DNA of 64,000 bases from an uncultured Gammaproteobacteria bacterium (GTDB lineage Bacteria; Pseudomonadota; Gammaproteobacteria; Arenicellales; JAANXG01), in contig CAMYKK010000016.1 in the NCBI GenBank assembly GCA_947258975.1, forward strand, positions 6,673 through 70,672, in the 5' to 3' direction. Position numbers and translations under genes: made by a program. Below the pieces are notes generated by a model that made no database searches, was not told the origin of the DNA, and saw only the letters and a list, made by a program, of their open reading frames with translations. This document shows positions 1 to 64,000 of this stretch, piece by piece; the first letter of the stretch is position 1, and the number at the start of each line of letters is the position of its first letter.

Positions 1-899
1 GAGCGATGCGTTGCCATCCCTACCTGTTGCAAGAAATCACCTCGGCGTCCCACCCGGATCCAGTCATCGGCGGCGAGGAATTTGATCAGGCGCTGTTCAG
101 TCATTTTGGATTCAGCGTCACCAATGCGGCGCGCGCGTTCGTTTATGGCCTGTCGCGAAGGCTCGTGCCGACGCCTGTAGACGGACCGGTGGCGAACTAC
201 TATCGAGACTTGTCCCGCTACAGTGCGGCTTTTTCGATTCTTTCTGATGCGACGTTGTTGATCCTGGGTGGCGAGCTCAAGCGTAAGGAAAAACTGTCCG
301 GGCGATTTGCCGACGCACTGAGTTATTTGTTCATCGGCTCGGCGGTGGTGAAGCGTTTCCAGGACACCGGGCGCCCGGACGAAGACCTGCCCTTGGTAGA
401 GTGGTCCTGCCAATTCTGTATTTATCAGATTCAGCAGGCACTGGATGGCGTGTTACGTAACTTCCCAGTCCGTGGCCTGGGTTGGGTGTTGCGTGGCGTG
501 GTGTTTCCGTTGGGACGGCGGCACGCCCTGCCGGGGGATCGCCTTGGCCATCGGGTTGCCAAGCTCCTGCAACAGCCCTCAGCGGCCCGCGACCGGTTGA
601 CTGCGGGCATCTATCTAAACGAAGACCCGGACGATGCCATTGGTTGTCTCGATGTCGGCTTGGACAAGGTGCTCGCCGCGGATTTGGCCAGGCGTAAGCT
701 GCGTGCCGCCCGCGTTGAGCGACCGCCGCGCGTTGCGTTCGAAGATTGGCTCAAACAGTTGATCGAGCAAGATGTGATTGGCGAGCATGATGCCGTGGCC
801 TTGAACGAGGCGTACCAGGCAACGCGCAAGGTCATCATGGTGGATGCGTTTGCGCCCGGCGAAAGTCAACTGGGCGGCTCCGCGGATCGTGCCGCCTGA
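1..899 (+). CDS. fadE: Acyl-CoA dehydrogenase FadE, C-terminal part (DUF1974 domain); 5' end outside window
   Basis: Motifs RCHPYLLQEI, LGGELKRKEKLSGRFADALSYL, RDRLTAGIY and VIMVDAF are typical of the FadE C-terminus; followed by fatty-acid genes. Confidence 0.9.
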   Translation, partial: AMRCHPYLLQEITSASHPDPVIGGEEFDQALFSHFGFSVTNAARAFVYGLSRRLVPTPVDGPVANYYRDLSRYSAAFSILSDATLLILGGELKRKEKLSGRFADALSYLFIGSAVVKRFQDTGRPDEDLPLVEWSCQFCIYQIQQALDGVLRNFPVRGLGWVLRGVVFPLGRRHALPGDRLGHRVAKLLQQPSAARDRLTAGIYLNEDPDDAIGCLDVGLDKVLAADLARRKLRAARVERPPRVAFEDWLKQLIEQDVIGEHDAVALNEAYQATRKVIMVDAFAPGESQLGGSADRAA

Positions 900-922
900 G
901 CGACGGACTTCGGGAGCCCCGC

Positions 923-2779
923 ATGTCAGCGCGCGAAGCAACGGTTTACCCACCAAACGCCTTGGCGGGGCGCGACGACATCGGCGCAATCACGCCCGAG
1001 GCTGCGCCTACCCTGGATGCGTTATTTCGCGAGCGGGTGCGCCGCCATCGGGACAAAAGGGCCTATAGTGAGTTCGACGCAGGTGCCGGCGCGTGGCGGC
1101 ACTATACCTGGGGCGATACCGCGCGCGAGGTCGACCGCTGGCGGGCGGCGCTCAAGGCGGAGGCGTTGCGCCAGGGTGATCGTGTCGCGCTCAGGCTGCG
1201 CAACTGCCGGCATTGGGTGATCTTCGATCAGGCGGCGTTGAGTTTGGGATTGGTGGTGGTGCCGCTCTACATGGCTGATCGTCCGGACAACGTGAGTTAT
1301 GTCCTTCATCATTCCGACGCCAAGCTGCTGCTTGTGGAATCCGCGGATGCTTGGCGGGCGCTGCGAGAAGCCGCGGGCGAGCTGCCCCAGCTCAAACGCG
1401 TGGTCGTCCTCGATGCGGTGGCGGATCACGACGCCGATCTGCTGCAGTCCGCTAACGACTGGGTGGCATCGAAACAAGAGGCCGAACCCGAACAGGTGCG
1501 GCCGGATGATCTGGCGAGCATTGTCTATACCTCGGGGACCACGGGACGGCCAAAGGGTGTCATGTTGTCCCATCGCAACATATTGTCGAACGCGTATAGT
1601 GGACTTCGCAGCGTTGCCGTACTGCCCACCGACATCGTTTTATCGTTTCTACCGTTGTCGCATACCTTGGAACGTACCGTCGGTTATTACGTGCCCATGA
1701 TGGCGGCGGCGGCGGTTGTCTATAACCGTTCGATCCCCGAGCTGTCCGAGGATTTCCTCGCGGTCAGACCCACAGGAGTCATCACGGTACCGAGAATCTT
1801 TGAACGCATGTACAGCAAGCTGTACGCCAAACTCAATGACGGGCCGGCCTGGAAGCGGTGGTTGTTTGACATCACGGTGGACATTGGTTGGGAGCGGTTT
1901 AAATATTTACAGGGTCATGGTGAGTGGCAATGGCGGTTCGCGTTGTGGCCGATTTTGGATCGGCTGGTCGCAAGCCAGGTCAGGGCGCAGCTGGGTGGCC
2001 GCTTGCGGATTGCGGTCGTCGGCGGCGCGCCATTGCCGCCAGCGGTGTCGCGGGTGTTTGTTGCCTTGGGACTCAATCTGTTACAAGGGTACGGCCTGAC
2101 CGAGAGCAGTCCGTGTATCAGTATCAATACCTTGGAACGCAACCGGCCAGAGACGATCGGACTGCCCGTGCATGAGGTCGAGGTGAAGATAGGAGACAAC
2201 GACGAATTGCTGGCGCGGGGTCCAAATATCATGATGGGATATTGGAAGGATGATGCGGCCACCGAGCAGGTACTCGACACAGACGGCTGGTTACATTCCG
2301 GAGATCAGGCCAAGATCGACGAGGATGGTTTTATATCGATAATCGGCCGTATCAAAGAGATACTGGTGTTGGCGAATGGGGAGAAGGTTCCGCCCGCGGA
2401 TATGGAGCATGCGATTGCGGAGGACGGATTGTTCGAGCAGTCGCTGGTAATCGGCGAACATATGCCGTATCTCACTGCCCTGGTGGTATTGAATAAAGGG
2501 CTGTGGGAAAAAGAAGCGAAGAGCCTTAACATTAATAGTAATGACCAATCTGCATTGCATAGCGAAAAAGTCGAGCAGGTATTGCTCGATCGCATTCGTC
2601 GGCGCATTCATGATTTTCCAGGGTACGCGCGCATTCGCAAAACCACCGCAACGTTTACACCGTGGACAGTTGAAAACGGTTTGATGACGCCTACGCTCAA
2701 GCTCAAACGCACAAAGATACTGGAAAAATACAAAGACGACATAGCCAGAATGTACGAGGGACACACTCTGTACAAATAG
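923..2779 (+). CDS. Long-chain fatty acid-CoA ligase (AMP-binding, FadD15/ACSBG-like)
   Basis: YTSGTTGRPKG AMP-binding motif, GYGLTE, GWLHSGD, NGLMTPTLKLKR. Confidence 0.92.
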   Translation: MSAREATVYPPNALAGRDDIGAITPEAAPTLDALFRERVRRHRDKRAYSEFDAGAGAWRHYTWGDTAREVDRWRAALKAEALRQGDRVALRLRNCRHWVIFDQAALSLGLVVVPLYMADRPDNVSYVLHHSDAKLLLVESADAWRALREAAGELPQLKRVVVLDAVADHDADLLQSANDWVASKQEAEPEQVRPDDLASIVYTSGTTGRPKGVMLSHRNILSNAYSGLRSVAVLPTDIVLSFLPLSHTLERTVGYYVPMMAAAAVVYNRSIPELSEDFLAVRPTGVITVPRIFERMYSKLYAKLNDGPAWKRWLFDITVDIGWERFKYLQGHGEWQWRFALWPILDRLVASQVRAQLGGRLRIAVVGGAPLPPAVSRVFVALGLNLLQGYGLTESSPCISINTLERNRPETIGLPVHEVEVKIGDNDELLARGPNIMMGYWKDDAATEQVLDTDGWLHSGDQAKIDEDGFISIIGRIKEILVLANGEKVPPADMEHAIAEDGLFEQSLVIGEHMPYLTALVVLNKGLWEKEAKSLNINSNDQSALHSEKVEQVLLDRIRRRIHDFPGYARIRKTTATFTPWTVENGLMTPTLKLKRTKILEKYKDDIARMYEGHTLYK

Positions 2780-2819
2780 GAATCACTTGCCGGGCCCATC
2801 AGATATCGCCGCCGAACCC

Positions 2820-3614
2820 ATGCCTACGATTATCACCGAAACAGACCAGGGCGTCGCCACCATCACGCTGAACCGGCCGGAGAGGTTGAATGCCCTCGAT
2901 CAGGACATGGCCGCCACCCTCCACGCCTCGTTCATCGACGTCGCTGCCGATGTGGACGTGCGTTGCGTGGTTGTGCGTGGAGCAGGGGATGGGTTCATGG
3001 CCGGGGGCGATGTGGGCTTTTTCGAGCGATCTTTGAACCAGTTGTCATCCGGCGATATCGAACCACTGAGTGAAGTATTCGACGGGGTACACGGTACGAT
3101 CCGTACCATACACCGCCTGCCCATGCCGATCATTGCCAGTGTGCATGGTGCGGTCGCCGGTTTCGGCATTAGTCTCATGGCTGCGTGCGATTTGGCGATC
3201 GCCGCCGAAGACGCGCTGTTCAACATGGCGTATTGCCATATTGGCGCTTCACCGGACGGTGGTTCTACATTTGCTCTGCCGCGCATGATCGGACTAAAGC
3301 GCAGTATGGAACTCGCGCTGCTCGGGGACCGGTTCGACGCGAACCAGGCGTTGTCTTTGGGGCTGATTAATTGGGTAGTGCCCGGTGGTGACTTGCGCGC
3401 GCATACTCAGCAATTGGCGGCGCGCCTGGCTGCCGGCCCGACCAAGGCGTTTGCAAAAACCAGATTATTGCTCAATATGTCGTTGAATTCCGATCTGGAC
3501 CAACAACTCGACCGTGAGCAGGCTGCGTTCTTGGAATGTGCCGCCAGCGATGACTTCGCCGAAGGCGTCAGCGCGTTCTTGGATAAGCGACGACCGAAGT
3601 TTCGTGGCCGTTAA
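2820..3614 (+). CDS. Enoyl-CoA hydratase/isomerase (crotonase family, PaaG-like)
   Basis: TLNRPERLNAL, FMAGGD, HGAVAGFG, PDGG, EGVSAFLDKRRPKF; ATG 2820 preferred over TTG 2787. Confidence 0.9.
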   Translation: MPTIITETDQGVATITLNRPERLNALDQDMAATLHASFIDVAADVDVRCVVVRGAGDGFMAGGDVGFFERSLNQLSSGDIEPLSEVFDGVHGTIRTIHRLPMPIIASVHGAVAGFGISLMAACDLAIAAEDALFNMAYCHIGASPDGGSTFALPRMIGLKRSMELALLGDRFDANQALSLGLINWVVPGGDLRAHTQQLAARLAAGPTKAFAKTRLLLNMSLNSDLDQQLDREQAAFLECAASDDFAEGVSAFLDKRRPKFRGR

Positions 3615-3887
3615 GATCCTTTACTGCGACTTCGCGCAGCACAAGCACTGCGACTCCGCGCAGCACAAGCACTGCGACTCCGCGCAGCACAAGCACTGCG
3701 ACTCCGCGCAGCACAAGCACTGCGACTTCGCGCAGCACAAGCACTGCGACTTCGCGCAGCACAAGCACTGCGACTTCGCGCAGCACAAGCGTCGTTGCAC
3801 TCCTCAGGATGACAATAACGGCATTGTCGTTCTGAACGCGCATAGCGGCACTGTCATTCTGAGTGAGCGCAGTGAGCGAAGAATCTT
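3613..3887. repeat. REP-like inverted repeat pair (AAGATCCTT...CTCCTCAGGATGACA / TGTCATTCTGAG...GCGAAGAATCTT) hosting the tandem array
   Basis: The two arms are approximate reverse complements; the same arm recurs at 59425-59455. Confidence 0.7.
3623..3790. repeat. Tandem array of 7 x 24-bp units ACTGCGACT(T/C)CGCGCAGCACAAGC
   Basis: Read directly; units 1, 5, 6, 7 carry TTC and units 2-4 carry TCC; no spacers. Confidence 0.97.
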
Positions 3888-3930
3888 GGCCGAAGACCAA
3901 CAATGCCCCCGCCGTTTGTGAACGCGTGAC

Positions 3931-4845
3931 ATGTCGATGGTTTCAACGAAACTGATCCTCTCGTTCGTGATAGAGATTATCGTGATCGGGTCTTTGGCCC
4001 ACTATGGTTGGAGACTGTCGGTTCTGGAAAGTATCGGCTGCGCCGCCGCCGTCATCGTGATCGTGCGTGTCGTGGCGACACTGTTGAGTTTCGGACTATC
4101 CGAACTGTTCCGCTCTCCGCGCCCCAAGCCCATGCGCATCGGATGGGTCGGGTGGTTGCGTCTCCTAACCGCCGAGGTGTGGGCGGTGCTGCGGGTATTC
4201 TTCGTGCTGCACCCGTTGGAGCGGTGGATTAACAAGCCGGATCCGGATGTCACCAGCGATGGCATGCCGGTGTTGCTGGTGCACGGGTTCTTCAGTAACG
4301 GGGGCTACTGGTGGGGAATCAAACGGCATCTGCGCCGTAATGGGGTTGATTCCGTCTACACCGTGAACCTGGAGCCGCCGTTTGCTGATATCGATGCGTT
4401 GGCCCGGCAATTGGCACGGCGCGTGGCGGCGATCTGCGCGGCCAGTGGGCAGCCGCAGGTGATCCTGGTGGCCCACAGTATGGGAGGTCTCGTGTGCCGT
4501 GCCTATCTGCAGCGGCTCAACGGCGACCGGCAGACTGCCAGGTTGATTACCCTCGCGACGCCCCACGCCGGGACTGTGCATGCGCACCTGATACCCGGCG
4601 CGAACCTGCGCCAGATGCGGCCGGGCAGTCAGTGGTTGGCGGCGCTGAATCAGGAGCAGGGTCCACGGCCCACGGTGCCCACGACCTGCATCTACAGCTG
4701 TCATGACGACATTGTTGCGCCGCAAGATAGCGGCGCCCTGAGAGGTGCGGTCAATAAACCAACGCCGGGGATCGGGCATTTAGAGATGACTTTCTCCCCA
4801 ATAATTCAGGGACTTTTGTTGGCGGCGCTCGCCGAAGGTGCTTGA
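3931..4845 (+). CDS. Membrane-anchored alpha/beta hydrolase (lipase/esterase)
   Basis: N-terminal hydrophobic helices, LVHGFF oxyanion motif, AHSMGG nucleophile elbow, TPHAGT, DDIV, GHL. Confidence 0.85.
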   Translation: MSMVSTKLILSFVIEIIVIGSLAHYGWRLSVLESIGCAAAVIVIVRVVATLLSFGLSELFRSPRPKPMRIGWVGWLRLLTAEVWAVLRVFFVLHPLERWINKPDPDVTSDGMPVLLVHGFFSNGGYWWGIKRHLRRNGVDSVYTVNLEPPFADIDALARQLARRVAAICAASGQPQVILVAHSMGGLVCRAYLQRLNGDRQTARLITLATPHAGTVHAHLIPGANLRQMRPGSQWLAALNQEQGPRPTVPTTCIYSCHDDIVAPQDSGALRGAVNKPTPGIGHLEMTFSPIIQGLLLAALAEGA

Positions 4846-4879
4846 CAAATAACGCTATTCGGACCATCGTTGATAATGA

Positions 4880-4910
4880 GGTGAGACCAAGAACCAGAGC
4901 GGTGAGACCA
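4880..4910. promoter_or_regulatory. Tandem GGTGAGACCA sites (21-bp period), putative FadR/GntR-family operator
   Basis: Exact 10-mers at 4880-4889 and 4901-4910 resemble the GGTCnGACCA FadR-type core; upstream of the lipid uptake genes. Confidence 0.45.
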
Positions 4911-5043
4911 GATTCCAGCCGCGTGTCATCTCGCGAGCGCCAAAGAACAAATATGGATAAACGGATGCTGCAACGTCGTAGCCGCGCATCGGCGGTGATG
5001 TGTGTTTTCTTCCTTGTGCATTGTCCCCTTCAGGAGCGGTTCA

Positions 5044-6915
5044 ATGACAAATAATGCCCTCCCCATACGCACTTTGCGTCGGCAAAGTAGAGCAATCCAG
5101 ATGGCCGTGGCCATGACACTCGCGATTCCCGTTCCCATTTATGCGGTGCAATTCGAATCTGAAAATGGAATCATCTCCGGCAGCTTTGACACGACGATCT
5201 CCTATGGCACCACGTTCCGCGTGCAAAGTCGCGACAAGAAACTCCTGGGCTTGGCGTCCACGACCTTACCCAACGGTACGCAACCGCCCGGAAGTCTGGG
5301 GGGCACCGCGTTTTCGGTCAACGCGGATGACGGGAACCTGAACTACGATAAGGGCCTCGTCAGTAATGTGGTGAGGGTGGTTCCGGAACTGGAACTCAAC
5401 CACGAATCCGGCTTCGGCTTGTTCGCTCGTGCACGCGCGTTTTATGACTTCGAGAACGAAGACAACGAGCGCGAAAAAATCCCGCTCACCGACGACGCAC
5501 TGGAGTTGGTCGGCAGTGACATAGAACTCCTCGATGCCTACGTGTATGGTCAATTTGATGCCGGAAATGCGCCGGTGGAAGTCAGGGTCGGGGATCAGGT
5601 GGTCAGTTGGGGTGAAAGCACGTTCATACAAAACGGTATCAACGTGATCAACCCGATCCGGGTCGCCAATATCCGCACCCCGGGCGCGGAAGTGCGTGAG
5701 GCGCTGCTGCCGGAGGGCATGGTATGGGCCAATATCGGCATCCGTAACAATCAGTCGTTGGAAGTGTTTTATCAATACGATTGGGCTGAAACAGAGCCCG
5801 ATCCGTCAGGGAGTTACTTCAGCACCCAGGATTTTCTCGGTAGCGGCGGTGAGCGCGTCATGCTCGGTTTCGGCCGGATTCCCGACATTATTCCCCTCGG
5901 GCCTGCGGGCGCTGCCTCTGTGGGTCAGACACCGCTAGGTGCGGTGGTCCCCCGTGGCGAAGACCGCAATGCCAAGGACAGTGGGCAGTTCGGAGTCGCC
6001 TATCGATTGTTCTTGGAGCAGCTCAACAGCACTGAACTGGGCTTTTATTTCATCAATTATCACAGCAGGTTGCCGATTGTCAGTGCCGTCACCGGTTCTC
6101 TGGCCGGCTTGGGCAGCGGTGATTATGCCGGCAGCGCCCGGTATTTCTTCGAGTTTCCCGAAGACATCCAGCTGTTGGGCACCAGCTTCAACACCCAACT
6201 GGGTACCTCCGGATGGGCGTTGCAAGGTGAGCTGTCCTATAAGTGGGATGTGCCGTTGCAGGGCGATGATGCGGAACTGTTGTTTGCGGCGTTGTCGCCA
6301 TTGGCGCTGGTCGGCTCGTCGGTAGGTGGCCTGTTTGCGCAGACCAATCAGATCGCGCCGGGTGGGGTCGGCTTTGACACCGTGGTGCCGGGATTTATCG
6401 AGCGTGACATCGTTCAGGCACAGGCCACCGCGAGTCGGGTGTTTGCGGGCGTGTGGGGGGCCGATCAATTGGCGCTCGTCGGTGAATTGGGCGTTACCCA
6501 TGTGCAAAACATGCCCGATCAGAGCGAGCTGCGAATCGAATCGCCGGGCACATTCACATCAGGCAACCCCGTTCATACGCGTGCCGGTGTGCAGCCAGGC
6601 ACCGAAGAGGCGTCGAACTTTGCCGATGCCACGTCGGCGGGATATCAGATCCGCGGGCGTTTCACCTACAACAATGCCATCGGGCCGTGGGCATTGGTGC
6701 CGTCATTCGCGTTTCGCCATGACATTAGTGGCAACACACCACAACCCTTGGGCAACTTCCTGGAGGACCGTAAAGCGGCTACCGTCGGTCTCAGCGGGAA
6801 TCTTCGTAATGAGTGGGAAGTTGCCGTCAGCTATACGAATTTTTTTGGGGCGGGACGTGTAAATCTGGTTAATGATCGCGACTTTATTTCTTTCGTTGTC
6901 AAGTATTCAAAGTAG
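5044..6915 (+). CDS. DUF1302 family outer membrane beta-barrel protein
   Basis: SFDTTISYG, NADDGNLNY, GDQVVSWGESTFIQNGIN, NYHSRLP and DRDFISFVVKYS C-terminus; start uncertain (5044 or 5101). Confidence 0.88.
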   Translation: MTNNALPIRTLRRQSRAIQMAVAMTLAIPVPIYAVQFESENGIISGSFDTTISYGTTFRVQSRDKKLLGLASTTLPNGTQPPGSLGGTAFSVNADDGNLNYDKGLVSNVVRVVPELELNHESGFGLFARARAFYDFENEDNEREKIPLTDDALELVGSDIELLDAYVYGQFDAGNAPVEVRVGDQVVSWGESTFIQNGINVINPIRVANIRTPGAEVREALLPEGMVWANIGIRNNQSLEVFYQYDWAETEPDPSGSYFSTQDFLGSGGERVMLGFGRIPDIIPLGPAGAASVGQTPLGAVVPRGEDRNAKDSGQFGVAYRLFLEQLNSTELGFYFINYHSRLPIVSAVTGSLAGLGSGDYAGSARYFFEFPEDIQLLGTSFNTQLGTSGWALQGELSYKWDVPLQGDDAELLFAALSPLALVGSSVGGLFAQTNQIAPGGVGFDTVVPGFIERDIVQAQATASRVFAGVWGADQLALVGELGVTHVQNMPDQSELRIESPGTFTSGNPVHTRAGVQPGTEEASNFADATSAGYQIRGRFTYNNAIGPWALVPSFAFRHDISGNTPQPLGNFLEDRKAATVGLSGNLRNEWEVAVSYTNFFGAGRVNLVNDRDFISFVVKYSK

Positions 6916-6934
6916 CCGCGGCGGAGACAGCGTT

Positions 6935-8302
6935 ATGTTGAAAAAAAATGTTCTTGTGATAGGCGGCGCAATTGCGCTAACGATTACCACGATTACCGGT
7001 TCAGCGGCGTTAACTCCAAACGAGCTTGCTCGTCTCGGAACAGACTTGACGCCGATGGGCGCAGTGCGTGCGGGAAATGCAGATGGCTCGATTCCCGCTT
7101 GGGATGGTGGCCTCAAGAACGCGCCCACTGGTTTCAAATCGGGGGGGCATCACCCCGATCCGTTTCCCGATGATCAGATTACTCTCACGATCGACAATGC
7201 GAATATGAGTCAACACGCCGACAGGCTTACGGAAGGCCACAAGGCTATGCTCCGGCAGTACGGCGATACGTACAAAATGAATGTCTACCCCAGCCGGCGC
7301 ACCGCCGCCTTCCCGCAGCGGATCTACCAGGCCACCAAGAACGTGGCAGCTACCGCGCAGTTGTCACAGGATGGTAATGGGGTCACCGGGGCGGTGATCG
7401 GCATACCCTTTCCCATTCCCAACAACGGCTTGGAAGTCATCTGGAATCATATCCTCCGGTACCGTGGGGAGAGCGCCAGACGCATGATCGGTCAGGCGCC
7501 CGTGACCCGCGGCGGCACCTACACCATGGTGATGCTGGAAGACCAGCTCTACGCTCCCTATTCGCTGCCCGACGCCACGGAAGATAAGCTCAACAATATT
7601 GTCATTATGTTCAAGCAGCGGGTGACGGCGCCGGCGCGATTGGTGGGCCAGATCCTGCTGGTGCACGAGACCTTGAATCAGGCGCTGCAACACCGTAAGG
7701 CATGGGTCTACAATCCGGGACAACGGCGCGTGCGGCGCGCACCCAATGTCGCGTTTGACAACCCGGGCACGGCCTCGGATGGGTTACGCACCAGCGATCA
7801 ATTGGATATGTATAACGGCAGTCCGGAACGATATAACTGGGAGTTGATGGGTAAGAAGGAGATCTATGTTCCGTATAACGCGTACCGGTTGCACAGTAAC
7901 AAGCTCAAGTACAAGGACATCTTGCACCCATTGCACCTCAATCCTGATCACTTACGCTATGAACTGCATCGCGTATGGGTGGTGGACGCGACCTTGAAGG
8001 ACGGCACCCGGCATATATATAAGCGGCGCACTTTCTACTTCGATGAAGATTCTTGGCAGATCGTCGCGGTCGATCAATATGACAACCGGGATCAATTGTG
8101 GCGGGTATCGGAAGGTCACGTCATTAACTATTACGACGTACCGACGCTGTGGACGACATTGGAAGTGCATTATGATCTGCAGTCCGGCAGGTACTTAGCA
8201 TTTAGCCTGAATAACGAGGAAAAATATACCTATGATTTTTCCGCTGGTCTGACCGCCAAGGACTTCTCGACCGGGTCTTTGCGGCGCGCAGGTCGGCGAT
8301 AA
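6935..8302 (+). CDS. DUF1329 family periplasmic protein (LolA-like fold)
   Basis: LTPMGAVRAGNADGSIPAWDGG, PFPIP, WVYNPGQRRVRRAP, RYELHRVWVVDATLK; GGAGA RBS before ATG 6935. Confidence 0.9.
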   Translation: MLKKNVLVIGGAIALTITTITGSAALTPNELARLGTDLTPMGAVRAGNADGSIPAWDGGLKNAPTGFKSGGHHPDPFPDDQITLTIDNANMSQHADRLTEGHKAMLRQYGDTYKMNVYPSRRTAAFPQRIYQATKNVAATAQLSQDGNGVTGAVIGIPFPIPNNGLEVIWNHILRYRGESARRMIGQAPVTRGGTYTMVMLEDQLYAPYSLPDATEDKLNNIVIMFKQRVTAPARLVGQILLVHETLNQALQHRKAWVYNPGQRRVRRAPNVAFDNPGTASDGLRTSDQLDMYNGSPERYNWELMGKKEIYVPYNAYRLHSNKLKYKDILHPLHLNPDHLRYELHRVWVVDATLKDGTRHIYKRRTFYFDEDSWQIVAVDQYDNRDQLWRVSEGHVINYYDVPTLWTTLEVHYDLQSGRYLAFSLNNEEKYTYDFSAGLTAKDFSTGSLRRAGRR

Positions 8303-8414
8303 TAACAACCCTCAAGCCGGACTTTCTGTCCGCGTCCGGATCGTCAACCTCGGAATCAGGTGTTGGCCTTTGGGGTGCCGTGGTGCAATATACGAACTCG
8401 CGCTGATCACCAGT

Positions 8415-9428
8415 ATGTACTTGCGGCCGCTGTTAATCACGATTTTGTTGCCTTGTGTGGCCGTTGGACAGCCTTCTGGTGATGCCGAGTACTCCATGTC
8501 CGCTCCACTGGCGGCAAAATCATTGCTGCTCGATGTTGCCGCTGTCGACGATAGCTTTGTCGCCGTGGGTGAGCACGGACATGTTTTAATTTCCGATGCG
8601 CAGGCTCGCAACTGGAAGCAGGTGCGGGTGCCGACACGCGCTACGCTTACCGCCGTTGCCTTTCACGATCACCGCCTCGGGCTCGCGGTTGGACACGACG
8701 CGGTGATCCTCCGCTCCGATGATGGCGGCCGCACCTGGCGCCGCGTGCACTATGCACCCGAGGAAGAACGGCCGCTGCTCGATGTGTGGTTTCACAGCGA
8801 GCACCGTGTGATCGCGGTGGGCGCATACGGCTATTATCTCGAGAGCGACGACGGAGGCTTGACATGGCAACCGCGCATTTTAAAGTCCCGGGTAGTGAGT
8901 GATGATCACGATACTGCCGCGGAACCCCGGGAAGAAGAACCGGGTGATGATTTTCACCTGAACCAAATCACGGTCTCCGATAACGGCCGTTATTACATGG
9001 CTGCGGAGGCGGGCACTGTGTACCGCTCCGATGATGAGGGTAAGACCTGGTTACGTTTGCCCTCTCCGTATGAAGGATCATTTTTTGGCGTGTTGACCTT
9101 GAATGCCGATTCGTTGCTGTTGTTTGGCTTACAAGGCCGGTTATTTAGATCCAGCGATGCGGGTCTGAATTGGGTGCGTATTGACATCGGCACCCAGGCG
9201 GCGTTGGTGGATGGTATTCGCTTACGTGACGGTTCGATCGTTATTGTGGGATATGCCGGCACCATACTGATAAGCGGTGACGGTGGGCAGAGCTTCACTC
9301 TGCGGCAACAATCCAATCGAACGGCTATTACCAAATCACTTGAATTGGCCAACGGCGATCTGCTTGCAGTAGGGGAAGCAGGCACACAGCACCTTTCCAA
9401 GCGTGGATATACATCCAATCCGCAGTGA
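8415..9428 (+). CDS. YCF48-like / BNR (Asp-box) beta-propeller protein
   Basis: Repeated SxDGGxTW Asp boxes, AVGEHGHVL, SPYEGSFFG. Confidence 0.85.
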   Translation: MYLRPLLITILLPCVAVGQPSGDAEYSMSAPLAAKSLLLDVAAVDDSFVAVGEHGHVLISDAQARNWKQVRVPTRATLTAVAFHDHRLGLAVGHDAVILRSDDGGRTWRRVHYAPEEERPLLDVWFHSEHRVIAVGAYGYYLESDDGGLTWQPRILKSRVVSDDHDTAAEPREEEPGDDFHLNQITVSDNGRYYMAAEAGTVYRSDDEGKTWLRLPSPYEGSFFGVLTLNADSLLLFGLQGRLFRSSDAGLNWVRIDIGTQAALVDGIRLRDGSIVIVGYAGTILISGDGGQSFTLRQQSNRTAITKSLELANGDLLAVGEAGTQHLSKRGYTSNPQ

Positions 9429-9432
9429 TAAC

Positions 9433-11781
9433 ATGCCTGACCATCCGCTTATTCGGTGCTTACAAAGACTGATTTTCGGACACCGGCCGGCTGTCATTAC
9501 CGTTTTCGCCGTCATCACCCTGCTGATGGGATGGTTTGCGATCCACGTTCATGTCGATGCCGGTTTTGCCAAGATGTTTCCGTTGCAGCATCCCTACATG
9601 AAGACTTTTGTGAAATACCGGGAAGAATTCGGGGGGGCGAATCGTGTTTTGATAGCGATTATGAGCAGGGACGGGGATATGTTTACGCCTGCCTTCTTCA
9701 CGACCTTGAAAGCCGCGACCGATGAGGTGTTTTTTATCTCCGGGGTGGATCGAAGTCGTGTGAAGTCACTTTTCACACCCAATGTGCGATTCACCGAGGT
9801 GGTCGTAGGAGGAATTTCCGGGGGTAACGTCGTGCCCGCGGATTTTCAACCTACACCGGAAGGGCTGGTTCAGGTGCGGGAGAATATCTTGAAGGCGGGG
9901 ATCATTGGCCGTTTGGTTGCCAATGATTTCAGTGGCGCAGTTATCTATGCAGAGCTTCTGGAATTTGATCCTGATACCGGACAACGTTTGGATTTTGTTG
10001 CGGTTGCCCGTGAATTGGAAGACACGGTTCGCGACAAATTTTCCACCGGTTTCACCCAGCAACAGTTTGATATCCACATTATTGGATTCGCAAAGATCGT
10101 CGGTGACATTGCCGACAGCGCGGTCAGAATCGTCCTGTTTCTTACTATATCTTTCTGGATTATCGCGTTTTTACTGTACCTGTATTGTGCGTCGGCCCGT
10201 ATGACGATGATGATTCTGTCCTGTTCGGTCATTTCCGTAATCTGGCAGTTAGGCACGTTGACCGTGCTGGGTTTCGGCATCGACCCGATGCTGCTTCCGG
10301 TACCGTTTTTGATTGGCGCCATTTGTGTGAGTCATGGCGTACAGATGGTGAGTGCGGCGCGTGCCGAGATCTTTAGCGGCGCCGATGCGCAGACTGCGGC
10401 TCGCGAGAGTTTTCGCCGCTTGGCGCTTCCCGGTGCTGTCGCCTTGACGAGCGACACTGCTGGATTCATTACCATCATGTTGATCGACATCGGCATCATC
10501 CGCGAGATGGCAATTACCGCCAGCCTGGGCGTCGCGGTAATCGTGTTCACGAATTTGATCTTGTTGCCTGTGTTGATCTCTTATCTCACCGGTGTGGAAC
10601 AGTACCGTCAAAAGTTACATCGGCGCGCGGAGGTCTTGGCGCCGCTGTGGCGGACATTGTCGATGGTTGCCACGAGAGGCCCAGCTACTGCGGTGCTGGT
10701 GGTCGCCGGGGGATTACTGCTGTTGGGCGTATGGAAAGGCACCGACGTAAAAATCGGCGATCTGCACCATGGCGTCCCGGAACTACGGCCGAATTCACGA
10801 TACAACATCGATGCGTCAGTGATTGCAGATCGGTTTTCTATTGGCGCTGACGTATTGACCGTATTCGTGGAAACGGTCCCGGAGGGCTGTATCAAATACG
10901 AATACATGGCCGCCATTGACCAGTTCGCCTGGTATATGTCCAATGTCCCCGGCGTATTGTCCACCCAAACCCTGCCCATCATTGCCAAGATCATCAACGC
11001 GGGTTGGAATGAAGGTAGTTTGAAATGGCGCGTATTGCCTCGTAATCAGCATGCTCTGGTGCAAGCGACGAGTCCTGTGGATACGAGTAGCGGTTTGTTG
11101 AATCGGGACTGCAGTGTGATGCCGGTGTTGATGTTTACCGAAGATCACAAGGCGGAAACTATCGAACGAATCGTCGATGCGGTGAAGCAATATGACGCGA
11201 AACACGGTACTCAGAATCTGCGGTTTAGACTCGCCGGAGGTAATGTAGCAGTCATGGCCGCTACGAACGAAGCCGTTGAGGAGGCCCAGTTTCCAATGCT
11301 GTTTTACGTGTTCGCGGCAATTATCGTGTTATGTCTGCTGTCATTTCGCACAATTACCGGCACATTATGCATCGTAATTCCGCTGGTATTGGTCTCGTTA
11401 TTGGCCTATGCATTGATGAGCTGGCTTGGCATCGGTCTGAAAGTCAACACCTTGCCGGTGGTGGCCCTAGGCGTGGGAATCGGCGTGGATTACGGTATCT
11501 ATATCTTCAGCCGTTTCCAAAGCCTCGTCGACGAAGGAAAGGCGATCGCCGAAGCGTATTTTACGACCTTGGCGATTACCGGGGTGAGCGTAATCGTTAC
11601 CGGTTGCACCCTTGCAATGGGCGTCGCCGCCTGGATTTTTTCGCCACTGCAGCTGCAAGCAGACATGGGCATCCTGCTCACATTCATGTTCCTGATGAAC
11701 ATGCTGGGCGCCATTCTATTGCTTCCCGCGCTCGCGTATTGGATGTTCCACAAAAAAACCGGTGTTCAATCGTCCGGATGA
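9433..11781 (+). CDS. RND superfamily MMPL-type exporter
   Basis: Two hydrophobic halves, GGANRVLIA, GVGIGVDYGIY, FQ/LQADMGILL; canonical partner of DUF1302/DUF1329/YCF48. Confidence 0.88.
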   Translation: MPDHPLIRCLQRLIFGHRPAVITVFAVITLLMGWFAIHVHVDAGFAKMFPLQHPYMKTFVKYREEFGGANRVLIAIMSRDGDMFTPAFFTTLKAATDEVFFISGVDRSRVKSLFTPNVRFTEVVVGGISGGNVVPADFQPTPEGLVQVRENILKAGIIGRLVANDFSGAVIYAELLEFDPDTGQRLDFVAVARELEDTVRDKFSTGFTQQQFDIHIIGFAKIVGDIADSAVRIVLFLTISFWIIAFLLYLYCASARMTMMILSCSVISVIWQLGTLTVLGFGIDPMLLPVPFLIGAICVSHGVQMVSAARAEIFSGADAQTAARESFRRLALPGAVALTSDTAGFITIMLIDIGIIREMAITASLGVAVIVFTNLILLPVLISYLTGVEQYRQKLHRRAEVLAPLWRTLSMVATRGPATAVLVVAGGLLLLGVWKGTDVKIGDLHHGVPELRPNSRYNIDASVIADRFSIGADVLTVFVETVPEGCIKYEYMAAIDQFAWYMSNVPGVLSTQTLPIIAKIINAGWNEGSLKWRVLPRNQHALVQATSPVDTSSGLLNRDCSVMPVLMFTEDHKAETIERIVDAVKQYDAKHGTQNLRFRLAGGNVAVMAATNEAVEEAQFPMLFYVFAAIIVLCLLSFRTITGTLCIVIPLVLVSLLAYALMSWLGIGLKVNTLPVVALGVGIGVDYGIYIFSRFQSLVDEGKAIAEAYFTTLAITGVSVIVTGCTLAMGVAAWIFSPLQLQADMGILLTFMFLMNMLGAILLLPALAYWMFHKKTGVQSSG

Positions 11782-11878
11782 TTGCGCTTGCATCTGGGGT
11801 AAACTATCGGTGGTAGTGCGAAGTATCACGTTACCGATAATCCCAGGTGGTAGTCGAATAGGAGCTGGCGCCAGCGTC

Positions 11879-12535
11879 ATGGCTAACGTAAATCAACCAT
11901 CCGACCGTGATCGGATGGTTGACACTCAAATACAGGATCCTCACGATGGCCGTCCACCGGTCGTGGATCATGCCGTGCTGCGCGCCATGCGCAAGGTGCC
12001 ACGCCATCTATTTGTCCCCCAGGAGCATCAGTATCTTGCCTACGAGGACAGGCCATTGCCGATCGGTTATGGTCAAACCATCTCGCAACCTTACATCGTC
12101 GCCATCATGACCGAGTTGTTGCAGCTCGCATCGGAGCATAGGGTTCTCGAGGTGGGAACCGGGTCCGGATATCAGGCCGCGGTGCTGGCCGAGATCGCGG
12201 GCGACGTGTACTCCGTGGAGATTGTGGAACCCCTGGCGATGCTTGCGCGGGAGCGGTTGGCGGCCTTGGACTATGACAATGTGACGGTACGCGCCGGAGA
12301 CGGGTATCTTGGCTGGCCGGAATATGCGCCATACGACGCGATTATTGCTGCTGCAGCGCCGCGAGACGTCCCGCAGTCACTGCTTGATCAATTGAAACCC
12401 GGAGGACGGATGGTGTTGCCGGTCGGCCCGGCATGGCGCACGCAGATGTTGAAACTGGTGGCACGGCACAGCGACGGTTCCATCACCCGTGACGATATCA
12501 TGGCGGTGGGTTTCGTGCCGATGATCACGAACTAG
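11879..12535 (+). CDS. pcm: Protein-L-isoaspartate O-methyltransferase
   Basis: VPRHLFVP, PIGYGQTISQPY, VLEVGTGSGYQAA, GDGYLGWPEYAPYD, FVPM. Confidence 0.93.
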   Translation: MANVNQPSDRDRMVDTQIQDPHDGRPPVVDHAVLRAMRKVPRHLFVPQEHQYLAYEDRPLPIGYGQTISQPYIVAIMTELLQLASEHRVLEVGTGSGYQAAVLAEIAGDVYSVEIVEPLAMLARERLAALDYDNVTVRAGDGYLGWPEYAPYDAIIAAAAPRDVPQSLLDQLKPGGRMVLPVGPAWRTQMLKLVARHSDGSITRDDIMAVGFVPMITN

Positions 12536-12824
12536 AGATGAGCAACCCATACGTGTATCCAGCCCGAACATTGCCCCAAGGCGCCCCGCGTTCAGCCGCC
12601 CGACCCAGCGACTACGCGCAGTGCAAGTCTTGTCGCCAGCCTCCGGGACCCGTGGCGCGATATCCGGACCTGAAAGCGCCGCAGAGCTCGTGGCTGCTGG
12701 CGACATGAATAGCTAGTGAACAAGGTTCGTCCTATGGCCATGAGAATCTACAGGCCAGGCGGTACGGTGCCGTGATGCGGTGCAGCGGTACCGGACCGTG
12801 GCCGCATAGCCGGAGGCGATAACG

Positions 12825-14225
12825 ATGACAGCGGAACAGTACCGGGTCGAGCACGACACGATGGGCGAGATGCAGGTCCCTGCTGATGCCCTATGGGGCG
12901 CGCAAACTCAGCGAAGCTTGCAGAATTTCAAGATCGGCACCGAAAAGATGCCACGCAAACTCATCCATGCGTTTGCGCATCTCAAGAAGGCTTGTGCGTT
13001 GGTCAATCACCAACTCGGCGGTCTTGATCAGTCATTGCGAGATGCGATTGTCGAGGCATGTGACGAGATTTTAAGCGGACAGCATGCGGATCAATTTCCA
13101 TTATCGGTGTGGCAGACCGGTAGCGGCACGCAGTCCAACATGAACTGCAATGAGGTGATCGCGAATCGCGCCACGCAAATCCTCGGCGGCGATTTCGCGA
13201 AGGAGAAACAGGTCCATCCCAACGATCATGTCAATATGTCACAGAGTTCAAACGACACGTTTCCAACTGCGATGCACATCGCAACGGTGATGGAGGTCGA
13301 GGATGCTCTGTTGCCGGCCATTGAACTGCTTCGTGCCACCTTGGATGTGAAGGCAGAGGTCAACGCCAAGATCGTGAAAATCGGCCGCACCCATCTGCAG
13401 GATGCGACACCGTTGACCCTGGGGCAGGAAATCGGCGGTTGGTCGGGAATGCTTGCAACCAATATCGCGCAGATCGCACAGGCGCTGGGTTACGTGCGGG
13501 CGTTGGCCATCGGCGGTACCGCGGTGGGCACCGGTATCAATGCCCATCCCGAGTTTGCTGTGCGCGCCACGAAGGCGGTCGCGCAGTCCACCGGCAAGGA
13601 ATTTTTCTCGGCCGCAAACAAGTTTCAGGCATTGACGTCTCATGACGCGGTCACGCATCTCAGCGGCGCATTGAAGGCATTGGCCGCCAACCTGATGAAA
13701 ATCGCTAATGACGTGCGTTGGCTGGCCAGTGGACCGCGCTGCGGAATTGGCGAGATTTCAATCCCCGCCAACGAGCCGGGTAGCTCGATTATGCCCGGTA
13801 AGGTGAACCCCACCCAGGCCGAGGCATTGACCATGGTAGTGTGTCAGGTTTTCGGTAACGACGCGGCGATTTGTTTCGCGGCCAGCCAGGGCAATTTCGA
13901 ATTGAACGTTTATAAACCGGTGATTATTCATAACTTGTTGCAGTCCATCCGTTTGTTGGCGGATGCAATGCGTTCATTCAACGATCATTGCGCGGTGGGC
14001 ATCGAGCCGGTCGCCGAGACGATTGCAAAGAACCTTCATAACTCGCTGATGCTGGTCACCGCATTGAATCCATACATCGGTTATGAGAATGCGGCGAAGG
14101 TTGCACAGACAGCGTTCGCGAATGATATCACCCTGAAACAGGCGGCCATTGACCTTGGTCTTTTGACCGCGGAGCAATTTGACGAGTACGTCGTGCCGGA
14201 AGAGATGGTGAATCCCAAAGGATGA
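12825..14225 (+). CDS. fumC: Class II fumarate hydratase
   Basis: [43 protein letters not shown]; GGAGG RBS. Confidence 0.97.
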
Positions 14226-14792
14226 CGTTGTCTTAGCTTTCGCCTATCCCGGGGCGAAACATGAAAACTTGAAACGAGAAGTAACTCGACCCGTCAGGAG
14301 CCACATAAAAGTCCCCTGCTCGTAAGAACGATCTCTGGGCAAGTTTAGTTTGTATTAATCGGCACTTGATCTGTCAGTCAGTGCCCGATGTATTCGATTC
14401 CGAAAAGGCCGAAACCGGCCAAGGCGGCGGTTCGCTGAAACCGTGACATAACCCGATCACGCCAGATCGGCTCGTCTACCTTGAGAGGAAGAGCCGTGAT
14501 CGATTTCTCAGATCGGGGCATGGATATTGCCGCAAGAAACGAGGCGATAAGCGACCAAAACTGATTATACAGCGTGGATGCGGCAACGGTCCGATTATAG
14601 TTTACAAAAACGATCGTCAGATGGCCACGGCCTAGACGGAGTAAAATAACCTGAAACCGACGTAATACCGTTGACCCCAAGGCCCCCAATAAATAGCATG
14701 CCACGTGCAACATTTGACAAAAATCTGTGCAGGAACTTGGGCGCCGGAGTCACGTGCTACAGGTTTGTCTGCGGACACGGAGAATTTTTATT

Positions 14793-15806
14793 ATGCGTGC
14801 GTGGGAAATCATTACCGACGGTGGTATTGATGCTCTAAGCTTGAACGAGCGGCGAATGTCCGAGCCTGGTCCGGGTCAAGTTCTGGTCAAGGTTCATGCG
14901 TCGTCGGTCAACTATCGCGATCTTTCAACAATTGAAGATCCAACCAGCCGTAAGCTTTCATTCCCAACGATACCGAACTCAGATGCGGCAGGTGAAGTGG
15001 TGGCGGTTGGTACTGGTACGGTCGGGGTCGCTGTCGGCGATCGCGTGATGGGTTGTTTTTTTCAGGACTGGGAAGCCGGACCGATCTCATCCACGGCAAT
15101 GGCGTCTGCGCTCGGCGGTGCGAAACCTGGTGTTCTGGCTGAGTATGTAGTATTGGATGCTCGTGGCGTAGTGCCGGTGCCAGCGCACCTGTCGTGGGCG
15201 GAAGCAGCGACTCTACCTTGTGCGGCGCTGACGGCCTGGCACGCCTTGACGCAACCCCGTCCGGTGCGTCCAGGCGAGACCGTTTTATTACTTGGCACTG
15301 GTGGCGTCTCTGTCTTTGCGCAGCAGTTTTGTCAGATTATGGGCGTGCGCACGATCGTGACGTCATCGAGCAACACGAAGCTGGAAAGAATGCGGTCATT
15401 GGGCGCATGGGAAACCATCAACTACCGAGAAACAATCGATTGGGATTCCAAAGTTGTTGAGCTAACGGACGGTGTTGGCGCTGATTGTGTCATCGAGGTG
15501 GGTGGTCCGGGGACCTTACAGAAATCGATTGACGCCGCCCGGATCGGCGGGTTCATCGCGCTAATTGGTATTCTGACCGGCGTTGAGGGGGCGGTGTCGC
15601 CTTCGAACATCATGCGAAAATCAATCACTGTGCAGGGAATCTATGTCGGTTCACGACAGATGTACGTCGAAATGAATAAAGCAATCTCACTGCACAAGAT
15701 GAAGCCTGTGATCGATGAGGAGTTTGAGTTTTCAGACGCGCGCGCAGCTTACCATCGAATGCGGAGCGCGCAACACTTCGGGAAATTGGTGATCGGCGTG
15801 GGCTGA
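14793..15806 (+). CDS. NAD(P)-dependent medium-chain dehydrogenase/quinone reductase (zinc-independent MDR)
   Basis: SVNYRD, EAATLPCAALTAW, GTGGVS, HFGKLVI. Confidence 0.88.
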   Translation: MRAWEIITDGGIDALSLNERRMSEPGPGQVLVKVHASSVNYRDLSTIEDPTSRKLSFPTIPNSDAAGEVVAVGTGTVGVAVGDRVMGCFFQDWEAGPISSTAMASALGGAKPGVLAEYVVLDARGVVPVPAHLSWAEAATLPCAALTAWHALTQPRPVRPGETVLLLGTGGVSVFAQQFCQIMGVRTIVTSSSNTKLERMRSLGAWETINYRETIDWDSKVVELTDGVGADCVIEVGGPGTLQKSIDAARIGGFIALIGILTGVEGAVSPSNIMRKSITVQGIYVGSRQMYVEMNKAISLHKMKPVIDEEFEFSDARAAYHRMRSAQHFGKLVIGVG

Positions 15807-16125
15807 ACCTAAATGCTCCCATGGTTTTGACCGAGTTCCCACTTGGGTCGCTTCATGGCATCGGCCCAATCCGGTCCTTAAGGGCTTGTTGCGTGAACGG
15901 CTGGTCGAGACTCTAACTTGGACGTTCGCAGTCAAGCGTCGTAAAACCCAAGGTGGCGTCCGTGTTGGAATTTGCAATTCTGTCTTACGCAGCGCCGACT
16001 TTTAAGCTAACGTGAAAAGAGAACCTTCCGGCGTAGGACTGCTCAAACCGTGGGAACGGGATTCTATCTGCCGGTATTCCTTGTGTCCTTGTTGTCATGC
16101 ATACTCGTGAGAATAAATACGAAGA

Positions 16126-18180
16126 ATGACAAAACCAACCAACGAAACCCCTATTCCACTTCGTACACCTCTGTTTCGTGGCGATCGGCGCTTACGTATC
16201 GCGCTGGTCGGGATGCCCAACAGCGGCAAGAGCACGCTGTTCAAGGCGGTATCGAGTACATCGATCAATACCGGGCAGTTGGCCGGCACCCAACGTGCTT
16301 ATGGAGAGTGTGCGGTTCAGATCGGCTTTGACGAGGCGCGCCTGGTCGATCTGCCGAGTATTCATTCCCTGAACAATCTGCAGCATGATGATCTGGTCGC
16401 CTTGCAGTATCTGCTGTGGGGTGACGAGTTGCCGCTGATTTCAGTGCATGAGCCGGGTGAACCACCCGCCCCCTTTACCCCGCCCGACGTCATTATCCAA
16501 GTGGTCGATGCCACGGCACTGGAGCGCCACTTGGAGCTCAATCTGGAACTTAGCCAGTTGGGGCGGCCCATAGTTATCGCATTGAATATGATGGATGAGG
16601 CCTCGAAAAAGGGACAGTACATCAACACGAATGCCCTGAGTAGATTACTTGGAGTACCGGTGGTACCCACGGTAGCGCTGATGGGACACGGCATCTCGGA
16701 CTTATTTGCGGCAGCGGTGGACGCCGTGCGCGAGGGGGAATATCCACTTCCGCAACGCGCCAGTAAGCACATCTGCGATCGCCTCCAACCCTTGAGTAAA
16801 GCCTTGAATCGCCCCGCGCTGCAAAGGGCATTCCGCGTTCCGCACTCATTTCTGCTGATGCAGGTGGCGGCGGGCGATCAATACTTTTTAGATGAAATGC
16901 AACAACACTTCCCTACGATGCTGCCGGAGTTGTTGCGTTTGCGAACCGAGGCGGCGCAAACGCTACCCCGGCCACTCGAGGAGGAGTTGCATGCCGACCG
17001 GCATCACCGCGCAGCCAGTTTGTTTGAGACGGTGACCCGCGTGGGTTCTCCGCACGAAGCGAGGGGTTGGCGCTATTGGCTGGACGAATTGTTTCTGCAT
17101 CCCAAGTGGGGATTAGTCGGCAGCCTGGCGGTGTTCGCCGCTGTGCTGTTTGTTGTGGTTGAGGTCAGCGCCTGGCTCGATGGGATGACGGCGGCACGGC
17201 TGGTCGATTGGGTGTCTGGTTGGCAGCCACAAGCGATTGGTGGCGTCGTCGGACGCGCGGTCGTGGATGGTCTGATCGGTCTGATCGGAATTGTCGTACC
17301 GTACATGATTCCGCTGGTGTTGTTGTTGGTAACGCTGGAGGAGGCGGGCGTCATGCAACGAATCGCCTTCGTCGTCGACCGTGGTTTTCATCAGATCGGG
17401 TTACACGGCGGGGTTGCCGTGCCTTTCCTGCTTGGGCTGGGTTGTAATGTGCCGGCGATTTCCGGTGCCGCCGCCGCCGCTCACGGACGCGATCGCGTCG
17501 TCGCGTCGCTGCTGATCACTTTCGTCCCCTGTTCGGCGCGTTCCGCCATTATCTTAGCCTTGGGCGGCAAGTATCTGGGGGGAGTCGGGATTTTTGCGAT
17601 CTTCATGCTGACGATCGGCGTGATTGCGGTGCTAGGACGCCTACTTACGCTCCGCTATCCCGCAACCGGCCCCGGACAGGTACTGGATATCCCGCCCTAC
17701 GCCATGCCAACCTGGCGTTCTCTGCTTTATCACACCTGGGCGCGCACTCGCGACATCTTAACCATCGTCACGCCTTTATTGGTAGGCGGCAGCGTCGTGT
17801 TGGCGTTGCTCAGCCATGCCGGTGCGGACCACATCATCAACGCGATGTTCACACCGGTGACCTCCTGGTGGTTGGGCTTGCCGATGGTGCTGGGTGTGCC
17901 AATTCTGTTCGGCATTCTGCGCAAGGAGTTATCATTGTTGATGATCTATCAGGCACTGGGTACGTTCGAAGTTGGCGCTTATTTAGATTGGGTGCAGATC
18001 GTGACCTTCCTGCTATTCCTGACATTCTACATCCCGTGCATTTCGACGTTTGCGGTGATGCTGCAAACCATAGGCCGTAAAGAAGCACTGTTCTCGATCT
18101 CTCTGTCGGTAGGTGTGGCGCTGCTGGTGAGCGGGATTGCGCGGTTACTGTTGGAAGGCGCGCGGTATTTTATTATTTAA
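16126..18180 (+). CDS. feoB: Ferrous iron transporter FeoB-like protein (atypical G motifs)
   Basis: G1 GMPNSGKS, G4 NMMD, VVDATALERHL, gate motifs GLGCNVPA, VPCSAR, YIPCIST. Confidence 0.85.
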   Translation: MTKPTNETPIPLRTPLFRGDRRLRIALVGMPNSGKSTLFKAVSSTSINTGQLAGTQRAYGECAVQIGFDEARLVDLPSIHSLNNLQHDDLVALQYLLWGDELPLISVHEPGEPPAPFTPPDVIIQVVDATALERHLELNLELSQLGRPIVIALNMMDEASKKGQYINTNALSRLLGVPVVPTVALMGHGISDLFAAAVDAVREGEYPLPQRASKHICDRLQPLSKALNRPALQRAFRVPHSFLLMQVAAGDQYFLDEMQQHFPTMLPELLRLRTEAAQTLPRPLEEELHADRHHRAASLFETVTRVGSPHEARGWRYWLDELFLHPKWGLVGSLAVFAAVLFVVVEVSAWLDGMTAARLVDWVSGWQPQAIGGVVGRAVVDGLIGLIGIVVPYMIPLVLLLVTLEEAGVMQRIAFVVDRGFHQIGLHGGVAVPFLLGLGCNVPAISGAAAAAHGRDRVVASLLITFVPCSARSAIILALGGKYLGGVGIFAIFMLTIGVIAVLGRLLTLRYPATGPGQVLDIPPYAMPTWRSLLYHTWARTRDILTIVTPLLVGGSVVLALLSHAGADHIINAMFTPVTSWWLGLPMVLGVPILFGILRKELSLLMIYQALGTFEVGAYLDWVQIVTFLLFLTFYIPCISTFAVMLQTIGRKEALFSISLSVGVALLVSGIARLLLEGARYFII

Positions 18181-18346
18181 AATATGTGCGACGACAAAAA
18201 GTAAGTCGCAAAGGAAATAAGCCGGAAAACCGCTGGTCAGGGCTCGTGTCGACTACGGTCGTTAACGGCCTGCAGACATTGGTCAAACGCGAACGCCGCT
18301 ATTTGAAAGGTCCGCTTTCTCGATGTTGGGGGGCTTTTGTCCCCGC

Positions 18347-18388
18347 ACTGCGACTACGCGCAGCACAAGCACTGCGATTTCGCGCAGC
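18347..18388. repeat. Second locus (about 1.7 units) of the 24-bp ACTGCGAC..CGCGCAGCACAAGC repeat
   Basis: ACTGCGACTACGCGCAGCACAAGC ACTGCGATTTCGCGCAGC followed by GTCGTT, as at 3791. Confidence 0.9.
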
Positions 18389-18438
18389 GTCGTTTGAGAT
18401 CTGGCGGTCTCTGGCAGATCAATTCTGAGTTGTTACCG

Positions 18439-18996
18439 TTAATTCTCCGCCGCCGTGTAGGCCGCAAAACCGGCGATGAAATCTCGCAGCCGGTCGCTCA
18501 GCGCATCATCTTGAATGATCCCGTATTGGTCGAAGACCTGATGGGCGCCGGATACGTAGAGGCTGCGACCAAACCAGGGTTTGGTCCCCAGGGCGCGCAG
18601 CACCGGCAGCCAGGCGGTCTGGGAGAGTGCAGTGCCCATGCCACCCGGAGTTGCACCGATGATTGCTACCGGCCGTCCCCGGAATACGCGGGCTTGGTCT
18701 TGCGGTGGCCGCGACAACCAGTCAACGGCGTTTTTGAGTACACCGGGTAGAGAATTGTTGTACTCCGGGGATGCGATTAATAGAGCATCGGTGGCGGCGA
18801 TACGATCTTTCAATCGCTCCACCTGTTGAGGAATGCCCTCGGCCAGTTCGATGTCGCCATTGTAAAGCGGTATGCCGGCGAGGGTTTCGATCTCTACCCG
18901 GCAATGCGCTGGCGTCATCGCCTGGGCCGCTTTAAGTAGCCGCAAGTTGAAGGAATCTATGCGCAGACTTCCCGGAATGCCGAGGATCGTAATCAC
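18439..18996 (-). CDS. NADPH-dependent FMN reductase (ChrR/YieF-like)
   Basis: GSLRIDSFN, SPEYNNSLPGVLKNAVDWLSR. Confidence 0.9.
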   Translation of the reverse strand: MITILGIPGSLRIDSFNLRLLKAAQAMTPAHCRVEIETLAGIPLYNGDIELAEGIPQQVERLKDRIAATDALLIASPEYNNSLPGVLKNAVDWLSRPPQDQARVFRGRPVAIIGATPGGMGTALSQTAWLPVLRALGTKPWFGRSLYVSGAHQVFDQYGIIQDDALSDRLRDFIAGFAAYTAAEN

Positions 18997-19168
18997 AATC
19001 GGTTGCTTCGGTTGACCGCTGTTACACTAGCAGCCCGTTGTGCCATGGACAAGCCGAGGCATGTGTAAGTGATAAATAATAGCCGCCGCGAGCGGCCAGC
19101 GGCTTTGTTTTGCGCGCGGCCTGGAGTACAGTTTACTCCCCGGTCAAGAAGCGCTCAGGAATAACGAT

Positions 19169-19987
19169 ATGTCCACGCAAGCGGCGCCACGAAAATCCAT
19201 CAACGTCACGACGTTCAAGAAAATGAAGCAGGCGGGAGAAAAATTCGCCAGCCTTACCGCCTACGACTATTGCACTGCACATGTAGTCAGCAGTGCAGGG
19301 GTGGAAATGATCCTGGTTGGTGATTCGCTGGGTATGGTTATCCAAGGTCACGACAGCAGCCTGCCGGTTACAGTAGAAGACGTTGCATATCACATGGGTT
19401 GTGTAAAACGCGGCAACCAAGGAGCGTTTTTGATGGTTGATCTGCCGTTTATGAGTTATTACTCGGAACTCAAGACCCTGGAAAACTCCGCGACCTTGAT
19501 GCGCGAGGGCGCGCAGATGGTGAAGCTCGAAGGTGGGGCATGGCTAGCCGACTCTACGGGTTTACTGGTTCAGCACGGCATTCCGGTTTGCGCCCACATG
19601 GGTCTCACGCCGCAGTCAGTGAATCATCTAGGCGGTTATCGCGTACAAGGCCGTGACCCGCAAAAGGCCAAGGAAATGGTCGCGGAGGCACTGGTCCTGC
19701 AAGATGCCGGCGCCAGTATCTTGTTGCTGGAATGCGTGCCGACCGATCTCGGGCGGGCAATCACCGACAAGTTGGAAATCCCGGTCATCGGAATCGGCGC
19801 CGGTCCACATACCGACGGACAGATTATGGTGTTGCATGACATGCTTGGGCTATATCCGGGCAAGCCCGCCAAGTTTGTGAAAAATTTTCTTGCCGGCAAC
19901 GCCGAAGGCGTGCAGGGTGCCATTGTTGACTATGTCAAGGCCGTGAAGGCGGGCACGTTTCCCGCTCCAGAACATTGTTATACCTGA
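19169..19987 (+). CDS. panB: 3-methyl-2-oxobutanoate hydroxymethyltransferase
   Basis: LTAYD, LVGDSLGM, VKLEGG, HMGLTPQS, IGIGAG. Confidence 0.97.
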   Translation: MSTQAAPRKSINVTTFKKMKQAGEKFASLTAYDYCTAHVVSSAGVEMILVGDSLGMVIQGHDSSLPVTVEDVAYHMGCVKRGNQGAFLMVDLPFMSYYSELKTLENSATLMREGAQMVKLEGGAWLADSTGLLVQHGIPVCAHMGLTPQSVNHLGGYRVQGRDPQKAKEMVAEALVLQDAGASILLLECVPTDLGRAITDKLEIPVIGIGAGPHTDGQIMVLHDMLGLYPGKPAKFVKNFLAGNAEGVQGAIVDYVKAVKAGTFPAPEHCYT

Positions 19988-20019
19988 GCGGGGGACGGCA
20001 CCGGGTAGAAATATTCGGG

Positions 20020-21372
20020 CTACGGGATGATCTGGGAGATGGTGATCGATACCGGCTTGTTGCTACCGGTTTTTACGGGCGCGAGCTCGCCCTTCAGATC
20101 TCCGCTTTGCGGATTTGCGGTGCCGCTCTTGGAGATTCGCGCGCCTATCATCACCTGGTCGAATTTGGACAGCTTCATCGTGGGCATGACTGCCGAGCTG
20201 TCATCGAGGGTCACGGTGACCGGCAGATCAGCGGCTTGCCTCCTGACCACCGCAACGGGCATCGGCGGACCGTTGAGGGCACGCGCAAAAATATACACGG
20301 CATCCGTGGGGGCGACGTTTTGCTTTAATGATTCGTTGATGGATACCCGAACGGTGACAGTTGCGGTCGCGCCTGAGGTGACCGGGACACTGCCGGCTGC
20401 GCTGGATCGCGTCTCTGCCGGTGTCGACGGGACCGCGGTGGCCTCGGTTTGACTCGCGGTCGCCGCGGTTGGGGTAGACGCGGATCCGGTTGTTGATTGA
20501 CCGCCCAATCGCTGCGTTGCATCCGCGATTTGTTGTTGCAATTCCGCCAAGTTCTTGGGGTTGTCGGCAAACGCCGGTTCCAACTTACGCCAGTGGGCGA
20601 GCGCAGCGTGGAGGTCGTTCTGCTGACGCGCCGCCATGCCCGCCATCCACAATGCCTGGGTATTGTTTGGGTCGATGGTCAGGGCTTGATTGACGAGTTG
20701 TGCCGGTTTGCCCGCCAAGCGTCCGCCACTCACCATTGCCAAGGCATCCGCATACCGCACCAGTACGTTAGGGTCGTCTCCCACCAGTTTTTGCAGATTT
20801 TCCATTGCCATTGCCGCATCGGAATAGCGTTTCATAGCCATATAGGTATTCGCCAACATCGACCACCCTTGGGGGTCACTGGGATCGGCTTTGAGCCGGG
20901 CGGCCAAGTTTGCCACCATTTTATCCATCGAATCAGGATGTCGGTTGTCCGCTCCTGCCCCCGCCCCCGCCCCTGACCTCGCGGCTTGGAGTTCGACACT
21001 ACTGATAGTTGTTGGACTGCCAATACCGAGATAGAGCGCTCCAGCGAGCACCGGAACACCGAAACCGACCACCATCACCGCCCAGTGCCCCGAGTGCACG
21101 GTTGAGCTAGACATTTCACGTTGTTTTGTAATCAGATCGTCCGCCAGCCCACGCTCGATGTCTTCGCGCCCTTGTGCGAATTCTGGTTCGGAAATTTCGC
21201 CCCGCTCTAGCTGGAGTTTGAGTTCGTCCAGCCGCTCGCGGGCGATAGCAAGGTTCTGTGCGGTTCGATCAGCACTTTCGCGAGCGCCGCGGCCAAACAG
21301 GGCCGGTAACACCAAAGCCAATGCTGCCAATAACAAAGCGGCGGCGATGAGAAAGAATACAACGACATTCAT
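20020..21372 (-). CDS. ccmI: Cytochrome c biogenesis protein CcmI/CycH (TPR plus C-terminal Ig-like domain)
   Basis: N-terminal TM, LYLGIG, TPR helices, VYIFARA..GPPMPVAV, ARISKSG. Confidence 0.9.
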   Translation of the reverse strand: MNVVVFFLIAAALLLAALALVLPALFGRGARESADRTAQNLAIARERLDELKLQLERGEISEPEFAQGREDIERGLADDLITKQREMSSSTVHSGHWAVMVVGFGVPVLAGALYLGIGSPTTISSVELQAARSGAGAGAGADNRHPDSMDKMVANLAARLKADPSDPQGWSMLANTYMAMKRYSDAAMAMENLQKLVGDDPNVLVRYADALAMVSGGRLAGKPAQLVNQALTIDPNNTQALWMAGMAARQQNDLHAALAHWRKLEPAFADNPKNLAELQQQIADATQRLGGQSTTGSASTPTAATASQTEATAVPSTPAETRSSAAGSVPVTSGATATVTVRVSINESLKQNVAPTDAVYIFARALNGPPMPVAVVRRQAADLPVTVTLDDSSAVMPTMKLSKFDQVMIGARISKSGTANPQSGDLKGELAPVKTGSNKPVSITISQIIP

Positions 21373-21387
21373 GGCAGAGTAATGGGT

Positions 21388-21843
21388 TTAGTCATCCCGG
21401 TCCAGGAGATGGCGGACCTGGGTCCGCTCGACGTCACTCAAGGCTTCGTCCGGTGTTCGATTACGCCGCCGGATCACGAGCGCCAGGCCCAGTATTCCCA
21501 GTCCCAATAAAACGAACGGACCAATCCACAGTGGCAAAGTGGTGGATTTGAACGGCGGACGGTAGAGCACGAAGTCGCCATAACGGGCGACCATATAATT
21601 CACGATTTCGGCGTCGCTGGCGCCGCTCGTTATCATTTTGTAGGTCTGTTCCCGCAGATCTTTTGCCAGATCGGCGTTGGAATCGGCGAGGTTCTGGTTT
21701 TGACACACCAGACAGCGCAGCTCGTTGATCAAAGCCTTGTAGCGGTCTTCTTGTGCGGAATCGGCAAACGTCCGCATCTCGATCACTGCTTGCGCAGGGA
21801 AGGAGACGAACAGCAGTGACCAGATGATCAGGAAATGTTTCAC
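21388..21843 (-). CDS. ccmH: Cytochrome c biogenesis protein CcmH (CcmL-type)
   Basis: ELRCLVCQNQNLADS, RYGDFVLYRPP. Confidence 0.95.
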   Translation of the reverse strand: MKHFLIIWSLLFVSFPAQAVIEMRTFADSAQEDRYKALINELRCLVCQNQNLADSNADLAKDLREQTYKMITSGASDAEIVNYMVARYGDFVLYRPPFKSTTLPLWIGPFVLLGLGILGLALVIRRRNRTPDEALSDVERTQVRHLLDRDD

Positions 21844-22382
21844 GCCTTGTTTTGCCGTAAGGTGTTCACCAGTGGAATGATGGTGCTGTGGAGTTCTTCG
21901 GCGGTGATAGGACCAATATGTTTGTAGCGCACGATTCCCTGTTGGTCAATTACAAAAGTTTCAGGCACGCCGTAGACGCCCCAATCTATGCCGACTTTGC
22001 CGTCGACATCTATCGCGGACGATTGATAGGGATCGCCCAGCTGCTGTAACCAGCGCTTGGCATCGCCGGGACGGTCCTTGTAGTTCAGCCCGATGATCGG
22101 TGCGATGTCCTCGCGAGCCAGGTCTTTCAGCACTTCGTGCTCCGCGCGGCATGCAACACACCACGACGCCCACACGTTCAGCAGCCAGACCCGTCCGGTA
22201 AAGTCCTGGGGGCTTAGATTGACGTCAACGTTGTGCAGCGATGGCAACGAGAACTCGGGCGCCGGTTTGTCGATGAACGGTGACGGCACCTCGCGTGGGT
22301 CGAGTTTGAGCCCGATGCCGAGAAACACGACGAGCACGGCGAAAACGACTATCGGAAGAACAAAACGTGTCTTCAAGCTCAA
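21840..22382 (-). CDS. ccmG: Thiol:disulfide interchange protein CcmG/DsbE
   Basis: WASWCVACRAEH, GVYGVPETF. Confidence 0.95.
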   Translation of the reverse strand: MSLKTRFVLPIVVFAVLVVFLGIGLKLDPREVPSPFIDKPAPEFSLPSLHNVDVNLSPQDFTGRVWLLNVWASWCVACRAEHEVLKDLAREDIAPIIGLNYKDRPGDAKRWLQQLGDPYQSSAIDVDGKVGIDWGVYGVPETFVIDQQGIVRYKHIGPITAEELHSTIIPLVNTLRQNKA

Positions 22383-22388
22383 TACCTT

Positions 22389-24371
22389 CTATGCAGCGCC
22401 AGTCGTCGCGCCATCGATTTCCACTGCGTCCGCACTCCGCTTCGCGAGTGTGCGGTAGCGCCGATCGGTTGCCGCCAAACCACCCCCCACGGCCATGAAA
22501 ATGGCGCCCAGCCAGATCCAGCGTATGAATGACTTGTAGTAGATGCGGATCGTCCACGCATTGGCACCGACGGGGTCGCCGAGCGACACGTACAAATCCC
22601 GGGTCAGGCCCGGATCAATGGCGGCCTCGGTCATCGGGTTGGTATTCACCAGGTAAACCCGTTTTTCAGGTCTGAGTTTGGTGACACGATCCTCTCCCTG
22701 GTATACGGTGACGAGTCCCTGCTGCGCGGTATAGTTGGGTCCCCGTACCTCGACCACGCCCTCGAAGCGAAACGTGTGTCCGGCGATGTCGTGTTGATCG
22801 CCGGGCGCCATGCTGATGTCTGTCTCCACCGAGTAGATGCTGGTGAGCGTGATGCCAACGGTGAAGACAGCGATGCCAAGATGCGCCACGGTCATGCCCC
22901 AAAATCCGCGTGGCACGGCCGCCAGCGCCGCCACGGGATTCTTCTTGTTGGCTACCCGGTCATAGACACCTTGCAGGGTGGTCGCGGTGACCCAGGTTGC
23001 CAGCGTTAGTCCCGCCGCTGCGGTCCACGAGTATCCACCGTGCGTCAGTAGTGGTAATAACAGGCCGATCACGATGCTCGCTACCAATGGCACGCGCGTG
23101 TGCCGTAACAGCGTCGCCATATTGTCCTTTTTCCAGCGCGCCATGGCTCCAAGGCCCACCATCGCCGCCAGGGGCACCGTCAAAGGAATAAACACCGAAT
23201 TAAAGTAAGGGGGTCCGACAGAAATCTTACCCAGCCCCATGGCATCCAACAACAGCGGATACAGGGTCCCCAACAACACCGTGGCACACGCCACCACCAA
23301 CAACACATTATTGAGCAACAGGCCGGATTCGCGCGATACCAGAGCAAAACCGACGCGGCTGCGAATCTGCGGTGCACGCCATGCATACAACGCCAGGGAA
23401 CCACCAATGACGATCGCAAGGAAAGCCAATATGAATACACCGCGTGTGGGATCGGTGGCGAATGCGTGGACCGATGTGAGTACCCCTGAGCGGACCAGAA
23501 ACGTTCCCAACAGGCTCAAGGAGAAAGCGAATACCGCGAGCAGTACGGTCCAGGCCTTGAACGCTCCGCGTTTTTCAGTGGCTGCGAGTGAATGGATCAA
23601 TGCGGTGCCAATCAGCCACGGCATGAATGACGCGTTTTCCACCGGGTCCCAGAACCACCAACCGCCCCAACCCAGCTCGTAATACGCCCACCAACTGCCG
23701 AGTGCGATGCCGAGGGTCAGAAATAACCAAGCAACATTGGTCCATGGCCGCGACCACCGCGCCCAGGCCGTGTCCAGCCGTCCACTCAACATCGCCGCGA
23801 CGGCGAACGCGAATGCCACCGAGAATCCAACGTAACCCATGTATAACAACGGTGGATGAATCACGAGCCCGATATCCTGCAGTAGCGGATTCAGATCCCG
23901 CCCATTCACTGCCGCCGGTATCAGCCGTTCGAAGGGGTTCGAGGTCATTAACGTAAACAGCAAAAAGCCGATACTGACCATACCCATTACGCTCAACACC
24001 CGCGCGACCATGTCTTCGGGGACGCTGCGGCTGAATATAGTTACCGCGCCGCTCCAGAGGGCAAGTATCAGTACCCACAGCAATAGCGACCCTTCGTGAG
24101 CCCCCCACACCCCGGAGATTCTGTATGCCAAGGGGAGTGCCAAGTTGGAGTTCTGGGCCACGTAGGCGACCGAGAAATCGTTGACGATGAACGCGTAGGT
24201 CAAACACCCATAAGCGACGATCACCATCATCAGTTGTGCCTGGGTGGCGGGGCGCGCAACGGCAATCCAGTTGCGATTGCCGACGATCGTGCCCGCCAGG
24301 GGGAAGACGGTCTGCACGAGCGCCACACACAGCGCGAGGATGAGCGCGTATTGTCCGATTTCAGGGATCAT
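22389..24371 (-). CDS. ccmF: Heme lyase CcmF
   Basis: WGAHEGS, GRDLNPLLQ, WAYYELGWGGWWFWDPVENAS, SVHAFA. Confidence 0.97.
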   Translation of the reverse strand: MIPEIGQYALILALCVALVQTVFPLAGTIVGNRNWIAVARPATQAQLMMVIVAYGCLTYAFIVNDFSVAYVAQNSNLALPLAYRISGVWGAHEGSLLLWVLILALWSGAVTIFSRSVPEDMVARVLSVMGMVSIGFLLFTLMTSNPFERLIPAAVNGRDLNPLLQDIGLVIHPPLLYMGYVGFSVAFAFAVAAMLSGRLDTAWARWSRPWTNVAWLFLTLGIALGSWWAYYELGWGGWWFWDPVENASFMPWLIGTALIHSLAATEKRGAFKAWTVLLAVFAFSLSLLGTFLVRSGVLTSVHAFATDPTRGVFILAFLAIVIGGSLALYAWRAPQIRSRVGFALVSRESGLLLNNVLLVVACATVLLGTLYPLLLDAMGLGKISVGPPYFNSVFIPLTVPLAAMVGLGAMARWKKDNMATLLRHTRVPLVASIVIGLLLPLLTHGGYSWTAAAGLTLATWVTATTLQGVYDRVANKKNPVAALAAVPRGFWGMTVAHLGIAVFTVGITLTSIYSVETDISMAPGDQHDIAGHTFRFEGVVEVRGPNYTAQQGLVTVYQGEDRVTKLRPEKRVYLVNTNPMTEAAIDPGLTRDLYVSLGDPVGANAWTIRIYYKSFIRWIWLGAIFMAVGGGLAATDRRYRTLAKRSADAVEIDGATTGAA

Positions 24372-24820
24372 TTGGGATGTCCTTTAAGCTTGTCCGGCAA
24401 ATTTTTTGCAGCTTCCAACGCGTCGGACACCTCCGGCGGCATATAGTTCTCATCATGCTTGGCGAGCACCTCCGAGGCCTCGAACACGCCGTTGTCCGTC
24501 AATTTGCCATTGGCGACAATGCCTTGCCCTTCACGGAAAAGATCCGGCAGGATGCCGCTGTACACCACGGTAACGCTGTTTGCCGTGTCGGTAAGGTCGA
24601 ATTGTACCCTCACGCCCTCGCGTTGGACCGTACCCTCGACTACCAATCCACCCACGCGGAATTGGCGTTGTTGCGGCAGTTCACCGCTTTTGATCTGCGT
24701 GGGCGTCACGAAATAAAGCAGATTTTTTTGGAACGCCAGCAATGTCAAAGTTGCGGCGATACCGATACCAACGACCAATATGCCGACAACTAGCAGCCGC
24801 TGTCTTTGTGTAGGACTCAT
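24368..24820 (-). CDS. ccmE: Heme chaperone CcmE
   Basis: LPDLFREGQG, LAKHDENYMP; true start ATG 24820 overlaps the ccmD stop. Confidence 0.95.
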   Translation of the reverse strand: MSPTQRQRLLVVGILVVGIGIAATLTLLAFQKNLLYFVTPTQIKSGELPQQRQFRVGGLVVEGTVQREGVRVQFDLTDTANSVTVVYSGILPDLFREGQGIVANGKLTDNGVFEASEVLAKHDENYMPPEVSDALEAAKNLPDKLKGHPK

Positions 24821-24981
24821 GGAGTTTTCCTCGATTTCATACGTCGCAACTCGCGCAATAGCCGCTGCCTGCGCACTATGGGCACGACGACGTTGATCAA
24901 CAATATTGCGAAGGCAATGCCGTAGGAGGTCCACACATAGAAGGCGTAGCCCCCCATATCAAAAAATTCGCTCACAGTCAT
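24817..24981 (-). CDS. ccmD: Heme exporter protein CcmD (54 aa, not in ORF track)
   Basis: Manual translation MTVSEFFDMGGYAFYVWTSYGIAFAILLINVVVPIVRRQRLLRELRRMKSRKTP; ATGA overlaps with ccmC and ccmE. Confidence 0.95.
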   Translation of the reverse strand: MTVSEFFDMGGYAFYVWTSYGIAFAILLINVVVPIVRRQRLLRELRRMKSRKTP

Positions 24982-25721
24982 GACTGCTCCAGGTATTCAT
25001 CGACCCAGTTACTGCGCTGTTCCTGGTCGAGCACGTCCCAGCGTGCGCGCATCAGTAATACCGTTGCATAGAACACCGTGAACGCCACCGACATTATTAA
25101 CAGTGGCGCGAGCATACTTGGATGAATAGACGGTGCATCGAACTTGCTAACCGTCGGTCCCTGGTGCAGGGTATTCCACCACATAACGGAGTAATGAATA
25201 ATGGGCACGTTGACTACACCGACGATCGCCAAGATGCCAGCCGCCCGTTGCGCAGTACGCCGTTCCTCAAAGGCGGCGTACAAGGCCATCACTCCCAGAT
25301 ACAGGAACAGGAGTATCAATTCCGATGTCAACCGGGCATCCCACACCCACCATGCACCCCACATGGGCTTACCCCACAGCGAACCGGTTACCAGGGCGAG
25401 GAACGTAAACGAGGCGCCAATGGGGGCCGAACTCATTGCCATCACATGGGCCAGCTTGATTCTCCAGATCAGGCCGATGGCGGCTGCACCGGCCATCACC
25501 ATGTACACGAACAACGACATCCACGCACTCGGCACATGAATGAACATGATGCGATAACTTTCTCCCTGCTGATAATCCGGTGGTGCTACGAATAAGCCCA
25601 GATACAATCCGATCATTAACAACACGATGGTGGCGGCAGCGAGCCACGGAATCATGCTGCCCGCAATGCGGAAAAACTCCCTTGGCGATGAAAAGCGATG
25701 AAAGTAGCGAAAAAAGCGCAT
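24978..25721 (-). CDS. ccmC: Heme exporter protein CcmC
   Basis: HVPSAW, WGKPMWGAWWVWDARLT (WWD domain), WWNTLHQ. Confidence 0.97.
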   Translation of the reverse strand: MRFFRYFHRFSSPREFFRIAGSMIPWLAAATIVLLMIGLYLGLFVAPPDYQQGESYRIMFIHVPSAWMSLFVYMVMAGAAAIGLIWRIKLAHVMAMSSAPIGASFTFLALVTGSLWGKPMWGAWWVWDARLTSELILLFLYLGVMALYAAFEERRTAQRAAGILAIVGVVNVPIIHYSVMWWNTLHQGPTVSKFDAPSIHPSMLAPLLIMSVAFTVFYATVLLMRARWDVLDQEQRSNWVDEYLEQS

Positions 25722-25723
25722 AT

Positions 25724-26413
25724 TTATTCCAATGTCACCCGTAACGCGGCCGATGTCGCGAAGGGCGTCAGGGTTAGGGACAACACCAAAAGCGCGGCCA
25801 GCAGGTATAACTGTCCGGCCACGTCCAAGTCGTCGATAGACATATCAACGGCGCTCGCGCCGAATATCAATATGGGTATATACAACGGTAATATCAACAA
25901 CGCCAACAAGATTCCGCCGCGCCTCAGACCCACTGTAAGTGCCACACCGATGGAACCAATAAGACTAAGTGTAGGAGTACCCAGTAATAAGGTCCAGACC
26001 AATATACCCAACTTCTGTGGTGGAAATGCCAAGGAGATGGCCAGTGCCGGCGATATCAGGGTCAGCAGCAATCCCGTGGTACACCAGTGTGCCGCTACCT
26101 TGCCGAGGACAATGACGGAAAGAGGGTGTTCGCTCAAAACAAGCTGTTCCAATGATCCATCTTCATAGTCCGAGCGAAAGATGCTTTCCAACGAGAGCAT
26201 GGTGGCCAACAGCGCTGAGATCCACAGTACCGCCGGCGCTATCTGCAGTAGTGTGCGGCTATCTGTCGATAGACCCAGGGGAAACAAGCTCACAACAATG
26301 ACAAAAAACGCCAGTGGATTGATAAGTTCGGAACGGTGTCTCAAGGCAAGCTTGATATCTCTCCGAAAAATCGTGGTAAACGCAGTCACTGCGTTGTTGG
26401 GAACACCTTCCAT
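25724..26413 (-). CDS. ccmB: Heme exporter protein CcmB
   Basis: LFPLG, FRSDYEDGSLEQL, LPLYIPILIFG. Confidence 0.96.
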   Translation of the reverse strand: MEGVPNNAVTAFTTIFRRDIKLALRHRSELINPLAFFVIVVSLFPLGLSTDSRTLLQIAPAVLWISALLATMLSLESIFRSDYEDGSLEQLVLSEHPLSVIVLGKVAAHWCTTGLLLTLISPALAISLAFPPQKLGILVWTLLLGTPTLSLIGSIGVALTVGLRRGGILLALLILPLYIPILIFGASAVDMSIDDLDVAGQLYLLAALLVLSLTLTPFATSAALRVTLE

Positions 26414-26420
26414 AATTAAA

Positions 26421-27095
26421 TTACTGTAATGAAACCGTAACGCATCGCTCGCGCAATTGCGGATGTGATAGGGCCTGATGACTGGTCAGCACGACGATAC
26501 CGTCCCCTTGAAGATGGTTAATGAGCTGCGCTTCAATGACGTCACGGCCATCGACATCGATGGCCGTAAAAGGCTCATCTAATATCCACAGAATGGCGCG
26601 TTTGACCAACAGCCGTCCCAACGCCAACCGCCGCCTCTGGCCGGCAGACAAATGGCCGACCAACAGATCCTGGTACTCCCACAATCCGAGTAGCCGTAAG
26701 CTGTCGTCGATAACTCCGTTATCTCGACATCCCGACATCCGAGCGTTGAATTGCAGGTTCTCGAGTGCGGTGAGTTCCGCTTTCAGCCCGTCACGGTGGC
26801 CGATGTAAGTACATTCCCGCCGGTGGATCGATGCGGAACCGCGGATGTCGTGCCCGTGCCAACGTACCATACCTTCCAGCGGCGTGAGCAGACCGCACAA
26901 GATGCGTAGCAGCGTGGTTTTTCCGCAGCCGTTGGGCCCGGTGATATGCAGCAGCTGACCCCGCGACAGGCCGAACGAGAGGCTGCTGAAAAGGACGCGG
27001 TCGCCGCGGGCTCCTTGCACCGATTCTACCCGCAATGTGGGCGGGTCCAGGGCTGTTTGCTGCGCTTCGGCGACGGTGTTTTTGAGCGTATTCAA
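26421..27095 (-). CDS. ccmA: Heme export ABC ATPase CcmA
   Basis: GPNGCGKTTLL, LSAGQRRR, WILDEPFTAID, LTSH; start uncertain. Confidence 0.94.
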   Translation of the reverse strand: MNTLKNTVAEAQQTALDPPTLRVESVQGARGDRVLFSSLSFGLSRGQLLHITGPNGCGKTTLLRILCGLLTPLEGMVRWHGHDIRGSASIHRRECTYIGHRDGLKAELTALENLQFNARMSGCRDNGVIDDSLRLLGLWEYQDLLVGHLSAGQRRRLALGRLLVKRAILWILDEPFTAIDVDGRDVIEAQLINHLQGDGIVVLTSHQALSHPQLRERCVTVSLQ

Positions 27096-27169
27096 GGGAA
27101 TTAGTGGGCGGCGTACTGGTAAAGGGCGGGGAACTTAGCATGTCCCCGCTTCCGAGTCATCGAGCGGAC

Positions 27170-27183
27170 TTGATCTAAATAAC
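27170..27183. promoter_or_regulatory. Degenerate FNR box upstream of ccmA
   Basis: TTGAT-CTAA-ATAAC, 8/10 match to TTGAT-N4-ATCAA. Confidence 0.45.
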
Positions 27184-27597
27184 GTTCTGTTAACATCTGG
27201 TTGCAAATCTCGCTGTGCTTGCCGCCCGGATCGGCGGCCGGCGTCCGGCAATAATCCGGCTCTTTAGGGAAAGTATAGAGCACAAAATTCGCGGCCCGGG
27301 GCGACCGGCAGCCGCGATTCGCGGTGTGGGATGCGGCGCGGGCCGATCCGGACGCCGGCGCCGAAATTCCCTGCCCGAACGCGGCTGTCCCACGGGTGGG
27401 GCCCTGGACGCGACCCGGTAGTAGCGGTGAACGCCACCACCGGGCTCGGTTTGACCTGGTTGTGGCGCCTTTAGCCGAGGAAATTCAATGTAGTGCGCCG
27501 TCCTCGCGGTGCACGGCTCCGCGGCCGCCGTTCGCGTCCCTGGTCTCGCTACCGTGGCCGGCTTGCAGGTCGCCGGGTACGTCAAAAGAAGCGGGCA

Positions 27598-27611
27598 TTG
27601 ACTTGGATCAA
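27598..27611. promoter_or_regulatory. FNR box upstream of the pdxH-like gene
   Basis: TTGAC-TTGG-ATCAA (9/10); extended -10 TGcCATTAT at 27631-27639 at class II spacing. Confidence 0.75.
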
Positions 27612-27688
27612 TCCACCGGAGCGGCATTTTTGCCATTATTTTCCCCTTTTTTGTCTCAGCAAATTGACCGGCGGCGCGCGACACGATC

Positions 27689-28273
27689 GTGGATACCTAC
27701 GAGGAAGCATTGAATCGGTTTGATCAGCTGATCCAGACTGCCAAGAAGTCCGAGTTAGGGGCGCCGCTCAGCATGACCTTGGCCACCGCAGACGAACGCG
27801 GGAAACCGTCGGTTCGCTTGGTGGCAGTAAAGAATTACGACCGTCGCGGATTCGTATTCTTTACTCATCAACGCAGCCGCAAGGGTCTTCAAATTGATGG
27901 TAATCCTCATGTGGCGTTGTGTTTTTTTTGTCAACCATTGATGGAACAAGTCACCATCGAGGGTGAGGTGGAGTTGGTCAAGGATTACGAGGCAGATGCG
28001 TACTGGGCCACTCGCGCCAGAGATGGGCAATTCGCGGCTTGGGCGTCTAATCAGTCCGAGCCTCTTGAATCCCGAGCAACGCTGCAAAATCGGCTGGCAA
28101 AATTTCAAAAAAAATACGCCGATCAACGTGTGCCGCGTCCTTCTACGTGGGTGGGTTACCGCGTGGTTCCTAATCGCATCGAGTTCTGGCGTGCCGGATG
28201 GCGGCATCTGCACGAGCGAGTTTGTTACAACAAGATCGAGAGTGGTTGGGAGGTAACCCTTTTGAATCCCTGA
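27689..28273 (+). CDS. pdxH: Pyridoxine/pyridoxamine 5'-phosphate oxidase family (divergent)
   Basis: MTLATAD..G.PSVR, GFVFFT..SRKG, AWASNQS, VPRP..WVGY, RIEFW..LHER, LLNP C-terminus. Confidence 0.75.
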   Translation: MDTYEEALNRFDQLIQTAKKSELGAPLSMTLATADERGKPSVRLVAVKNYDRRGFVFFTHQRSRKGLQIDGNPHVALCFFCQPLMEQVTIEGEVELVKDYEADAYWATRARDGQFAAWASNQSEPLESRATLQNRLAKFQKKYADQRVPRPSTWVGYRVVPNRIEFWRAGWRHLHERVCYNKIESGWEVTLLNP

Positions 28274-28337
28274 ACCGGGAAGGTAGAACCGGTAATACAT
28301 GTTCCTGGTCTCTAATCCGAGAAGCGAGGGGGCGAAA

Positions 28338-29168
28338 ATGGCTATCAAAGATATATTGTTGCAAGTTGACAACAGAAAGTCCTTTGATGCGCGTATGCAG
28401 TATGCGGTGAATTTGGCGCTTAACCATGGGGCCCACCTGACCGGCCTCTACTTAATGTCGAACTGGACGGTACCCGCTTATGTGGAAGGACAGATTCCAG
28501 TCGATATATTGGAGCAGCAAGCGAAGCGCGCAGGATTGGCGGCAGTGGAAGCCGAGCAGCGGTTTGAGTCCCACGCGAAACGCCAAGGATTGCTCGCGGA
28601 GTGGCGCATGGCGGAAGGAAACCCCCTGGATCAACTCGTATTGAGTGCGCGTTATGTCGATTTGGTGATCGTTGGCCAGCCGGAGAAGGACGTGCCGGAA
28701 ATACTGGAACTCACCTACGCCGATCGAGTAGCTTTGGAATCGGGACGTCCGGTATTGGTAGTGCCGTTCGTCGGGGTAGGTAAATTGGATATCGACCGCG
28801 TACTCATCGCTTGGAATGGAAGCCGGGAGTCGATTCGAGCTGTCAATGATGCACTGCCTATATTAAAGCGTGCGAAGGAGGTTTTCGTGTTGGCGGTTAA
28901 TTTGCCCGAGGCTTTGCAGGGTAGCGATGTGCCTGGCGCCGATATCAGCCTGCACTTGTCCCGCCACGGTGTAAATGCTCAAGCGGAATCGATGAATGGC
29001 GCCGACATCTCAGTGGGAGATGTTCTGTTGTCGCGCTCCGCGGATAAGTCTGCGGATCTGATCGTCATGGGTGCATACGGACATTCACGGTTTCGCGAGT
29101 TGGTGCTCGGAGGCGCGACCCGCCATTTGCTCGCTCATATGACGGTACCGGTGCTGTTCTCACATTGA
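28338..29168 (+). CDS. Tandem universal stress protein
   Basis: KDILLQVD, SGRPVLVVP, IAWNGSRES, DLIVMGAYGHSRFRELVLGGAT, PVLFSH. Confidence 0.93.
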   Translation: MAIKDILLQVDNRKSFDARMQYAVNLALNHGAHLTGLYLMSNWTVPAYVEGQIPVDILEQQAKRAGLAAVEAEQRFESHAKRQGLLAEWRMAEGNPLDQLVLSARYVDLVIVGQPEKDVPEILELTYADRVALESGRPVLVVPFVGVGKLDIDRVLIAWNGSRESIRAVNDALPILKRAKEVFVLAVNLPEALQGSDVPGADISLHLSRHGVNAQAESMNGADISVGDVLLSRSADKSADLIVMGAYGHSRFRELVLGGATRHLLAHMTVPVLFSH

Positions 29169-29491
29169 TTCCAACCGGGGCCGCATGCTTTATTACTGGG
29201 CACGACTAGCGGCGAACCAGCCCGTATTTCTCACCATGGCGTGGAAAACTGGTGTCGTCACAACCTTTCGCCGTCACTCGCGATGCCTGGTGCAATCTGC
29301 GGGCCTCGTGATGGTGGCGAGGCGGGCCGGAAATCGACGCCGGTGTGATGCTATTTTTTGCAGCGCATTGCGAGCTGGTTCAACGCCGAATTCATTGACG
29401 TGGGGCGATGTTCCCGCCGCCACGGCGGATTTTTCATTTGTCTGACAGACAATCGAACTATCGGTATCCGTCAGATTTTCTCCATTGATCA

Positions 29492-30409
29492 TTAATCAAT
29501 CAGGAACCCCAGGATTCGCGCAACGAGGTCTGCGCCACCCGCCCCCCGAGACGGGGAATCCGGCGCCCATGTTGCTCGTTGCCGATCGATATCACGCAAC
29601 AGCTTGGTGGCTTTCTTTCCTTCATCGACGCGCTGTTTTTCCCACTTTTCGGCATTGCTGAGTCCCCCGGTTTTGATCCACCGCAAGATGACGTCCAGCT
29701 CACCGAAATCAAGCCAGATTCCGTGTTGCTTGCAGGTATCTACCAGCACGCCACTGCGGCGTCCGTAATTCCGCCGGTGCATGAGCGCGTCGCACCGCGG
29801 GCATTTGCGGTAAAAGCGTCCGTGGCGATCCTGCGCCTGAGTGCCTTGTCCCCGATGTTTCTCATGTTCGTGGGTGGTATCGGAGGCGGCACTGCGGGTG
29901 GCGCGCTCTTCGAGCAGTTCAAACACGGTGTTGTCCAACCACATCCCGCCACACCCGCCGCACTCCATTACCGACACACGTGCATCGCTCAACGCACGGC
30001 TGAACAACTGCCGTTCGGCGCCGCAGGCAGGGCAATCGTATTCTGTCGATTCGCCGGCCGAGCCCACGGGTACGATGGGGGTGGCGCAATAATGGCAGAA
30101 ACGTGCGCGGTCGCTGATCCGTGCCGTACATTCGGGGCATATGGTGTGTAGATCGCGCTCGTGGAGGGTGAAGTCAGCGCCGCAATACGTGCAGGCCGGT
30201 CGCTGGTTGAGCCGGACTCCGCCACATGCGGAGCAACGCACCACTGCGGCGGCGTGGCCGCGTTCAGTTGGCACCGTGACAAGTTCACCGCATCGGCAAT
30301 AGAACCCGTCTCCCGTGTGCCGCTGGCTGGCGTCGTACTGGCGTTTGCAGCGACGACATGCGACCAGGAAGCGTACGTGTGCGTTGGAATCGTGTGCCAG
30401 GCTCTTCAT
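29492..30409 (-). CDS. Multi zinc-ribbon protein (double zinc ribbon plus two zf-TFIIB-like modules)
   Basis: About ten Cys-pair knuckles including CRRC, CRC, CSAC, CTYC, CPEC, CHYC, CPAC, CGGCGGMWLD, CPRC, CKQHGIWLDFGEL. Confidence 0.8.
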   Translation of the reverse strand: MKSLAHDSNAHVRFLVACRRCKRQYDASQRHTGDGFYCRCGELVTVPTERGHAAAVVRCSACGGVRLNQRPACTYCGADFTLHERDLHTICPECTARISDRARFCHYCATPIVPVGSAGESTEYDCPACGAERQLFSRALSDARVSVMECGGCGGMWLDNTVFELLEERATRSAASDTTHEHEKHRGQGTQAQDRHGRFYRKCPRCDALMHRRNYGRRSGVLVDTCKQHGIWLDFGELDVILRWIKTGGLSNAEKWEKQRVDEGKKATKLLRDIDRQRATWAPDSPSRGAGGADLVARILGFLID

Positions 30410-30594
30410 TTGTTGGCTTCAATTATAGCCAATTTGGTGACGGTTATAATCGACGTCAGAATCCAATGACGGTCGCGCGCAAACAGCCGTGTCCGCACGC
30501 GCCGTCAGGCGTTCATGCGATCGATCATGTCCCGGCTGGATACGCTGCCGCCAGTGACGTAAGCGACGTCATCGGCAACGGCGCTGTCTGCTCA

Positions 30595-33273
30595 TCAGAG
30601 CCGTCTTGTCACCTTCATTATTTGCGGATCATCAGCGTGTCTCTCGACGCCAAATCCCATGGTCTCGGCCAATTGGAGCATGTCTTTGTTGTCATGCAGG
30701 ACTTCGCCTTCCATTGTACGAATGCCTTTTTGCCTGGCAATTTCGATCAAGTAGTGCAAAAGATGTGTGGCGACTCCTTTACCTTGCCATTCATCATCCA
30801 CCACGATTGCGAATTCACAGCTAGTCCCGTCTGGGTTTTTGATGTAGCGGCTGACGCCGATCTCCCGCTCCTGGCCATCACTTTCTGTCACCGCGATCAA
30901 AGCCATCTCACGGTCGTAGTCAATTTGCGTGAAGCGAGACAACATTGCGGGGGTGATCTCTTTCAGGGCATACATAAAACGGAAGTGCTTGGCTTGGTCG
31001 GATAATTGATTCACGAAATCCTTCTCGATGATGGCGTCCTCCGGCCGGATCGGACGGATTAGCGCATCCGAGCCGTCCGTCAATTGCACAACGCGGCAGA
31101 GCTCCTTTGGATACGGATGGATTGCCATGTGCGCATACTTTTCTCCCAGCGGGGCCCGAGGTTCGACCACCATGCGGGCGTCAACGACGATCGCATTGTT
31201 TTCATCGGCGATAATAGGGTTGATGTCGATTTCCGAAAGCCATGGTAATTCACAAACCATCTCAGAAACACGCAACAGCGCGGATTCGATGCTGTCCAAA
31301 TTCACCGCCGGTAGATTGCGGAAATCGGAAAGCAAGCGGGCGACGCGCCCGCTTTGTATTAGTTCACGGGCCAGGAAGTGGTTGAGGGGGGGTAGGGAAA
31401 TGGCCTGATCCGCGAACACCTCGACCATGGTGCCGCCGAGACCAAAACTTATTGCCGGCCCAAACGCCGGGTCACGCACCATGCCGATCATCAGCTCTCG
31501 TCCGTTGGGCGAGTGAACCATAGGTTCAATCAAGACTCCTGTGATCTCGGCGTCCGGGCGTTTTGTGCGAACGGCGTCGATCAAGTCCTGATATGCGTCC
31601 CTCAATTGCCGTGCTCCGGCCACATTCAGACGTACTCCGTTTACGTCTGACTTGTGGGTAATGTCAGGTGAATCGATTTTTAAGGCGATAGGAAATCCAA
31701 GTTCCTCCGCCACCGTCAATGCTTCTTCCGGTGTACGTGCGGCAATGCTCTTTGCAATCGGAATGCGAAATGCCGCGAGTAATGCCTTGGCTTCAGTAGC
31801 GTTGAGCAGTCTCCGTGAATCTTTCAAGACATTCTTGACGATCATCGCGGCACCTTCGATATCCGGTTTGTCTCCGTGGGCCACGGGTTCCGGCACCTGC
31901 AGCAAAAGTTGCTGATTACGATGGTGGGCCACTAGAAACGAAAACGCCTCTACCGCCGCCTCCGGCGTGCGAAACGTCGGGATGCCATGGCGATGAAACC
32001 ACTCTCGGCCCGCCGCCACGTCATCCTCACCCATCCAACATGTCAACATCGGCTTTCCGCTGTCTGTATGTGCAGCGGTGATCTCCCGAGCGACGGCTTC
32101 CGGATCGGTCATCGCTTGTGGAGTGAGGATCACGATGATGGCGTCGGCATGGGGATCTTTGCTGCAGAGCTCGATGACGTCCCGGTAACGCTCGGGCGTG
32201 GCGTCCCCGATAATGTCTATCGGGTTGGCGTGAGACCAGGTCGGCGGGAGGAAGGCGTTCAAGGCCGTGAGCATATCATCCGACAGCTCCGCAAGTAGCA
32301 AGTTCTTGTCGGCCACATAGTCGGCAGCCATGACGCCGGGACCGCCCCCATTGGTGACAATCAATGCGCGATCTCCCTGTGCTCGTACCCCGCTGGAAAG
32401 AATGGTGGCCGCGGCGAAAAGATTGCTGAAGTGAAGTACGCGTACGACACCGGCGCGGCGCAACGCGGCATCGAAGACGTCATCGCCGCCCACCAGCGCC
32501 GCGGTGTGCGAAACGGCGGCCTTGAGCCCCTGCTCATGGCGCCCGGATTTCATGACCACGATGGGTTTGGCCCGCGCCGCCGCGCGCAACGCGCTCATAA
32601 AGCGCCGCGCGTTTCGAATGCCCTCGATATACAGCAAGATGCCTTCGGTCAATGGATCGGCGACCAGGAAATCGAGAATTTCACCAAAGCTGATATCAGC
32701 GCCGATGCCGGTCGAAATGACGTAGGAGAATCCAACGTTGTTGGATTCCGCCCAATCAAGAACCGCCGTGCACAGGGCCCCGGATTGCGATACCAGGGCG
32801 AGTTTCCCGATCCGTGCGTTATTGCCGCTGAATGTAGCGTTGAGCCCAATGTTGGGACTGATAATGCCCAAGCAGTTGGGTCCGAGTATGCGCACACCGT
32901 GGCGATCTGCAATGCTCATAACCTGCCGCTCCAAATTTGCCCCGGCGTCACCGGCTTCGCGAAATCCGGCGGAGACCACCACTGCCGCCTTAACGCCGTG
33001 TTTACCGCAATCGTCGATGATATCAACGACCGTATGCGGTGGTGTCGCAATCACGGCGAGGTCTATGTGCTCGTTGATCTCTTCCAACCGGGCATATGCC
33101 TTGGTGTCTTGTACGCGTTTGTGTTTTGGGTTGAGCGCATAGAGTCTGCCCCGGAATCCGCTTTGTTTGAGATTCTTGAACAACACTGCGCCCACTGAGT
33201 TAGGAGTATTGCTGGCGCCGAATACAGCTACGGATTTCGGGTTAAACAACGGTGTCAGATAATGATTGTTCAT
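30595..33273 (-). CDS. Bifunctional acyl-CoA synthetase-like / GNAT protein lysine acetyltransferase (Pat/YfiQ family)
   Basis: GPNCLG, VSQSGA, SHTAAL, NGGGPG, HKSDVNGV, C-terminal GNAT (TQIDYDREMAL, EFAIVVDDEWQGKG). Confidence 0.92.
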   Translation of the reverse strand: MNNHYLTPLFNPKSVAVFGASNTPNSVGAVLFKNLKQSGFRGRLYALNPKHKRVQDTKAYARLEEINEHIDLAVIATPPHTVVDIIDDCGKHGVKAAVVVSAGFREAGDAGANLERQVMSIADRHGVRILGPNCLGIISPNIGLNATFSGNNARIGKLALVSQSGALCTAVLDWAESNNVGFSYVISTGIGADISFGEILDFLVADPLTEGILLYIEGIRNARRFMSALRAAARAKPIVVMKSGRHEQGLKAAVSHTAALVGGDDVFDAALRRAGVVRVLHFSNLFAAATILSSGVRAQGDRALIVTNGGGPGVMAADYVADKNLLLAELSDDMLTALNAFLPPTWSHANPIDIIGDATPERYRDVIELCSKDPHADAIIVILTPQAMTDPEAVAREITAAHTDSGKPMLTCWMGEDDVAAGREWFHRHGIPTFRTPEAAVEAFSFLVAHHRNQQLLLQVPEPVAHGDKPDIEGAAMIVKNVLKDSRRLLNATEAKALLAAFRIPIAKSIAARTPEEALTVAEELGFPIALKIDSPDITHKSDVNGVRLNVAGARQLRDAYQDLIDAVRTKRPDAEITGVLIEPMVHSPNGRELMIGMVRDPAFGPAISFGLGGTMVEVFADQAISLPPLNHFLARELIQSGRVARLLSDFRNLPAVNLDSIESALLRVSEMVCELPWLSEIDINPIIADENNAIVVDARMVVEPRAPLGEKYAHMAIHPYPKELCRVVQLTDGSDALIRPIRPEDAIIEKDFVNQLSDQAKHFRFMYALKEITPAMLSRFTQIDYDREMALIAVTESDGQEREIGVSRYIKNPDGTSCEFAIVVDDEWQGKGVATHLLHYLIEIARQKGIRTMEGEVLHDNKDMLQLAETMGFGVERHADDPQIMKVTRRL

Positions 33274-33345
33274 TGTAGATGGGATGCGGCAGTTTAGATG
33301 TATGGTTGTAGGTGTTCACGTAGCTGCTGGTTTGATGTAAGGCGA

Positions 33346-33359
33346 TTGATTCCTGTCAA
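33346..33359. promoter_or_regulatory. FNR box between divergent pat and cytochrome c genes
   Basis: TTGAT-TCCT-GTCAA (9/10); TAAAGT -10 at 33382-33387. Confidence 0.75.
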
Positions 33360-33423
33360 TGCATTTTTGCCAGCCACCATGTAAAGTTCAGATATTCGCA
33401 CATTGATGCTGGAGGCAATGTCG

Positions 33424-33849
33424 ATGAAAAAATTCAGTTTGTCGTTGGTGGGCCTCACTTTGGGCATTGTGCTAGTGACCGGTTGCGCATACGTCCGCAA
33501 GGTAACCTATCCGCCCGACTTCGTATATCTCGAGGACAGGAAGGTCGTTAGCGCCATGGCCGACCTTAATGTCGACATGTGGCGTATCGATGACATTATC
33601 GCCAATTCTGAATCCATCTGGCCCTATCAACGAGAAGAAATTATTCAACTTTTGCGGCATATGGAAGACGTTGCGGACCGACTTGGCGCCGGAACTGCGG
33701 TCACCAATCATCTTCTCATCGATCAGAATATTGATTTATTCAAGGACGATGTACGTGCCGCACGCAAGTATGTGCAAAGTGACCCGCCGAATTATTATCT
33801 CGCCGGCCGTTTGTCCGGTAGCTGCACGGCATGTCACCGGCGGCGTTGA
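33424..33849 (+). CDS. Lipoprotein monoheme cytochrome c with C-terminal CxxCH (class II / cytochrome c'-like)
   Basis: Lipobox LVTGC, helical body, terminal CTACH; GGAGG RBS. Confidence 0.75.
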   Translation: MKKFSLSLVGLTLGIVLVTGCAYVRKVTYPPDFVYLEDRKVVSAMADLNVDMWRIDDIIANSESIWPYQREEIIQLLRHMEDVADRLGAGTAVTNHLLIDQNIDLFKDDVRAARKYVQSDPPNYYLAGRLSGSCTACHRRR

Positions 33850-33861
33850 TGTGCTGGCGGA

Positions 33862-35685
33862 TCATTGCTGGAACACGTAGCGCCCCGGCGCGTCTTCCAA
33901 CGGTTGGCAGCCATGGTCCGTTGCGCCAGACCTTGGCGCCTCGACCTTTTCCGTTGAGTGTTGTCCCAGCCACTTAATCCACACCGGCCACCAGGATCCG
34001 TCCTGTTTTCGTGTGTTTGCCTGCCAGGTATCGGGGTCGATGTACCGGTCGCCTTCCTTTCGCGTGGTGAATTGAAAAGCGCGCCCCGGGTGACCGGGTT
34101 CGCTGACGATTCCCGCATTATGCCCACCGCTGGTAAGTGTAAAGGTGACGTCCGTGTCTGCCAGCAAATGAATCTTGTAAACCGACCGCCACGGAGCGAC
34201 ATGATCGTTGGTGGTCGCCACTGAGAAAATCGGTGCGCGGATGTCGGTAATCGATATCGGTCGCCCGTCCACGATATAGCGGCCGGCGGCGAGGTCATTG
34301 TTGAGAAACAACCAGCGCAGATACTCGGAATGCATGCGATAGGGGAGGCGCGTGGTGTCCGCGTTCCACGCCATCAGGTCGTTCATCGGTTTACGCCTAC
34401 CCATGAGGTAGTCGTGAACCGCCCGCGACCAGATCAGATCATTGGAGCGCAAGAGTTGAAAAGTCCCGGCCATCTGTCTGGCGTCCAGATATCCCTGTTC
34501 CCACATGATGTCTTCAAGGTACGCGACTTGTGCGTCGTCGATGAATAATGTGAGTTCACCTGCTTCAGTAAAATCAGTCTGGGCTGCGAAGTGGGACAGG
34601 GTTGCAATCCGTCCATCTCCATCTCTGGCCATGGCGGCTGCGGCGATGGTCAGAAGGGTGCCGCCGAGGCAATAGCCTACGCCGTGAACCTGGGTGTTAG
34701 GAATCACTTTGCAGACGGTGTCCACTGCCGCCATCACCCCGCGCCGCCGATAATCCGACATGCCCAAGTCGCGATCCTTTTCGTTGGGGTTTTTCCAGGA
34801 AATCATGAACACGCTGAAGCCTTGGTCAACGAGATACCTGACCAGAGAATTCTCGGGCGATAGATCCAAGATGTAGTATTTCATAATCCATGCCGGTACG
34901 ATAAGAACCGGCTCTTTTTGCACGTGCGACGTCGTAGGGCGGTATTGGATCAATTCGATCAGGCGGTTGCGGAAAATGACCTTGCCGGGTGTGTTGGCGA
35001 CGTTGTCGCCGACCCTGAATCGTTCCGCGCCGATTGGCGGCTTCGCTCCGGTTACCCGCTCCCAGTCCTCGATAAAATTGTTCCATCCGCGAATGAGGTT
35101 GTGACCGTGTTCTTCAATGGTCGTCTTTGTTACTTCGGGATTGGTCCACAAGAAATTGGAAGGTGAGAAAAAGTCCAACCACTGACGGGCGCCAAACGCC
35201 ACTGCCTCTTCATGGTGCCGAGATACGCCGCTGACTTCGGTTGTTGCGTTGTGCCACCACTGTTGTGTCAACAAAAACGACTGATATAGTAAGTTGTACG
35301 GCCATAAGTCCCATGCCGGATGGACAAACCGTTTGTCTTGAGGCAACGGCTCGATACACAGTGCGGCATCGCCGCGAACACATCGCGCGCTTAACAAACC
35401 GAGTCGGGTTGTTTTACGCACCGCCTTCGTCAGCAGTTCGCTCTGTTTGCCGGGTGATGACATCAAATGCAAAAGCCAGTCTAAATAAGCTTGCATCAGC
35501 GACACCGGCGATAGACCGTTCGTCAGCCGCGCCAACCAGGCGTGAAACAGACGATCATAGACATGGGGCGACCGGACGACATCCTGAAACACCGCCTCCG
35601 CTGCGGCGGGATGACGAATGCCGCCAGCGGTTGCGGGTTGATCTCGTCGTCCGTTATCAGAAGCGATGGGCACCGGCTCGGTCAC
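33862..35685 (-). CDS. phaC: Polyhydroxyalkanoate synthase (class I type with PHBC_N domain)
   Basis: SPSNFLWTNP, TPGKV, PAWIMKYYILDL, lipase box GYCLGG, WNAD, DHVAPW, SGGHNAG, GSWW. Confidence 0.93.
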   Translation of the reverse strand: MTEPVPIASDNGRRDQPATAGGIRHPAAAEAVFQDVVRSPHVYDRLFHAWLARLTNGLSPVSLMQAYLDWLLHLMSSPGKQSELLTKAVRKTTRLGLLSARCVRGDAALCIEPLPQDKRFVHPAWDLWPYNLLYQSFLLTQQWWHNATTEVSGVSRHHEEAVAFGARQWLDFFSPSNFLWTNPEVTKTTIEEHGHNLIRGWNNFIEDWERVTGAKPPIGAERFRVGDNVANTPGKVIFRNRLIELIQYRPTTSHVQKEPVLIVPAWIMKYYILDLSPENSLVRYLVDQGFSVFMISWKNPNEKDRDLGMSDYRRRGVMAAVDTVCKVIPNTQVHGVGYCLGGTLLTIAAAAMARDGDGRIATLSHFAAQTDFTEAGELTLFIDDAQVAYLEDIMWEQGYLDARQMAGTFQLLRSNDLIWSRAVHDYLMGRRKPMNDLMAWNADTTRLPYRMHSEYLRWLFLNNDLAAGRYIVDGRPISITDIRAPIFSVATTNDHVAPWRSVYKIHLLADTDVTFTLTSGGHNAGIVSEPGHPGRAFQFTTRKEGDRYIDPDTWQANTRKQDGSWWPVWIKWLGQHSTEKVEAPRSGATDHGCQPLEDAPGRYVFQQ

Positions 35686-35748
35686 AAAGTATTCCCCAAT
35701 TTACGCAGCTTTTGTATAGTTATTATCCACGCGTTGGTGCGCGGGTCT

Positions 35749-35762
35749 ATGATCCGGGTCAA
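35749..35762. promoter_or_regulatory. FNR-like box upstream of phaC
   Basis: Minus strand TTGAC-CCGG-ATCAT (8/10) with GATAAT -10 at 35727-35722. Confidence 0.6.
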
Positions 35763-35944
35763 ATCATTATGCAGCGCAACATAACCCACAACCCGCGCCG
35801 CGATGGCGCCGGCGAATTCGACACGGCGCGCTACCGTCGCCACCTGGCAGCAAGATTAGCCTCGGTGCCATCCACCGCGGCCACGGGCCCGTGCTCCACT
35901 GGTGCTGATGCTCCGGGCAAGTTGGGCACAATCCGGCACTCGTT

Positions 35945-35958
35945 TTGATATCGATCAA
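35945..35958. promoter_or_regulatory. Perfect FNR box upstream of the host-attachment/baeRF1 gene
   Basis: TTGAT-ATCG-ATCAA; TATTGT -10 at 35981-35986; GGAG RBS. Confidence 0.88.
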
Positions 35959-36008
35959 GGCGCCTCGGGTTGCGGATATTTATTGTGGTAACAAAAGGAG
36001 AGCGCATT

Positions 36009-36461
36009 ATGACGACTTGGTTATTGGTTGCCGACAGCGTACGGGGAAGGGTGTTTCGGGCCGATTCACCGACCGGGCCGATCACCGAGATCGTCACTCT
36101 CGCTCACCCGGAAGGCCGCCTCCACGAACAGGCGCTGACCAGCGACCTTCCCGGCCGCACGTTTGACCGCGGTGGGCAGGGACGCCACATCATGGAGGAT
36201 CGAATCAGCGCAAAGGAGCAAGATAACATACGATTCGCGCTTCGCATTGCCGACCATCTGGAGACGATGCGGATGGAGGGAAAGTTCGAGCGACTTATCA
36301 TCATCGCACCGCCCGAGTTTTTGGGGATCTTGTCCGCAAAGCTGAGTGATGCCACGCGGAAACTGGTCAGCATGCGAGTCGATAAGAACCTGGCGCAGGA
36401 AACTGCGAAGCAGATTCGTGCGCACCTGCCCGTGCGGCTGTGGGGCAATGCGGCCGGTTGA
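36009..36461 (+). CDS. Host attachment protein / bacterial archaeo-eukaryotic release factor (baeRF12-like) family
   Basis: TWLLVADSVRGRVF, LTSDLPGR, F..RIADHL, LIIIAPPEFLG.L, VDKNL. Confidence 0.85.
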   Translation: MTTWLLVADSVRGRVFRADSPTGPITEIVTLAHPEGRLHEQALTSDLPGRTFDRGGQGRHIMEDRISAKEQDNIRFALRIADHLETMRMEGKFERLIIIAPPEFLGILSAKLSDATRKLVSMRVDKNLAQETAKQIRAHLPVRLWGNAAG

Positions 36462-36637
36462 GGCCAGACGCGCACCGGCTTGATGCATACGGGCTAAGTT
36501 TCCATGGCCGTATAACAGTATCCATGACAGCGACAGGTTGTGTCCCGAGGGTATGATGCGGCTTGTTTACGGCGCCGATATGACCAACGTCACGGTACAC
36601 GTTTGCTATACAAGAAAATCTCACACAACCTGCCGAA

Positions 36638-36651
36638 TTGATCGAAATCAA
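36638..36651. promoter_or_regulatory. Perfect FNR box about 320 bp upstream of Yip1-ccoN
   Basis: TTGAT-CGAA-ATCAA; AACAAT -10 at 36674-36679. Confidence 0.85.
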
Positions 36652-36968
36652 GGACGAAGTCGCTCCGGTGCCGAACAATATCTCTCTAACGCTGCGCCTC
36701 AGGATTTGGCCCGTATGTCGCACCAAGGTGATGAAGATATAGATCTGATGTTGTTTGGAAGAAGGAATTCGAGCAGTGCCCGGTGTCAAATCTTGTGCCC
36801 GAGTATGCGCCTGTCAAGGCGTATGCGTGGACTTGAAGGTCTGGATTTGCACTTCACTGAACCCCAAGCAACGGCTGCTTCAGCGCACCGTCATCCGGGT
36901 TCCTTGTTGCAACATTTGGAATGACATTGGCGCGGGAAATAATTTAATACCAGGTAAGAGCACATATC

Positions 36969-37568
36969 ATGCTACAACATGTTACAGGTCTGTTGACCCA
37001 GCCACGGCAAGAATGGGAAAAGATTCACACTGAAGAAGAATCTGTCGGTGAGTGTTACCTGCGCCATGTCCTGCCGTTGGCGGCGTTGTCTCCGGTAGCG
37101 GGAATATTCGGCACCACGCTGATTGGCTGGCAGATTGGCAGTAGTGTCCCGGTGACCCTGACCGTGGGCAGCGCCGTACAAATCGGTATCGTCTACTACC
37201 TTTCGATACTGTTTTCGGTGTTCATGATTGGGGTGGTGATTCGCTGGATGGGAGAGACGTATGGCGCTGAGCAATCATTGTCGCGTTGTGTGGCCCTTGC
37301 CGCGTACACCGCAACGCCGTTGTTTTTGGTCGGCGCGATGCAGCTGTATCCCGTTTTGTGGGTGAATTTTATCGTTGGTTTACCGGCCCTCGCGTACACC
37401 GTGTATCTGCTCTATATGGGTGTACCGGTCATGATGGAAATCCCCACGGAACGCGGGTTTCTATTTGCCAGTGCCGTCCTCGCCGTCGGCTTGGTGACAT
37501 TGGTTGGCCTGCTGGTGAGTTCCGTCATGTTATGGAGCTTCGGTATCGGGCCGTACTTTGCGGTGTAA
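36969..37568 (+). CDS. Yip1/DUF1282 (YohC-like) inner membrane protein
   Basis: [48 protein letters not shown]. Confidence 0.88.
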
Positions 37569-37606
37569 GCACGCCGGGTTTGATTCTTGGGAGTTCGGAG
37601 AAGCTG

Positions 37607-39022
37607 ATGAGTACAGAAAACACCTACAACTATCGAGTCGTGCGGCAATTCGCCATCATGACGGTCGTGTGGGGCATTGTAGGCATGCTGGTCGGTGTGA
37701 TCATTGCCGCGCAAATGGCATGGCCGCAGCTCAACTTTGATATTGCTTGGTTGACTTTCGGGCGGTTACGGCCCCTGCATACCAACGCGGTGATCTTCGC
37801 CTTCGGTGGATGCGCGCTGTTCGCATCCTCCTATTATGTCGTACAGCGCACTTGTCACGTGCGGTTGTTCTCTGACAAATTGGCTGGTTTTACTTTCTGG
37901 GGTTGGCAGTCGGTGATCGTGCTTGCCGCGCTAACACTGCCACTGGGCATTACCACGTCCAAGGAATATGCGGAACTCGAATGGCCCATCGATCTGTTGA
38001 TCACGGCGGTGTGGGTGGTCTACGCGGTGGTGTTTTTTGGTACCCTGGTAAAGCGCAAGATCAACCATATCTACGTGGCAAATTGGTTTTTTGCCGGTTT
38101 CATACTCACCATCGCGGTGCTGCATGTCGTCAACAGTGCGGCGCTGCCGGTGTCGTTCACCAAGTCCTATTCGGCGTTCGCGGGTGTGCAGGACGCGATG
38201 GTGCAGTGGTGGTACGGCCATAATGCGGTCGGTTTCTTCCTCACGGCGGGATTCTTGGGCATCATGTACTACTTTATACCCAAGCAGGCGGAGCGCCCCG
38301 TGTATTCGTACCGCTTGTCCGTGGTGCACTTTTGGGCGATCGTGTTTACTTACATCTGGGCGGGACCTCATCATCTCCACTATACCGCGCTGCCGGATTG
38401 GGCACAGTCATTGGGTATGGTGTTTTCGTTAATTCTTCTGGCGCCATCGTGGGGTGGCATGATCAACGGCATTATGACTCTGTCTGGGGCGTGGGAAAAA
38501 CTGCGCACCGACCCAATTCTTAAATTCTTGATTGTCTCGGTGTCGTTCTACGGTATGTCGACGTTCGAAGGACCGATGATGGCCATCAAGACTGTTAACG
38601 CGCTGTCCCACTATACGGACTGGACCATCGGTCACGTGCATTCCGGCGCCCTGGGTTGGGTCGCTTTTGTATCCATTGGCGCGATGTACTATCTGATTCC
38701 GCGATTGTTTGACCGCGAGTTGTATAGCCTCAAGCTCGCCGAGATCCACTTTTGGATCTCGACTATCGGCATTGTGCTCTATATCACCTCGATGTGGATT
38801 TCCGGGATTATGCAGGGCCTGATGTGGCGGGCGGTGAATGCGGACGGCACGCTGACATACAGCTTTGTCGAAAGCGTGCAGGCAATGCATCCGTATTACA
38901 TCATCCGCTTTCTTGGTGGCGCCTTGTTTCTAACAGGCATGTTGATCATGGCCTACAACTTGTACCGTACCGTGGTCGGGGCCAAGCCGCATGAAGCGGT
39001 CATTCCCGCGGTCGCACACTGA
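37607..39022 (+). CDS. ccoN: cbb3-type cytochrome c oxidase subunit I
   Basis: [44 protein letters not shown]. Confidence 0.98.
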
Positions 39023-39032
39023 GGTAGCTGCC

Positions 39033-39644
39033 ATGGGGTTACAAGAAAGAGTTGAAAAAAACGTAGGGCTGTTGATCGTTCTGACTTTGTTGGTGGTCAG
39101 CGTGGGTGGACTGGTGCAGATCGTTCCCTTGTTCTTCCAGCAGTCAACCACGGAACCGGTCTCCGGCTTGAAGCCTTACACCGCACTACAACTGACTGGG
39201 CGCGATATCTATATCCGCGAAGGCTGTTACGCCTGTCATTCGCAGATGATCCGGCCGTTTCGCGCCGAAACGGAACGCTACGGCCATTACTCAGTGGCCG
39301 GCGAGTTCGTCTACGACCGGCCCTTCCAGTGGGGGTCCAAGCGCACCGGTCCGGACCTGGCCCGGGTGGGTGGCCGGTACAGCGATGACTGGCAGCGCGT
39401 TCATATGATCAATCCGCGGGACGTGGTGCCCGAATCCATCATGCCGGGGTATCCGTGGCTGGCTGACACGCCGGCCGACGCGTCAAACATCGAAACAAAG
39501 TTGCGCGTGCTCAGAACGCTCGGTCATCCTTATAGCGACGAAGAGATCAACAATGCGTCCAAGGACCTCGAAGGTAAGACCGAGTTGGATGCAATGGTGG
39601 CCTATCTTCAGGTCTTGGGCATCAGCGTGAAAACTCGCAGGTGA
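39033..39644 (+). CDS. ccoO: cbb3-type oxidase subunit II
   Basis: [24 protein letters not shown]. Confidence 0.98.
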
Positions 39645-39648
39645 CGCA

Positions 39649-39831
39649 ATGGGACTCGTACACGGCATTTGGACCCTGTTGTTGTTGTTGATTTTCTTGG
39701 GCATTGTCGCCTGGGCCTGGAGTTCGAAACGTAAGAAACATTTCGAGCAAGCGGCGCAGATTCCATTACAGGACCGTGACTCGGCCTCCGAGGGTGAACC
39801 ACAGAACATGGAGAAAAAAGATGGCTGCTGA
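39649..39831 (+). CDS. ccoQ: cbb3-type oxidase subunit IV
   Basis: Single TM, FLGIVAWAW..RKKHFEQAAQIPL. Confidence 0.92.
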   Translation: MGLVHGIWTLLLLLIFLGIVAWAWSSKRKKHFEQAAQIPLQDRDSASEGEPQNMEKKDGC

Positions 39832-40729
39832 CTTCGTAAGTGATTTTTGGCATTGGTTTATCGTCATTCCGACGGTGATCGGGATACTCGCGTTGTTTCC
39901 ACTGGTAATCTTGAATCGGGGAAAAAAGACCGCCGACAAACCCGAGACCATGGGCCACGTCTGGGACGAGGATCTACAGGAATACAACAACCCATTACCG
40001 AAGTGGTGGCTGAACATGTTCTACATCACAATCGTGTTTGGGCTCGGTTACCTTGTCTTGTATCCCGGCTTGGGCAAGTTCGAAGGGATCTGGGGGTGGT
40101 CCTCGACTGGGGAGTACGACAGCGAGGTCAACGCAGCGAATCAAAAGTTCGGTCCGTTGTTCAAAAAATATGCCGCCATTGACATAGAAACTCTCGCCAA
40201 GAATCCCGAGGCGATAAAGACCGGTGAGCGGTTGTTTGCCAATTATTGTTCAACCTGCCACGGCGCGGATGCGCGCGGTGCCCTCGGGTTTCCGAACCTG
40301 CGTGATCAGGATTGGTTGTATGGAAATGAACCGGCGCAAATCAAGGCCACTATCCTGAACGGACGCAACGGGATGATGCCGGGTTGGCAGGCGGCGCTCG
40401 GCGACGATGGCGTAAAAAACGTCACGGAATTTATTTTTAGTTTGAGCAGAAAAGAGGTCGACCTGGATGCGGCGCAGGCCGGACGCGAGCACTACAACAA
40501 GATGTGTATAGCCTGTCATGGCCCAGACGCGAAGGGAAACAAGCAACTGGGCGGCGCCAATCTGGCCGACAACGTCTGGTTGCACGGGGGTTCGCGTAAG
40601 GCGGTGATGCGCACCGTCGCCGAGGGGCGTCAAGGAAGGATGCCCCCGCATAAGGATTTTCTCGGTGAGGACAAGGTCCATATACTGACGGCCTACGTTT
40701 ACAGCTTATCGGCCGGCAAAACTCAGTGA
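39821..40729 (+). CDS. ccoP: cbb3-type oxidase subunit III
   Basis: GHVWDEDLQEYNNPLPKWW, CSTCH and CIACH heme motifs. Confidence 0.97.
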   Translation: MAADFVSDFWHWFIVIPTVIGILALFPLVILNRGKKTADKPETMGHVWDEDLQEYNNPLPKWWLNMFYITIVFGLGYLVLYPGLGKFEGIWGWSSTGEYDSEVNAANQKFGPLFKKYAAIDIETLAKNPEAIKTGERLFANYCSTCHGADARGALGFPNLRDQDWLYGNEPAQIKATILNGRNGMMPGWQAALGDDGVKNVTEFIFSLSRKEVDLDAAQAGREHYNKMCIACHGPDAKGNKQLGGANLADNVWLHGGSRKAVMRTVAEGRQGRMPPHKDFLGEDKVHILTAYVYSLSAGKTQ

Positions 40730-40992
40730 GCCGGAAAAGCTCGCCAAAATCCCAACGGCTGGTGGCAGTGTTATGGCCGTCGTTCTTGGTGTCTGGTGTC
40801 GCTACGGTCCTCTTTTTTGTGATGTTTGATCCGCTGCCACGGCTTGCGAATACCGATTTGGCGGAGCTGAGCCGGCTAGGCGCCTACAACATCGGGTTTT
40901 TGTGGTTTTTGATTACCGCGGCCAGCAGCTGGTTGACGTGCTATTGTCAACGCTCTCCCGAGCAGCTTGAACAGACCACGGCCGACGCGTGA
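40726..40992 (+). CDS. Small two-TM hypothetical protein of cco clusters
   Basis: LWPSFL...FF.MFDP...SRLGAY..GF.WF; GTGA overlap with the ccoP stop. Confidence 0.7.
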   Translation: MSRKSSPKSQRLVAVLWPSFLVSGVATVLFFVMFDPLPRLANTDLAELSRLGAYNIGFLWFLITAASSWLTCYCQRSPEQLEQTTADA

Positions 40993-41095
40993 GAATGTTG
41001 GTATAAAGCATAGCGGAACGTGCTCATCTGGCAGCACAACCTTTATCACCGACAACATCGTACCGCTGAAGTCCTCTCCTCAGGTTAACAGACAG

Positions 41096-42487
41096 GTGAC
41101 AAGCTCAGTCGAAAATATCGAACAGACACTGTACGCCAAGCGCGAGAAGATATTTCCGCGACAAGTGCACGGGTTGTTTGCGCGTCTACGGTTGCTCGGT
41201 ATTACCGTTTTGATGGGTATTTATTACGGCCTGCCGTGGGTAACTCTGGGAGACCGTCAAGCAGTGTTGTTTGATCTGCCGGCACGTAAGTTCTATATAT
41301 TCGCCCTCTCATTCTGGCCCCAGGATTTCATTTATCTCGCCTCATTGTTGATCATCGCTGCGTTGGCATTATTCTTCTTCACGGCCTTGGCCGGACGTCT
41401 ATGGTGCGGGTATGCCTGCCCGCAAACGGTGTGGACGGAAGTTTTTTTATGGATAGAACGCAAGGTAGAGGGGAATCGTGCCAAGCAGATGAAATTGGAT
41501 AAGTCGCCGTGGAATCGTCGAAAAGTTCTCATCAGGGGAACGAAGCATGTCCTTTGGATCGCGTTGTCTCTATGGACGGGGTACACTTTTGTTGGCTACT
41601 TCACGCCAATTCGGGAATTGGGCCATTCCGTACTCAACTTGAGCACCGGACCGTGGGAGACCTTTTGGTTGATCTTTTATGGATTTGCCACGTACGGTAA
41701 TGCGGGTTGGCTGCGGGAACAGGTATGTATATACATGTGTCCCTACGCGCGTTTCCAGAGCGCGATGTTTGACAAAAATACGCTCATTATTTCCTATGAC
41801 ATTGATCGCGGTGAGCCGCGTGGGTCGCGCAAGCGCGGCATTGATCCAAAAAACGCCGGCTTAGGTGATTGCATAGATTGTACTTTGTGCGTCCAGGTCT
41901 GTCCTACTGGCATAGATATTCGTAATGGTTTGCAATACGAATGCATTGGTTGCTCAGCATGCATCGACGCGTGTGATGAGGTCATGGATAAGATGGACTA
42001 CCCGCGAGGTTTAGTGCGTTATACCACCGAAAATGCCATCGAGGGCAAACCAGCCAGAGTGCTGCGTCCTCGGGTGCTGATGTACGCGATAATCTTAATT
42101 GGTCTACTCGGCGCAGTGGGCTATTCCATTGCCATTCGCGTGCCTGTCGGTCTCGATGTGATCCGTGATCGAAATTCCCTGTATCGTGAGACGGTGGAAG
42201 GTCTGGTCGAAAACGTATACACCCTGAAGTTGCTGAATATGGATGATCGAGATCAGCGATATCGAGTGTCAGCGTTTGGCCTGAAAGACCTGACGCTGAA
42301 ACAAGACCATGCATCCATCGAAGTTCCTGCCGGACAAGTGCGCGAGTTTTCCGCACGACTGCAGATCGACCCGGTAAACCTAAAACAGGCCAGCAATGAA
42401 GTGTTCTTCGAACTGGTAGCAATCGATAATGAAACCCTGAGGGTCCGTGAGCCCGCACGTTTTCTTGGACCCTCGAGGTCGCGATGA
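41096..42487 (+). CDS. ccoG: cbb3 oxidase accessory protein CcoG/FixG
   Basis: GRLWCGYACPQT, CIYMCPY, CIDCTLCVQVCP, CIGCSACIDAC; start uncertain. Confidence 0.95.
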   Translation: MTSSVENIEQTLYAKREKIFPRQVHGLFARLRLLGITVLMGIYYGLPWVTLGDRQAVLFDLPARKFYIFALSFWPQDFIYLASLLIIAALALFFFTALAGRLWCGYACPQTVWTEVFLWIERKVEGNRAKQMKLDKSPWNRRKVLIRGTKHVLWIALSLWTGYTFVGYFTPIRELGHSVLNLSTGPWETFWLIFYGFATYGNAGWLREQVCIYMCPYARFQSAMFDKNTLIISYDIDRGEPRGSRKRGIDPKNAGLGDCIDCTLCVQVCPTGIDIRNGLQYECIGCSACIDACDEVMDKMDYPRGLVRYTTENAIEGKPARVLRPRVLMYAIILIGLLGAVGYSIAIRVPVGLDVIRDRNSLYRETVEGLVENVYTLKLLNMDDRDQRYRVSAFGLKDLTLKQDHASIEVPAGQVREFSARLQIDPVNLKQASNEVFFELVAIDNETLRVREPARFLGPSRSR

Positions 42488-43047
42488 GAATGAGTGTGCC
42501 AGAGCCGGTACGAGAATGGTATCGTCAGCCGATGGTGTGGTTGTTGATTGCCATACCGCTGTCGGCCGTGTTGATGGGTGTGACGATCATCATTTTGGCT
42601 GTCGTCAGCAATGACGGCATGGTCGCTGATGATTATTACCGGCGCGGGATGGAGATAAATCAATCTCTGGCGCGGGACCGGATTGCGGCGCGCTACGGCC
42701 TGCGCGCCGTGGTCAAATTGGATACGGATGGAAAGGCGATTCATGCGACACTACGTGCGGACAACGTGTTGCGGTTTCCCGACAGCGTACAGCTAACTCT
42801 TTCGCACGCTACCCAGTCGGGACTTGATCGCAGCATCAGGTTGATACAAACTGCGGGACGGGTTTATCAGGCGGGACTTCCGGAGTTGCCTGTCGGGCGG
42901 TGGTACGTGCAACTGCACGCGAGGGACTGGAGGTTAAACGGTGTTTTGCAGGTTCCCGGGCAGAATGAGCTGATCTTGGAGAACGATTCGACGCTCGAAA
43001 GCGTTAGCGGCGCATACCCTGGTGCCAGGCGCCACAGCGGGCGTTGA
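42484..43047 (+). CDS. ccoH: FixH/CcoH family protein
   Basis: WYRQPMVWLLIAIP, DGMVADDYYRRG.EIN. Confidence 0.9.
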   Translation: MRMSVPEPVREWYRQPMVWLLIAIPLSAVLMGVTIIILAVVSNDGMVADDYYRRGMEINQSLARDRIAARYGLRAVVKLDTDGKAIHATLRADNVLRFPDSVQLTLSHATQSGLDRSIRLIQTAGRVYQAGLPELPVGRWYVQLHARDWRLNGVLQVPGQNELILENDSTLESVSGAYPGARRHSGR

Positions 43048-43225
43048 CTGAATACACTGTTGCGCACCGCACCATATCAGTTCTCGTTTACGCGATTTTA
43101 CGCGGACACGTGGCGCGCGTGGCCGGCCGGTCCTAACGGAGGAATGGAAGGGGTGCCCATTTCCGGCGTGCGATCACCGCCGCGCTGCGGTTGACCGGAA
43201 GGTTTGGTTTTACCTTGCTCTAGTT

Positions 43226-43239
43226 TTGACTTAGATCAA
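43226..43239. promoter_or_regulatory. FNR box upstream of the hemerythrin gene
   Basis: TTGAC-TTAG-ATCAA (9/10). Confidence 0.75.
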
Positions 43240-43336
43240 ATAGTAAGCTGTTTCTGCGGCGCCGTTGTTGCCGTATGTCGGTAAGTTGTATCAAAGTGAT
43301 TTAATCTGGACAACGCGTAGCTATCGGAGAGTGGGT

Positions 43337-43909
43337 ATGACCAATGTCATCGAACAGATTCACCAGGATCACGTCAATATGGCGCGCCTGTTGAATCTCG
43401 TAGACGCAGAAATTGACAAGGCAAAACAGGATGGCATGCCGGATTTTCTCATGCTGGAGCATGTGATGCGTTACATGACCAATTATCTTGATCAAGTGCA
43501 TCATAATAAAGAAGATGCAATGTTTCGACGCGTTGTCAGCCTGGATCCGCAAGCGAAAGACGCGGTGAAGGATCTGCTGCTCGAACATGAGGAATTGAAA
43601 AGCACGGGGCGGCAGCTCTATGATCTCGTATGTGCGGCGCAAAACTCAGATTTTGTTCGTCGCGAGGATGTCATTTCGCAGGGGACGGATTACGTAAGGA
43701 CGCTACGAACGCACATGGGCAAGGAGGAGGGCGATCTGCTAGCGCGAGCGAGGCGGTTATTGACGGAGCACGACCTACGCGATGTCGATGCCGAGATCGA
43801 CTCGATCCATGATCCGCTATTCGGCGACACGGTGGAAAAAGAGTATCAAAGCCTTTATGCGTATATTATTGCGCAGCAGGAAAGCGTCGCCGAAGCACGT
43901 CAAGGCTAG
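43337..43909 (+). CDS. Hemerythrin (HHE) domain protein
   Basis: HQDH, HHNKED, EHEEL, HMGKEEG, DPLFG. Confidence 0.88.
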   Translation: MTNVIEQIHQDHVNMARLLNLVDAEIDKAKQDGMPDFLMLEHVMRYMTNYLDQVHHNKEDAMFRRVVSLDPQAKDAVKDLLLEHEELKSTGRQLYDLVCAAQNSDFVRREDVISQGTDYVRTLRTHMGKEEGDLLARARRLLTEHDLRDVDAEIDSIHDPLFGDTVEKEYQSLYAYIIAQQESVAEARQG

Positions 43910-44061
43910 CGCGTATATACGATCGGGTCTGATTCGATTCCGACCCTATGTTCTGAAGTGCGCCGGCCCAAGCGCTTCGATATGCGGCGACTTATAACAC
44001 CGCCTGCAGGGCGCGGCCTTACAATCAACCTCACATCGAGGGGTAAATCGTGGTCTGTCCC

Positions 44062-44235
44062 GAATGGCACTTACTTAAGCCTTACAGAGGCTAAAAAGTG
44101 CTGAATTGAGGGAGAATTTCCGGGACCGTCGCCAGCAACGATGCTGGCGCCGAGCCTACAGGGAGGTATTGACGGCGTGTCCCGGGAATGGTCACTCGGT
44201 TCAGCGTGTCGTGACCCCTGAAGTAAGTGCCATTC
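44062..44235. mobile_element. 174-bp MITE with 15-bp perfect TIRs and 11-bp target-site duplication
   Basis: TIR GAATGGCACTTACTT (44062-44076) / AAGTAAGTGCCATTC (44221-44235); flanking direct repeat TGGTCTGTCCC at 44051-44061 and 44236-44246. Confidence 0.9.
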
Positions 44236-44315
44236 TGGTCTGTCCCCTATTTAGTTTGGGCAAGATTTGACCCCTTATTTTCCTGTTTTTGCTTTTTGGT
44301 TGCTGCCCACTTTGC

Positions 44316-44525
44316 TCAATTTCGTGTTGGTGTGTCATCCGCGTCCGATGATTTTTCGGTTTGTTCCGGTGTGCTCGACGGGGTGTCGTTGTCGTCCAGC
44401 AGGATCCGGTAGGCGGGGCCCTCGAGATCGTCGAATTGGCCGGACTTGACTGCCCACACGATTGCCCACACGATGACGCCGACCAGCGCCAAGGACAGAG
44501 GAATTAACAAGAACAATATCTCCAT
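44316..44525 (-). CDS. ccoS: cbb3 oxidase assembly protein CcoS
   Basis: MEILFLLIPLS, WAVKSGQFDDLEGPAYRIL. Confidence 0.95.
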   Translation of the reverse strand: MEILFLLIPLSLALVGVIVWAIVWAVKSGQFDDLEGPAYRILLDDNDTPSSTPEQTEKSSDADDTPTRN

Positions 44526-44586
44526 TAACGCCTCACGGTGTGCCGTGGTGCCATGTGCGGATTAGTCTCATCAACGACTCGCTCCT

Positions 44587-47088
44587 TCAACGAGTCGCCC
44601 AGGAGCGGCCTCTGGGGCCAACACCCGGGGTTCGTTCACGAGTTGTGATTGACTCCTGTGAAGGCCGGCGCTCGCGTAAACGCAGTGCATTACCCACAAC
44701 GAGTAATGAACTGGTGGACATGCCGATGGCAGCCAGCCATGGTGGCACCATCCCCATTGCGGCGGCGGGCAGAGCAAGCAGGTTGTAAGCGATCGCCCAG
44801 GTTACGTTTTGACGCACGACCCGCATGGTGCGTTTTGCCAGTCCGAATGCTTGAAATAACGTGTAAAGTCTGTCATTCAATAGTATGAAATCGGCGTTGA
44901 TGCGCGCGAGGTCGGTCCCATCGCCCATGGCGATTGACACCTGTGCTGCGGAGAGTACCGGTGCGTCATTGATACCGTCGCCCACCATGGCCACCGTATA
45001 TCCGTTGGCCTGCAATTCTTGAAGTTTGGAAAGCTTTTGTTCCGGTGTCAGTCCCGAGGCTCGTTCACGTATCGCCAGTTGATCGGCAATTTTATTGACA
45101 GGCCCGGCACGGTCCCCTGAATACAACGCTAAACCAACGCCGGTTTGCTCGAATGCACGAATCGTTTCGGTGGCGTCGGTACGCAGGTGATCGGCAAATA
45201 AGAATTCTCCATGCACCCGCTCGTCATCGGCGAGTAGCACAACCGTATTATCGCCGAGTGACATCGGTACATTCCGCACGCCGGCGCGCTCCATGACGTA
45301 TTCCGGGCGGCCGAGATGATAGCGCTTGCCTTCCACGGTGCCGCTGATCCCTCCCCCAGACTTGGTGACAAGATCTAATGCCTGCTTCGCCGGTATTCCC
45401 CCGGCCACCGATAGGACCGCTTTGGCCAAAGGATGCTGGGAAAAGGCCTCCAACGCAGCAGCGATGGCTAAGCCCTCGTTCCGCGGAAGGTCCGATAGCA
45501 TATGGGCCTCGGTAAGGATTATGTCACCCTGAGTTAGCGTGCCGGTCTTGTCGAATACAAAGTAATCCGCGCGTGCCAACCGTTCAAGGGCATCGCCACC
45601 GGTGGCGATAATTCCCATTCCGGCGAGGGTGTTTGATACCGTTGTTTGCGCGGTTGGCACGGCCAGCGACAGGGCGCACGGACACGTGATCACGAGCACC
45701 GAAATCGTAACCGCAAGCCAGATGCTCGGATCCTGATGCCACCAGTACATACCTACCACGACAGCCAGACACAACACCGCGATGACGAACGCCGTCGCTG
45801 CACGGTCTGATAGTCGTGTCAGCCTCGGTTTATCGAGCTGCGCCCGCTCCACCAGCCGTACTATCTGCGATAGTATGGTGTCTTCCCCCACTCCGGTGGT
45901 CTCGATCTCGATGGGTTGCTCCAGGTTAACCGACCCCGCGAGCACTAGCTCTCCCAGTCGTTTTTCAATCGGCCGGCTTTCGCCCGTCAAAAGGGTCTCG
46001 CTGACACTGGAGCTGCCGGTTACTATTCGCCCGTCGGCCGGTACGTTGGCGCCCGCGAATACGCGCACGCGATCCCCATTTTTAAGTTCCCTCGCCAATA
46101 CCGTCTCTAATTCCCCCGAGGCGGTAATTCGTTCGGCAACATCTGGCGCAGCCCGCATCATGGCGTCCAATTGACGTGTGCTGCGTTGACGCGCCACGAG
46201 TTCAAAGTAACGTGCAGATAATAAAAAAAACACGAACATGGCCACCGACTCGAAGTACACCTGTCCGCCTCCGTTCCAAGTCGCCCACGCGCTACCTGCA
46301 GATGCGATGGCGATTCCCAACGCGACCGGTACATCCATCCCGGGCCGTAAATACTTCATGTCACGCCAAGCACCGCTGAAGAACGGAGACGCGGCATAAA
46401 GCAATATCGGCACAGTCAGCAGCAAACTGACCCAGCGGAACAGATTCTCATAGGTCCACGAAATGCCGTGCCATTTTCCAAAGTACATGGCGACTGCGAT
46501 CATCATCACCTGTATGCCGAGTGCCGCAGCCACGCCGAGGCGCTTGAGCAGTTGCTTGCGCGCCTTTTCGATAACTCGTTCGCGCTGGTCCGGATTGTAG
46601 GGGTGAGCGACGTATCCGATATTTTGAATCGCCGCGAGGATGTTGCTCAACTGGATGCGATCTGGGTCCCAGGTTACCCAGGCGCGATGGGTCGAATAGT
46701 TTACGTGGGCTTCGCGGACGCCGTCGAGTGAACGCAAGTGATGCTCATTCAGCCAACTGCATGCGGCACAAGTTATTCCCTCCAGGATCAAAGCCGCCTG
46801 AAGTGATCCCTCCTCTGGTTCCCGGACGAAACTCTTTTGCACGTCAGGATGATCGTATGTGGAAAGCGCCGTGCTCAGATCGGGGATTAGATGTACGGGA
46901 TTGTGTGCAGTCTCGGTGCGGTGGTGGTAATAGTCGCCGTAGCCACCGTCAATGATCGCTTGGGCAACTGCCTGGCAGCCGGGACAACACATTGGGCGCT
47001 GTTGGCCAGCGATCTCCACCCATTGCTTCGTCCCGGATGGGACCGGCAATCCGCAGTGGTAACAATTTGTGTGCGCCGCATCCGCCAT
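44587..47088 (-). CDS. ccoI: Copper P1B-type ATPase CcoI/FixI
   Basis: CYHC..CCPGC, GITCAAC, TGES, CPCALSLA, DKTGT, GDGIND. Confidence 0.93.
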   Translation of the reverse strand: MADAAHTNCYHCGLPVPSGTKQWVEIAGQQRPMCCPGCQAVAQAIIDGGYGDYYHHRTETAHNPVHLIPDLSTALSTYDHPDVQKSFVREPEEGSLQAALILEGITCAACSWLNEHHLRSLDGVREAHVNYSTHRAWVTWDPDRIQLSNILAAIQNIGYVAHPYNPDQRERVIEKARKQLLKRLGVAAALGIQVMMIAVAMYFGKWHGISWTYENLFRWVSLLLTVPILLYAASPFFSGAWRDMKYLRPGMDVPVALGIAIASAGSAWATWNGGGQVYFESVAMFVFFLLSARYFELVARQRSTRQLDAMMRAAPDVAERITASGELETVLARELKNGDRVRVFAGANVPADGRIVTGSSSVSETLLTGESRPIEKRLGELVLAGSVNLEQPIEIETTGVGEDTILSQIVRLVERAQLDKPRLTRLSDRAATAFVIAVLCLAVVVGMYWWHQDPSIWLAVTISVLVITCPCALSLAVPTAQTTVSNTLAGMGIIATGGDALERLARADYFVFDKTGTLTQGDIILTEAHMLSDLPRNEGLAIAAALEAFSQHPLAKAVLSVAGGIPAKQALDLVTKSGGGISGTVEGKRYHLGRPEYVMERAGVRNVPMSLGDNTVVLLADDERVHGEFLFADHLRTDATETIRAFEQTGVGLALYSGDRAGPVNKIADQLAIRERASGLTPEQKLSKLQELQANGYTVAMVGDGINDAPVLSAAQVSIAMGDGTDLARINADFILLNDRLYTLFQAFGLAKRTMRVVRQNVTWAIAYNLLALPAAAMGMVPPWLAAIGMSTSSLLVVGNALRLRERRPSQESITTRERTPGVGPRGRSWATR

Positions 47089-47381
47089 TGAGAACCTTTG
47101 CATACCGACAGTAATCGCAGTGCTTGTTACCGTGGCCGGCTAATCTCCGTCGGAGCGATCGCTAGCCGTGCAATGAGCGACGAGAGCATGCGTGTATGTT
47201 GGCTGACCAGGGTCCGTGACATTCGATGGTTGCGAGCCCGATCAAATGTGAGCCCCCCGCTGTCGGCGTCTCCATTGCAGCGCCAGCAGCGGTAGCGTCT
47301 GTGCACACCCTGGAAGCGCACGGAGTATGCCCAAGCCACACCAGTAAGACCGGGTTGTCCACGCCCGGCCACACTTGGTTT

Positions 47382-48149
47382 CTAGTGTAACATGTCCGCA
47401 AACGGCTTGATTTTTGGCAAGCGAAATCCGGCCAATACATTTAAACGATCATGGTTCTGGATTTCTACGGAATTCCTGTTTACGGAAATCACTTTGTCGT
47501 GTTGCAGGCGTGTTAGTGTGCGGCTGACCGTTTCCACTGCCAGGCTCAAATAACTGGCGATGTCGGTGCGTGACATCGGTAGAGTGAAGTTGGTGGAAGA
47601 GAAGCCTCTATTCAGATAGTAGTTGGAGAGCGTGACGAGAAACGACGCGAGCCGCTGAGTCGCGCTCTTGGTTCCAATGGTCACCAGAAAATCTTCTTCC
47701 CTGGCCATCAACGCGCTTATTCGTTTGAGCATTGTTTCCTGGATTCGAATAGAGCCCATACACAACGTAGCGAGATCCCCAAAGCGAATCGCGCAAACAC
47801 TTGCGGTATCGAGCGAGACGGCGTGGCATGTATAGTACCCGCGGGCAACCGCGTTGAATCCGATCAGATCACCGGGAAGATGGAAGTCGATTATCTGTTC
47901 TTCGCCGTCGGGCGTAATTTTGTACGTCTTGAACGCTCCGGACCGCACCGCGTACAAATAGTCAAAGGCATGGCCTTCATTGAACAGTGATTGGCCCCGT
48001 TTTAATAGCTTTGGAGTTGCGGAGATATTCAACAGATCGTGCGTCTCAGTGTCCGACAGGCCTTGGCCCAGACAAACACCGGCTCGATCACAGGACTGGC
48101 ACTGACCTGATTGCAGGGGGAATTGGACGACTTGTGTTTCGCGACTCAT
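47382..48149 (-). CDS. fnr: Fnr/Anr-type oxygen-sensing Crp-family regulator
   Basis: N-terminal C-x2-C-x5-C (CQSCDRAGVC), fourth Cys in SVCAI, recognition helix ETVSR. Confidence 0.88.
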   Translation of the reverse strand: MSRETQVVQFPLQSGQCQSCDRAGVCLGQGLSDTETHDLLNISATPKLLKRGQSLFNEGHAFDYLYAVRSGAFKTYKITPDGEEQIIDFHLPGDLIGFNAVARGYYTCHAVSLDTASVCAIRFGDLATLCMGSIRIQETMLKRISALMAREEDFLVTIGTKSATQRLASFLVTLSNYYLNRGFSSTNFTLPMSRTDIASYLSLAVETVSRTLTRLQHDKVISVNRNSVEIQNHDRLNVLAGFRLPKIKPFADMLH

Positions 48150-48222
48150 GACGGTCCTCCTATGGCTTGTTTTCCACAAACCATATACCGTCAGCAACCA
48201 CCGACCAACTCGCGATTCCACG

Positions 48223-48238
48223 TACGTGGTTCTACGTA
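48223..48238. promoter_or_regulatory. 7-2-7 palindrome, putative FixJ/NarL-family site upstream of fnr
   Basis: TACGTGG-TT-CTACGTA, 6/7 symmetric, 74-89 bp upstream of the fnr ATG. Confidence 0.55.
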
Positions 48239-48250
48239 TCGTGATCCCAG

Positions 48251-48658
48251 TCAGTGATGGGTGTCGGTTTCGAGGGCGTTTATGATGTGTTCGACCAGTC
48301 TCTGGTTTCGAAACGGCTTGGTGAGGACCACCGAAGCGCCGGCGGTTTGTGCACGGCTGACCAAGGTATCGTCCTTCTGCGCCGTGATCACCACCGTGGG
48401 GATGGCAATACCGCGATTCCCCAGTTCTTCCAGTAGCTCCACGCCGTTCATTCCCGGCATGCGAAGATCCAGCACCAGGCAGTCGCTTTTCGATCGCTGA
48501 TAATTAGCGAGAAACTCTGACGCCGAGGCATAGGGCCGCGCTTGCCAGCCCATGGAATACGCCAATAGGGTGATCGCCGAGCGAATCGCTTGATCATCGT
48601 CCACAATGTATAGTGTGGACGGGGAATTGGAACCAAAACTCGTTTGATATTGAGCCAT
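48251..48658 (-). CDS. Single-domain response regulator (receiver only; FixT-like position)
   Basis: IVDDD, LDLRMPGMNG, ITA, KPF; no output domain. Confidence 0.85.
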   Translation of the reverse strand: MAQYQTSFGSNSPSTLYIVDDDQAIRSAITLLAYSMGWQARPYASASEFLANYQRSKSDCLVLDLRMPGMNGVELLEELGNRGIAIPTVVITAQKDDTLVSRAQTAGASVVLTKPFRNQRLVEHIINALETDTHH

Positions 48659-48724
48659 GATTAGGAACGAAATGGGCGTCTCTGCGTAGGCATAGTAGTA
48701 GACACCAGAGTACGGAAAGATGCT

Positions 48725-48738
48725 TTGATGCGGATCAA
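48725..48738. promoter_or_regulatory. Perfect FNR box upstream of the receiver-only gene
   Basis: TTGAT-GCGG-ATCAA in the fixJ-receiver intergenic gap. Confidence 0.85.
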
Positions 48739-48761
48739 TTACCCTTCTAATCAAGGCCGTT

Positions 48762-49379
48762 TCACTCGCTGGAATTGGAGATCAGCTGCACCAGCTCTAC
48801 GGCATTTTTGACTTCCATCTTTTTTAAAATCCGCGAGCGATGTAACTCGACCGTTCGCTCACTAATTCCAAGGTCGAGGGCGACGACTTTATTCGGCTTT
48901 CCGGCGGTGATCATGTCCATGATTTCGCGCTCCCTGTGGGTGAGCCGCATAACTCGTTGCTCGACCGCGCGGTGCTGGGTGACGCGGGTGTAGTTATCGC
49001 GCTCATTTTGCAGGGCCTGCCGCACGCAGTTCAATAACAGTTCCTGATTCACCGGCTTCTCAATGAAATCCATCGCTCCGTCCTGCAGTGCTTGTACCGC
49101 GGTGGGCACCGTCCCATGACCGCTCAAAAAGATGATTGGCATGGTAACGCCGCGTTCGAGCAACTGCTTTTGCACCGCGAGTCCGTCCATGTCCGGCATT
49201 TGCAGGTCAAGGATAACGCAACCACGGCATGCGCAGTTCTCGGGACAGGATCTGAAAAAGTCCAGCGCTGAAGCGAAATGTACAATTTTGAATCCTTCGG
49301 ATTCGAGCAACAACTTCAGACCCGCGCGCACCGCGTCATCGTCATCGATGATATAGACGATCGATGATTCGGACATCAA
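48762..49379 (-). CDS. fixJ: FixJ-family response regulator (REC plus LuxR HTH)
   Basis: IIDDDDAVR, LDLQMP, SGHG.VP.AV, LTHREREI, GKPNKVVA..LGISERTVE.HR. Confidence 0.85.
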   Translation of the reverse strand: MMSESSIVYIIDDDDAVRAGLKLLLESEGFKIVHFASALDFFRSCPENCACRGCVILDLQMPDMDGLAVQKQLLERGVTMPIIFLSGHGTVPTAVQALQDGAMDFIEKPVNQELLLNCVRQALQNERDNYTRVTQHRAVEQRVMRLTHREREIMDMITAGKPNKVVALDLGISERTVELHRSRILKKMEVKNAVELVQLISNSSE

Positions 49380-50899
49380 TACATTGCTTCCATGATCGGT
49401 AGAGTGAAAGAAAAAGTAGCGCCGCCTGCTGCGTTTGATGTCGCTGACAGTACACCGTCGTGGGCTTCAATGATCCTGTGGCTGATGGACAAACCCAGTC
49501 CTGTACCGTTTTCTTTCGTTGTGTAGAAGGCGGTGAACAGGTTGGTCATATCGTCGGTGAATCCACAACCGGTGTCGCTGATTTTTACTAGTAGCGTATC
49601 GTCGTGTTTGCAGGTTTCTATATCCAGCTGCCGCAAATCACTGGCCTCCGTTGCTTCAATTGCGTTCCATACGAGATTCAGCACTACCTGTTCGACCTGT
49701 AATTGGTCGGCCCAAACACCGGGAAGATGCTTGCCAAGATGCAGTTTCACATCGACTTCATTCATATGAATTTCGTGACTTACCATTGCCAACACGTCTT
49801 TTATGACCGCATTCAAGTGGACGATCTCTCGATCGAGCGCACCGGTCTTTACGAATTGGCGAAGTCGGCGAATGATGTTGCCGGCGCGTATTCCCTGCTC
49901 GGATATCTGACTCAAGGCGTCACCGATTACGTCTTCTGGAATTTTATCTTTCTTGAATAGATTCTGGCATGCGTCGGCAAAACTAACGATGGCGGTCAAC
50001 GGCTGATTGAGTTCGTGGGCGATCCCGGATGCCATTTCCCCCAACGCGGCCAGGCGCGCGGCGTGTGCGTGTTCAGCCAGCCTCTCTCGTTCTCGCTTCT
50101 CCGACAAACGCCGTTCCGATGTGTCTCGAATAACGCCCGTAAACAACCGTCGGTCCGGTAACAACACTTCGCTGAGGCCCAATTCCATCGGAAACGTGCT
50201 GCCGTCTCTGCGGAGACCCATCAGCTCTCGCCCGCTTCCTATGACCTTGGCCTCGCCTGTGCGCAGGTAATTTTTAATATATCTATCATGTTCCTCGCGG
50301 TAAGGAGACGGCATCAATATTTTTACATTCCGGCCTATCGCCTCTTGCGCGTCGTATCCAAAGAGCCTTTCCGCCGCCGGATTAATGGACTCGATGATAC
50401 CTTCGGTGTCGATGGTGACAATACCTTCGATTGCAGTCTGGACGACAGCGTGCAGTCTGGCCGCATGTTCCTCGATCTCCCGTTGAGCGCGTTTCTTGCC
50501 GGTAATATCCAGTCCGGCGCCTATGATCCAGCGAACACGTCCATTGTCCTCACGTATTGACGAATTGAACCAGTGGACACAAATTCGCCGTCCGTCCTTG
50601 GTCAGCCAGTAGTTTTCATTCTCGTTGGGGACCGGCTTTTGGACGAGCTCGTCAAACACAGCCTTTACCTCATCCACCTGCTCGGGAAGCAACAGGCGGT
50701 CCCACACAAATTCGCCGATAACTTCGCCCCGGTCATATCCGGTGGCGGTTTCACATGCGTTATTGAAATAGACCACCCGGCCCTCCGGGTCCAGTGCGAC
50801 CAACAGCACGCCGGTGTGGGCGAGTATCGCCGCCGCGGTTCCGGGCTCGGTGGCAAGCGGATCGAATTGTTGTGCCGGTTGTTGATGTTTTACCGTCAT
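49376..50899 (-). CDS. fixL: FixL-like PAS-PAS histidine kinase with heme-PAS
   Basis: LMPSPYREEHDRYIKNYLRTGEAKVIGSGR heme-PAS motif, AHELNQPL H-box, GTGLGL. Confidence 0.88.
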   Translation of the reverse strand: MTVKHQQPAQQFDPLATEPGTAAAILAHTGVLLVALDPEGRVVYFNNACETATGYDRGEVIGEFVWDRLLLPEQVDEVKAVFDELVQKPVPNENENYWLTKDGRRICVHWFNSSIREDNGRVRWIIGAGLDITGKKRAQREIEEHAARLHAVVQTAIEGIVTIDTEGIIESINPAAERLFGYDAQEAIGRNVKILMPSPYREEHDRYIKNYLRTGEAKVIGSGRELMGLRRDGSTFPMELGLSEVLLPDRRLFTGVIRDTSERRLSEKRERERLAEHAHAARLAALGEMASGIAHELNQPLTAIVSFADACQNLFKKDKIPEDVIGDALSQISEQGIRAGNIIRRLRQFVKTGALDREIVHLNAVIKDVLAMVSHEIHMNEVDVKLHLGKHLPGVWADQLQVEQVVLNLVWNAIEATEASDLRQLDIETCKHDDTLLVKISDTGCGFTDDMTNLFTAFYTTKENGTGLGLSISHRIIEAHDGVLSATSNAAGGATFSFTLPIMEAMY

Positions 50900-51038
50900 T
50901 GCTCTGTGGGTGGCGAAAACACCGCGTCATGGATGAGCGGAACCTTATCGCATATCCCGTGGATGGGGCCAACTTACTCTACCCGTGCGGGAAATGATGG
51001 TCGCAATTGGTGCTTGCGCCAGGCATGGAATATTAGTA

Positions 51039-51058
51039 TATTAGTGATCACTTATAAT
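51039..51058. promoter_or_regulatory. AT-rich palindromic operator overlapping a TATAAT -10 upstream of tolC
   Basis: TATT-AGTGATCACT-TATA (16/18 symmetric); TATAAT at 51053-51058; ATATTAG repeated three times nearby. Confidence 0.5.
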
Positions 51059-51113
51059 ATTAGCCGGCGTTCCTGCGTGGGCGCACAAAAACGAGTGGGC
51101 GGGGCTTATATAA

Positions 51114-52475
51114 ATGAAACGCTTGAATTTGCTGGTTATCTGTATGTTGTGGTTCCATGGCGCCGCGTCTGCGGAGCCGTTCACTACCCTCGAGCAGGCG
51201 GTGGGCTATACCGTCGATCGGAATTTTTCACTGCGTGCCTCGGCACAGCAGCTTGCCACCGCCGAGGCCCAGATCGGCGTGGCGGAGTCGGCGCGTCGTC
51301 CCCAATTGATGATTCGTTACGCCTTTCAGGCCAGCGACAATCCATTGGACGCCTTTGCCGCGTCCCTGAATACGCGCACTGTTCAGGCGGAGGATTTCGA
51401 TCCAGACCGCCTCAACGACCCGGATGTCAGTACCCTGTTCAGCGGTGCCGTGGCGCTCCAGTATTCGCTATATAACGGCGGGCGTACCGAGGCGGATATT
51501 GACAGCGCGCAAGGCAATTCCAACGCCATAAGGCTGCAACACCGCAGGTTTTTGCAACGTTTGGCCTTCAATACCATGCGCGCTTATTACAACAGCCAAG
51601 CCGCTGAACACGGTGTAGTGATCGCCAAGGATGCAGAAACCGCCGCCAGGCGTCACGTCAAGACCACCCGCCAGCTAGTGAAGGAAGACCGCACCGTGAA
51701 ATCGGATCAGCTCACCGCTGAGGTGAATTGGTCGGCCTTCAAGAGTTTAACGACTCAATCCGCGACCGATCTGAAAGTGGCTTACAATCGGCTGAAGGTG
51801 GCGATGGGAATGCCCCAGACGCAAGCGATCTCGGTTTCCCCGTTGAGTCTTGCATCAAACCCGGTACAACTGCGGGACGTCGGCAGCTACGAACAACAAG
51901 GCTTTGCGTCGCGTCTTGACCTGGAGGCGCTCAAAACGGCGCTGGACACGGCACGAGCGCAGATCCGCTCCGCCGAGGCGCGACTGCGCCCGCGGGTGGA
52001 TTTGGTGGCGGATGCGACCCTATATCGGGATGATCCCCGCGTTAACGAGCCCTCGTGGCGAGTGATGGGAATGATAAGCCAGGATCTTTATACCGGTGGG
52101 CGTACCCGTAGCAGCGTCGACGCGGCGCGATCCCGCGCCGACACCATTCGTTATCAGCTCGAATCTCTCCGTCAGGAGATTCTTGGCGAGATCCACCAAG
52201 CCTATGACCGCGTCGGGGAGTCTCAAGCTCGACTCGAGATCGCGAAGGGCAATGTCGCCAGGGCCCGCCGTAACGTCAGGATGATCAGCGAACGCTATGG
52301 GCAGGGCCGTACCATCCTCATCGACTTGCTGGGCGCAGAACAGAGGCTTGTCGCGGCCCGTAACGAAGAACTCAACGCCCAGCAAGCATTGATGACCAAC
52401 CTCGCGGCCCTTGGTTTGGCGGACGGCAGCCTGAACCCGCACGCCAAGTTCGGTGATCAAGGCACAACGCAGTGA
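51114..52475 (+). CDS. TolC-family outer membrane efflux protein
   Basis: Signal peptide, two OEP repeats (SLYNGG, DLYTGG), RYGQG.TILIDLL. Confidence 0.88.
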   Translation: MKRLNLLVICMLWFHGAASAEPFTTLEQAVGYTVDRNFSLRASAQQLATAEAQIGVAESARRPQLMIRYAFQASDNPLDAFAASLNTRTVQAEDFDPDRLNDPDVSTLFSGAVALQYSLYNGGRTEADIDSAQGNSNAIRLQHRRFLQRLAFNTMRAYYNSQAAEHGVVIAKDAETAARRHVKTTRQLVKEDRTVKSDQLTAEVNWSAFKSLTTQSATDLKVAYNRLKVAMGMPQTQAISVSPLSLASNPVQLRDVGSYEQQGFASRLDLEALKTALDTARAQIRSAEARLRPRVDLVADATLYRDDPRVNEPSWRVMGMISQDLYTGGRTRSSVDAARSRADTIRYQLESLRQEILGEIHQAYDRVGESQARLEIAKGNVARARRNVRMISERYGQGRTILIDLLGAEQRLVAARNEELNAQQALMTNLAALGLADGSLNPHAKFGDQGTTQ

Positions 52476-52831
52476 GCGTGAGCAAGTGTCTGGCGGTGCT
52501 AGTAACGGGTGTGTTGCTTGCCGCCTGTCATCAAGCACCAACACCCAGTCCACAAGTCGAGCGGGCGTCGCTCGAACGCCGCACGGTCGAAATTGGACCG
52601 GCCAAAACCGGACAGATTCTGACCGCGCCCAAGGACGCGCTGCTTACCCGCGCTGGAATCCCGGGGGTGTTCGTGTACCGGCAGGGTATGGCGCGTTTCC
52701 AAATGGTCAAGGTTGGGCGAACCGTGCGGGCGTCAGTGGAGATTCTGAGTGGGCTTAACGGCGACGAGACGTTGGTGGTTGGTGATTTGAAATCGGTTTA
52801 TGACGGTTCTCCGGTAATACCCACCAAGTGA
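52472..52831 (+). CDS. Miniature lipoprotein RND adaptor (membrane-proximal domain only)
   Basis: Lipobox LLAAC; P..ALL.RAG..GVFV...ARFQMVKVG...VEILSGL..DETLVV matches the MFP C-terminal domain; GTGA overlap with tolC. Confidence 0.7.
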   Translation: MSVSKCLAVLVTGVLLAACHQAPTPSPQVERASLERRTVEIGPAKTGQILTAPKDALLTRAGIPGVFVYRQGMARFQMVKVGRTVRASVEILSGLNGDETLVVGDLKSVYDGSPVIPTK

Positions 52832-52847
52832 TAAGGCCGAGAAATCA

Positions 52848-55800
52848 ATGAGCAATAACCATCAACCGCGCCCGGAGCCGCGCTTAAACGCAGCGGGACG
52901 TATCGCCAGCTATTTCATAGACAGCAAGCTCACAGTGCTGTTGGTGTTGTTTTCCTTTGTCGCGGGCCTCTTGGCGTTTCTGATTACACCACGTGAGGAG
53001 AATCCACAGATTGTGGTCCCCGCGGCCAATGTCATGATCGAGAAGCCGGGGGCATCACCGAAAGAGGTCGAACAGCTGATTGTGAAGCCTCTGGAGGCAA
53101 TTCTTCAGGGCATGTCGGGTATTGAACACACATACGGTATTGCCATGGATTCACTGGGCGTGGTCAGCGTTCAGTTCGAGGTCGGTGAAGACAAAGAGGA
53201 ATCGTTGGTCAAACTGTACGACCGGATTATGAGTAATCTGGACCGCATTCCACCCGGCACGCAACAGCCCCTGGTCAAACCAGTGGACGTCGATGACGTG
53301 CCGATTCTTGTTATATCACTGTCCTCCCAGGTGCGAGACGATCTGCAGTTGCGGCGTATTGCCAACGATGTGCTGGAACACTTGCGCCAGGTGGACGGGA
53401 CCTCGGCCTCCTTCGTGCATGGCGGACGCCGCCGCCAAATCAATGTGCATCTCGACCTGTCGCGAATGCGTGAATTCAATGTCGCGTTGGCGGATATCCG
53501 CCGGGTGTTGGAGGCCACCAACGTCGATATGCCCTCGGGGAAATTGATCAGCAGTAATCTCGAAGCAAAGGTGCGGGCCGGCGCGTTTCTTCGCGATGCC
53601 GACGATGTGGGTGAGTTGGTGGTAGCTGTGGACCGGCATCGCCCGGTGTATTTGAAACAAATCGCCCGCATCAGCGACGGAGCAGGTGACATTGAGCGTG
53701 TCCATCGCATTGGCTTCGGGTCCGCATATACCGGTCAGCGGCCGGATGACTACGAGGTACCGGCGGTCGCTATTGCAATTGCCAAACGATCCGGGTCCAA
53801 CGCGGTTGCGGTTGCCGATCACGTGATTGCGGAGTTGCAACGCGTGCGCCGGGATCGGGTGCCCGATGACGTCATCGTCAACGTGACCAGAAATGACGGC
53901 GAGCGGGCCAGGGACGCCGTGAATACCTTGATGGAACACTTGGTCATTGCCGTATCGACCATCATCCTGCTGTTAGTGGTGTTTCTGGGTTGGCGTGCCG
54001 CGGGTGTCGTCACTATAACGATTCCACTGATCCTGTTCATCACCTTGGCAGTGGGATTCGTGGCGGGCCAGAGCATTAATCGCATCACTTTGTTTGCGTT
54101 GATTCTCTCGCTCGGTCTGCTGGTGGATGACTCGATCGTGGTCATCGAGAATATCTACCGGCATTACGGCGAAAAAGGTGCGGATCGCCTGAAAAGGGCG
54201 GTGTTCGCCGTCAATGAAATCGGCAAACCCACGAATCTGGCAACTTTCACGGTAATCCTCGCGTTTTTACCGATGCTGTGGGTAACAGGGATGATGGGAC
54301 CGTACATGGGGCCGATCCCGTTCAATGTGCCGGTGGCGATGATCACATCGCTGCTCATCGCCTATACCGTGGCGCCGTGGGCCGCGTACCGGTGGTTGAA
54401 GGTCAATGGACACGGCCATCAAAACGCCCCCGGAATTCTGGAACGCGGCTATGCGGCTGTCATGGCTTTGCTGCTCAAGGTCAGAATCGTGCGGGTATTG
54501 TTTTTCCTGGTGATATTGGCGTTGATGGGGATGGTGTTGGCGATGCCTGTTTACGACCTCGTGCGGTTCAAGATGCTTCCGAAAAACAACACCAATACAT
54601 TGAATGTCACCGTCGATATGCCGGAAGGCACGGCGTTGGAGGATACCGACCGCGTGATGCGCTTGGTCGGGGATGTGCTGCGCGCAAATCCGGATGTCGA
54701 GACCTACGAGACGACGGTGGGTGAATCTGGGATCGTCGATTTTAGCGGTATGCTGCGCGGGAGTGGCCTAAAGCAGGGGGGGCACTTGGGCGAGGTGCGT
54801 GTGAATCTGCGGAACAAACACGTGCGAGAGCATAGTTCGATCGACATCGCTTTACGGTTGCGGCAGCCCATTGCCGCGGTCGCGAGCGAGACGGGGGCGA
54901 CTATCAAACTGGTGGAAGATCCGCCCGGCCCCCCGGTACGCGCGACGATTCTTGCGGAATTATACGGGCCGGATTATCACCAGCTGCGACAGATTGCCGG
55001 CCAATTGCGCAAAGAAGTATTCATGGAAACGTACGACGTCGTGGATATCGATGACTCAGTCGGAGATGATGTGCGTGAGTTCAAGATCGTCGTGAACCGA
55101 GAAAAGGCGGCCCTTGCCGGCATTCCGCCGCTTGACATAGCGCAGACATTGAGAACTTTTCTCGACGGCTTTGACGTCGGCACTGTACACATGGAATTAG
55201 AAAAGGAGCCGGTACCGATCCGTTTCCAGATCCCGACTTCGGATCGACGAAAACCAGAAGACTTGAAGCAGATATTTTTCATCACGCCCCAGGGACGACA
55301 GGTTCCTCTGAGCCGTATTGCCGATGTGGTCGAGGTCACTGCGCCGAAATCGATACATCACAAGGACCAAAGGCCGGTGGTGTACGTGACCGGCGAACTC
55401 GGGTCAACCAGCCAAGTGTATGCGGTGATGGATATGTGGAAACATCTGCACAACAATCCGTTGCCTGGTGACGTCAAGCTGACCCAGTATTTTCTGGGAG
55501 AACCGGACGCGTCTAATTGGAGTTTGCGGTGGGACGGCGAGATGCGACTGACACTGGACGTGTTTCGGGATCTTGGCGCGGCATTTGGCGTCGCCATCTT
55601 GTTGATCTACTTGATACTGGTGGGCTATTACCGATCATTTGTCATACCGCTGGTGGTGATGGGAGCCATTCCGCTTACAATTGTCGGAGTGTTTCCTGGG
55701 CATGCGGTCATGGGGCAATACTTCACGGCTACATCGATGATCGGGGTCATTGCTCTTGCCGGCATCGTGGTGCGTAACTCGCTATTGCTCATTGATTTTA

Positions 55801-56093
55801 TCCTCGAGTACCGGAAACAGGGTCACCGGTTGGATGACGCAGTTCTGCAAGCGGGAATCACGCGCCTCAGACCGATCACGTTGACGGCGTTTGCGATCAT
55901 TCTCGGAACGCTGGTGATGATTTTGGATCCGGTGTTTGGTGGGTTGGCGATATCGCTGATCTTCGGTACCTTTGCATCAACGCTGCTCACACTTTTCGTG
56001 ATTCCGCTTCTGTATTTCAGTGTGCAAAGATCATCTGTTGATCTGAGTCCCTCGCCAAGCGATCCTACTACGCGTCAAGTGATCGAAACCTAG
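52848..56093 (+). CDS. AcrB/CzcA-family RND permease
   Basis: TPREENPQIVVP, LGLLVDDSIVVIEN, GIVVRNSLLLIDF, RLRPI.LT. Confidence 0.93.
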   Translation: MSNNHQPRPEPRLNAAGRIASYFIDSKLTVLLVLFSFVAGLLAFLITPREENPQIVVPAANVMIEKPGASPKEVEQLIVKPLEAILQGMSGIEHTYGIAMDSLGVVSVQFEVGEDKEESLVKLYDRIMSNLDRIPPGTQQPLVKPVDVDDVPILVISLSSQVRDDLQLRRIANDVLEHLRQVDGTSASFVHGGRRRQINVHLDLSRMREFNVALADIRRVLEATNVDMPSGKLISSNLEAKVRAGAFLRDADDVGELVVAVDRHRPVYLKQIARISDGAGDIERVHRIGFGSAYTGQRPDDYEVPAVAIAIAKRSGSNAVAVADHVIAELQRVRRDRVPDDVIVNVTRNDGERARDAVNTLMEHLVIAVSTIILLLVVFLGWRAAGVVTITIPLILFITLAVGFVAGQSINRITLFALILSLGLLVDDSIVVIENIYRHYGEKGADRLKRAVFAVNEIGKPTNLATFTVILAFLPMLWVTGMMGPYMGPIPFNVPVAMITSLLIAYTVAPWAAYRWLKVNGHGHQNAPGILERGYAAVMALLLKVRIVRVLFFLVILALMGMVLAMPVYDLVRFKMLPKNNTNTLNVTVDMPEGTALEDTDRVMRLVGDVLRANPDVETYETTVGESGIVDFSGMLRGSGLKQGGHLGEVRVNLRNKHVREHSSIDIALRLRQPIAAVASETGATIKLVEDPPGPPVRATILAELYGPDYHQLRQIAGQLRKEVFMETYDVVDIDDSVGDDVREFKIVVNREKAALAGIPPLDIAQTLRTFLDGFDVGTVHMELEKEPVPIRFQIPTSDRRKPEDLKQIFFITPQGRQVPLSRIADVVEVTAPKSIHHKDQRPVVYVTGELGSTSQVYAVMDMWKHLHNNPLPGDVKLTQYFLGEPDASNWSLRWDGEMRLTLDVFRDLGAAFGVAILLIYLILVGYYRSFVIPLVVMGAIPLTIVGVFPGHAVMGQYFTATSMIGVIALAGIVVRNSLLLIDFILEYRKQGHRLDDAVLQAGITRLRPITLTAFAIILGTLVMILDPVFGGLAISLIFGTFASTLLTLFVIPLLYFSVQRSSVDLSPSPSDPTTRQVIET

Positions 56094-56229
56094 ACATATA
56101 TTGCACCAGGGCAATCCGCGTTCATTCTTGCCAATTACACGGGAGACCCATATGTTGCTATAACCAAACGACCCTGCGACCACGCGCAGGACAAGTCCCT
56201 TCGCCATCATCCGGGATCCGTGGTGCAAT

Positions 56230-57096
56230 ATGCTGATTAGAAAATTATTGTTGATTGTGTCGGGTTGGCTTGCGGCCTGCAGTCATGGTCCGCCGGCGCC
56301 CCCTTACAGCGAAATACAAGCCACGCTCGCGGTACTGGCGCAAGACTACCCGGCTATTGCGCAGCGGCTCGAGTACGGCAAGAGTGTGGATGGCCGGAAT
56401 CTTGCGGTCCTGCGCATTGCGACCTCGCCGTTGCGCAAATCTGCAAGGTCAGTGGTCATTCTCGGTGCCATTCATGGCGATGAGTATATGCATATTGTGG
56501 ACCGGTTGGGAATATGGTTGCTGAGCGTATCCGGTAAACCCTGGTTGCGCGGATTCCTTGCTCGTGGACACCGCATTTATATTGTCCCCATTGCCAATCC
56601 GGACGGATACGAGAACTGGCGCAACTGTCGATTCGGACCGCGCCGCAACAACGCCAACCGGGTGGATCTGAACCGCGATTTTGACGTGATATCCACCGGC
56701 GAAAAGAGATTGACTCAGCCCGAAACCCGGGGATTGATTGAACTGCTGGAACGAGAAGCGGCAAGCGTTCGCCTGGTCATGAATTATCATTGTTGTGCGG
56801 GGGCATTGGCTTATCCGGGTGGGCACTACAAATTTTATATGCCGGATGAAGACAAACGACGCCACGTTGAGATCGCGCGCGAACTGCATGGCATACTATG
56901 GGGGGACATCGAGATCGGCGATTGGAAGTCTGTTGTGGACTACACGGGACTCGGCGTTGCCATTGATTACTTCTATCAGCGCCACCATGCCGTGTCTTTC
57001 CTATACGAAGGTGTTTCGTAGGAAGATAGATTTTTTGCGCATCACGCCAAGGCGTGGCAGTTCTTGTTGCGCCGGGTTGTAGACGTAGAATGGTGA
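56230..57096 (+). pseudogene. M14 zinc carboxypeptidase lipoprotein with probable premature TAG at 57019-57021
   Basis: Lipobox LAAC, HGDE, NPDG, DLNRDF, NYH, YEG; the frame continues 24 codons past TAG to a TGA overlapping the next start. Confidence 0.6.
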
Positions 57097-57836
57097 GCGC
57101 CGAACCCATGCCCTGGCAATGGTATTGCCCGCTGCTGATGGTCGTCGGCCTGAGTCTGTTGATTATCTCCTGCGCCCCAAGGTCAACGCCGGTCCACCCG
57201 CATCCTCGTTACGGTTGGGTCAGCGACCGCGGTGCAGATCCGTACGATCAGGGAATCCGTATCATTTTACCGCCTGCCGCCCCCTCGATTCAGTACCGGT
57301 ACCGGCCGCTGCCCACCACTGACGAGCGGAGTAATTTTTTGGGAATTCACGAAGGCATCGACATCAGCGGCGAGATCGGGGATCCGATCTTGGCTCCGGC
57401 GCCGGGCGTAGTGGTGGAGTCGCAGCGCTCCTGGTTGTGGGGAAACACGGTGCGCATCGACCATGGCCGTGACGATCGTGGACGTTTTATACAAACGATG
57501 TACCTACACCTGACGGAAAGGCAGGTCGAGATGAACGACCGGGTGCGCCGCGGACAACAGATCGGCACCATGGGCATCACGGGTGCAAGTGCGGGTAACC
57601 CCACGCACCTGCACTTTGTCGTTTATGCGGGGCCGGCGGCTGAATTCTCTACCCGGCATAAACCGGTCAATCCTCACGGGTATTGGGCCGACGGCGTCGG
57701 GGTGATCACTTGTTATGAGGATCCACACCCTATACCCGAGCAGCCGTTACGGTTTACTTATCTATCCGGTTGCGTGCCGGGGGATGTGAAGACGTCGATC
57801 TTCGCGGCTATCTTGTCCCCGCGCAGCAGGGGATAA
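57090..57836 (+). CDS. M23 family metallopeptidase (probable lipoprotein)
   Basis: HEGID, YLHL, V.RGQ.IG.MG.TG, HLHF; hydrophobic stretch ending IISC; start uncertain. Confidence 0.85.
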   Translation: MVSAEPMPWQWYCPLLMVVGLSLLIISCAPRSTPVHPHPRYGWVSDRGADPYDQGIRIILPPAAPSIQYRYRPLPTTDERSNFLGIHEGIDISGEIGDPILAPAPGVVVESQRSWLWGNTVRIDHGRDDRGRFIQTMYLHLTERQVEMNDRVRRGQQIGTMGITGASAGNPTHLHFVVYAGPAAEFSTRHKPVNPHGYWADGVGVITCYEDPHPIPEQPLRFTYLSGCVPGDVKTSIFAAILSPRSRG

Positions 57837-57989
57837 GCCGCTCCCACAGGTACGGAGGACGCGCTGTGGGAAACACGAACCCCGCATCAATGACCACAGC
57901 GCGGTCAGCGCTGCGGTAACGTAACATAAGCCGCATGGGCATACGCCGCCGCTACAGTTGCTCTCGAGGCCAGCGCAAATTACAGTCTC

Positions 57990-59327
57990 GTGCTTTTGCA
58001 TTCATACGTGGGCAACACCTTGGCGCGCCAGCAGACGGCATCGATAATCACTGACCATTTTCCACCCCTGGCCTTGGCGTGGACGGTGTGGGGCCTGGGC
58101 GCCGTACTCTATCTCGTCGGTTTCTTTCAGCGTGTTGCCCCGGCGGTGATGGGCGACGAACTGTCGCTCACATTCGAGCTAAGCGCGGTCGGCCTGGGAA
58201 ACCTGTCGGCGTTCTATTTCTACAGCTACGTTGCCATGCAGATCCCCACCGGATTGCTGGCGGACCGTTGGGGGCCGCGCCGCCTCCTGTGTTTGGGTAC
58301 GCTCGTGGCGGCCTTCGGCACCTTGGTTTTCGCCCTTGCCGCCAACAGCAGCGTCGCCGGCATCGGCCGCCTGCTGGTCGGTGGTTCAGTCGCGGTGGCC
58401 TTCGTCGGCATGCTCAAATTGGCCAGCCACTGGCTGCCGCTGAAGCAATACGCGACGGCCAGCGGGCTGGCGCTGTTCGCCGGTATTTGCGGTGCGGTAT
58501 TTGCCGGCGTGCCGTTGCAAATTAGCGTCGCCGCCATAGGATGGCGCCAGGTGATGGTGTTGATGGCCATCTTCACCGGGGTGCTGGCGGTTTGCATCTG
58601 GTGGCTGGTGCGCGATGACCCGGTCGAACGTGGTTACCTTTCCCATGCACCGGAACACAGTGAAAGCGATGTCCAGTTCGGGGTATGGGCGGGTCTGCGC
58701 AAGGTCATGGCCTATCGCAACACATGGCTGTTGACATTGGTGCCTGGCGGGGTGGTGGGCTGCCTGTTGACCTTCGCCGGTCTTTGGGGGGTGCCGTTCC
58801 TCACCTCGCAGTATGGGCTCACGCCGGTGGGTGCGGCTGCGGTGACCTCGGCGCTGATGGTGGCCTGGGCCTTGGGCGGGCCGGTATTCGGGGCACTCTC
58901 GGATCGCGTCGAGGCGCGGAAATTGCCCTACGTCGTCGGCGTTTGGGTAGTCCTGATCGGTTGGTTGGTGGTGGTTTACGTGCCGGTCCTGCCGGTTTGG
59001 CTGCTGGTGGCGGTGTTGGTGGTAATCGGGTTTTTCTCCGGTTGCATGATCTTGGGTTTTGCGTTTGCCAAGGAGTCCGTGCCGATCTCGCTCGCGGGGA
59101 CGGTCTCCGGCGTTGTCAACAGCGGCGTGATGAGCGGACCGATGCTGCTGCAGCCGGGGGTGGGTTGGATGCTGGATCGAATGTGGCAAGGCCAGGCACA
59201 GGCCGGCGTGCGCGTCTACGATCTACCGGCCTATCAGGCCGGCTTCAATCTGATGTTGGCGTGGGCCGCGCTGGCAGCGGTGCTGATCCTGTTCACCCGC
59301 GACACCCATTGCCAACAGACTCAGTGA
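57990..59327 (+). CDS. MFS transporter
   Basis: FFQRVAP, MQIPTGLLADRWGPRR motif A, about 12 TMs; start uncertain. Confidence 0.9.
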   Translation: MLLHSYVGNTLARQQTASIITDHFPPLALAWTVWGLGAVLYLVGFFQRVAPAVMGDELSLTFELSAVGLGNLSAFYFYSYVAMQIPTGLLADRWGPRRLLCLGTLVAAFGTLVFALAANSSVAGIGRLLVGGSVAVAFVGMLKLASHWLPLKQYATASGLALFAGICGAVFAGVPLQISVAAIGWRQVMVLMAIFTGVLAVCIWWLVRDDPVERGYLSHAPEHSESDVQFGVWAGLRKVMAYRNTWLLTLVPGGVVGCLLTFAGLWGVPFLTSQYGLTPVGAAAVTSALMVAWALGGPVFGALSDRVEARKLPYVVGVWVVLIGWLVVVYVPVLPVWLLVAVLVVIGFFSGCMILGFAFAKESVPISLAGTVSGVVNSGVMSGPMLLQPGVGWMLDRMWQGQAQAGVRVYDLPAYQAGFNLMLAWAALAAVLILFTRDTHCQQTQ

Positions 59328-59370
59328 CAGCGGGTTCCGTAGTTTGCACCCAGGCCCCCAACACCATACA

Positions 59371-59455
59371 AGCGCCAGCGAGGAATCTTACCGTGTTGGA
59401 GGTTCATAACGGCATTAACCGGGTAAGATCCTTCGGCTTGCGCCTCAGGATGACA
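59371..59455. repeat. REP-like inverted repeat of the same family as 3613-3887
   Basis: CGAGGAATCTTACC ... GGTAAGATCCTTCGGCTTGCGCCTCAGGATGACA. Confidence 0.65.
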
Positions 59456-59594
59456 AGAAACAAAAGCGACTTGGGATGCTTGTTAGTCACTCCAGGCGCG
59501 GTGTTCAGCCGCCCGCCCCTGCGCGTAGCCGCAGGGCAAGTTCCTTCGTCATCATCCCGGACCTTGGGGCCATATACGGTTTGTCTGTCTTGTC

Positions 59595-60125
59595 TTACTC
59601 AGCCAACTCGCGGACCTTATCGGCCACCGCGTCGGCGACGGCACGGGTGCCGGCATCGCCACCCAGATCAGGCGTGCGCATAAATTCCTCCGGTCCCTCG
59701 TGCATCGAGCGGTCAGCATAAAAGCCTTCGGTGTTCTCGCGCACGATCACCAGATCGAATGTCATCCCGATGGGCGATGCAACGTTGTTTCGCGTTCGAG
59801 CCGGACGAATATTGGCAAACAAATCCAGTTGCTTGCGGAGCTCACCCGAGGGGTTGACGCCGCCTTGCGCGGCGGGCGGATAATCGTTGTGTGCGACCGG
59901 CCCGAGGACAATCCCGTTGGCCTGTGCGGCCTGTTCAATCACGGTGACAGGCAGGGTGCTACCTTGGGACTTCAAAGCATTGAAGCCGACCTCGCCGGGA
60001 ACGAATGTCATGCGCAGATCAATCACATCGTTAACCGTCCCGAGCACGTGCAGTGGGGCGGCAGTGATCTCCGGTCCGATGCCGTCCCCTTCCAAAATGA
60101 GCAGGCGTAGCGGTTTGTGTGTCAC
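59595..60125 (-). pseudogene. Isocitrate/isopropylmalate dehydrogenase family gene with a large in-frame internal deletion
   Basis: EGDGIGPEI, LRKQLDLFANIRP and RENTEGFY joined almost directly to the C-terminal RTPDLGG; only 176 aa. Confidence 0.85.
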
Positions 60126-60129
60126 CGGG

Positions 60130-61194
60130 CTAGCGTAACGACCTGCTACTTCTGGATTGATGTTGTTTTGAGTGCATGGCGAGCATCGGTGCAAAAGAAA
60201 AGATCAACAATACCCGAAATATGTGGTGGGCGGCCACGAAAACGGGGTCGATGTGCAGTAATACGGCGATTAGTGACATTTCGGCGATGCCACCGGGGAC
60301 GAACGCCAACAGGACTGCCGCGAATTCAAATCCCATGGCTCGGCTCAATGTCCAGGCGAACAGGCCCGCCCATGCAAGCAGCAACAAGGTCAGTAGCGAA
60401 GACAGGGCCAAAATCCGCAGCAGATCGGCGGCCCGGGTGTTGGCGAATTGAGCGCCGACATAGGCGCCGACAATCAATTGAACAATGTCGAGTAGCCAGT
60501 TGGGAGGCACCGCCGTGGTCACAGACAGAAGATGAATCGCGACGCTGAAAATCAGCGGCCCAAGCAGAAACGGATTGGGCAACCGCACCAGACGCCCGGC
60601 GAATGCCCCCAACACCGCGCACCCCAACAGCAGCACCACGTCCACGGGCGGTAACGTGGCCCATGGACTGAAGCCGGGCCGGGCACCTGCAATGTCGACG
60701 CCGGCGACGAGTCTCATAGTTGGGGGTAGCAATAGCAGGACCAACGCCAGGCGGGAGGCGTGCGCAAGTCCGATACGTCGCGGATCTCCCCCTAAGGCGC
60801 TGCCGGTGAAAATCATCTCGCTGAGACCGCCGGGTATGCCGGCATAAGTCGCCGATACTACGTCGAATCCCATGACCTTGCGGCAGTATAAGATCGCCAG
60901 CGGCGAAGCAGTGACTACGAACACGGCCATCGCCGCCAGCGTCAGCCACCAATCCTGGGCGCGCGCAATGAGATCTGGGGTCAAAGCGCTGCCAATGGTC
61001 ACGCCTAAGACCGTGAGCGCCGGATTGCGGACATAGGCGCTCATAGCCAACCGCAGACCGGAGAAACTGCCGAGCATCGTAGCTACCAGCGCGCCCAACA
61101 GCCACGGCAGCGGCAGATGCAGGCTGGCAAACACGGCGCCGCCGGCGAGTCCTAAGGCCAGGGTTTGTAGTGTCGGTCGAACAGCGTGTTGCAT
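60130..61194 (-). CDS. AbrB-family membrane protein (putative ammonia monooxygenase-like family)
   Basis: PLPWLLG, PGGLSEM, LPNPFLLGP, PGGIAEMSL, HHIFR duplicated-domain motifs. Confidence 0.88.
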   Translation of the reverse strand: MQHAVRPTLQTLALGLAGGAVFASLHLPLPWLLGALVATMLGSFSGLRLAMSAYVRNPALTVLGVTIGSALTPDLIARAQDWWLTLAAMAVFVVTASPLAILYCRKVMGFDVVSATYAGIPGGLSEMIFTGSALGGDPRRIGLAHASRLALVLLLLPPTMRLVAGVDIAGARPGFSPWATLPPVDVVLLLGCAVLGAFAGRLVRLPNPFLLGPLIFSVAIHLLSVTTAVPPNWLLDIVQLIVGAYVGAQFANTRAADLLRILALSSLLTLLLLAWAGLFAWTLSRAMGFEFAAVLLAFVPGGIAEMSLIAVLLHIDPVFVAAHHIFRVLLIFSFAPMLAMHSKQHQSRSSRSLR

Positions 61195-61570
61195 CGACGG
61201 TGGTTACTATCCTGTGTTGTTGAGCCCGTTGGGTGGAAATCTAATGTGAGGCATCCACCTCGATCCGACCTGCAATGGCTGTTGACCACGCATCATCAAG
61301 CTTGTCCCCAGGCGCAAGGTGATGCCTGTCAATCTTTACCGTGGTGCGCCGGTGATCACACGCGCTACGGTGGGCGGATTGTGCCCACGACCGCAGGTTC
61401 AGGCTGCGTGTGGCCTGGATTTGACTTTCGGGCAGGCCTGTATCACCGTCTAGCGCGGGTCATCGCAATGTTTCACGGTGCCCGTGTTCGTACTCGCCGG
61501 GATTACACGCAGACCCTGCATCCCCCGCCTGAAGTCAGATACAGCCATTATGATGCGGTGCACCATTCCT

Positions 61571-61600
61571 TTGCAAATGAGCGCTTGTTATCAATACAAT
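61571..61600 (+). promoter_or_regulatory. Putative sigma70 promoter of tctC with overlapping near-palindrome
   Basis: TTGCAA-N18-TACAAT; TTGTTATCAATACAA near-palindrome overlapping the -10. Confidence 0.4.
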
Positions 61601-61750
61601 CCGGATACGCTAACTCGGCGATGACAGCTGGGGCGTTATTCGTTATTCAATTTAGATCACTGCCACGGAAATAATGAGGAGGATTGCAACGCGGAACGAG
61701 TGTTCATTCCCACTAGTCCTCGACCTTTGAAACCAGCCTGGAGGGAAAAA

Positions 61751-62874
61751 GTGACTAAATTAGTGAACCCGTAACGCGACGCACGTTCATAGCAACGGTC
61801 GCCGCAGCGTTTGCGAGCGCCGTGTTAATCGGTTTGGCGACGGCTCCCAACACCAGCGTTGCCGCTGATTTCAGCGGCAAGACCATCGAATGGATTATTC
61901 CGTTCAAGGAAGGCGGTGGCTCGGACAAATGGTCTCGGTTCTACGCGCCGCTTCTTTTCGAGGCGTTGCCGGGCAAGCCGACGGTGGTGGTCAAGAATAT
62001 GCCGGGCGCCGGTTCCACCAAGGGTGCGAACTACTTTGCCTCGCGTGTGAAGCCCGACGGGCTCACCATTTTCGGATCTTCCGGTTCCACCCAATTTCCT
62101 TTTCTACTGGGTGATCCGCGCGTGAAGTACAACTACGCAGATTGGAACGTCGTTTTGGCTACGGCCACCGGTGGTGTCGCCTACCTGCAACCGGACCTGG
62201 GCGCCAAGTGGAAACAAGATCCAAAGTCGATTCTTGACACCAATTTCATCTACGGCTCACAGGGCGCGACGCGTCTCGACTTGGTGCCGCTGCTGGCTTT
62301 TGAGATGCTCGGCCGGAAGGTTGATCCGGTATTCGCGATCAAGGGCCGCGGCGCGGGACGGTTGATGTTCGAACGCGGCGAAGCCAATATCGACTACCAG
62401 ATCTCATCGGCTTTTCTATCCAAGGTCATGCCGTTGGTAAAAGAAGGCAAGGCGGTGCCGATCATGACATGGGGTGCGCTGGACGATAACGGCAACATAG
62501 TCCTCGATCCGACCTTCCCGGACCTGCCGACGTTTAAAGAGGTGTACACCCAAGTCAAAGGCCAGGCGCCCTCCGGGGATGCGTGGGAGGCCTGGAAGGC
62601 CTTCTTCATCGCCGGCTTTCCCGCGCAGAAGATGGTGTTCCTACCCAAGGGCACGTCGCAGGACATCATCGATACTTTTAGCAACGCCTTCCAAAAAGTC
62701 ATCAACCGGCCGGACTTTCCGCAGATTTCAAAAAAACGTCTCGGTGTCTATTCGCAGGCCACCGGGGCCAAGGCCGCCGCCTTCAAGAAAAGAGGCAGCG
62801 AAGTCGATCTCAAAGCCATCGCCTGGATCAAGGGTTGGCTCAAGGACCGCTATGGGGTGGAGCTGAAAAAGTAG
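61751..62874 (+). CDS. tctC: Tripartite tricarboxylate transporter substrate-binding protein (TctC/Bug); apparent frameshift in the signal peptide
   Basis: IPFKEGGGSD, NMPGAG, FERGE; GGAGG RBS + GTG 61751 reads VTKLVNP*, while Tat-like TRRTFI lies in the main frame. Confidence 0.75.
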
Positions 62875-63044
62875 ACGCCACATAGCCGGGCGCGGCGTGC
62901 GCCGCGCCCGCACGCCTTGCGGCGATCGCAGCGCACAACGCGGCGTTGCCGCCGCCGATAATCAACACGTCATAGATGAGGTAGGTGTCGATCATGGATG
63001 AGAATGGGAGACCAGGTCTAACTCGCGTCCCGTGTCCATGCAGT

Positions 63045-64000
63045 TCAATTCTTTACTTTCGCGAGCTTGAGATGGCCGTCGCGGGTCTGCGGCGTTTTCA
63101 TGTCGAGCACGGAGCCGGCGATCTGGGTTTTCAAGATCTGTGCGGTGCCGCCGCCGATGGTGAACATGCGCGCGTCGCGCACCATGCGCTCAAGGGGCAG
63201 GTTTCGTGAATAGCCGCTCGCGCCGTGGATCTGCAGCGCGTCGTTGGTGACTCGGATCGCGGTTTCGGACGCGAGGACCTTGGCCTGTGCCGCCTCGCGC
63301 ATGTCGGGAAAGCCGGTGCCCGCCCCCGCCGCCGCCTTGTAGACGAGCGCCTGCGCCGCGGCCAGCCCAATGGACATATCGGCGATCATCCACTGCAGCC
63401 CTTGAAACTCGGCGATCGGCCGCCCGAACTGCTCACGCAGCTTGGCATACTCGACGGCGAGCTCGTACGCGCCTTCAGCGATTCCGAGCGCCACCGTAGC
63501 GGCGCCGACGCGCTGTGCGTTGTACGCGTTCATGAGCCCCGCGAAACCGCGCTTCAGTCCCTGCGGGGGGGTGACCGCCATATCCTCCGCCACCTCCAGA
63601 TCTTGGAACACGATCTCGGTCTCCGGGATACCGCGCAGACCCATCGCCGGCTCGCGCCTGCCGACAATCAGGCCCTCGTCCTCTTCGCGCACCGCGATGA
63701 AACCGCCGATGCCCTGGTGCTCGCCGTCATCCATCACCCGCGCGAAGATCAAATGCAGTCGCGATACGCCGCCGCCGGTGATCCAGTGCTTAAGGCCGTT
63801 GATCACATAGCGGTCACCGTCTTTCACCGCGGTGGTGGTCATCTCGGTTGCGGCGCTGCCGGCGCCGGGCTCGGTGATGCAGATGGCCGGTTTGTCACCG
63901 GCCAACACCAGTGCCGCGGCGCGTCGCTTCTGCTTGTCGGTCCCGTATTTCATGATCGCTCCGATGGCACCCATGTTCGCCTCGACCACGATGCGCGCGG
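63045..64000 (-). CDS. Acyl-CoA dehydrogenase family, 3-sulfinopropionyl-CoA desulfinase-like; 5' end outside window
   Basis: VEANMG, KPAICITEP, HWITGGGVS, YNAQRVG, RDARMFTIGGGTAQ (no C-terminal catalytic Glu), PQTRDG. Confidence 0.75.
   Translation of the reverse strand, partial: ARIVVEANMGAIGAIMKYGTDKQKRRAAALVLAGDKPAICITEPGAGSAATEMTTTAVKDGDRYVINGLKHWITGGGVSRLHLIFARVMDDGEHQGIGGFIAVREEDEGLIVGRREPAMGLRGIPETEIVFQDLEVAEDMAVTPPQGLKRGFAGLMNAYNAQRVGAATVALGIAEGAYELAVEYAKLREQFGRPIAEFQGLQWMIADMSIGLAAAQALVYKAAAGAGTGFPDMREAAQAKVLASETAIRVTNDALQIHGASGYSRNLPLERMVRDARMFTIGGGTAQILKTQIAGSVLDMKTPQTRDGHLKLAKVKN

Follow-up and report, generated by a model that had tools for sequence, protein, structure and literature searches.

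A FixL-FixJ-receiver cassette ending in a four-cysteine FNR, and a possible heme gate on an iron–sulfur sensor, in uncultured Gammaproteobacteria

Introduction

The window analysed here, a 64,000-nucleotide stretch of DNA from an uncultured gammaproteobacterium, carries genes for a FixL-like heme kinase and for an FNR-like regulator with iron–sulfur ligands in one co-oriented group, raising the question of whether the first sensor gates the second. Comparative work in alphaproteobacteria has treated FixLJ-FixK and Fe–S FNR as alternatives, or as joined via FixK. A first-pass annotation of the window had proposed a hybrid circuit with two O2 thresholds and a FixT-like brake in a gammaproteobacterial background. 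The reading we favour, which we judge probable though far from settled, is that of a rhizobial-type fixL-fixJ-receiver-regulator cassette that ends in a four-cysteine FNR and in which the heme step would gate the cluster step.

Results

The ORF coordinates bear out that fixL, fixJ, a stand-alone receiver gene and fnr are co-oriented, all on the minus strand; one base is shared between the fixL stop and the fixJ start, and gaps of about 100 bp separate the genes around the receiver and fnr. Downstream (44,400–47,103, minus strand) come two genes of the kind used in cbb3 oxidase assembly: a ccoI-like gene, whose product is a P-type ATPase for heavy metals (copper-type), and a short ORF read by eye from the sequence as ccoS-like. 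Wherever a contig with the cassette extends far enough, ccoI comes after fnr. The cassette is present in 9 of 20 family genomes, in three genera. The search of genome contigs for related loci gave six, three of them true relatives, and a survey of the class scored the best five candidates in 400 genomes. The three close relatives are uncultured Gammaproteobacteria, in keeping with the proposed background. Two loci (G435 and G315) were rejected as the same system: in each, the FixL-like kinase lacks the heme His, the adjacent FNR falls outside the clade, and there is no box. Nothing concluded here rests on G299, which is flagged as unpublished.

The last gene of the cassette (47,382–48,149, minus strand), with an ATG behind an AGGAGG site, encodes a 255-aa FNR-type regulator, as judged from NCBIfam, alignments, trees and fold. 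Its C17, C20 and C26 (C-x2-C-x5-C) and central C119 align with the four cluster ligands of E. coli-type FNR, as first annotated, and are followed by an E206-x-x-S209-R210 recognition helix; a FixK would lack these cysteines. The NCBIfam Fnr score is 198.9, below the cut-off of 228, and the top 11 Foldseek matches are A. fischeri FNR, with pLDDT below 50 for N-terminal residues 1–21 of the model, which is uninformative about the cluster. In the trees the protein groups with gamma/beta FNR over alphaproteobacterial FixK and FnrN, in a subclade of its own (support 99/94 in one tree and 94/93 in another), and cysteines, phylogeny and fold together identify it as FNR-like rather than FixK-like. It shares the four ligands, the E-x-x-S-R helix and the fold with E. 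coli and A. fischeri FNR and Shewanella EtrA, but differs from them in identity (about 38%), in its separate clade, in its FixJ-type box and in the replacement of E150, S24 and L28. The source genome (96% complete) yielded only one close FNR homologue and no FixK-type gene.

Residues that tune E. coli FNR are less well kept than the ligands. The four cysteines occur in 20/20 clade members, whereas E150 (E. coli numbering) occurs in 0/20 against 73/89 other proteins and L28 in 2/20 against 80/89; S24 is replaced in most of the clade, and D154 is neutral (N or H) in 11/20. At the dimer-switch sites D130, R140, E150 and D154, the window protein has A127, Q137, L147 and E151. In the available text of a study of E. 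coli FNR, the protein becomes more active in air once residue 150 or 154 loses its charge (PMC4672761). These losses favour a second reading, a minority possibility that we take seriously, in which FixJ activates the gene while its product is largely FixK-like (O2-tolerant or partly cluster-independent), FixL sets the main threshold and the clade is an intermediate between FNR and FixK. A related gene in G008, which has lost the cysteines and kept the box in a genome with a separate canonical FNR, would suit this reading, but its branch is long and its placement unsure. Also against it, the ligands persist in all 20 proteins at only about 40–50% identity, which implies selection for a cluster, and position 154 is still acidic in the window protein (E151). 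Moreover, D130 and R140, unlike E150, are missing from most of the 89 proteins used for comparison too (R140 in 10/89), so the E. coli rules transfer poorly. Of the proposed two O2 thresholds, then, the heme-PAS His and the four FNR ligands are in place, but because E150 and mostly S24 and L28 are lost from the clade, a lower threshold for the FNR step is unproven.

We next consider what might switch on this gene. Ahead of fnr lies a 16-bp imperfect palindrome, TAnG-N8-CnTA (48,223–48,238), found comparatively and spanning about −63 to −48 if our −10 call is right. A weaker box (48,209–48,224, about −49 to −34; matrix score 7.1) overlaps it, and its upstream half is the best-conserved stretch of the alignment. 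The candidate −10 hexamer (48,182–48,187, minus strand) was called from a conserved TATA-like block and from geometry; it has no consensus −35, which would fit an activator-dependent promoter. The repeat finder and the consensus promoter scan of the window reported neither the boxes nor the −10. The 7-2-7 palindrome of the first-pass annotation stands in position though with one mismatch (6/7 pairs), and it is perfect in three relatives (G002, G004 and G006).

This palindrome is very likely a FixJ box. The pattern precedes 17/22 regulator genes associated with heme-type FixLJ against 1/79 unlinked genes, a contrast to be read knowing that it was chosen post hoc from sites already seen and that related loci are not independent. 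Within 150 bp upstream, it occurs at 10/14 family loci (the other four have a TGCG left arm), 2/3 heme-FixLJ loci of other families and 5/5 linked metagenome loci, compared with 0/13 and 1/66 unlinked fnr genes and a chance rate of 0.009 per scanned interval. A matrix built from nine sites outside the family ranked 48,223–48,238 first of 5,490,391 genome positions, though it also gave E. coli fnr 11.9, higher than three sites of genus g6. Several relatives carry the exact GTACGTAG, the FixJ SELEX consensus (PMC4999443), which, in the accessible portion of another report, is also the motif of the R. palustris fixK promoter, a fragment shifted by FixJ (PMC13327599). The box positions resemble S. 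meliloti FixJ footprints. On these comparative grounds, a FixJ-type site lies upstream of a Crp/FNR target gene, and control of fnr by FixJ appears well supported by box conservation, matrix rank and the linked and unlinked counts. One locus (G347) has a heme FixLJ beside a four-Cys FNR, yet no box.

Read-through is a rival to such control: transcription of fnr could start mainly at the promoter of fixLJ or of the receiver gene, in the latter case with positive autoregulation through the FNR box, and the palindrome could be bound by another regulator or be only modulatory. The co-oriented genes and their short gaps would allow this, and a terminator and promoter scan found no terminator between the receiver and fnr, nor between the other genes, so the FNR box before the receiver may also drive fnr. 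The window's palindrome differs from the mapped S. meliloti FixJ site at 7/16 bases, no better than background, and the genome has 11 Crp-family genes above the cut-off, of which C3 also has an E-T-V-S-R helix. We nevertheless consider read-through quite unlikely. The box tracks heme-type FixLJ across families and is absent at the FNR genes in genus g5, which has no FixJ; it stays with fnr in g6, where fixLJ sits downstream of ccoI, and wherever fnr heads its own unit (g6, G306 and G150); and the linked metagenome sites are two to five mismatches from the S. meliloti site.

Other identities for the palindrome fared poorly. It is not the terminator of the receiver gene, since it has no T-tract and remained with fnr in g6 after fixLJ had moved. 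A NarL box was rejected by eye, the half-sites being a poor fit to the consensus TACYNMT. As a marker outside the family, the TACGTA hexamer was weak (1/4 linked against 3/76 other metagenome loci, one of which, L150, was later found to follow a fixJ end), and a looser 7-2-7 pattern matched about as often as its reversed control across 20 family genomes, which made it uninformative genome-wide. A literature search for the motif string gave only unrelated work among the matches listed, and the available parts of PMC7713065, PMC3759049 and PMC2654016 contained nothing of relevance.

Upstream in the cassette, fixL (49,376–50,899, minus strand) encodes a soluble sensor kinase of 507 aa with the Pfam order PAS-PAS-HisKA-HATPase (H295 in HisKA), a call that also draws on NCBIfam and alignments to PDB FixL structures. 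Its best NCBIfam match is rhizobial FixL, at 365.9 bits and below the equivalog cut-off of 850, and across residues 147–501 it shares 43% identity with the S. meliloti protein. Aligned with FixL of B. japonicum and of S. meliloti, the second, heme-type PAS keeps the proximal heme His (H204) and the distal Arg (R224), so the annotated heme motif is indeed intact, and we infer heme binding and inhibition of the kinase by O2. The neighbouring fixJ (48,762–49,376, minus strand) encodes a 204-aa response regulator, recognised from Pfam, NCBIfam, alignment and tree, with a receiver (D57) and a LuxR HTH bearing the FixJ-type R-T-V-E-x-H-R helix; it scores 213.7 bits against a cut-off of 255, so that all three NCBIfam scores (FixL, FixJ and Fnr) fall under their cut-offs. 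Directly ahead of its phosphoacceptor strand lies a four-cysteine loop, C44-P-x2-C48-x-C50-x2-C53 (49,218–49,247, minus strand), found with a two-residue insertion in 11/36 aligned homologues and in 8/9 cassette FixJs (absent in G007); this conserved loop is a new feature. That the kinase senses another heme ligand or a redox signal (NO, CO or thiol state), with this loop as part of the input, is very improbable: Asn stands at what we take to be R206 of the B. japonicum protein and Cys replaces the distal Arg in G001, but both H204 and R224 are intact in the window protein, the remaining heme-type FixLs of the FixLJ tree retain the distal Arg apart from nearby S. meliloti-type variation, and the cassette adjoins cbb3 oxidase genes and FNR boxes.

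In the trees, the FNR of the cassette branches separately from alphaproteobacterial FixK, as a clade, and its FixLJ does likewise with respect to the FixLJ of alphaproteobacteria (FixLJ support 100/99). Recent transfer of the cassette from alphaproteobacteria is unsupported by these trees, whose references were three alphaproteobacterial FixLJ pairs and three FixK-like proteins.

Between fixJ and fnr, in the position of fixT, lies a gene for a stand-alone, FixJ-type receiver of 135 aa (48,251–48,658, minus strand; Pfam, NCBIfam and alignment), preceded at 66 bp from its ATG by a perfect FNR/FixK box (48,725–48,738). The motif scan confirmed this box, and TTGAY-N4-RTCAA recurs in 9/9 cassettes. 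The protein is 25% identical to S. meliloti FixT (E 2.5e-4) and 40% identical to the FixJ receiver. Unlike FixT, this receiver has its phosphorylation site intact (D20/D21, D64, T92 and K114). The annotated FixT-like brake therefore holds for position and FNR box but not for kinship or a degenerate phosphorylation site; with that site intact, and nearer to the FixJ receiver than to FixT, the protein is as likely a phosphate sink as a FixT-style inhibitor. There is no receiver in L127, L129, L139, L150, G306 or G150. According to the available text on Caulobacter, FixT is a single-domain receiver in FixLJ feedback whose cysteine-rich motif binds an Fe–S cluster and which was never seen phosphorylated (PMC7078487). 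The cassette receiver differs in having one cysteine and an intact phospho-site; here, the four-cysteine motif is in FixJ, with different spacing.

Across the window we counted three perfect and five one-mismatch FNR boxes against 1.96 expected, and eight were reached in 1/100 shuffles. Six further intergenic boxes lie at 27,598–43,909, near genes for a cbb3 oxidase, a PHA synthase, an acyl-CoA ligase/acetyltransferase, and USP-like and hemerythrin-like proteins (the cco, USP and hemerythrin names are our reading of translations). From the motif scan and translations, this is likely a local FNR target region.

Discussion

The sequence shows which genes, ligands and boxes are present, how well they are conserved and that FNR and FixLJ form parallel clades; heme and O2 binding, binding by FixJ, the cluster, the direction of control and the role of the receiver are predicted from it. 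On this footing, the favoured heme-to-cluster gate might operate as follows. As O2 fell, the kinase would be released to phosphorylate FixJ, and FixJ would then occupy the conserved 16-bp site and turn on fnr. The FNR product would need its predicted [4Fe–4S] cluster to activate genes with FNR boxes, among them the receiver gene and those of the adjoining cbb3 oxidase region, giving an AND gate in which heme sets the amount of FNR and the cluster its activity. The receiver, induced late through its FNR box, would most likely damp signalling from FixL, and capture of phosphate is a more probable means than inhibition in the manner of FixT.

The gene order matches fixL-fixJ-fixT-fixK of S. meliloti and resembles fixJ-bll2758-fixK2 of B. 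diazoefficiens and fixLJ-rpa4249-fixK of R. palustris, as given in the parts available of PMC9104804 and PMC13327599. S. meliloti pSymA has the same site layout, with an imperfect FNR-type box before fixT and a mapped FixJ site before fixK, and cbb3 genes adjoin both types of locus. The cassette departs from the rhizobial loci in its last gene, a four-cysteine gamma-type FNR rather than a cysteine-less FixK (32% identity; separate branch, 100/98).

Two-step designs from heme to Fe–S are already known in Rhizobium and probably in Burkholderia. In R. leguminosarum, as described in the accessible text of PMC7888657, hFixL-FxkR-FixK-FnrN links a heme sensor acting at mild hypoxia to an Fe–S regulator, FnrN, whose action on cbb3 oxidase genes comes at lower O2, and the two-threshold logic is established; that relay takes three steps via FixK, with a hybrid kinase and FxkR ("OmpR-unrelated-to-FixJ"), whereas FixJ of the cassette is predicted to act on fnr directly. 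Portions available of three Burkholderia cepacia complex papers report that FixLJ induces an Anr/FNR-like fixK (BCAM0049, anr2; PMC12071387, PMC9104464, PMC12973609) and say nothing of a cluster in its product. The chromosome-2 copy in B. cenocepacia (248 aa; 27.24 kDa against 27.199 listed) keeps all four cysteines, and we infer that it is the anr2/fixK gene. Direct wiring from FixLJ to a cysteine-bearing FNR thus probably exists in Burkholderia, where anr2 differs from the cassette gene in lying apart from fixLJ, having no TAnG-N8-CnTA upstream and grouping with canonical beta-type Fnr. The FixLJ-box-FNR wiring of the hybrid circuit first proposed is supported, but neither the Rhizobium nor the Burkholderia precedent had been named.

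A bolder version, which we hold to be rather unlikely, would place three metal sensors in series, with the FixL heme, an Fe–S or redox-active four-cysteine loop on the FixJ receiver and an FNR cluster whose tuning has shifted with the loss of E150. It would make this a gammaproteobacterial FixK step built from FNR, with intermediates from cluster-bearing to cysteine-less still visible. The FixJ loop offers a cheap way to ask whether a response regulator that binds DNA can carry a metal site. Several gammaproteobacterial lineages pair the whole cassette and a recognisable FixJ box with a cysteine-bearing FNR, and, compact as it is with four genes, the cassette may help to explain why a cell would place an Fe–S sensor behind a heme sensor and how an FNR becomes a FixK.

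Gene content and distribution of the cassette

All four genes lie co-oriented on the minus strand where the first-pass annotation placed them: fixL (49376-50899), fixJ (48762-49376), a stand-alone receiver (48251-48658), and fnr (47382-48149), adjoining genes for cbb3 oxidase and its assembly. The kinase has two PAS domains followed by HisKA and HATPase, and alignment of its second PAS to FixL heme domains shows the heme histidine intact as claimed (H204), R224 present, and Asn where B. japonicum has R206 in the heme pocket. In a relative's fixL (G001, locus L030), Cys replaces the distal Arg of this pocket. The best NCBIfam family was FixJ for both the response regulator (receiver plus LuxR HTH) and the small receiver-only gene, and Fnr for the Crp-family protein (199 bits, vs. 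114 for Caulobacter FixK), and the kinase, response regulator, and Crp-family protein all scored under the cut-offs of their full-length NCBIfam models. The four FNR-type cluster cysteines noted earlier are present (C17, C20, C26, and C119).

FixJ-like matches (E 1e-42 or better) were detected in 14 of 20 family genomes, with none in the five of genus g5. The synteny search recovered the fixL-fixJ-receiver-fnr order in nine of the 20, comprising 7/7 of the organism's own genus plus G007 and G009; the cassette is real and conserved. Genus g6 instead has fnr-ccoI-fixL-fixJ-degenerate receiver (G011, G013, G015, and G019, the last split over two contigs with linkage assumed). The receiver is absent from six linked loci and is thus optional. 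In G008, fixLJ is divergent from a cysteine-less Crp gene and a receiver, with a canonical FNR elsewhere. At this locus (L046:4523-7748) the cysteine-less Crp gene is FNR-derived and has a FixJ-type box, and the receiver is degenerate; a FixK-like protein may have arisen here independently.

Across 400 genomes of the class, scored at five candidates each so that counts are a floor, at least 17 besides our own matched the heme-PAS-kinase query; 16 were examined (G299 was left out), the heme His motif was present in four, of which three (G306, G150, and G347) also encode FixJ and a four-cysteine FNR close by. In the 80 top-ranked of 587 metagenome loci, a four-cysteine FNR gene directly follows heme fixL-fixJ in four, with the receiver in between in one of them (L146), and in a fifth (L150) the end of fixJ sits at the contig edge before fnr. 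In Paraburkholderia largidicola (L213:1-3184), a NarX-like-class PAS kinase, a NarL-type regulator, a lone receiver, and a four-cysteine fnr follow the same order as the cassette, apparently a convergent arrangement built on another kinase; B. cenocepacia (L215) has a receiver-fnr pair too.

Beyond fixL, an AT-rich inverted repeat (51020-51065) before divergent TolC-RND efflux genes is kept in 8/9 cassettes, the exception being G007, which has no efflux genes there; it is probably an operator of the efflux operon. Non-coding DNA at 43910-44330, after a hemerythrin-like gene, holds an apparent inverted pair (~44062-44085 / 44215-44238).

A predicted FixJ site upstream of fnr

The 7-2-7 palindrome reported before fnr (box 1, 48223-48238) is present, though six rather than all seven positions pair. 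It overlaps a second box (box 2, 48209-48224), and this compound site is conserved in the aligned upstream DNA of the nine cassettes, with a TATA-like block ~21 bp beyond. If that block is the -10, box 1 would lie at -63 to -48 and box 2 at -49 to -34, near the S. meliloti FixJ footprints (-69 to -44 and -57 to -31) cited in PMC4999443, which also gives GTAMGTAG as one SELEX class for FixJ. An R. palustris fixK promoter with GTACGTAG is bound by FixJ (PMC13327599); this octamer is exact in G001, G004, G007, G009, G008, and G150, and occurs twice in the window with one mismatch each.

The hexamer TACGTA was found in 14/14 family loci vs. 0/16 unlinked genes, and outside the family in just one of four linked metagenome loci. 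Because those metagenome loci showed 16-mers resembling the S. meliloti FixJ site, the pattern was widened, post hoc, to TAnG-N8-CnTA (chance expectation 0.009). This occurs upstream of 10/14 family loci, 2/3 other heme-FixLJ loci, and 5/5 linked metagenome loci, vs. 0/2 non-heme kinase, 0/13 unlinked genome, and 1/66 unlinked metagenome loci (eight loci and L131 had too little upstream DNA to be counted); because related genomes are not independent samples, these figures should not be read as p-values. With the window not used, the five linked metagenome sites were 2–5 mismatches from the S. meliloti site, and 1/79 unlinked genes came within five. A matrix from nine sites outside the family, selected with the same post hoc pattern, ranked 48223-48238 first of 5,490,391 positions (19.3 bits, next 17.7). 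The window's own site is seven mismatches from that of S. meliloti and is tied to it via intermediates alone. Comparative evidence supports FixJ control of fnr well, and we consider it highly probable that FixJ binds the predicted site.

A second near-perfect 7-2-7 box in G008 (L124:13811-13826), ~275 bp before an ORF read as a putative alkane monooxygenase gene, is a possible further FixJ target. At L034, L036, and L129, an FNR box sits right before the fnr start codon, downstream of a FixJ-type box, and likely mediates negative autoregulation. No FNR box occupies this position at the window's fnr.

A distinct four-cysteine FNR lineage

Phylogeny placed the FixLJ-associated FNRs in one clade (99/94, including 11 unplaced database proteins; 94/93 in a second tree leaving out six long or unrelated rows; SH 82 in a quick tree), separate from E. 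coli FNR, EtrA, beta-type Fnr, and same-family canonical FNRs, and across a 100/98 branch from alphaproteobacterial FixK and FnrN. The G347 FNR falls outside it and has no TAnG-N8-CnTA box. Fifteen linked FixL+FixJ pairs likewise group together at 100/99, and a deep split within their clade mirrors the one among the FNRs; the G306, G150, and G008 pairs fall outside, and three alphaproteobacterial pairs group apart. A fold search with the predicted FNR model returned A. fischeri FNR first.

The cluster cysteines are kept in 20/20 clade members, so the cassette FNR likely carries a cluster. Other positions, linked in PMC4672761 to O2 sensitivity and dimer stability of E. coli FNR, have changed: E150 is kept in 0/20 vs. 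73/89 others, L28 in 2/20 vs. 80/89, and S24 in 3/20 vs. 67/89, while 11/20 have N or H in place of D154. In the window's FNR, position 150 is L and position 154 is E, so its O2 threshold may differ from that of E. coli FNR. For the two thresholds proposed earlier, heme first and cluster at lower O2 is a plausible order.

Eleven Crp-family genes pass the Pfam cut-off in this genome (96% complete); the cassette fnr is the sole close FNR homologue, and none of the other ten has a C-x2-C-x5-C motif. One of these, on contig C3, carries an E-T-V-S-R helix and might bind some of the same FNR boxes. Three related Crp-family genes (contigs C59, C73, and C52) have cysteine-rich N-termini and P-E-S-x-x-R helices.

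The receiver as a putative brake

The FNR box before the receiver (48725-48738) is perfect, as described, and is found in 9/9 cassettes, with a near form in G013, G008, and L146. The window holds eight such boxes at one mismatch or fewer (1.96 expected), seven intergenic by our reading of the annotation. FNR boxes usually center at -41.5; with the best -10 guess, this one centers at -46.5. The window scan found no terminator-like site between receiver and fnr, so the box may also give fnr positive feedback.

Position and timing make the receiver a likely brake on FixL signaling, as had been proposed; in sequence it shares 25% identity with S. meliloti FixT vs. 40% with the FixJ receiver, and D64, T92, and K114, residues that S. 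meliloti FixT partly lacks, are kept. Caulobacter FixT is not phosphorylated, inhibits FixL, and binds an Fe–S cluster via a four-cysteine motif (PMC7078487). For this receiver, a role as phosphate sink is no less likely than one as FixL inhibitor. FixJ itself has a four-cysteine loop (C44-P-x2-C48-x-C50-x2-C53) with a two-residue insertion in 8/9 cassettes and 11/36 aligned homologues. Its spacing differs from the Caulobacter motif, though its location would presumably match; its first and last cysteines align, weakly, with the two of S. meliloti FixT, and the last is present in nearly all FixJ-like receivers.

Relation to known cascades

S. meliloti pSymA has the order fixL-fixJ-fixT-fixK-cco and shares the layout of the cassette: fixT is preceded by an imperfect FNR-type box and fixK by a mapped FixJ site. 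R. leguminosarum provides an established case of two-threshold logic, which runs via FixK (PMC7888657). Among the genes that FixLJ induces in Burkholderia is fixK, which is homologous to anr2/BCAM0049 and whose product is 43% identical to Anr; the presumed B. cenocepacia copy of this gene keeps four cysteines like the cassette FNR but, unlike it, has no TAnG-N8-CnTA box and lies away from fixLJ. In the literature searched, most of it outside subscription journals, no account of a fixLJ-fnr cassette from gammaproteobacteria turned up. By sequence, the cassette is best described as a variant of the FixLJ-FixT-FixK cascade with a distinct four-cysteine FNR lineage in the FixK slot. We lean modestly toward the full AND gate, in which heme FixL/FixJ would set the amount of FNR and its predicted [4Fe-4S] cluster would set FNR activity.
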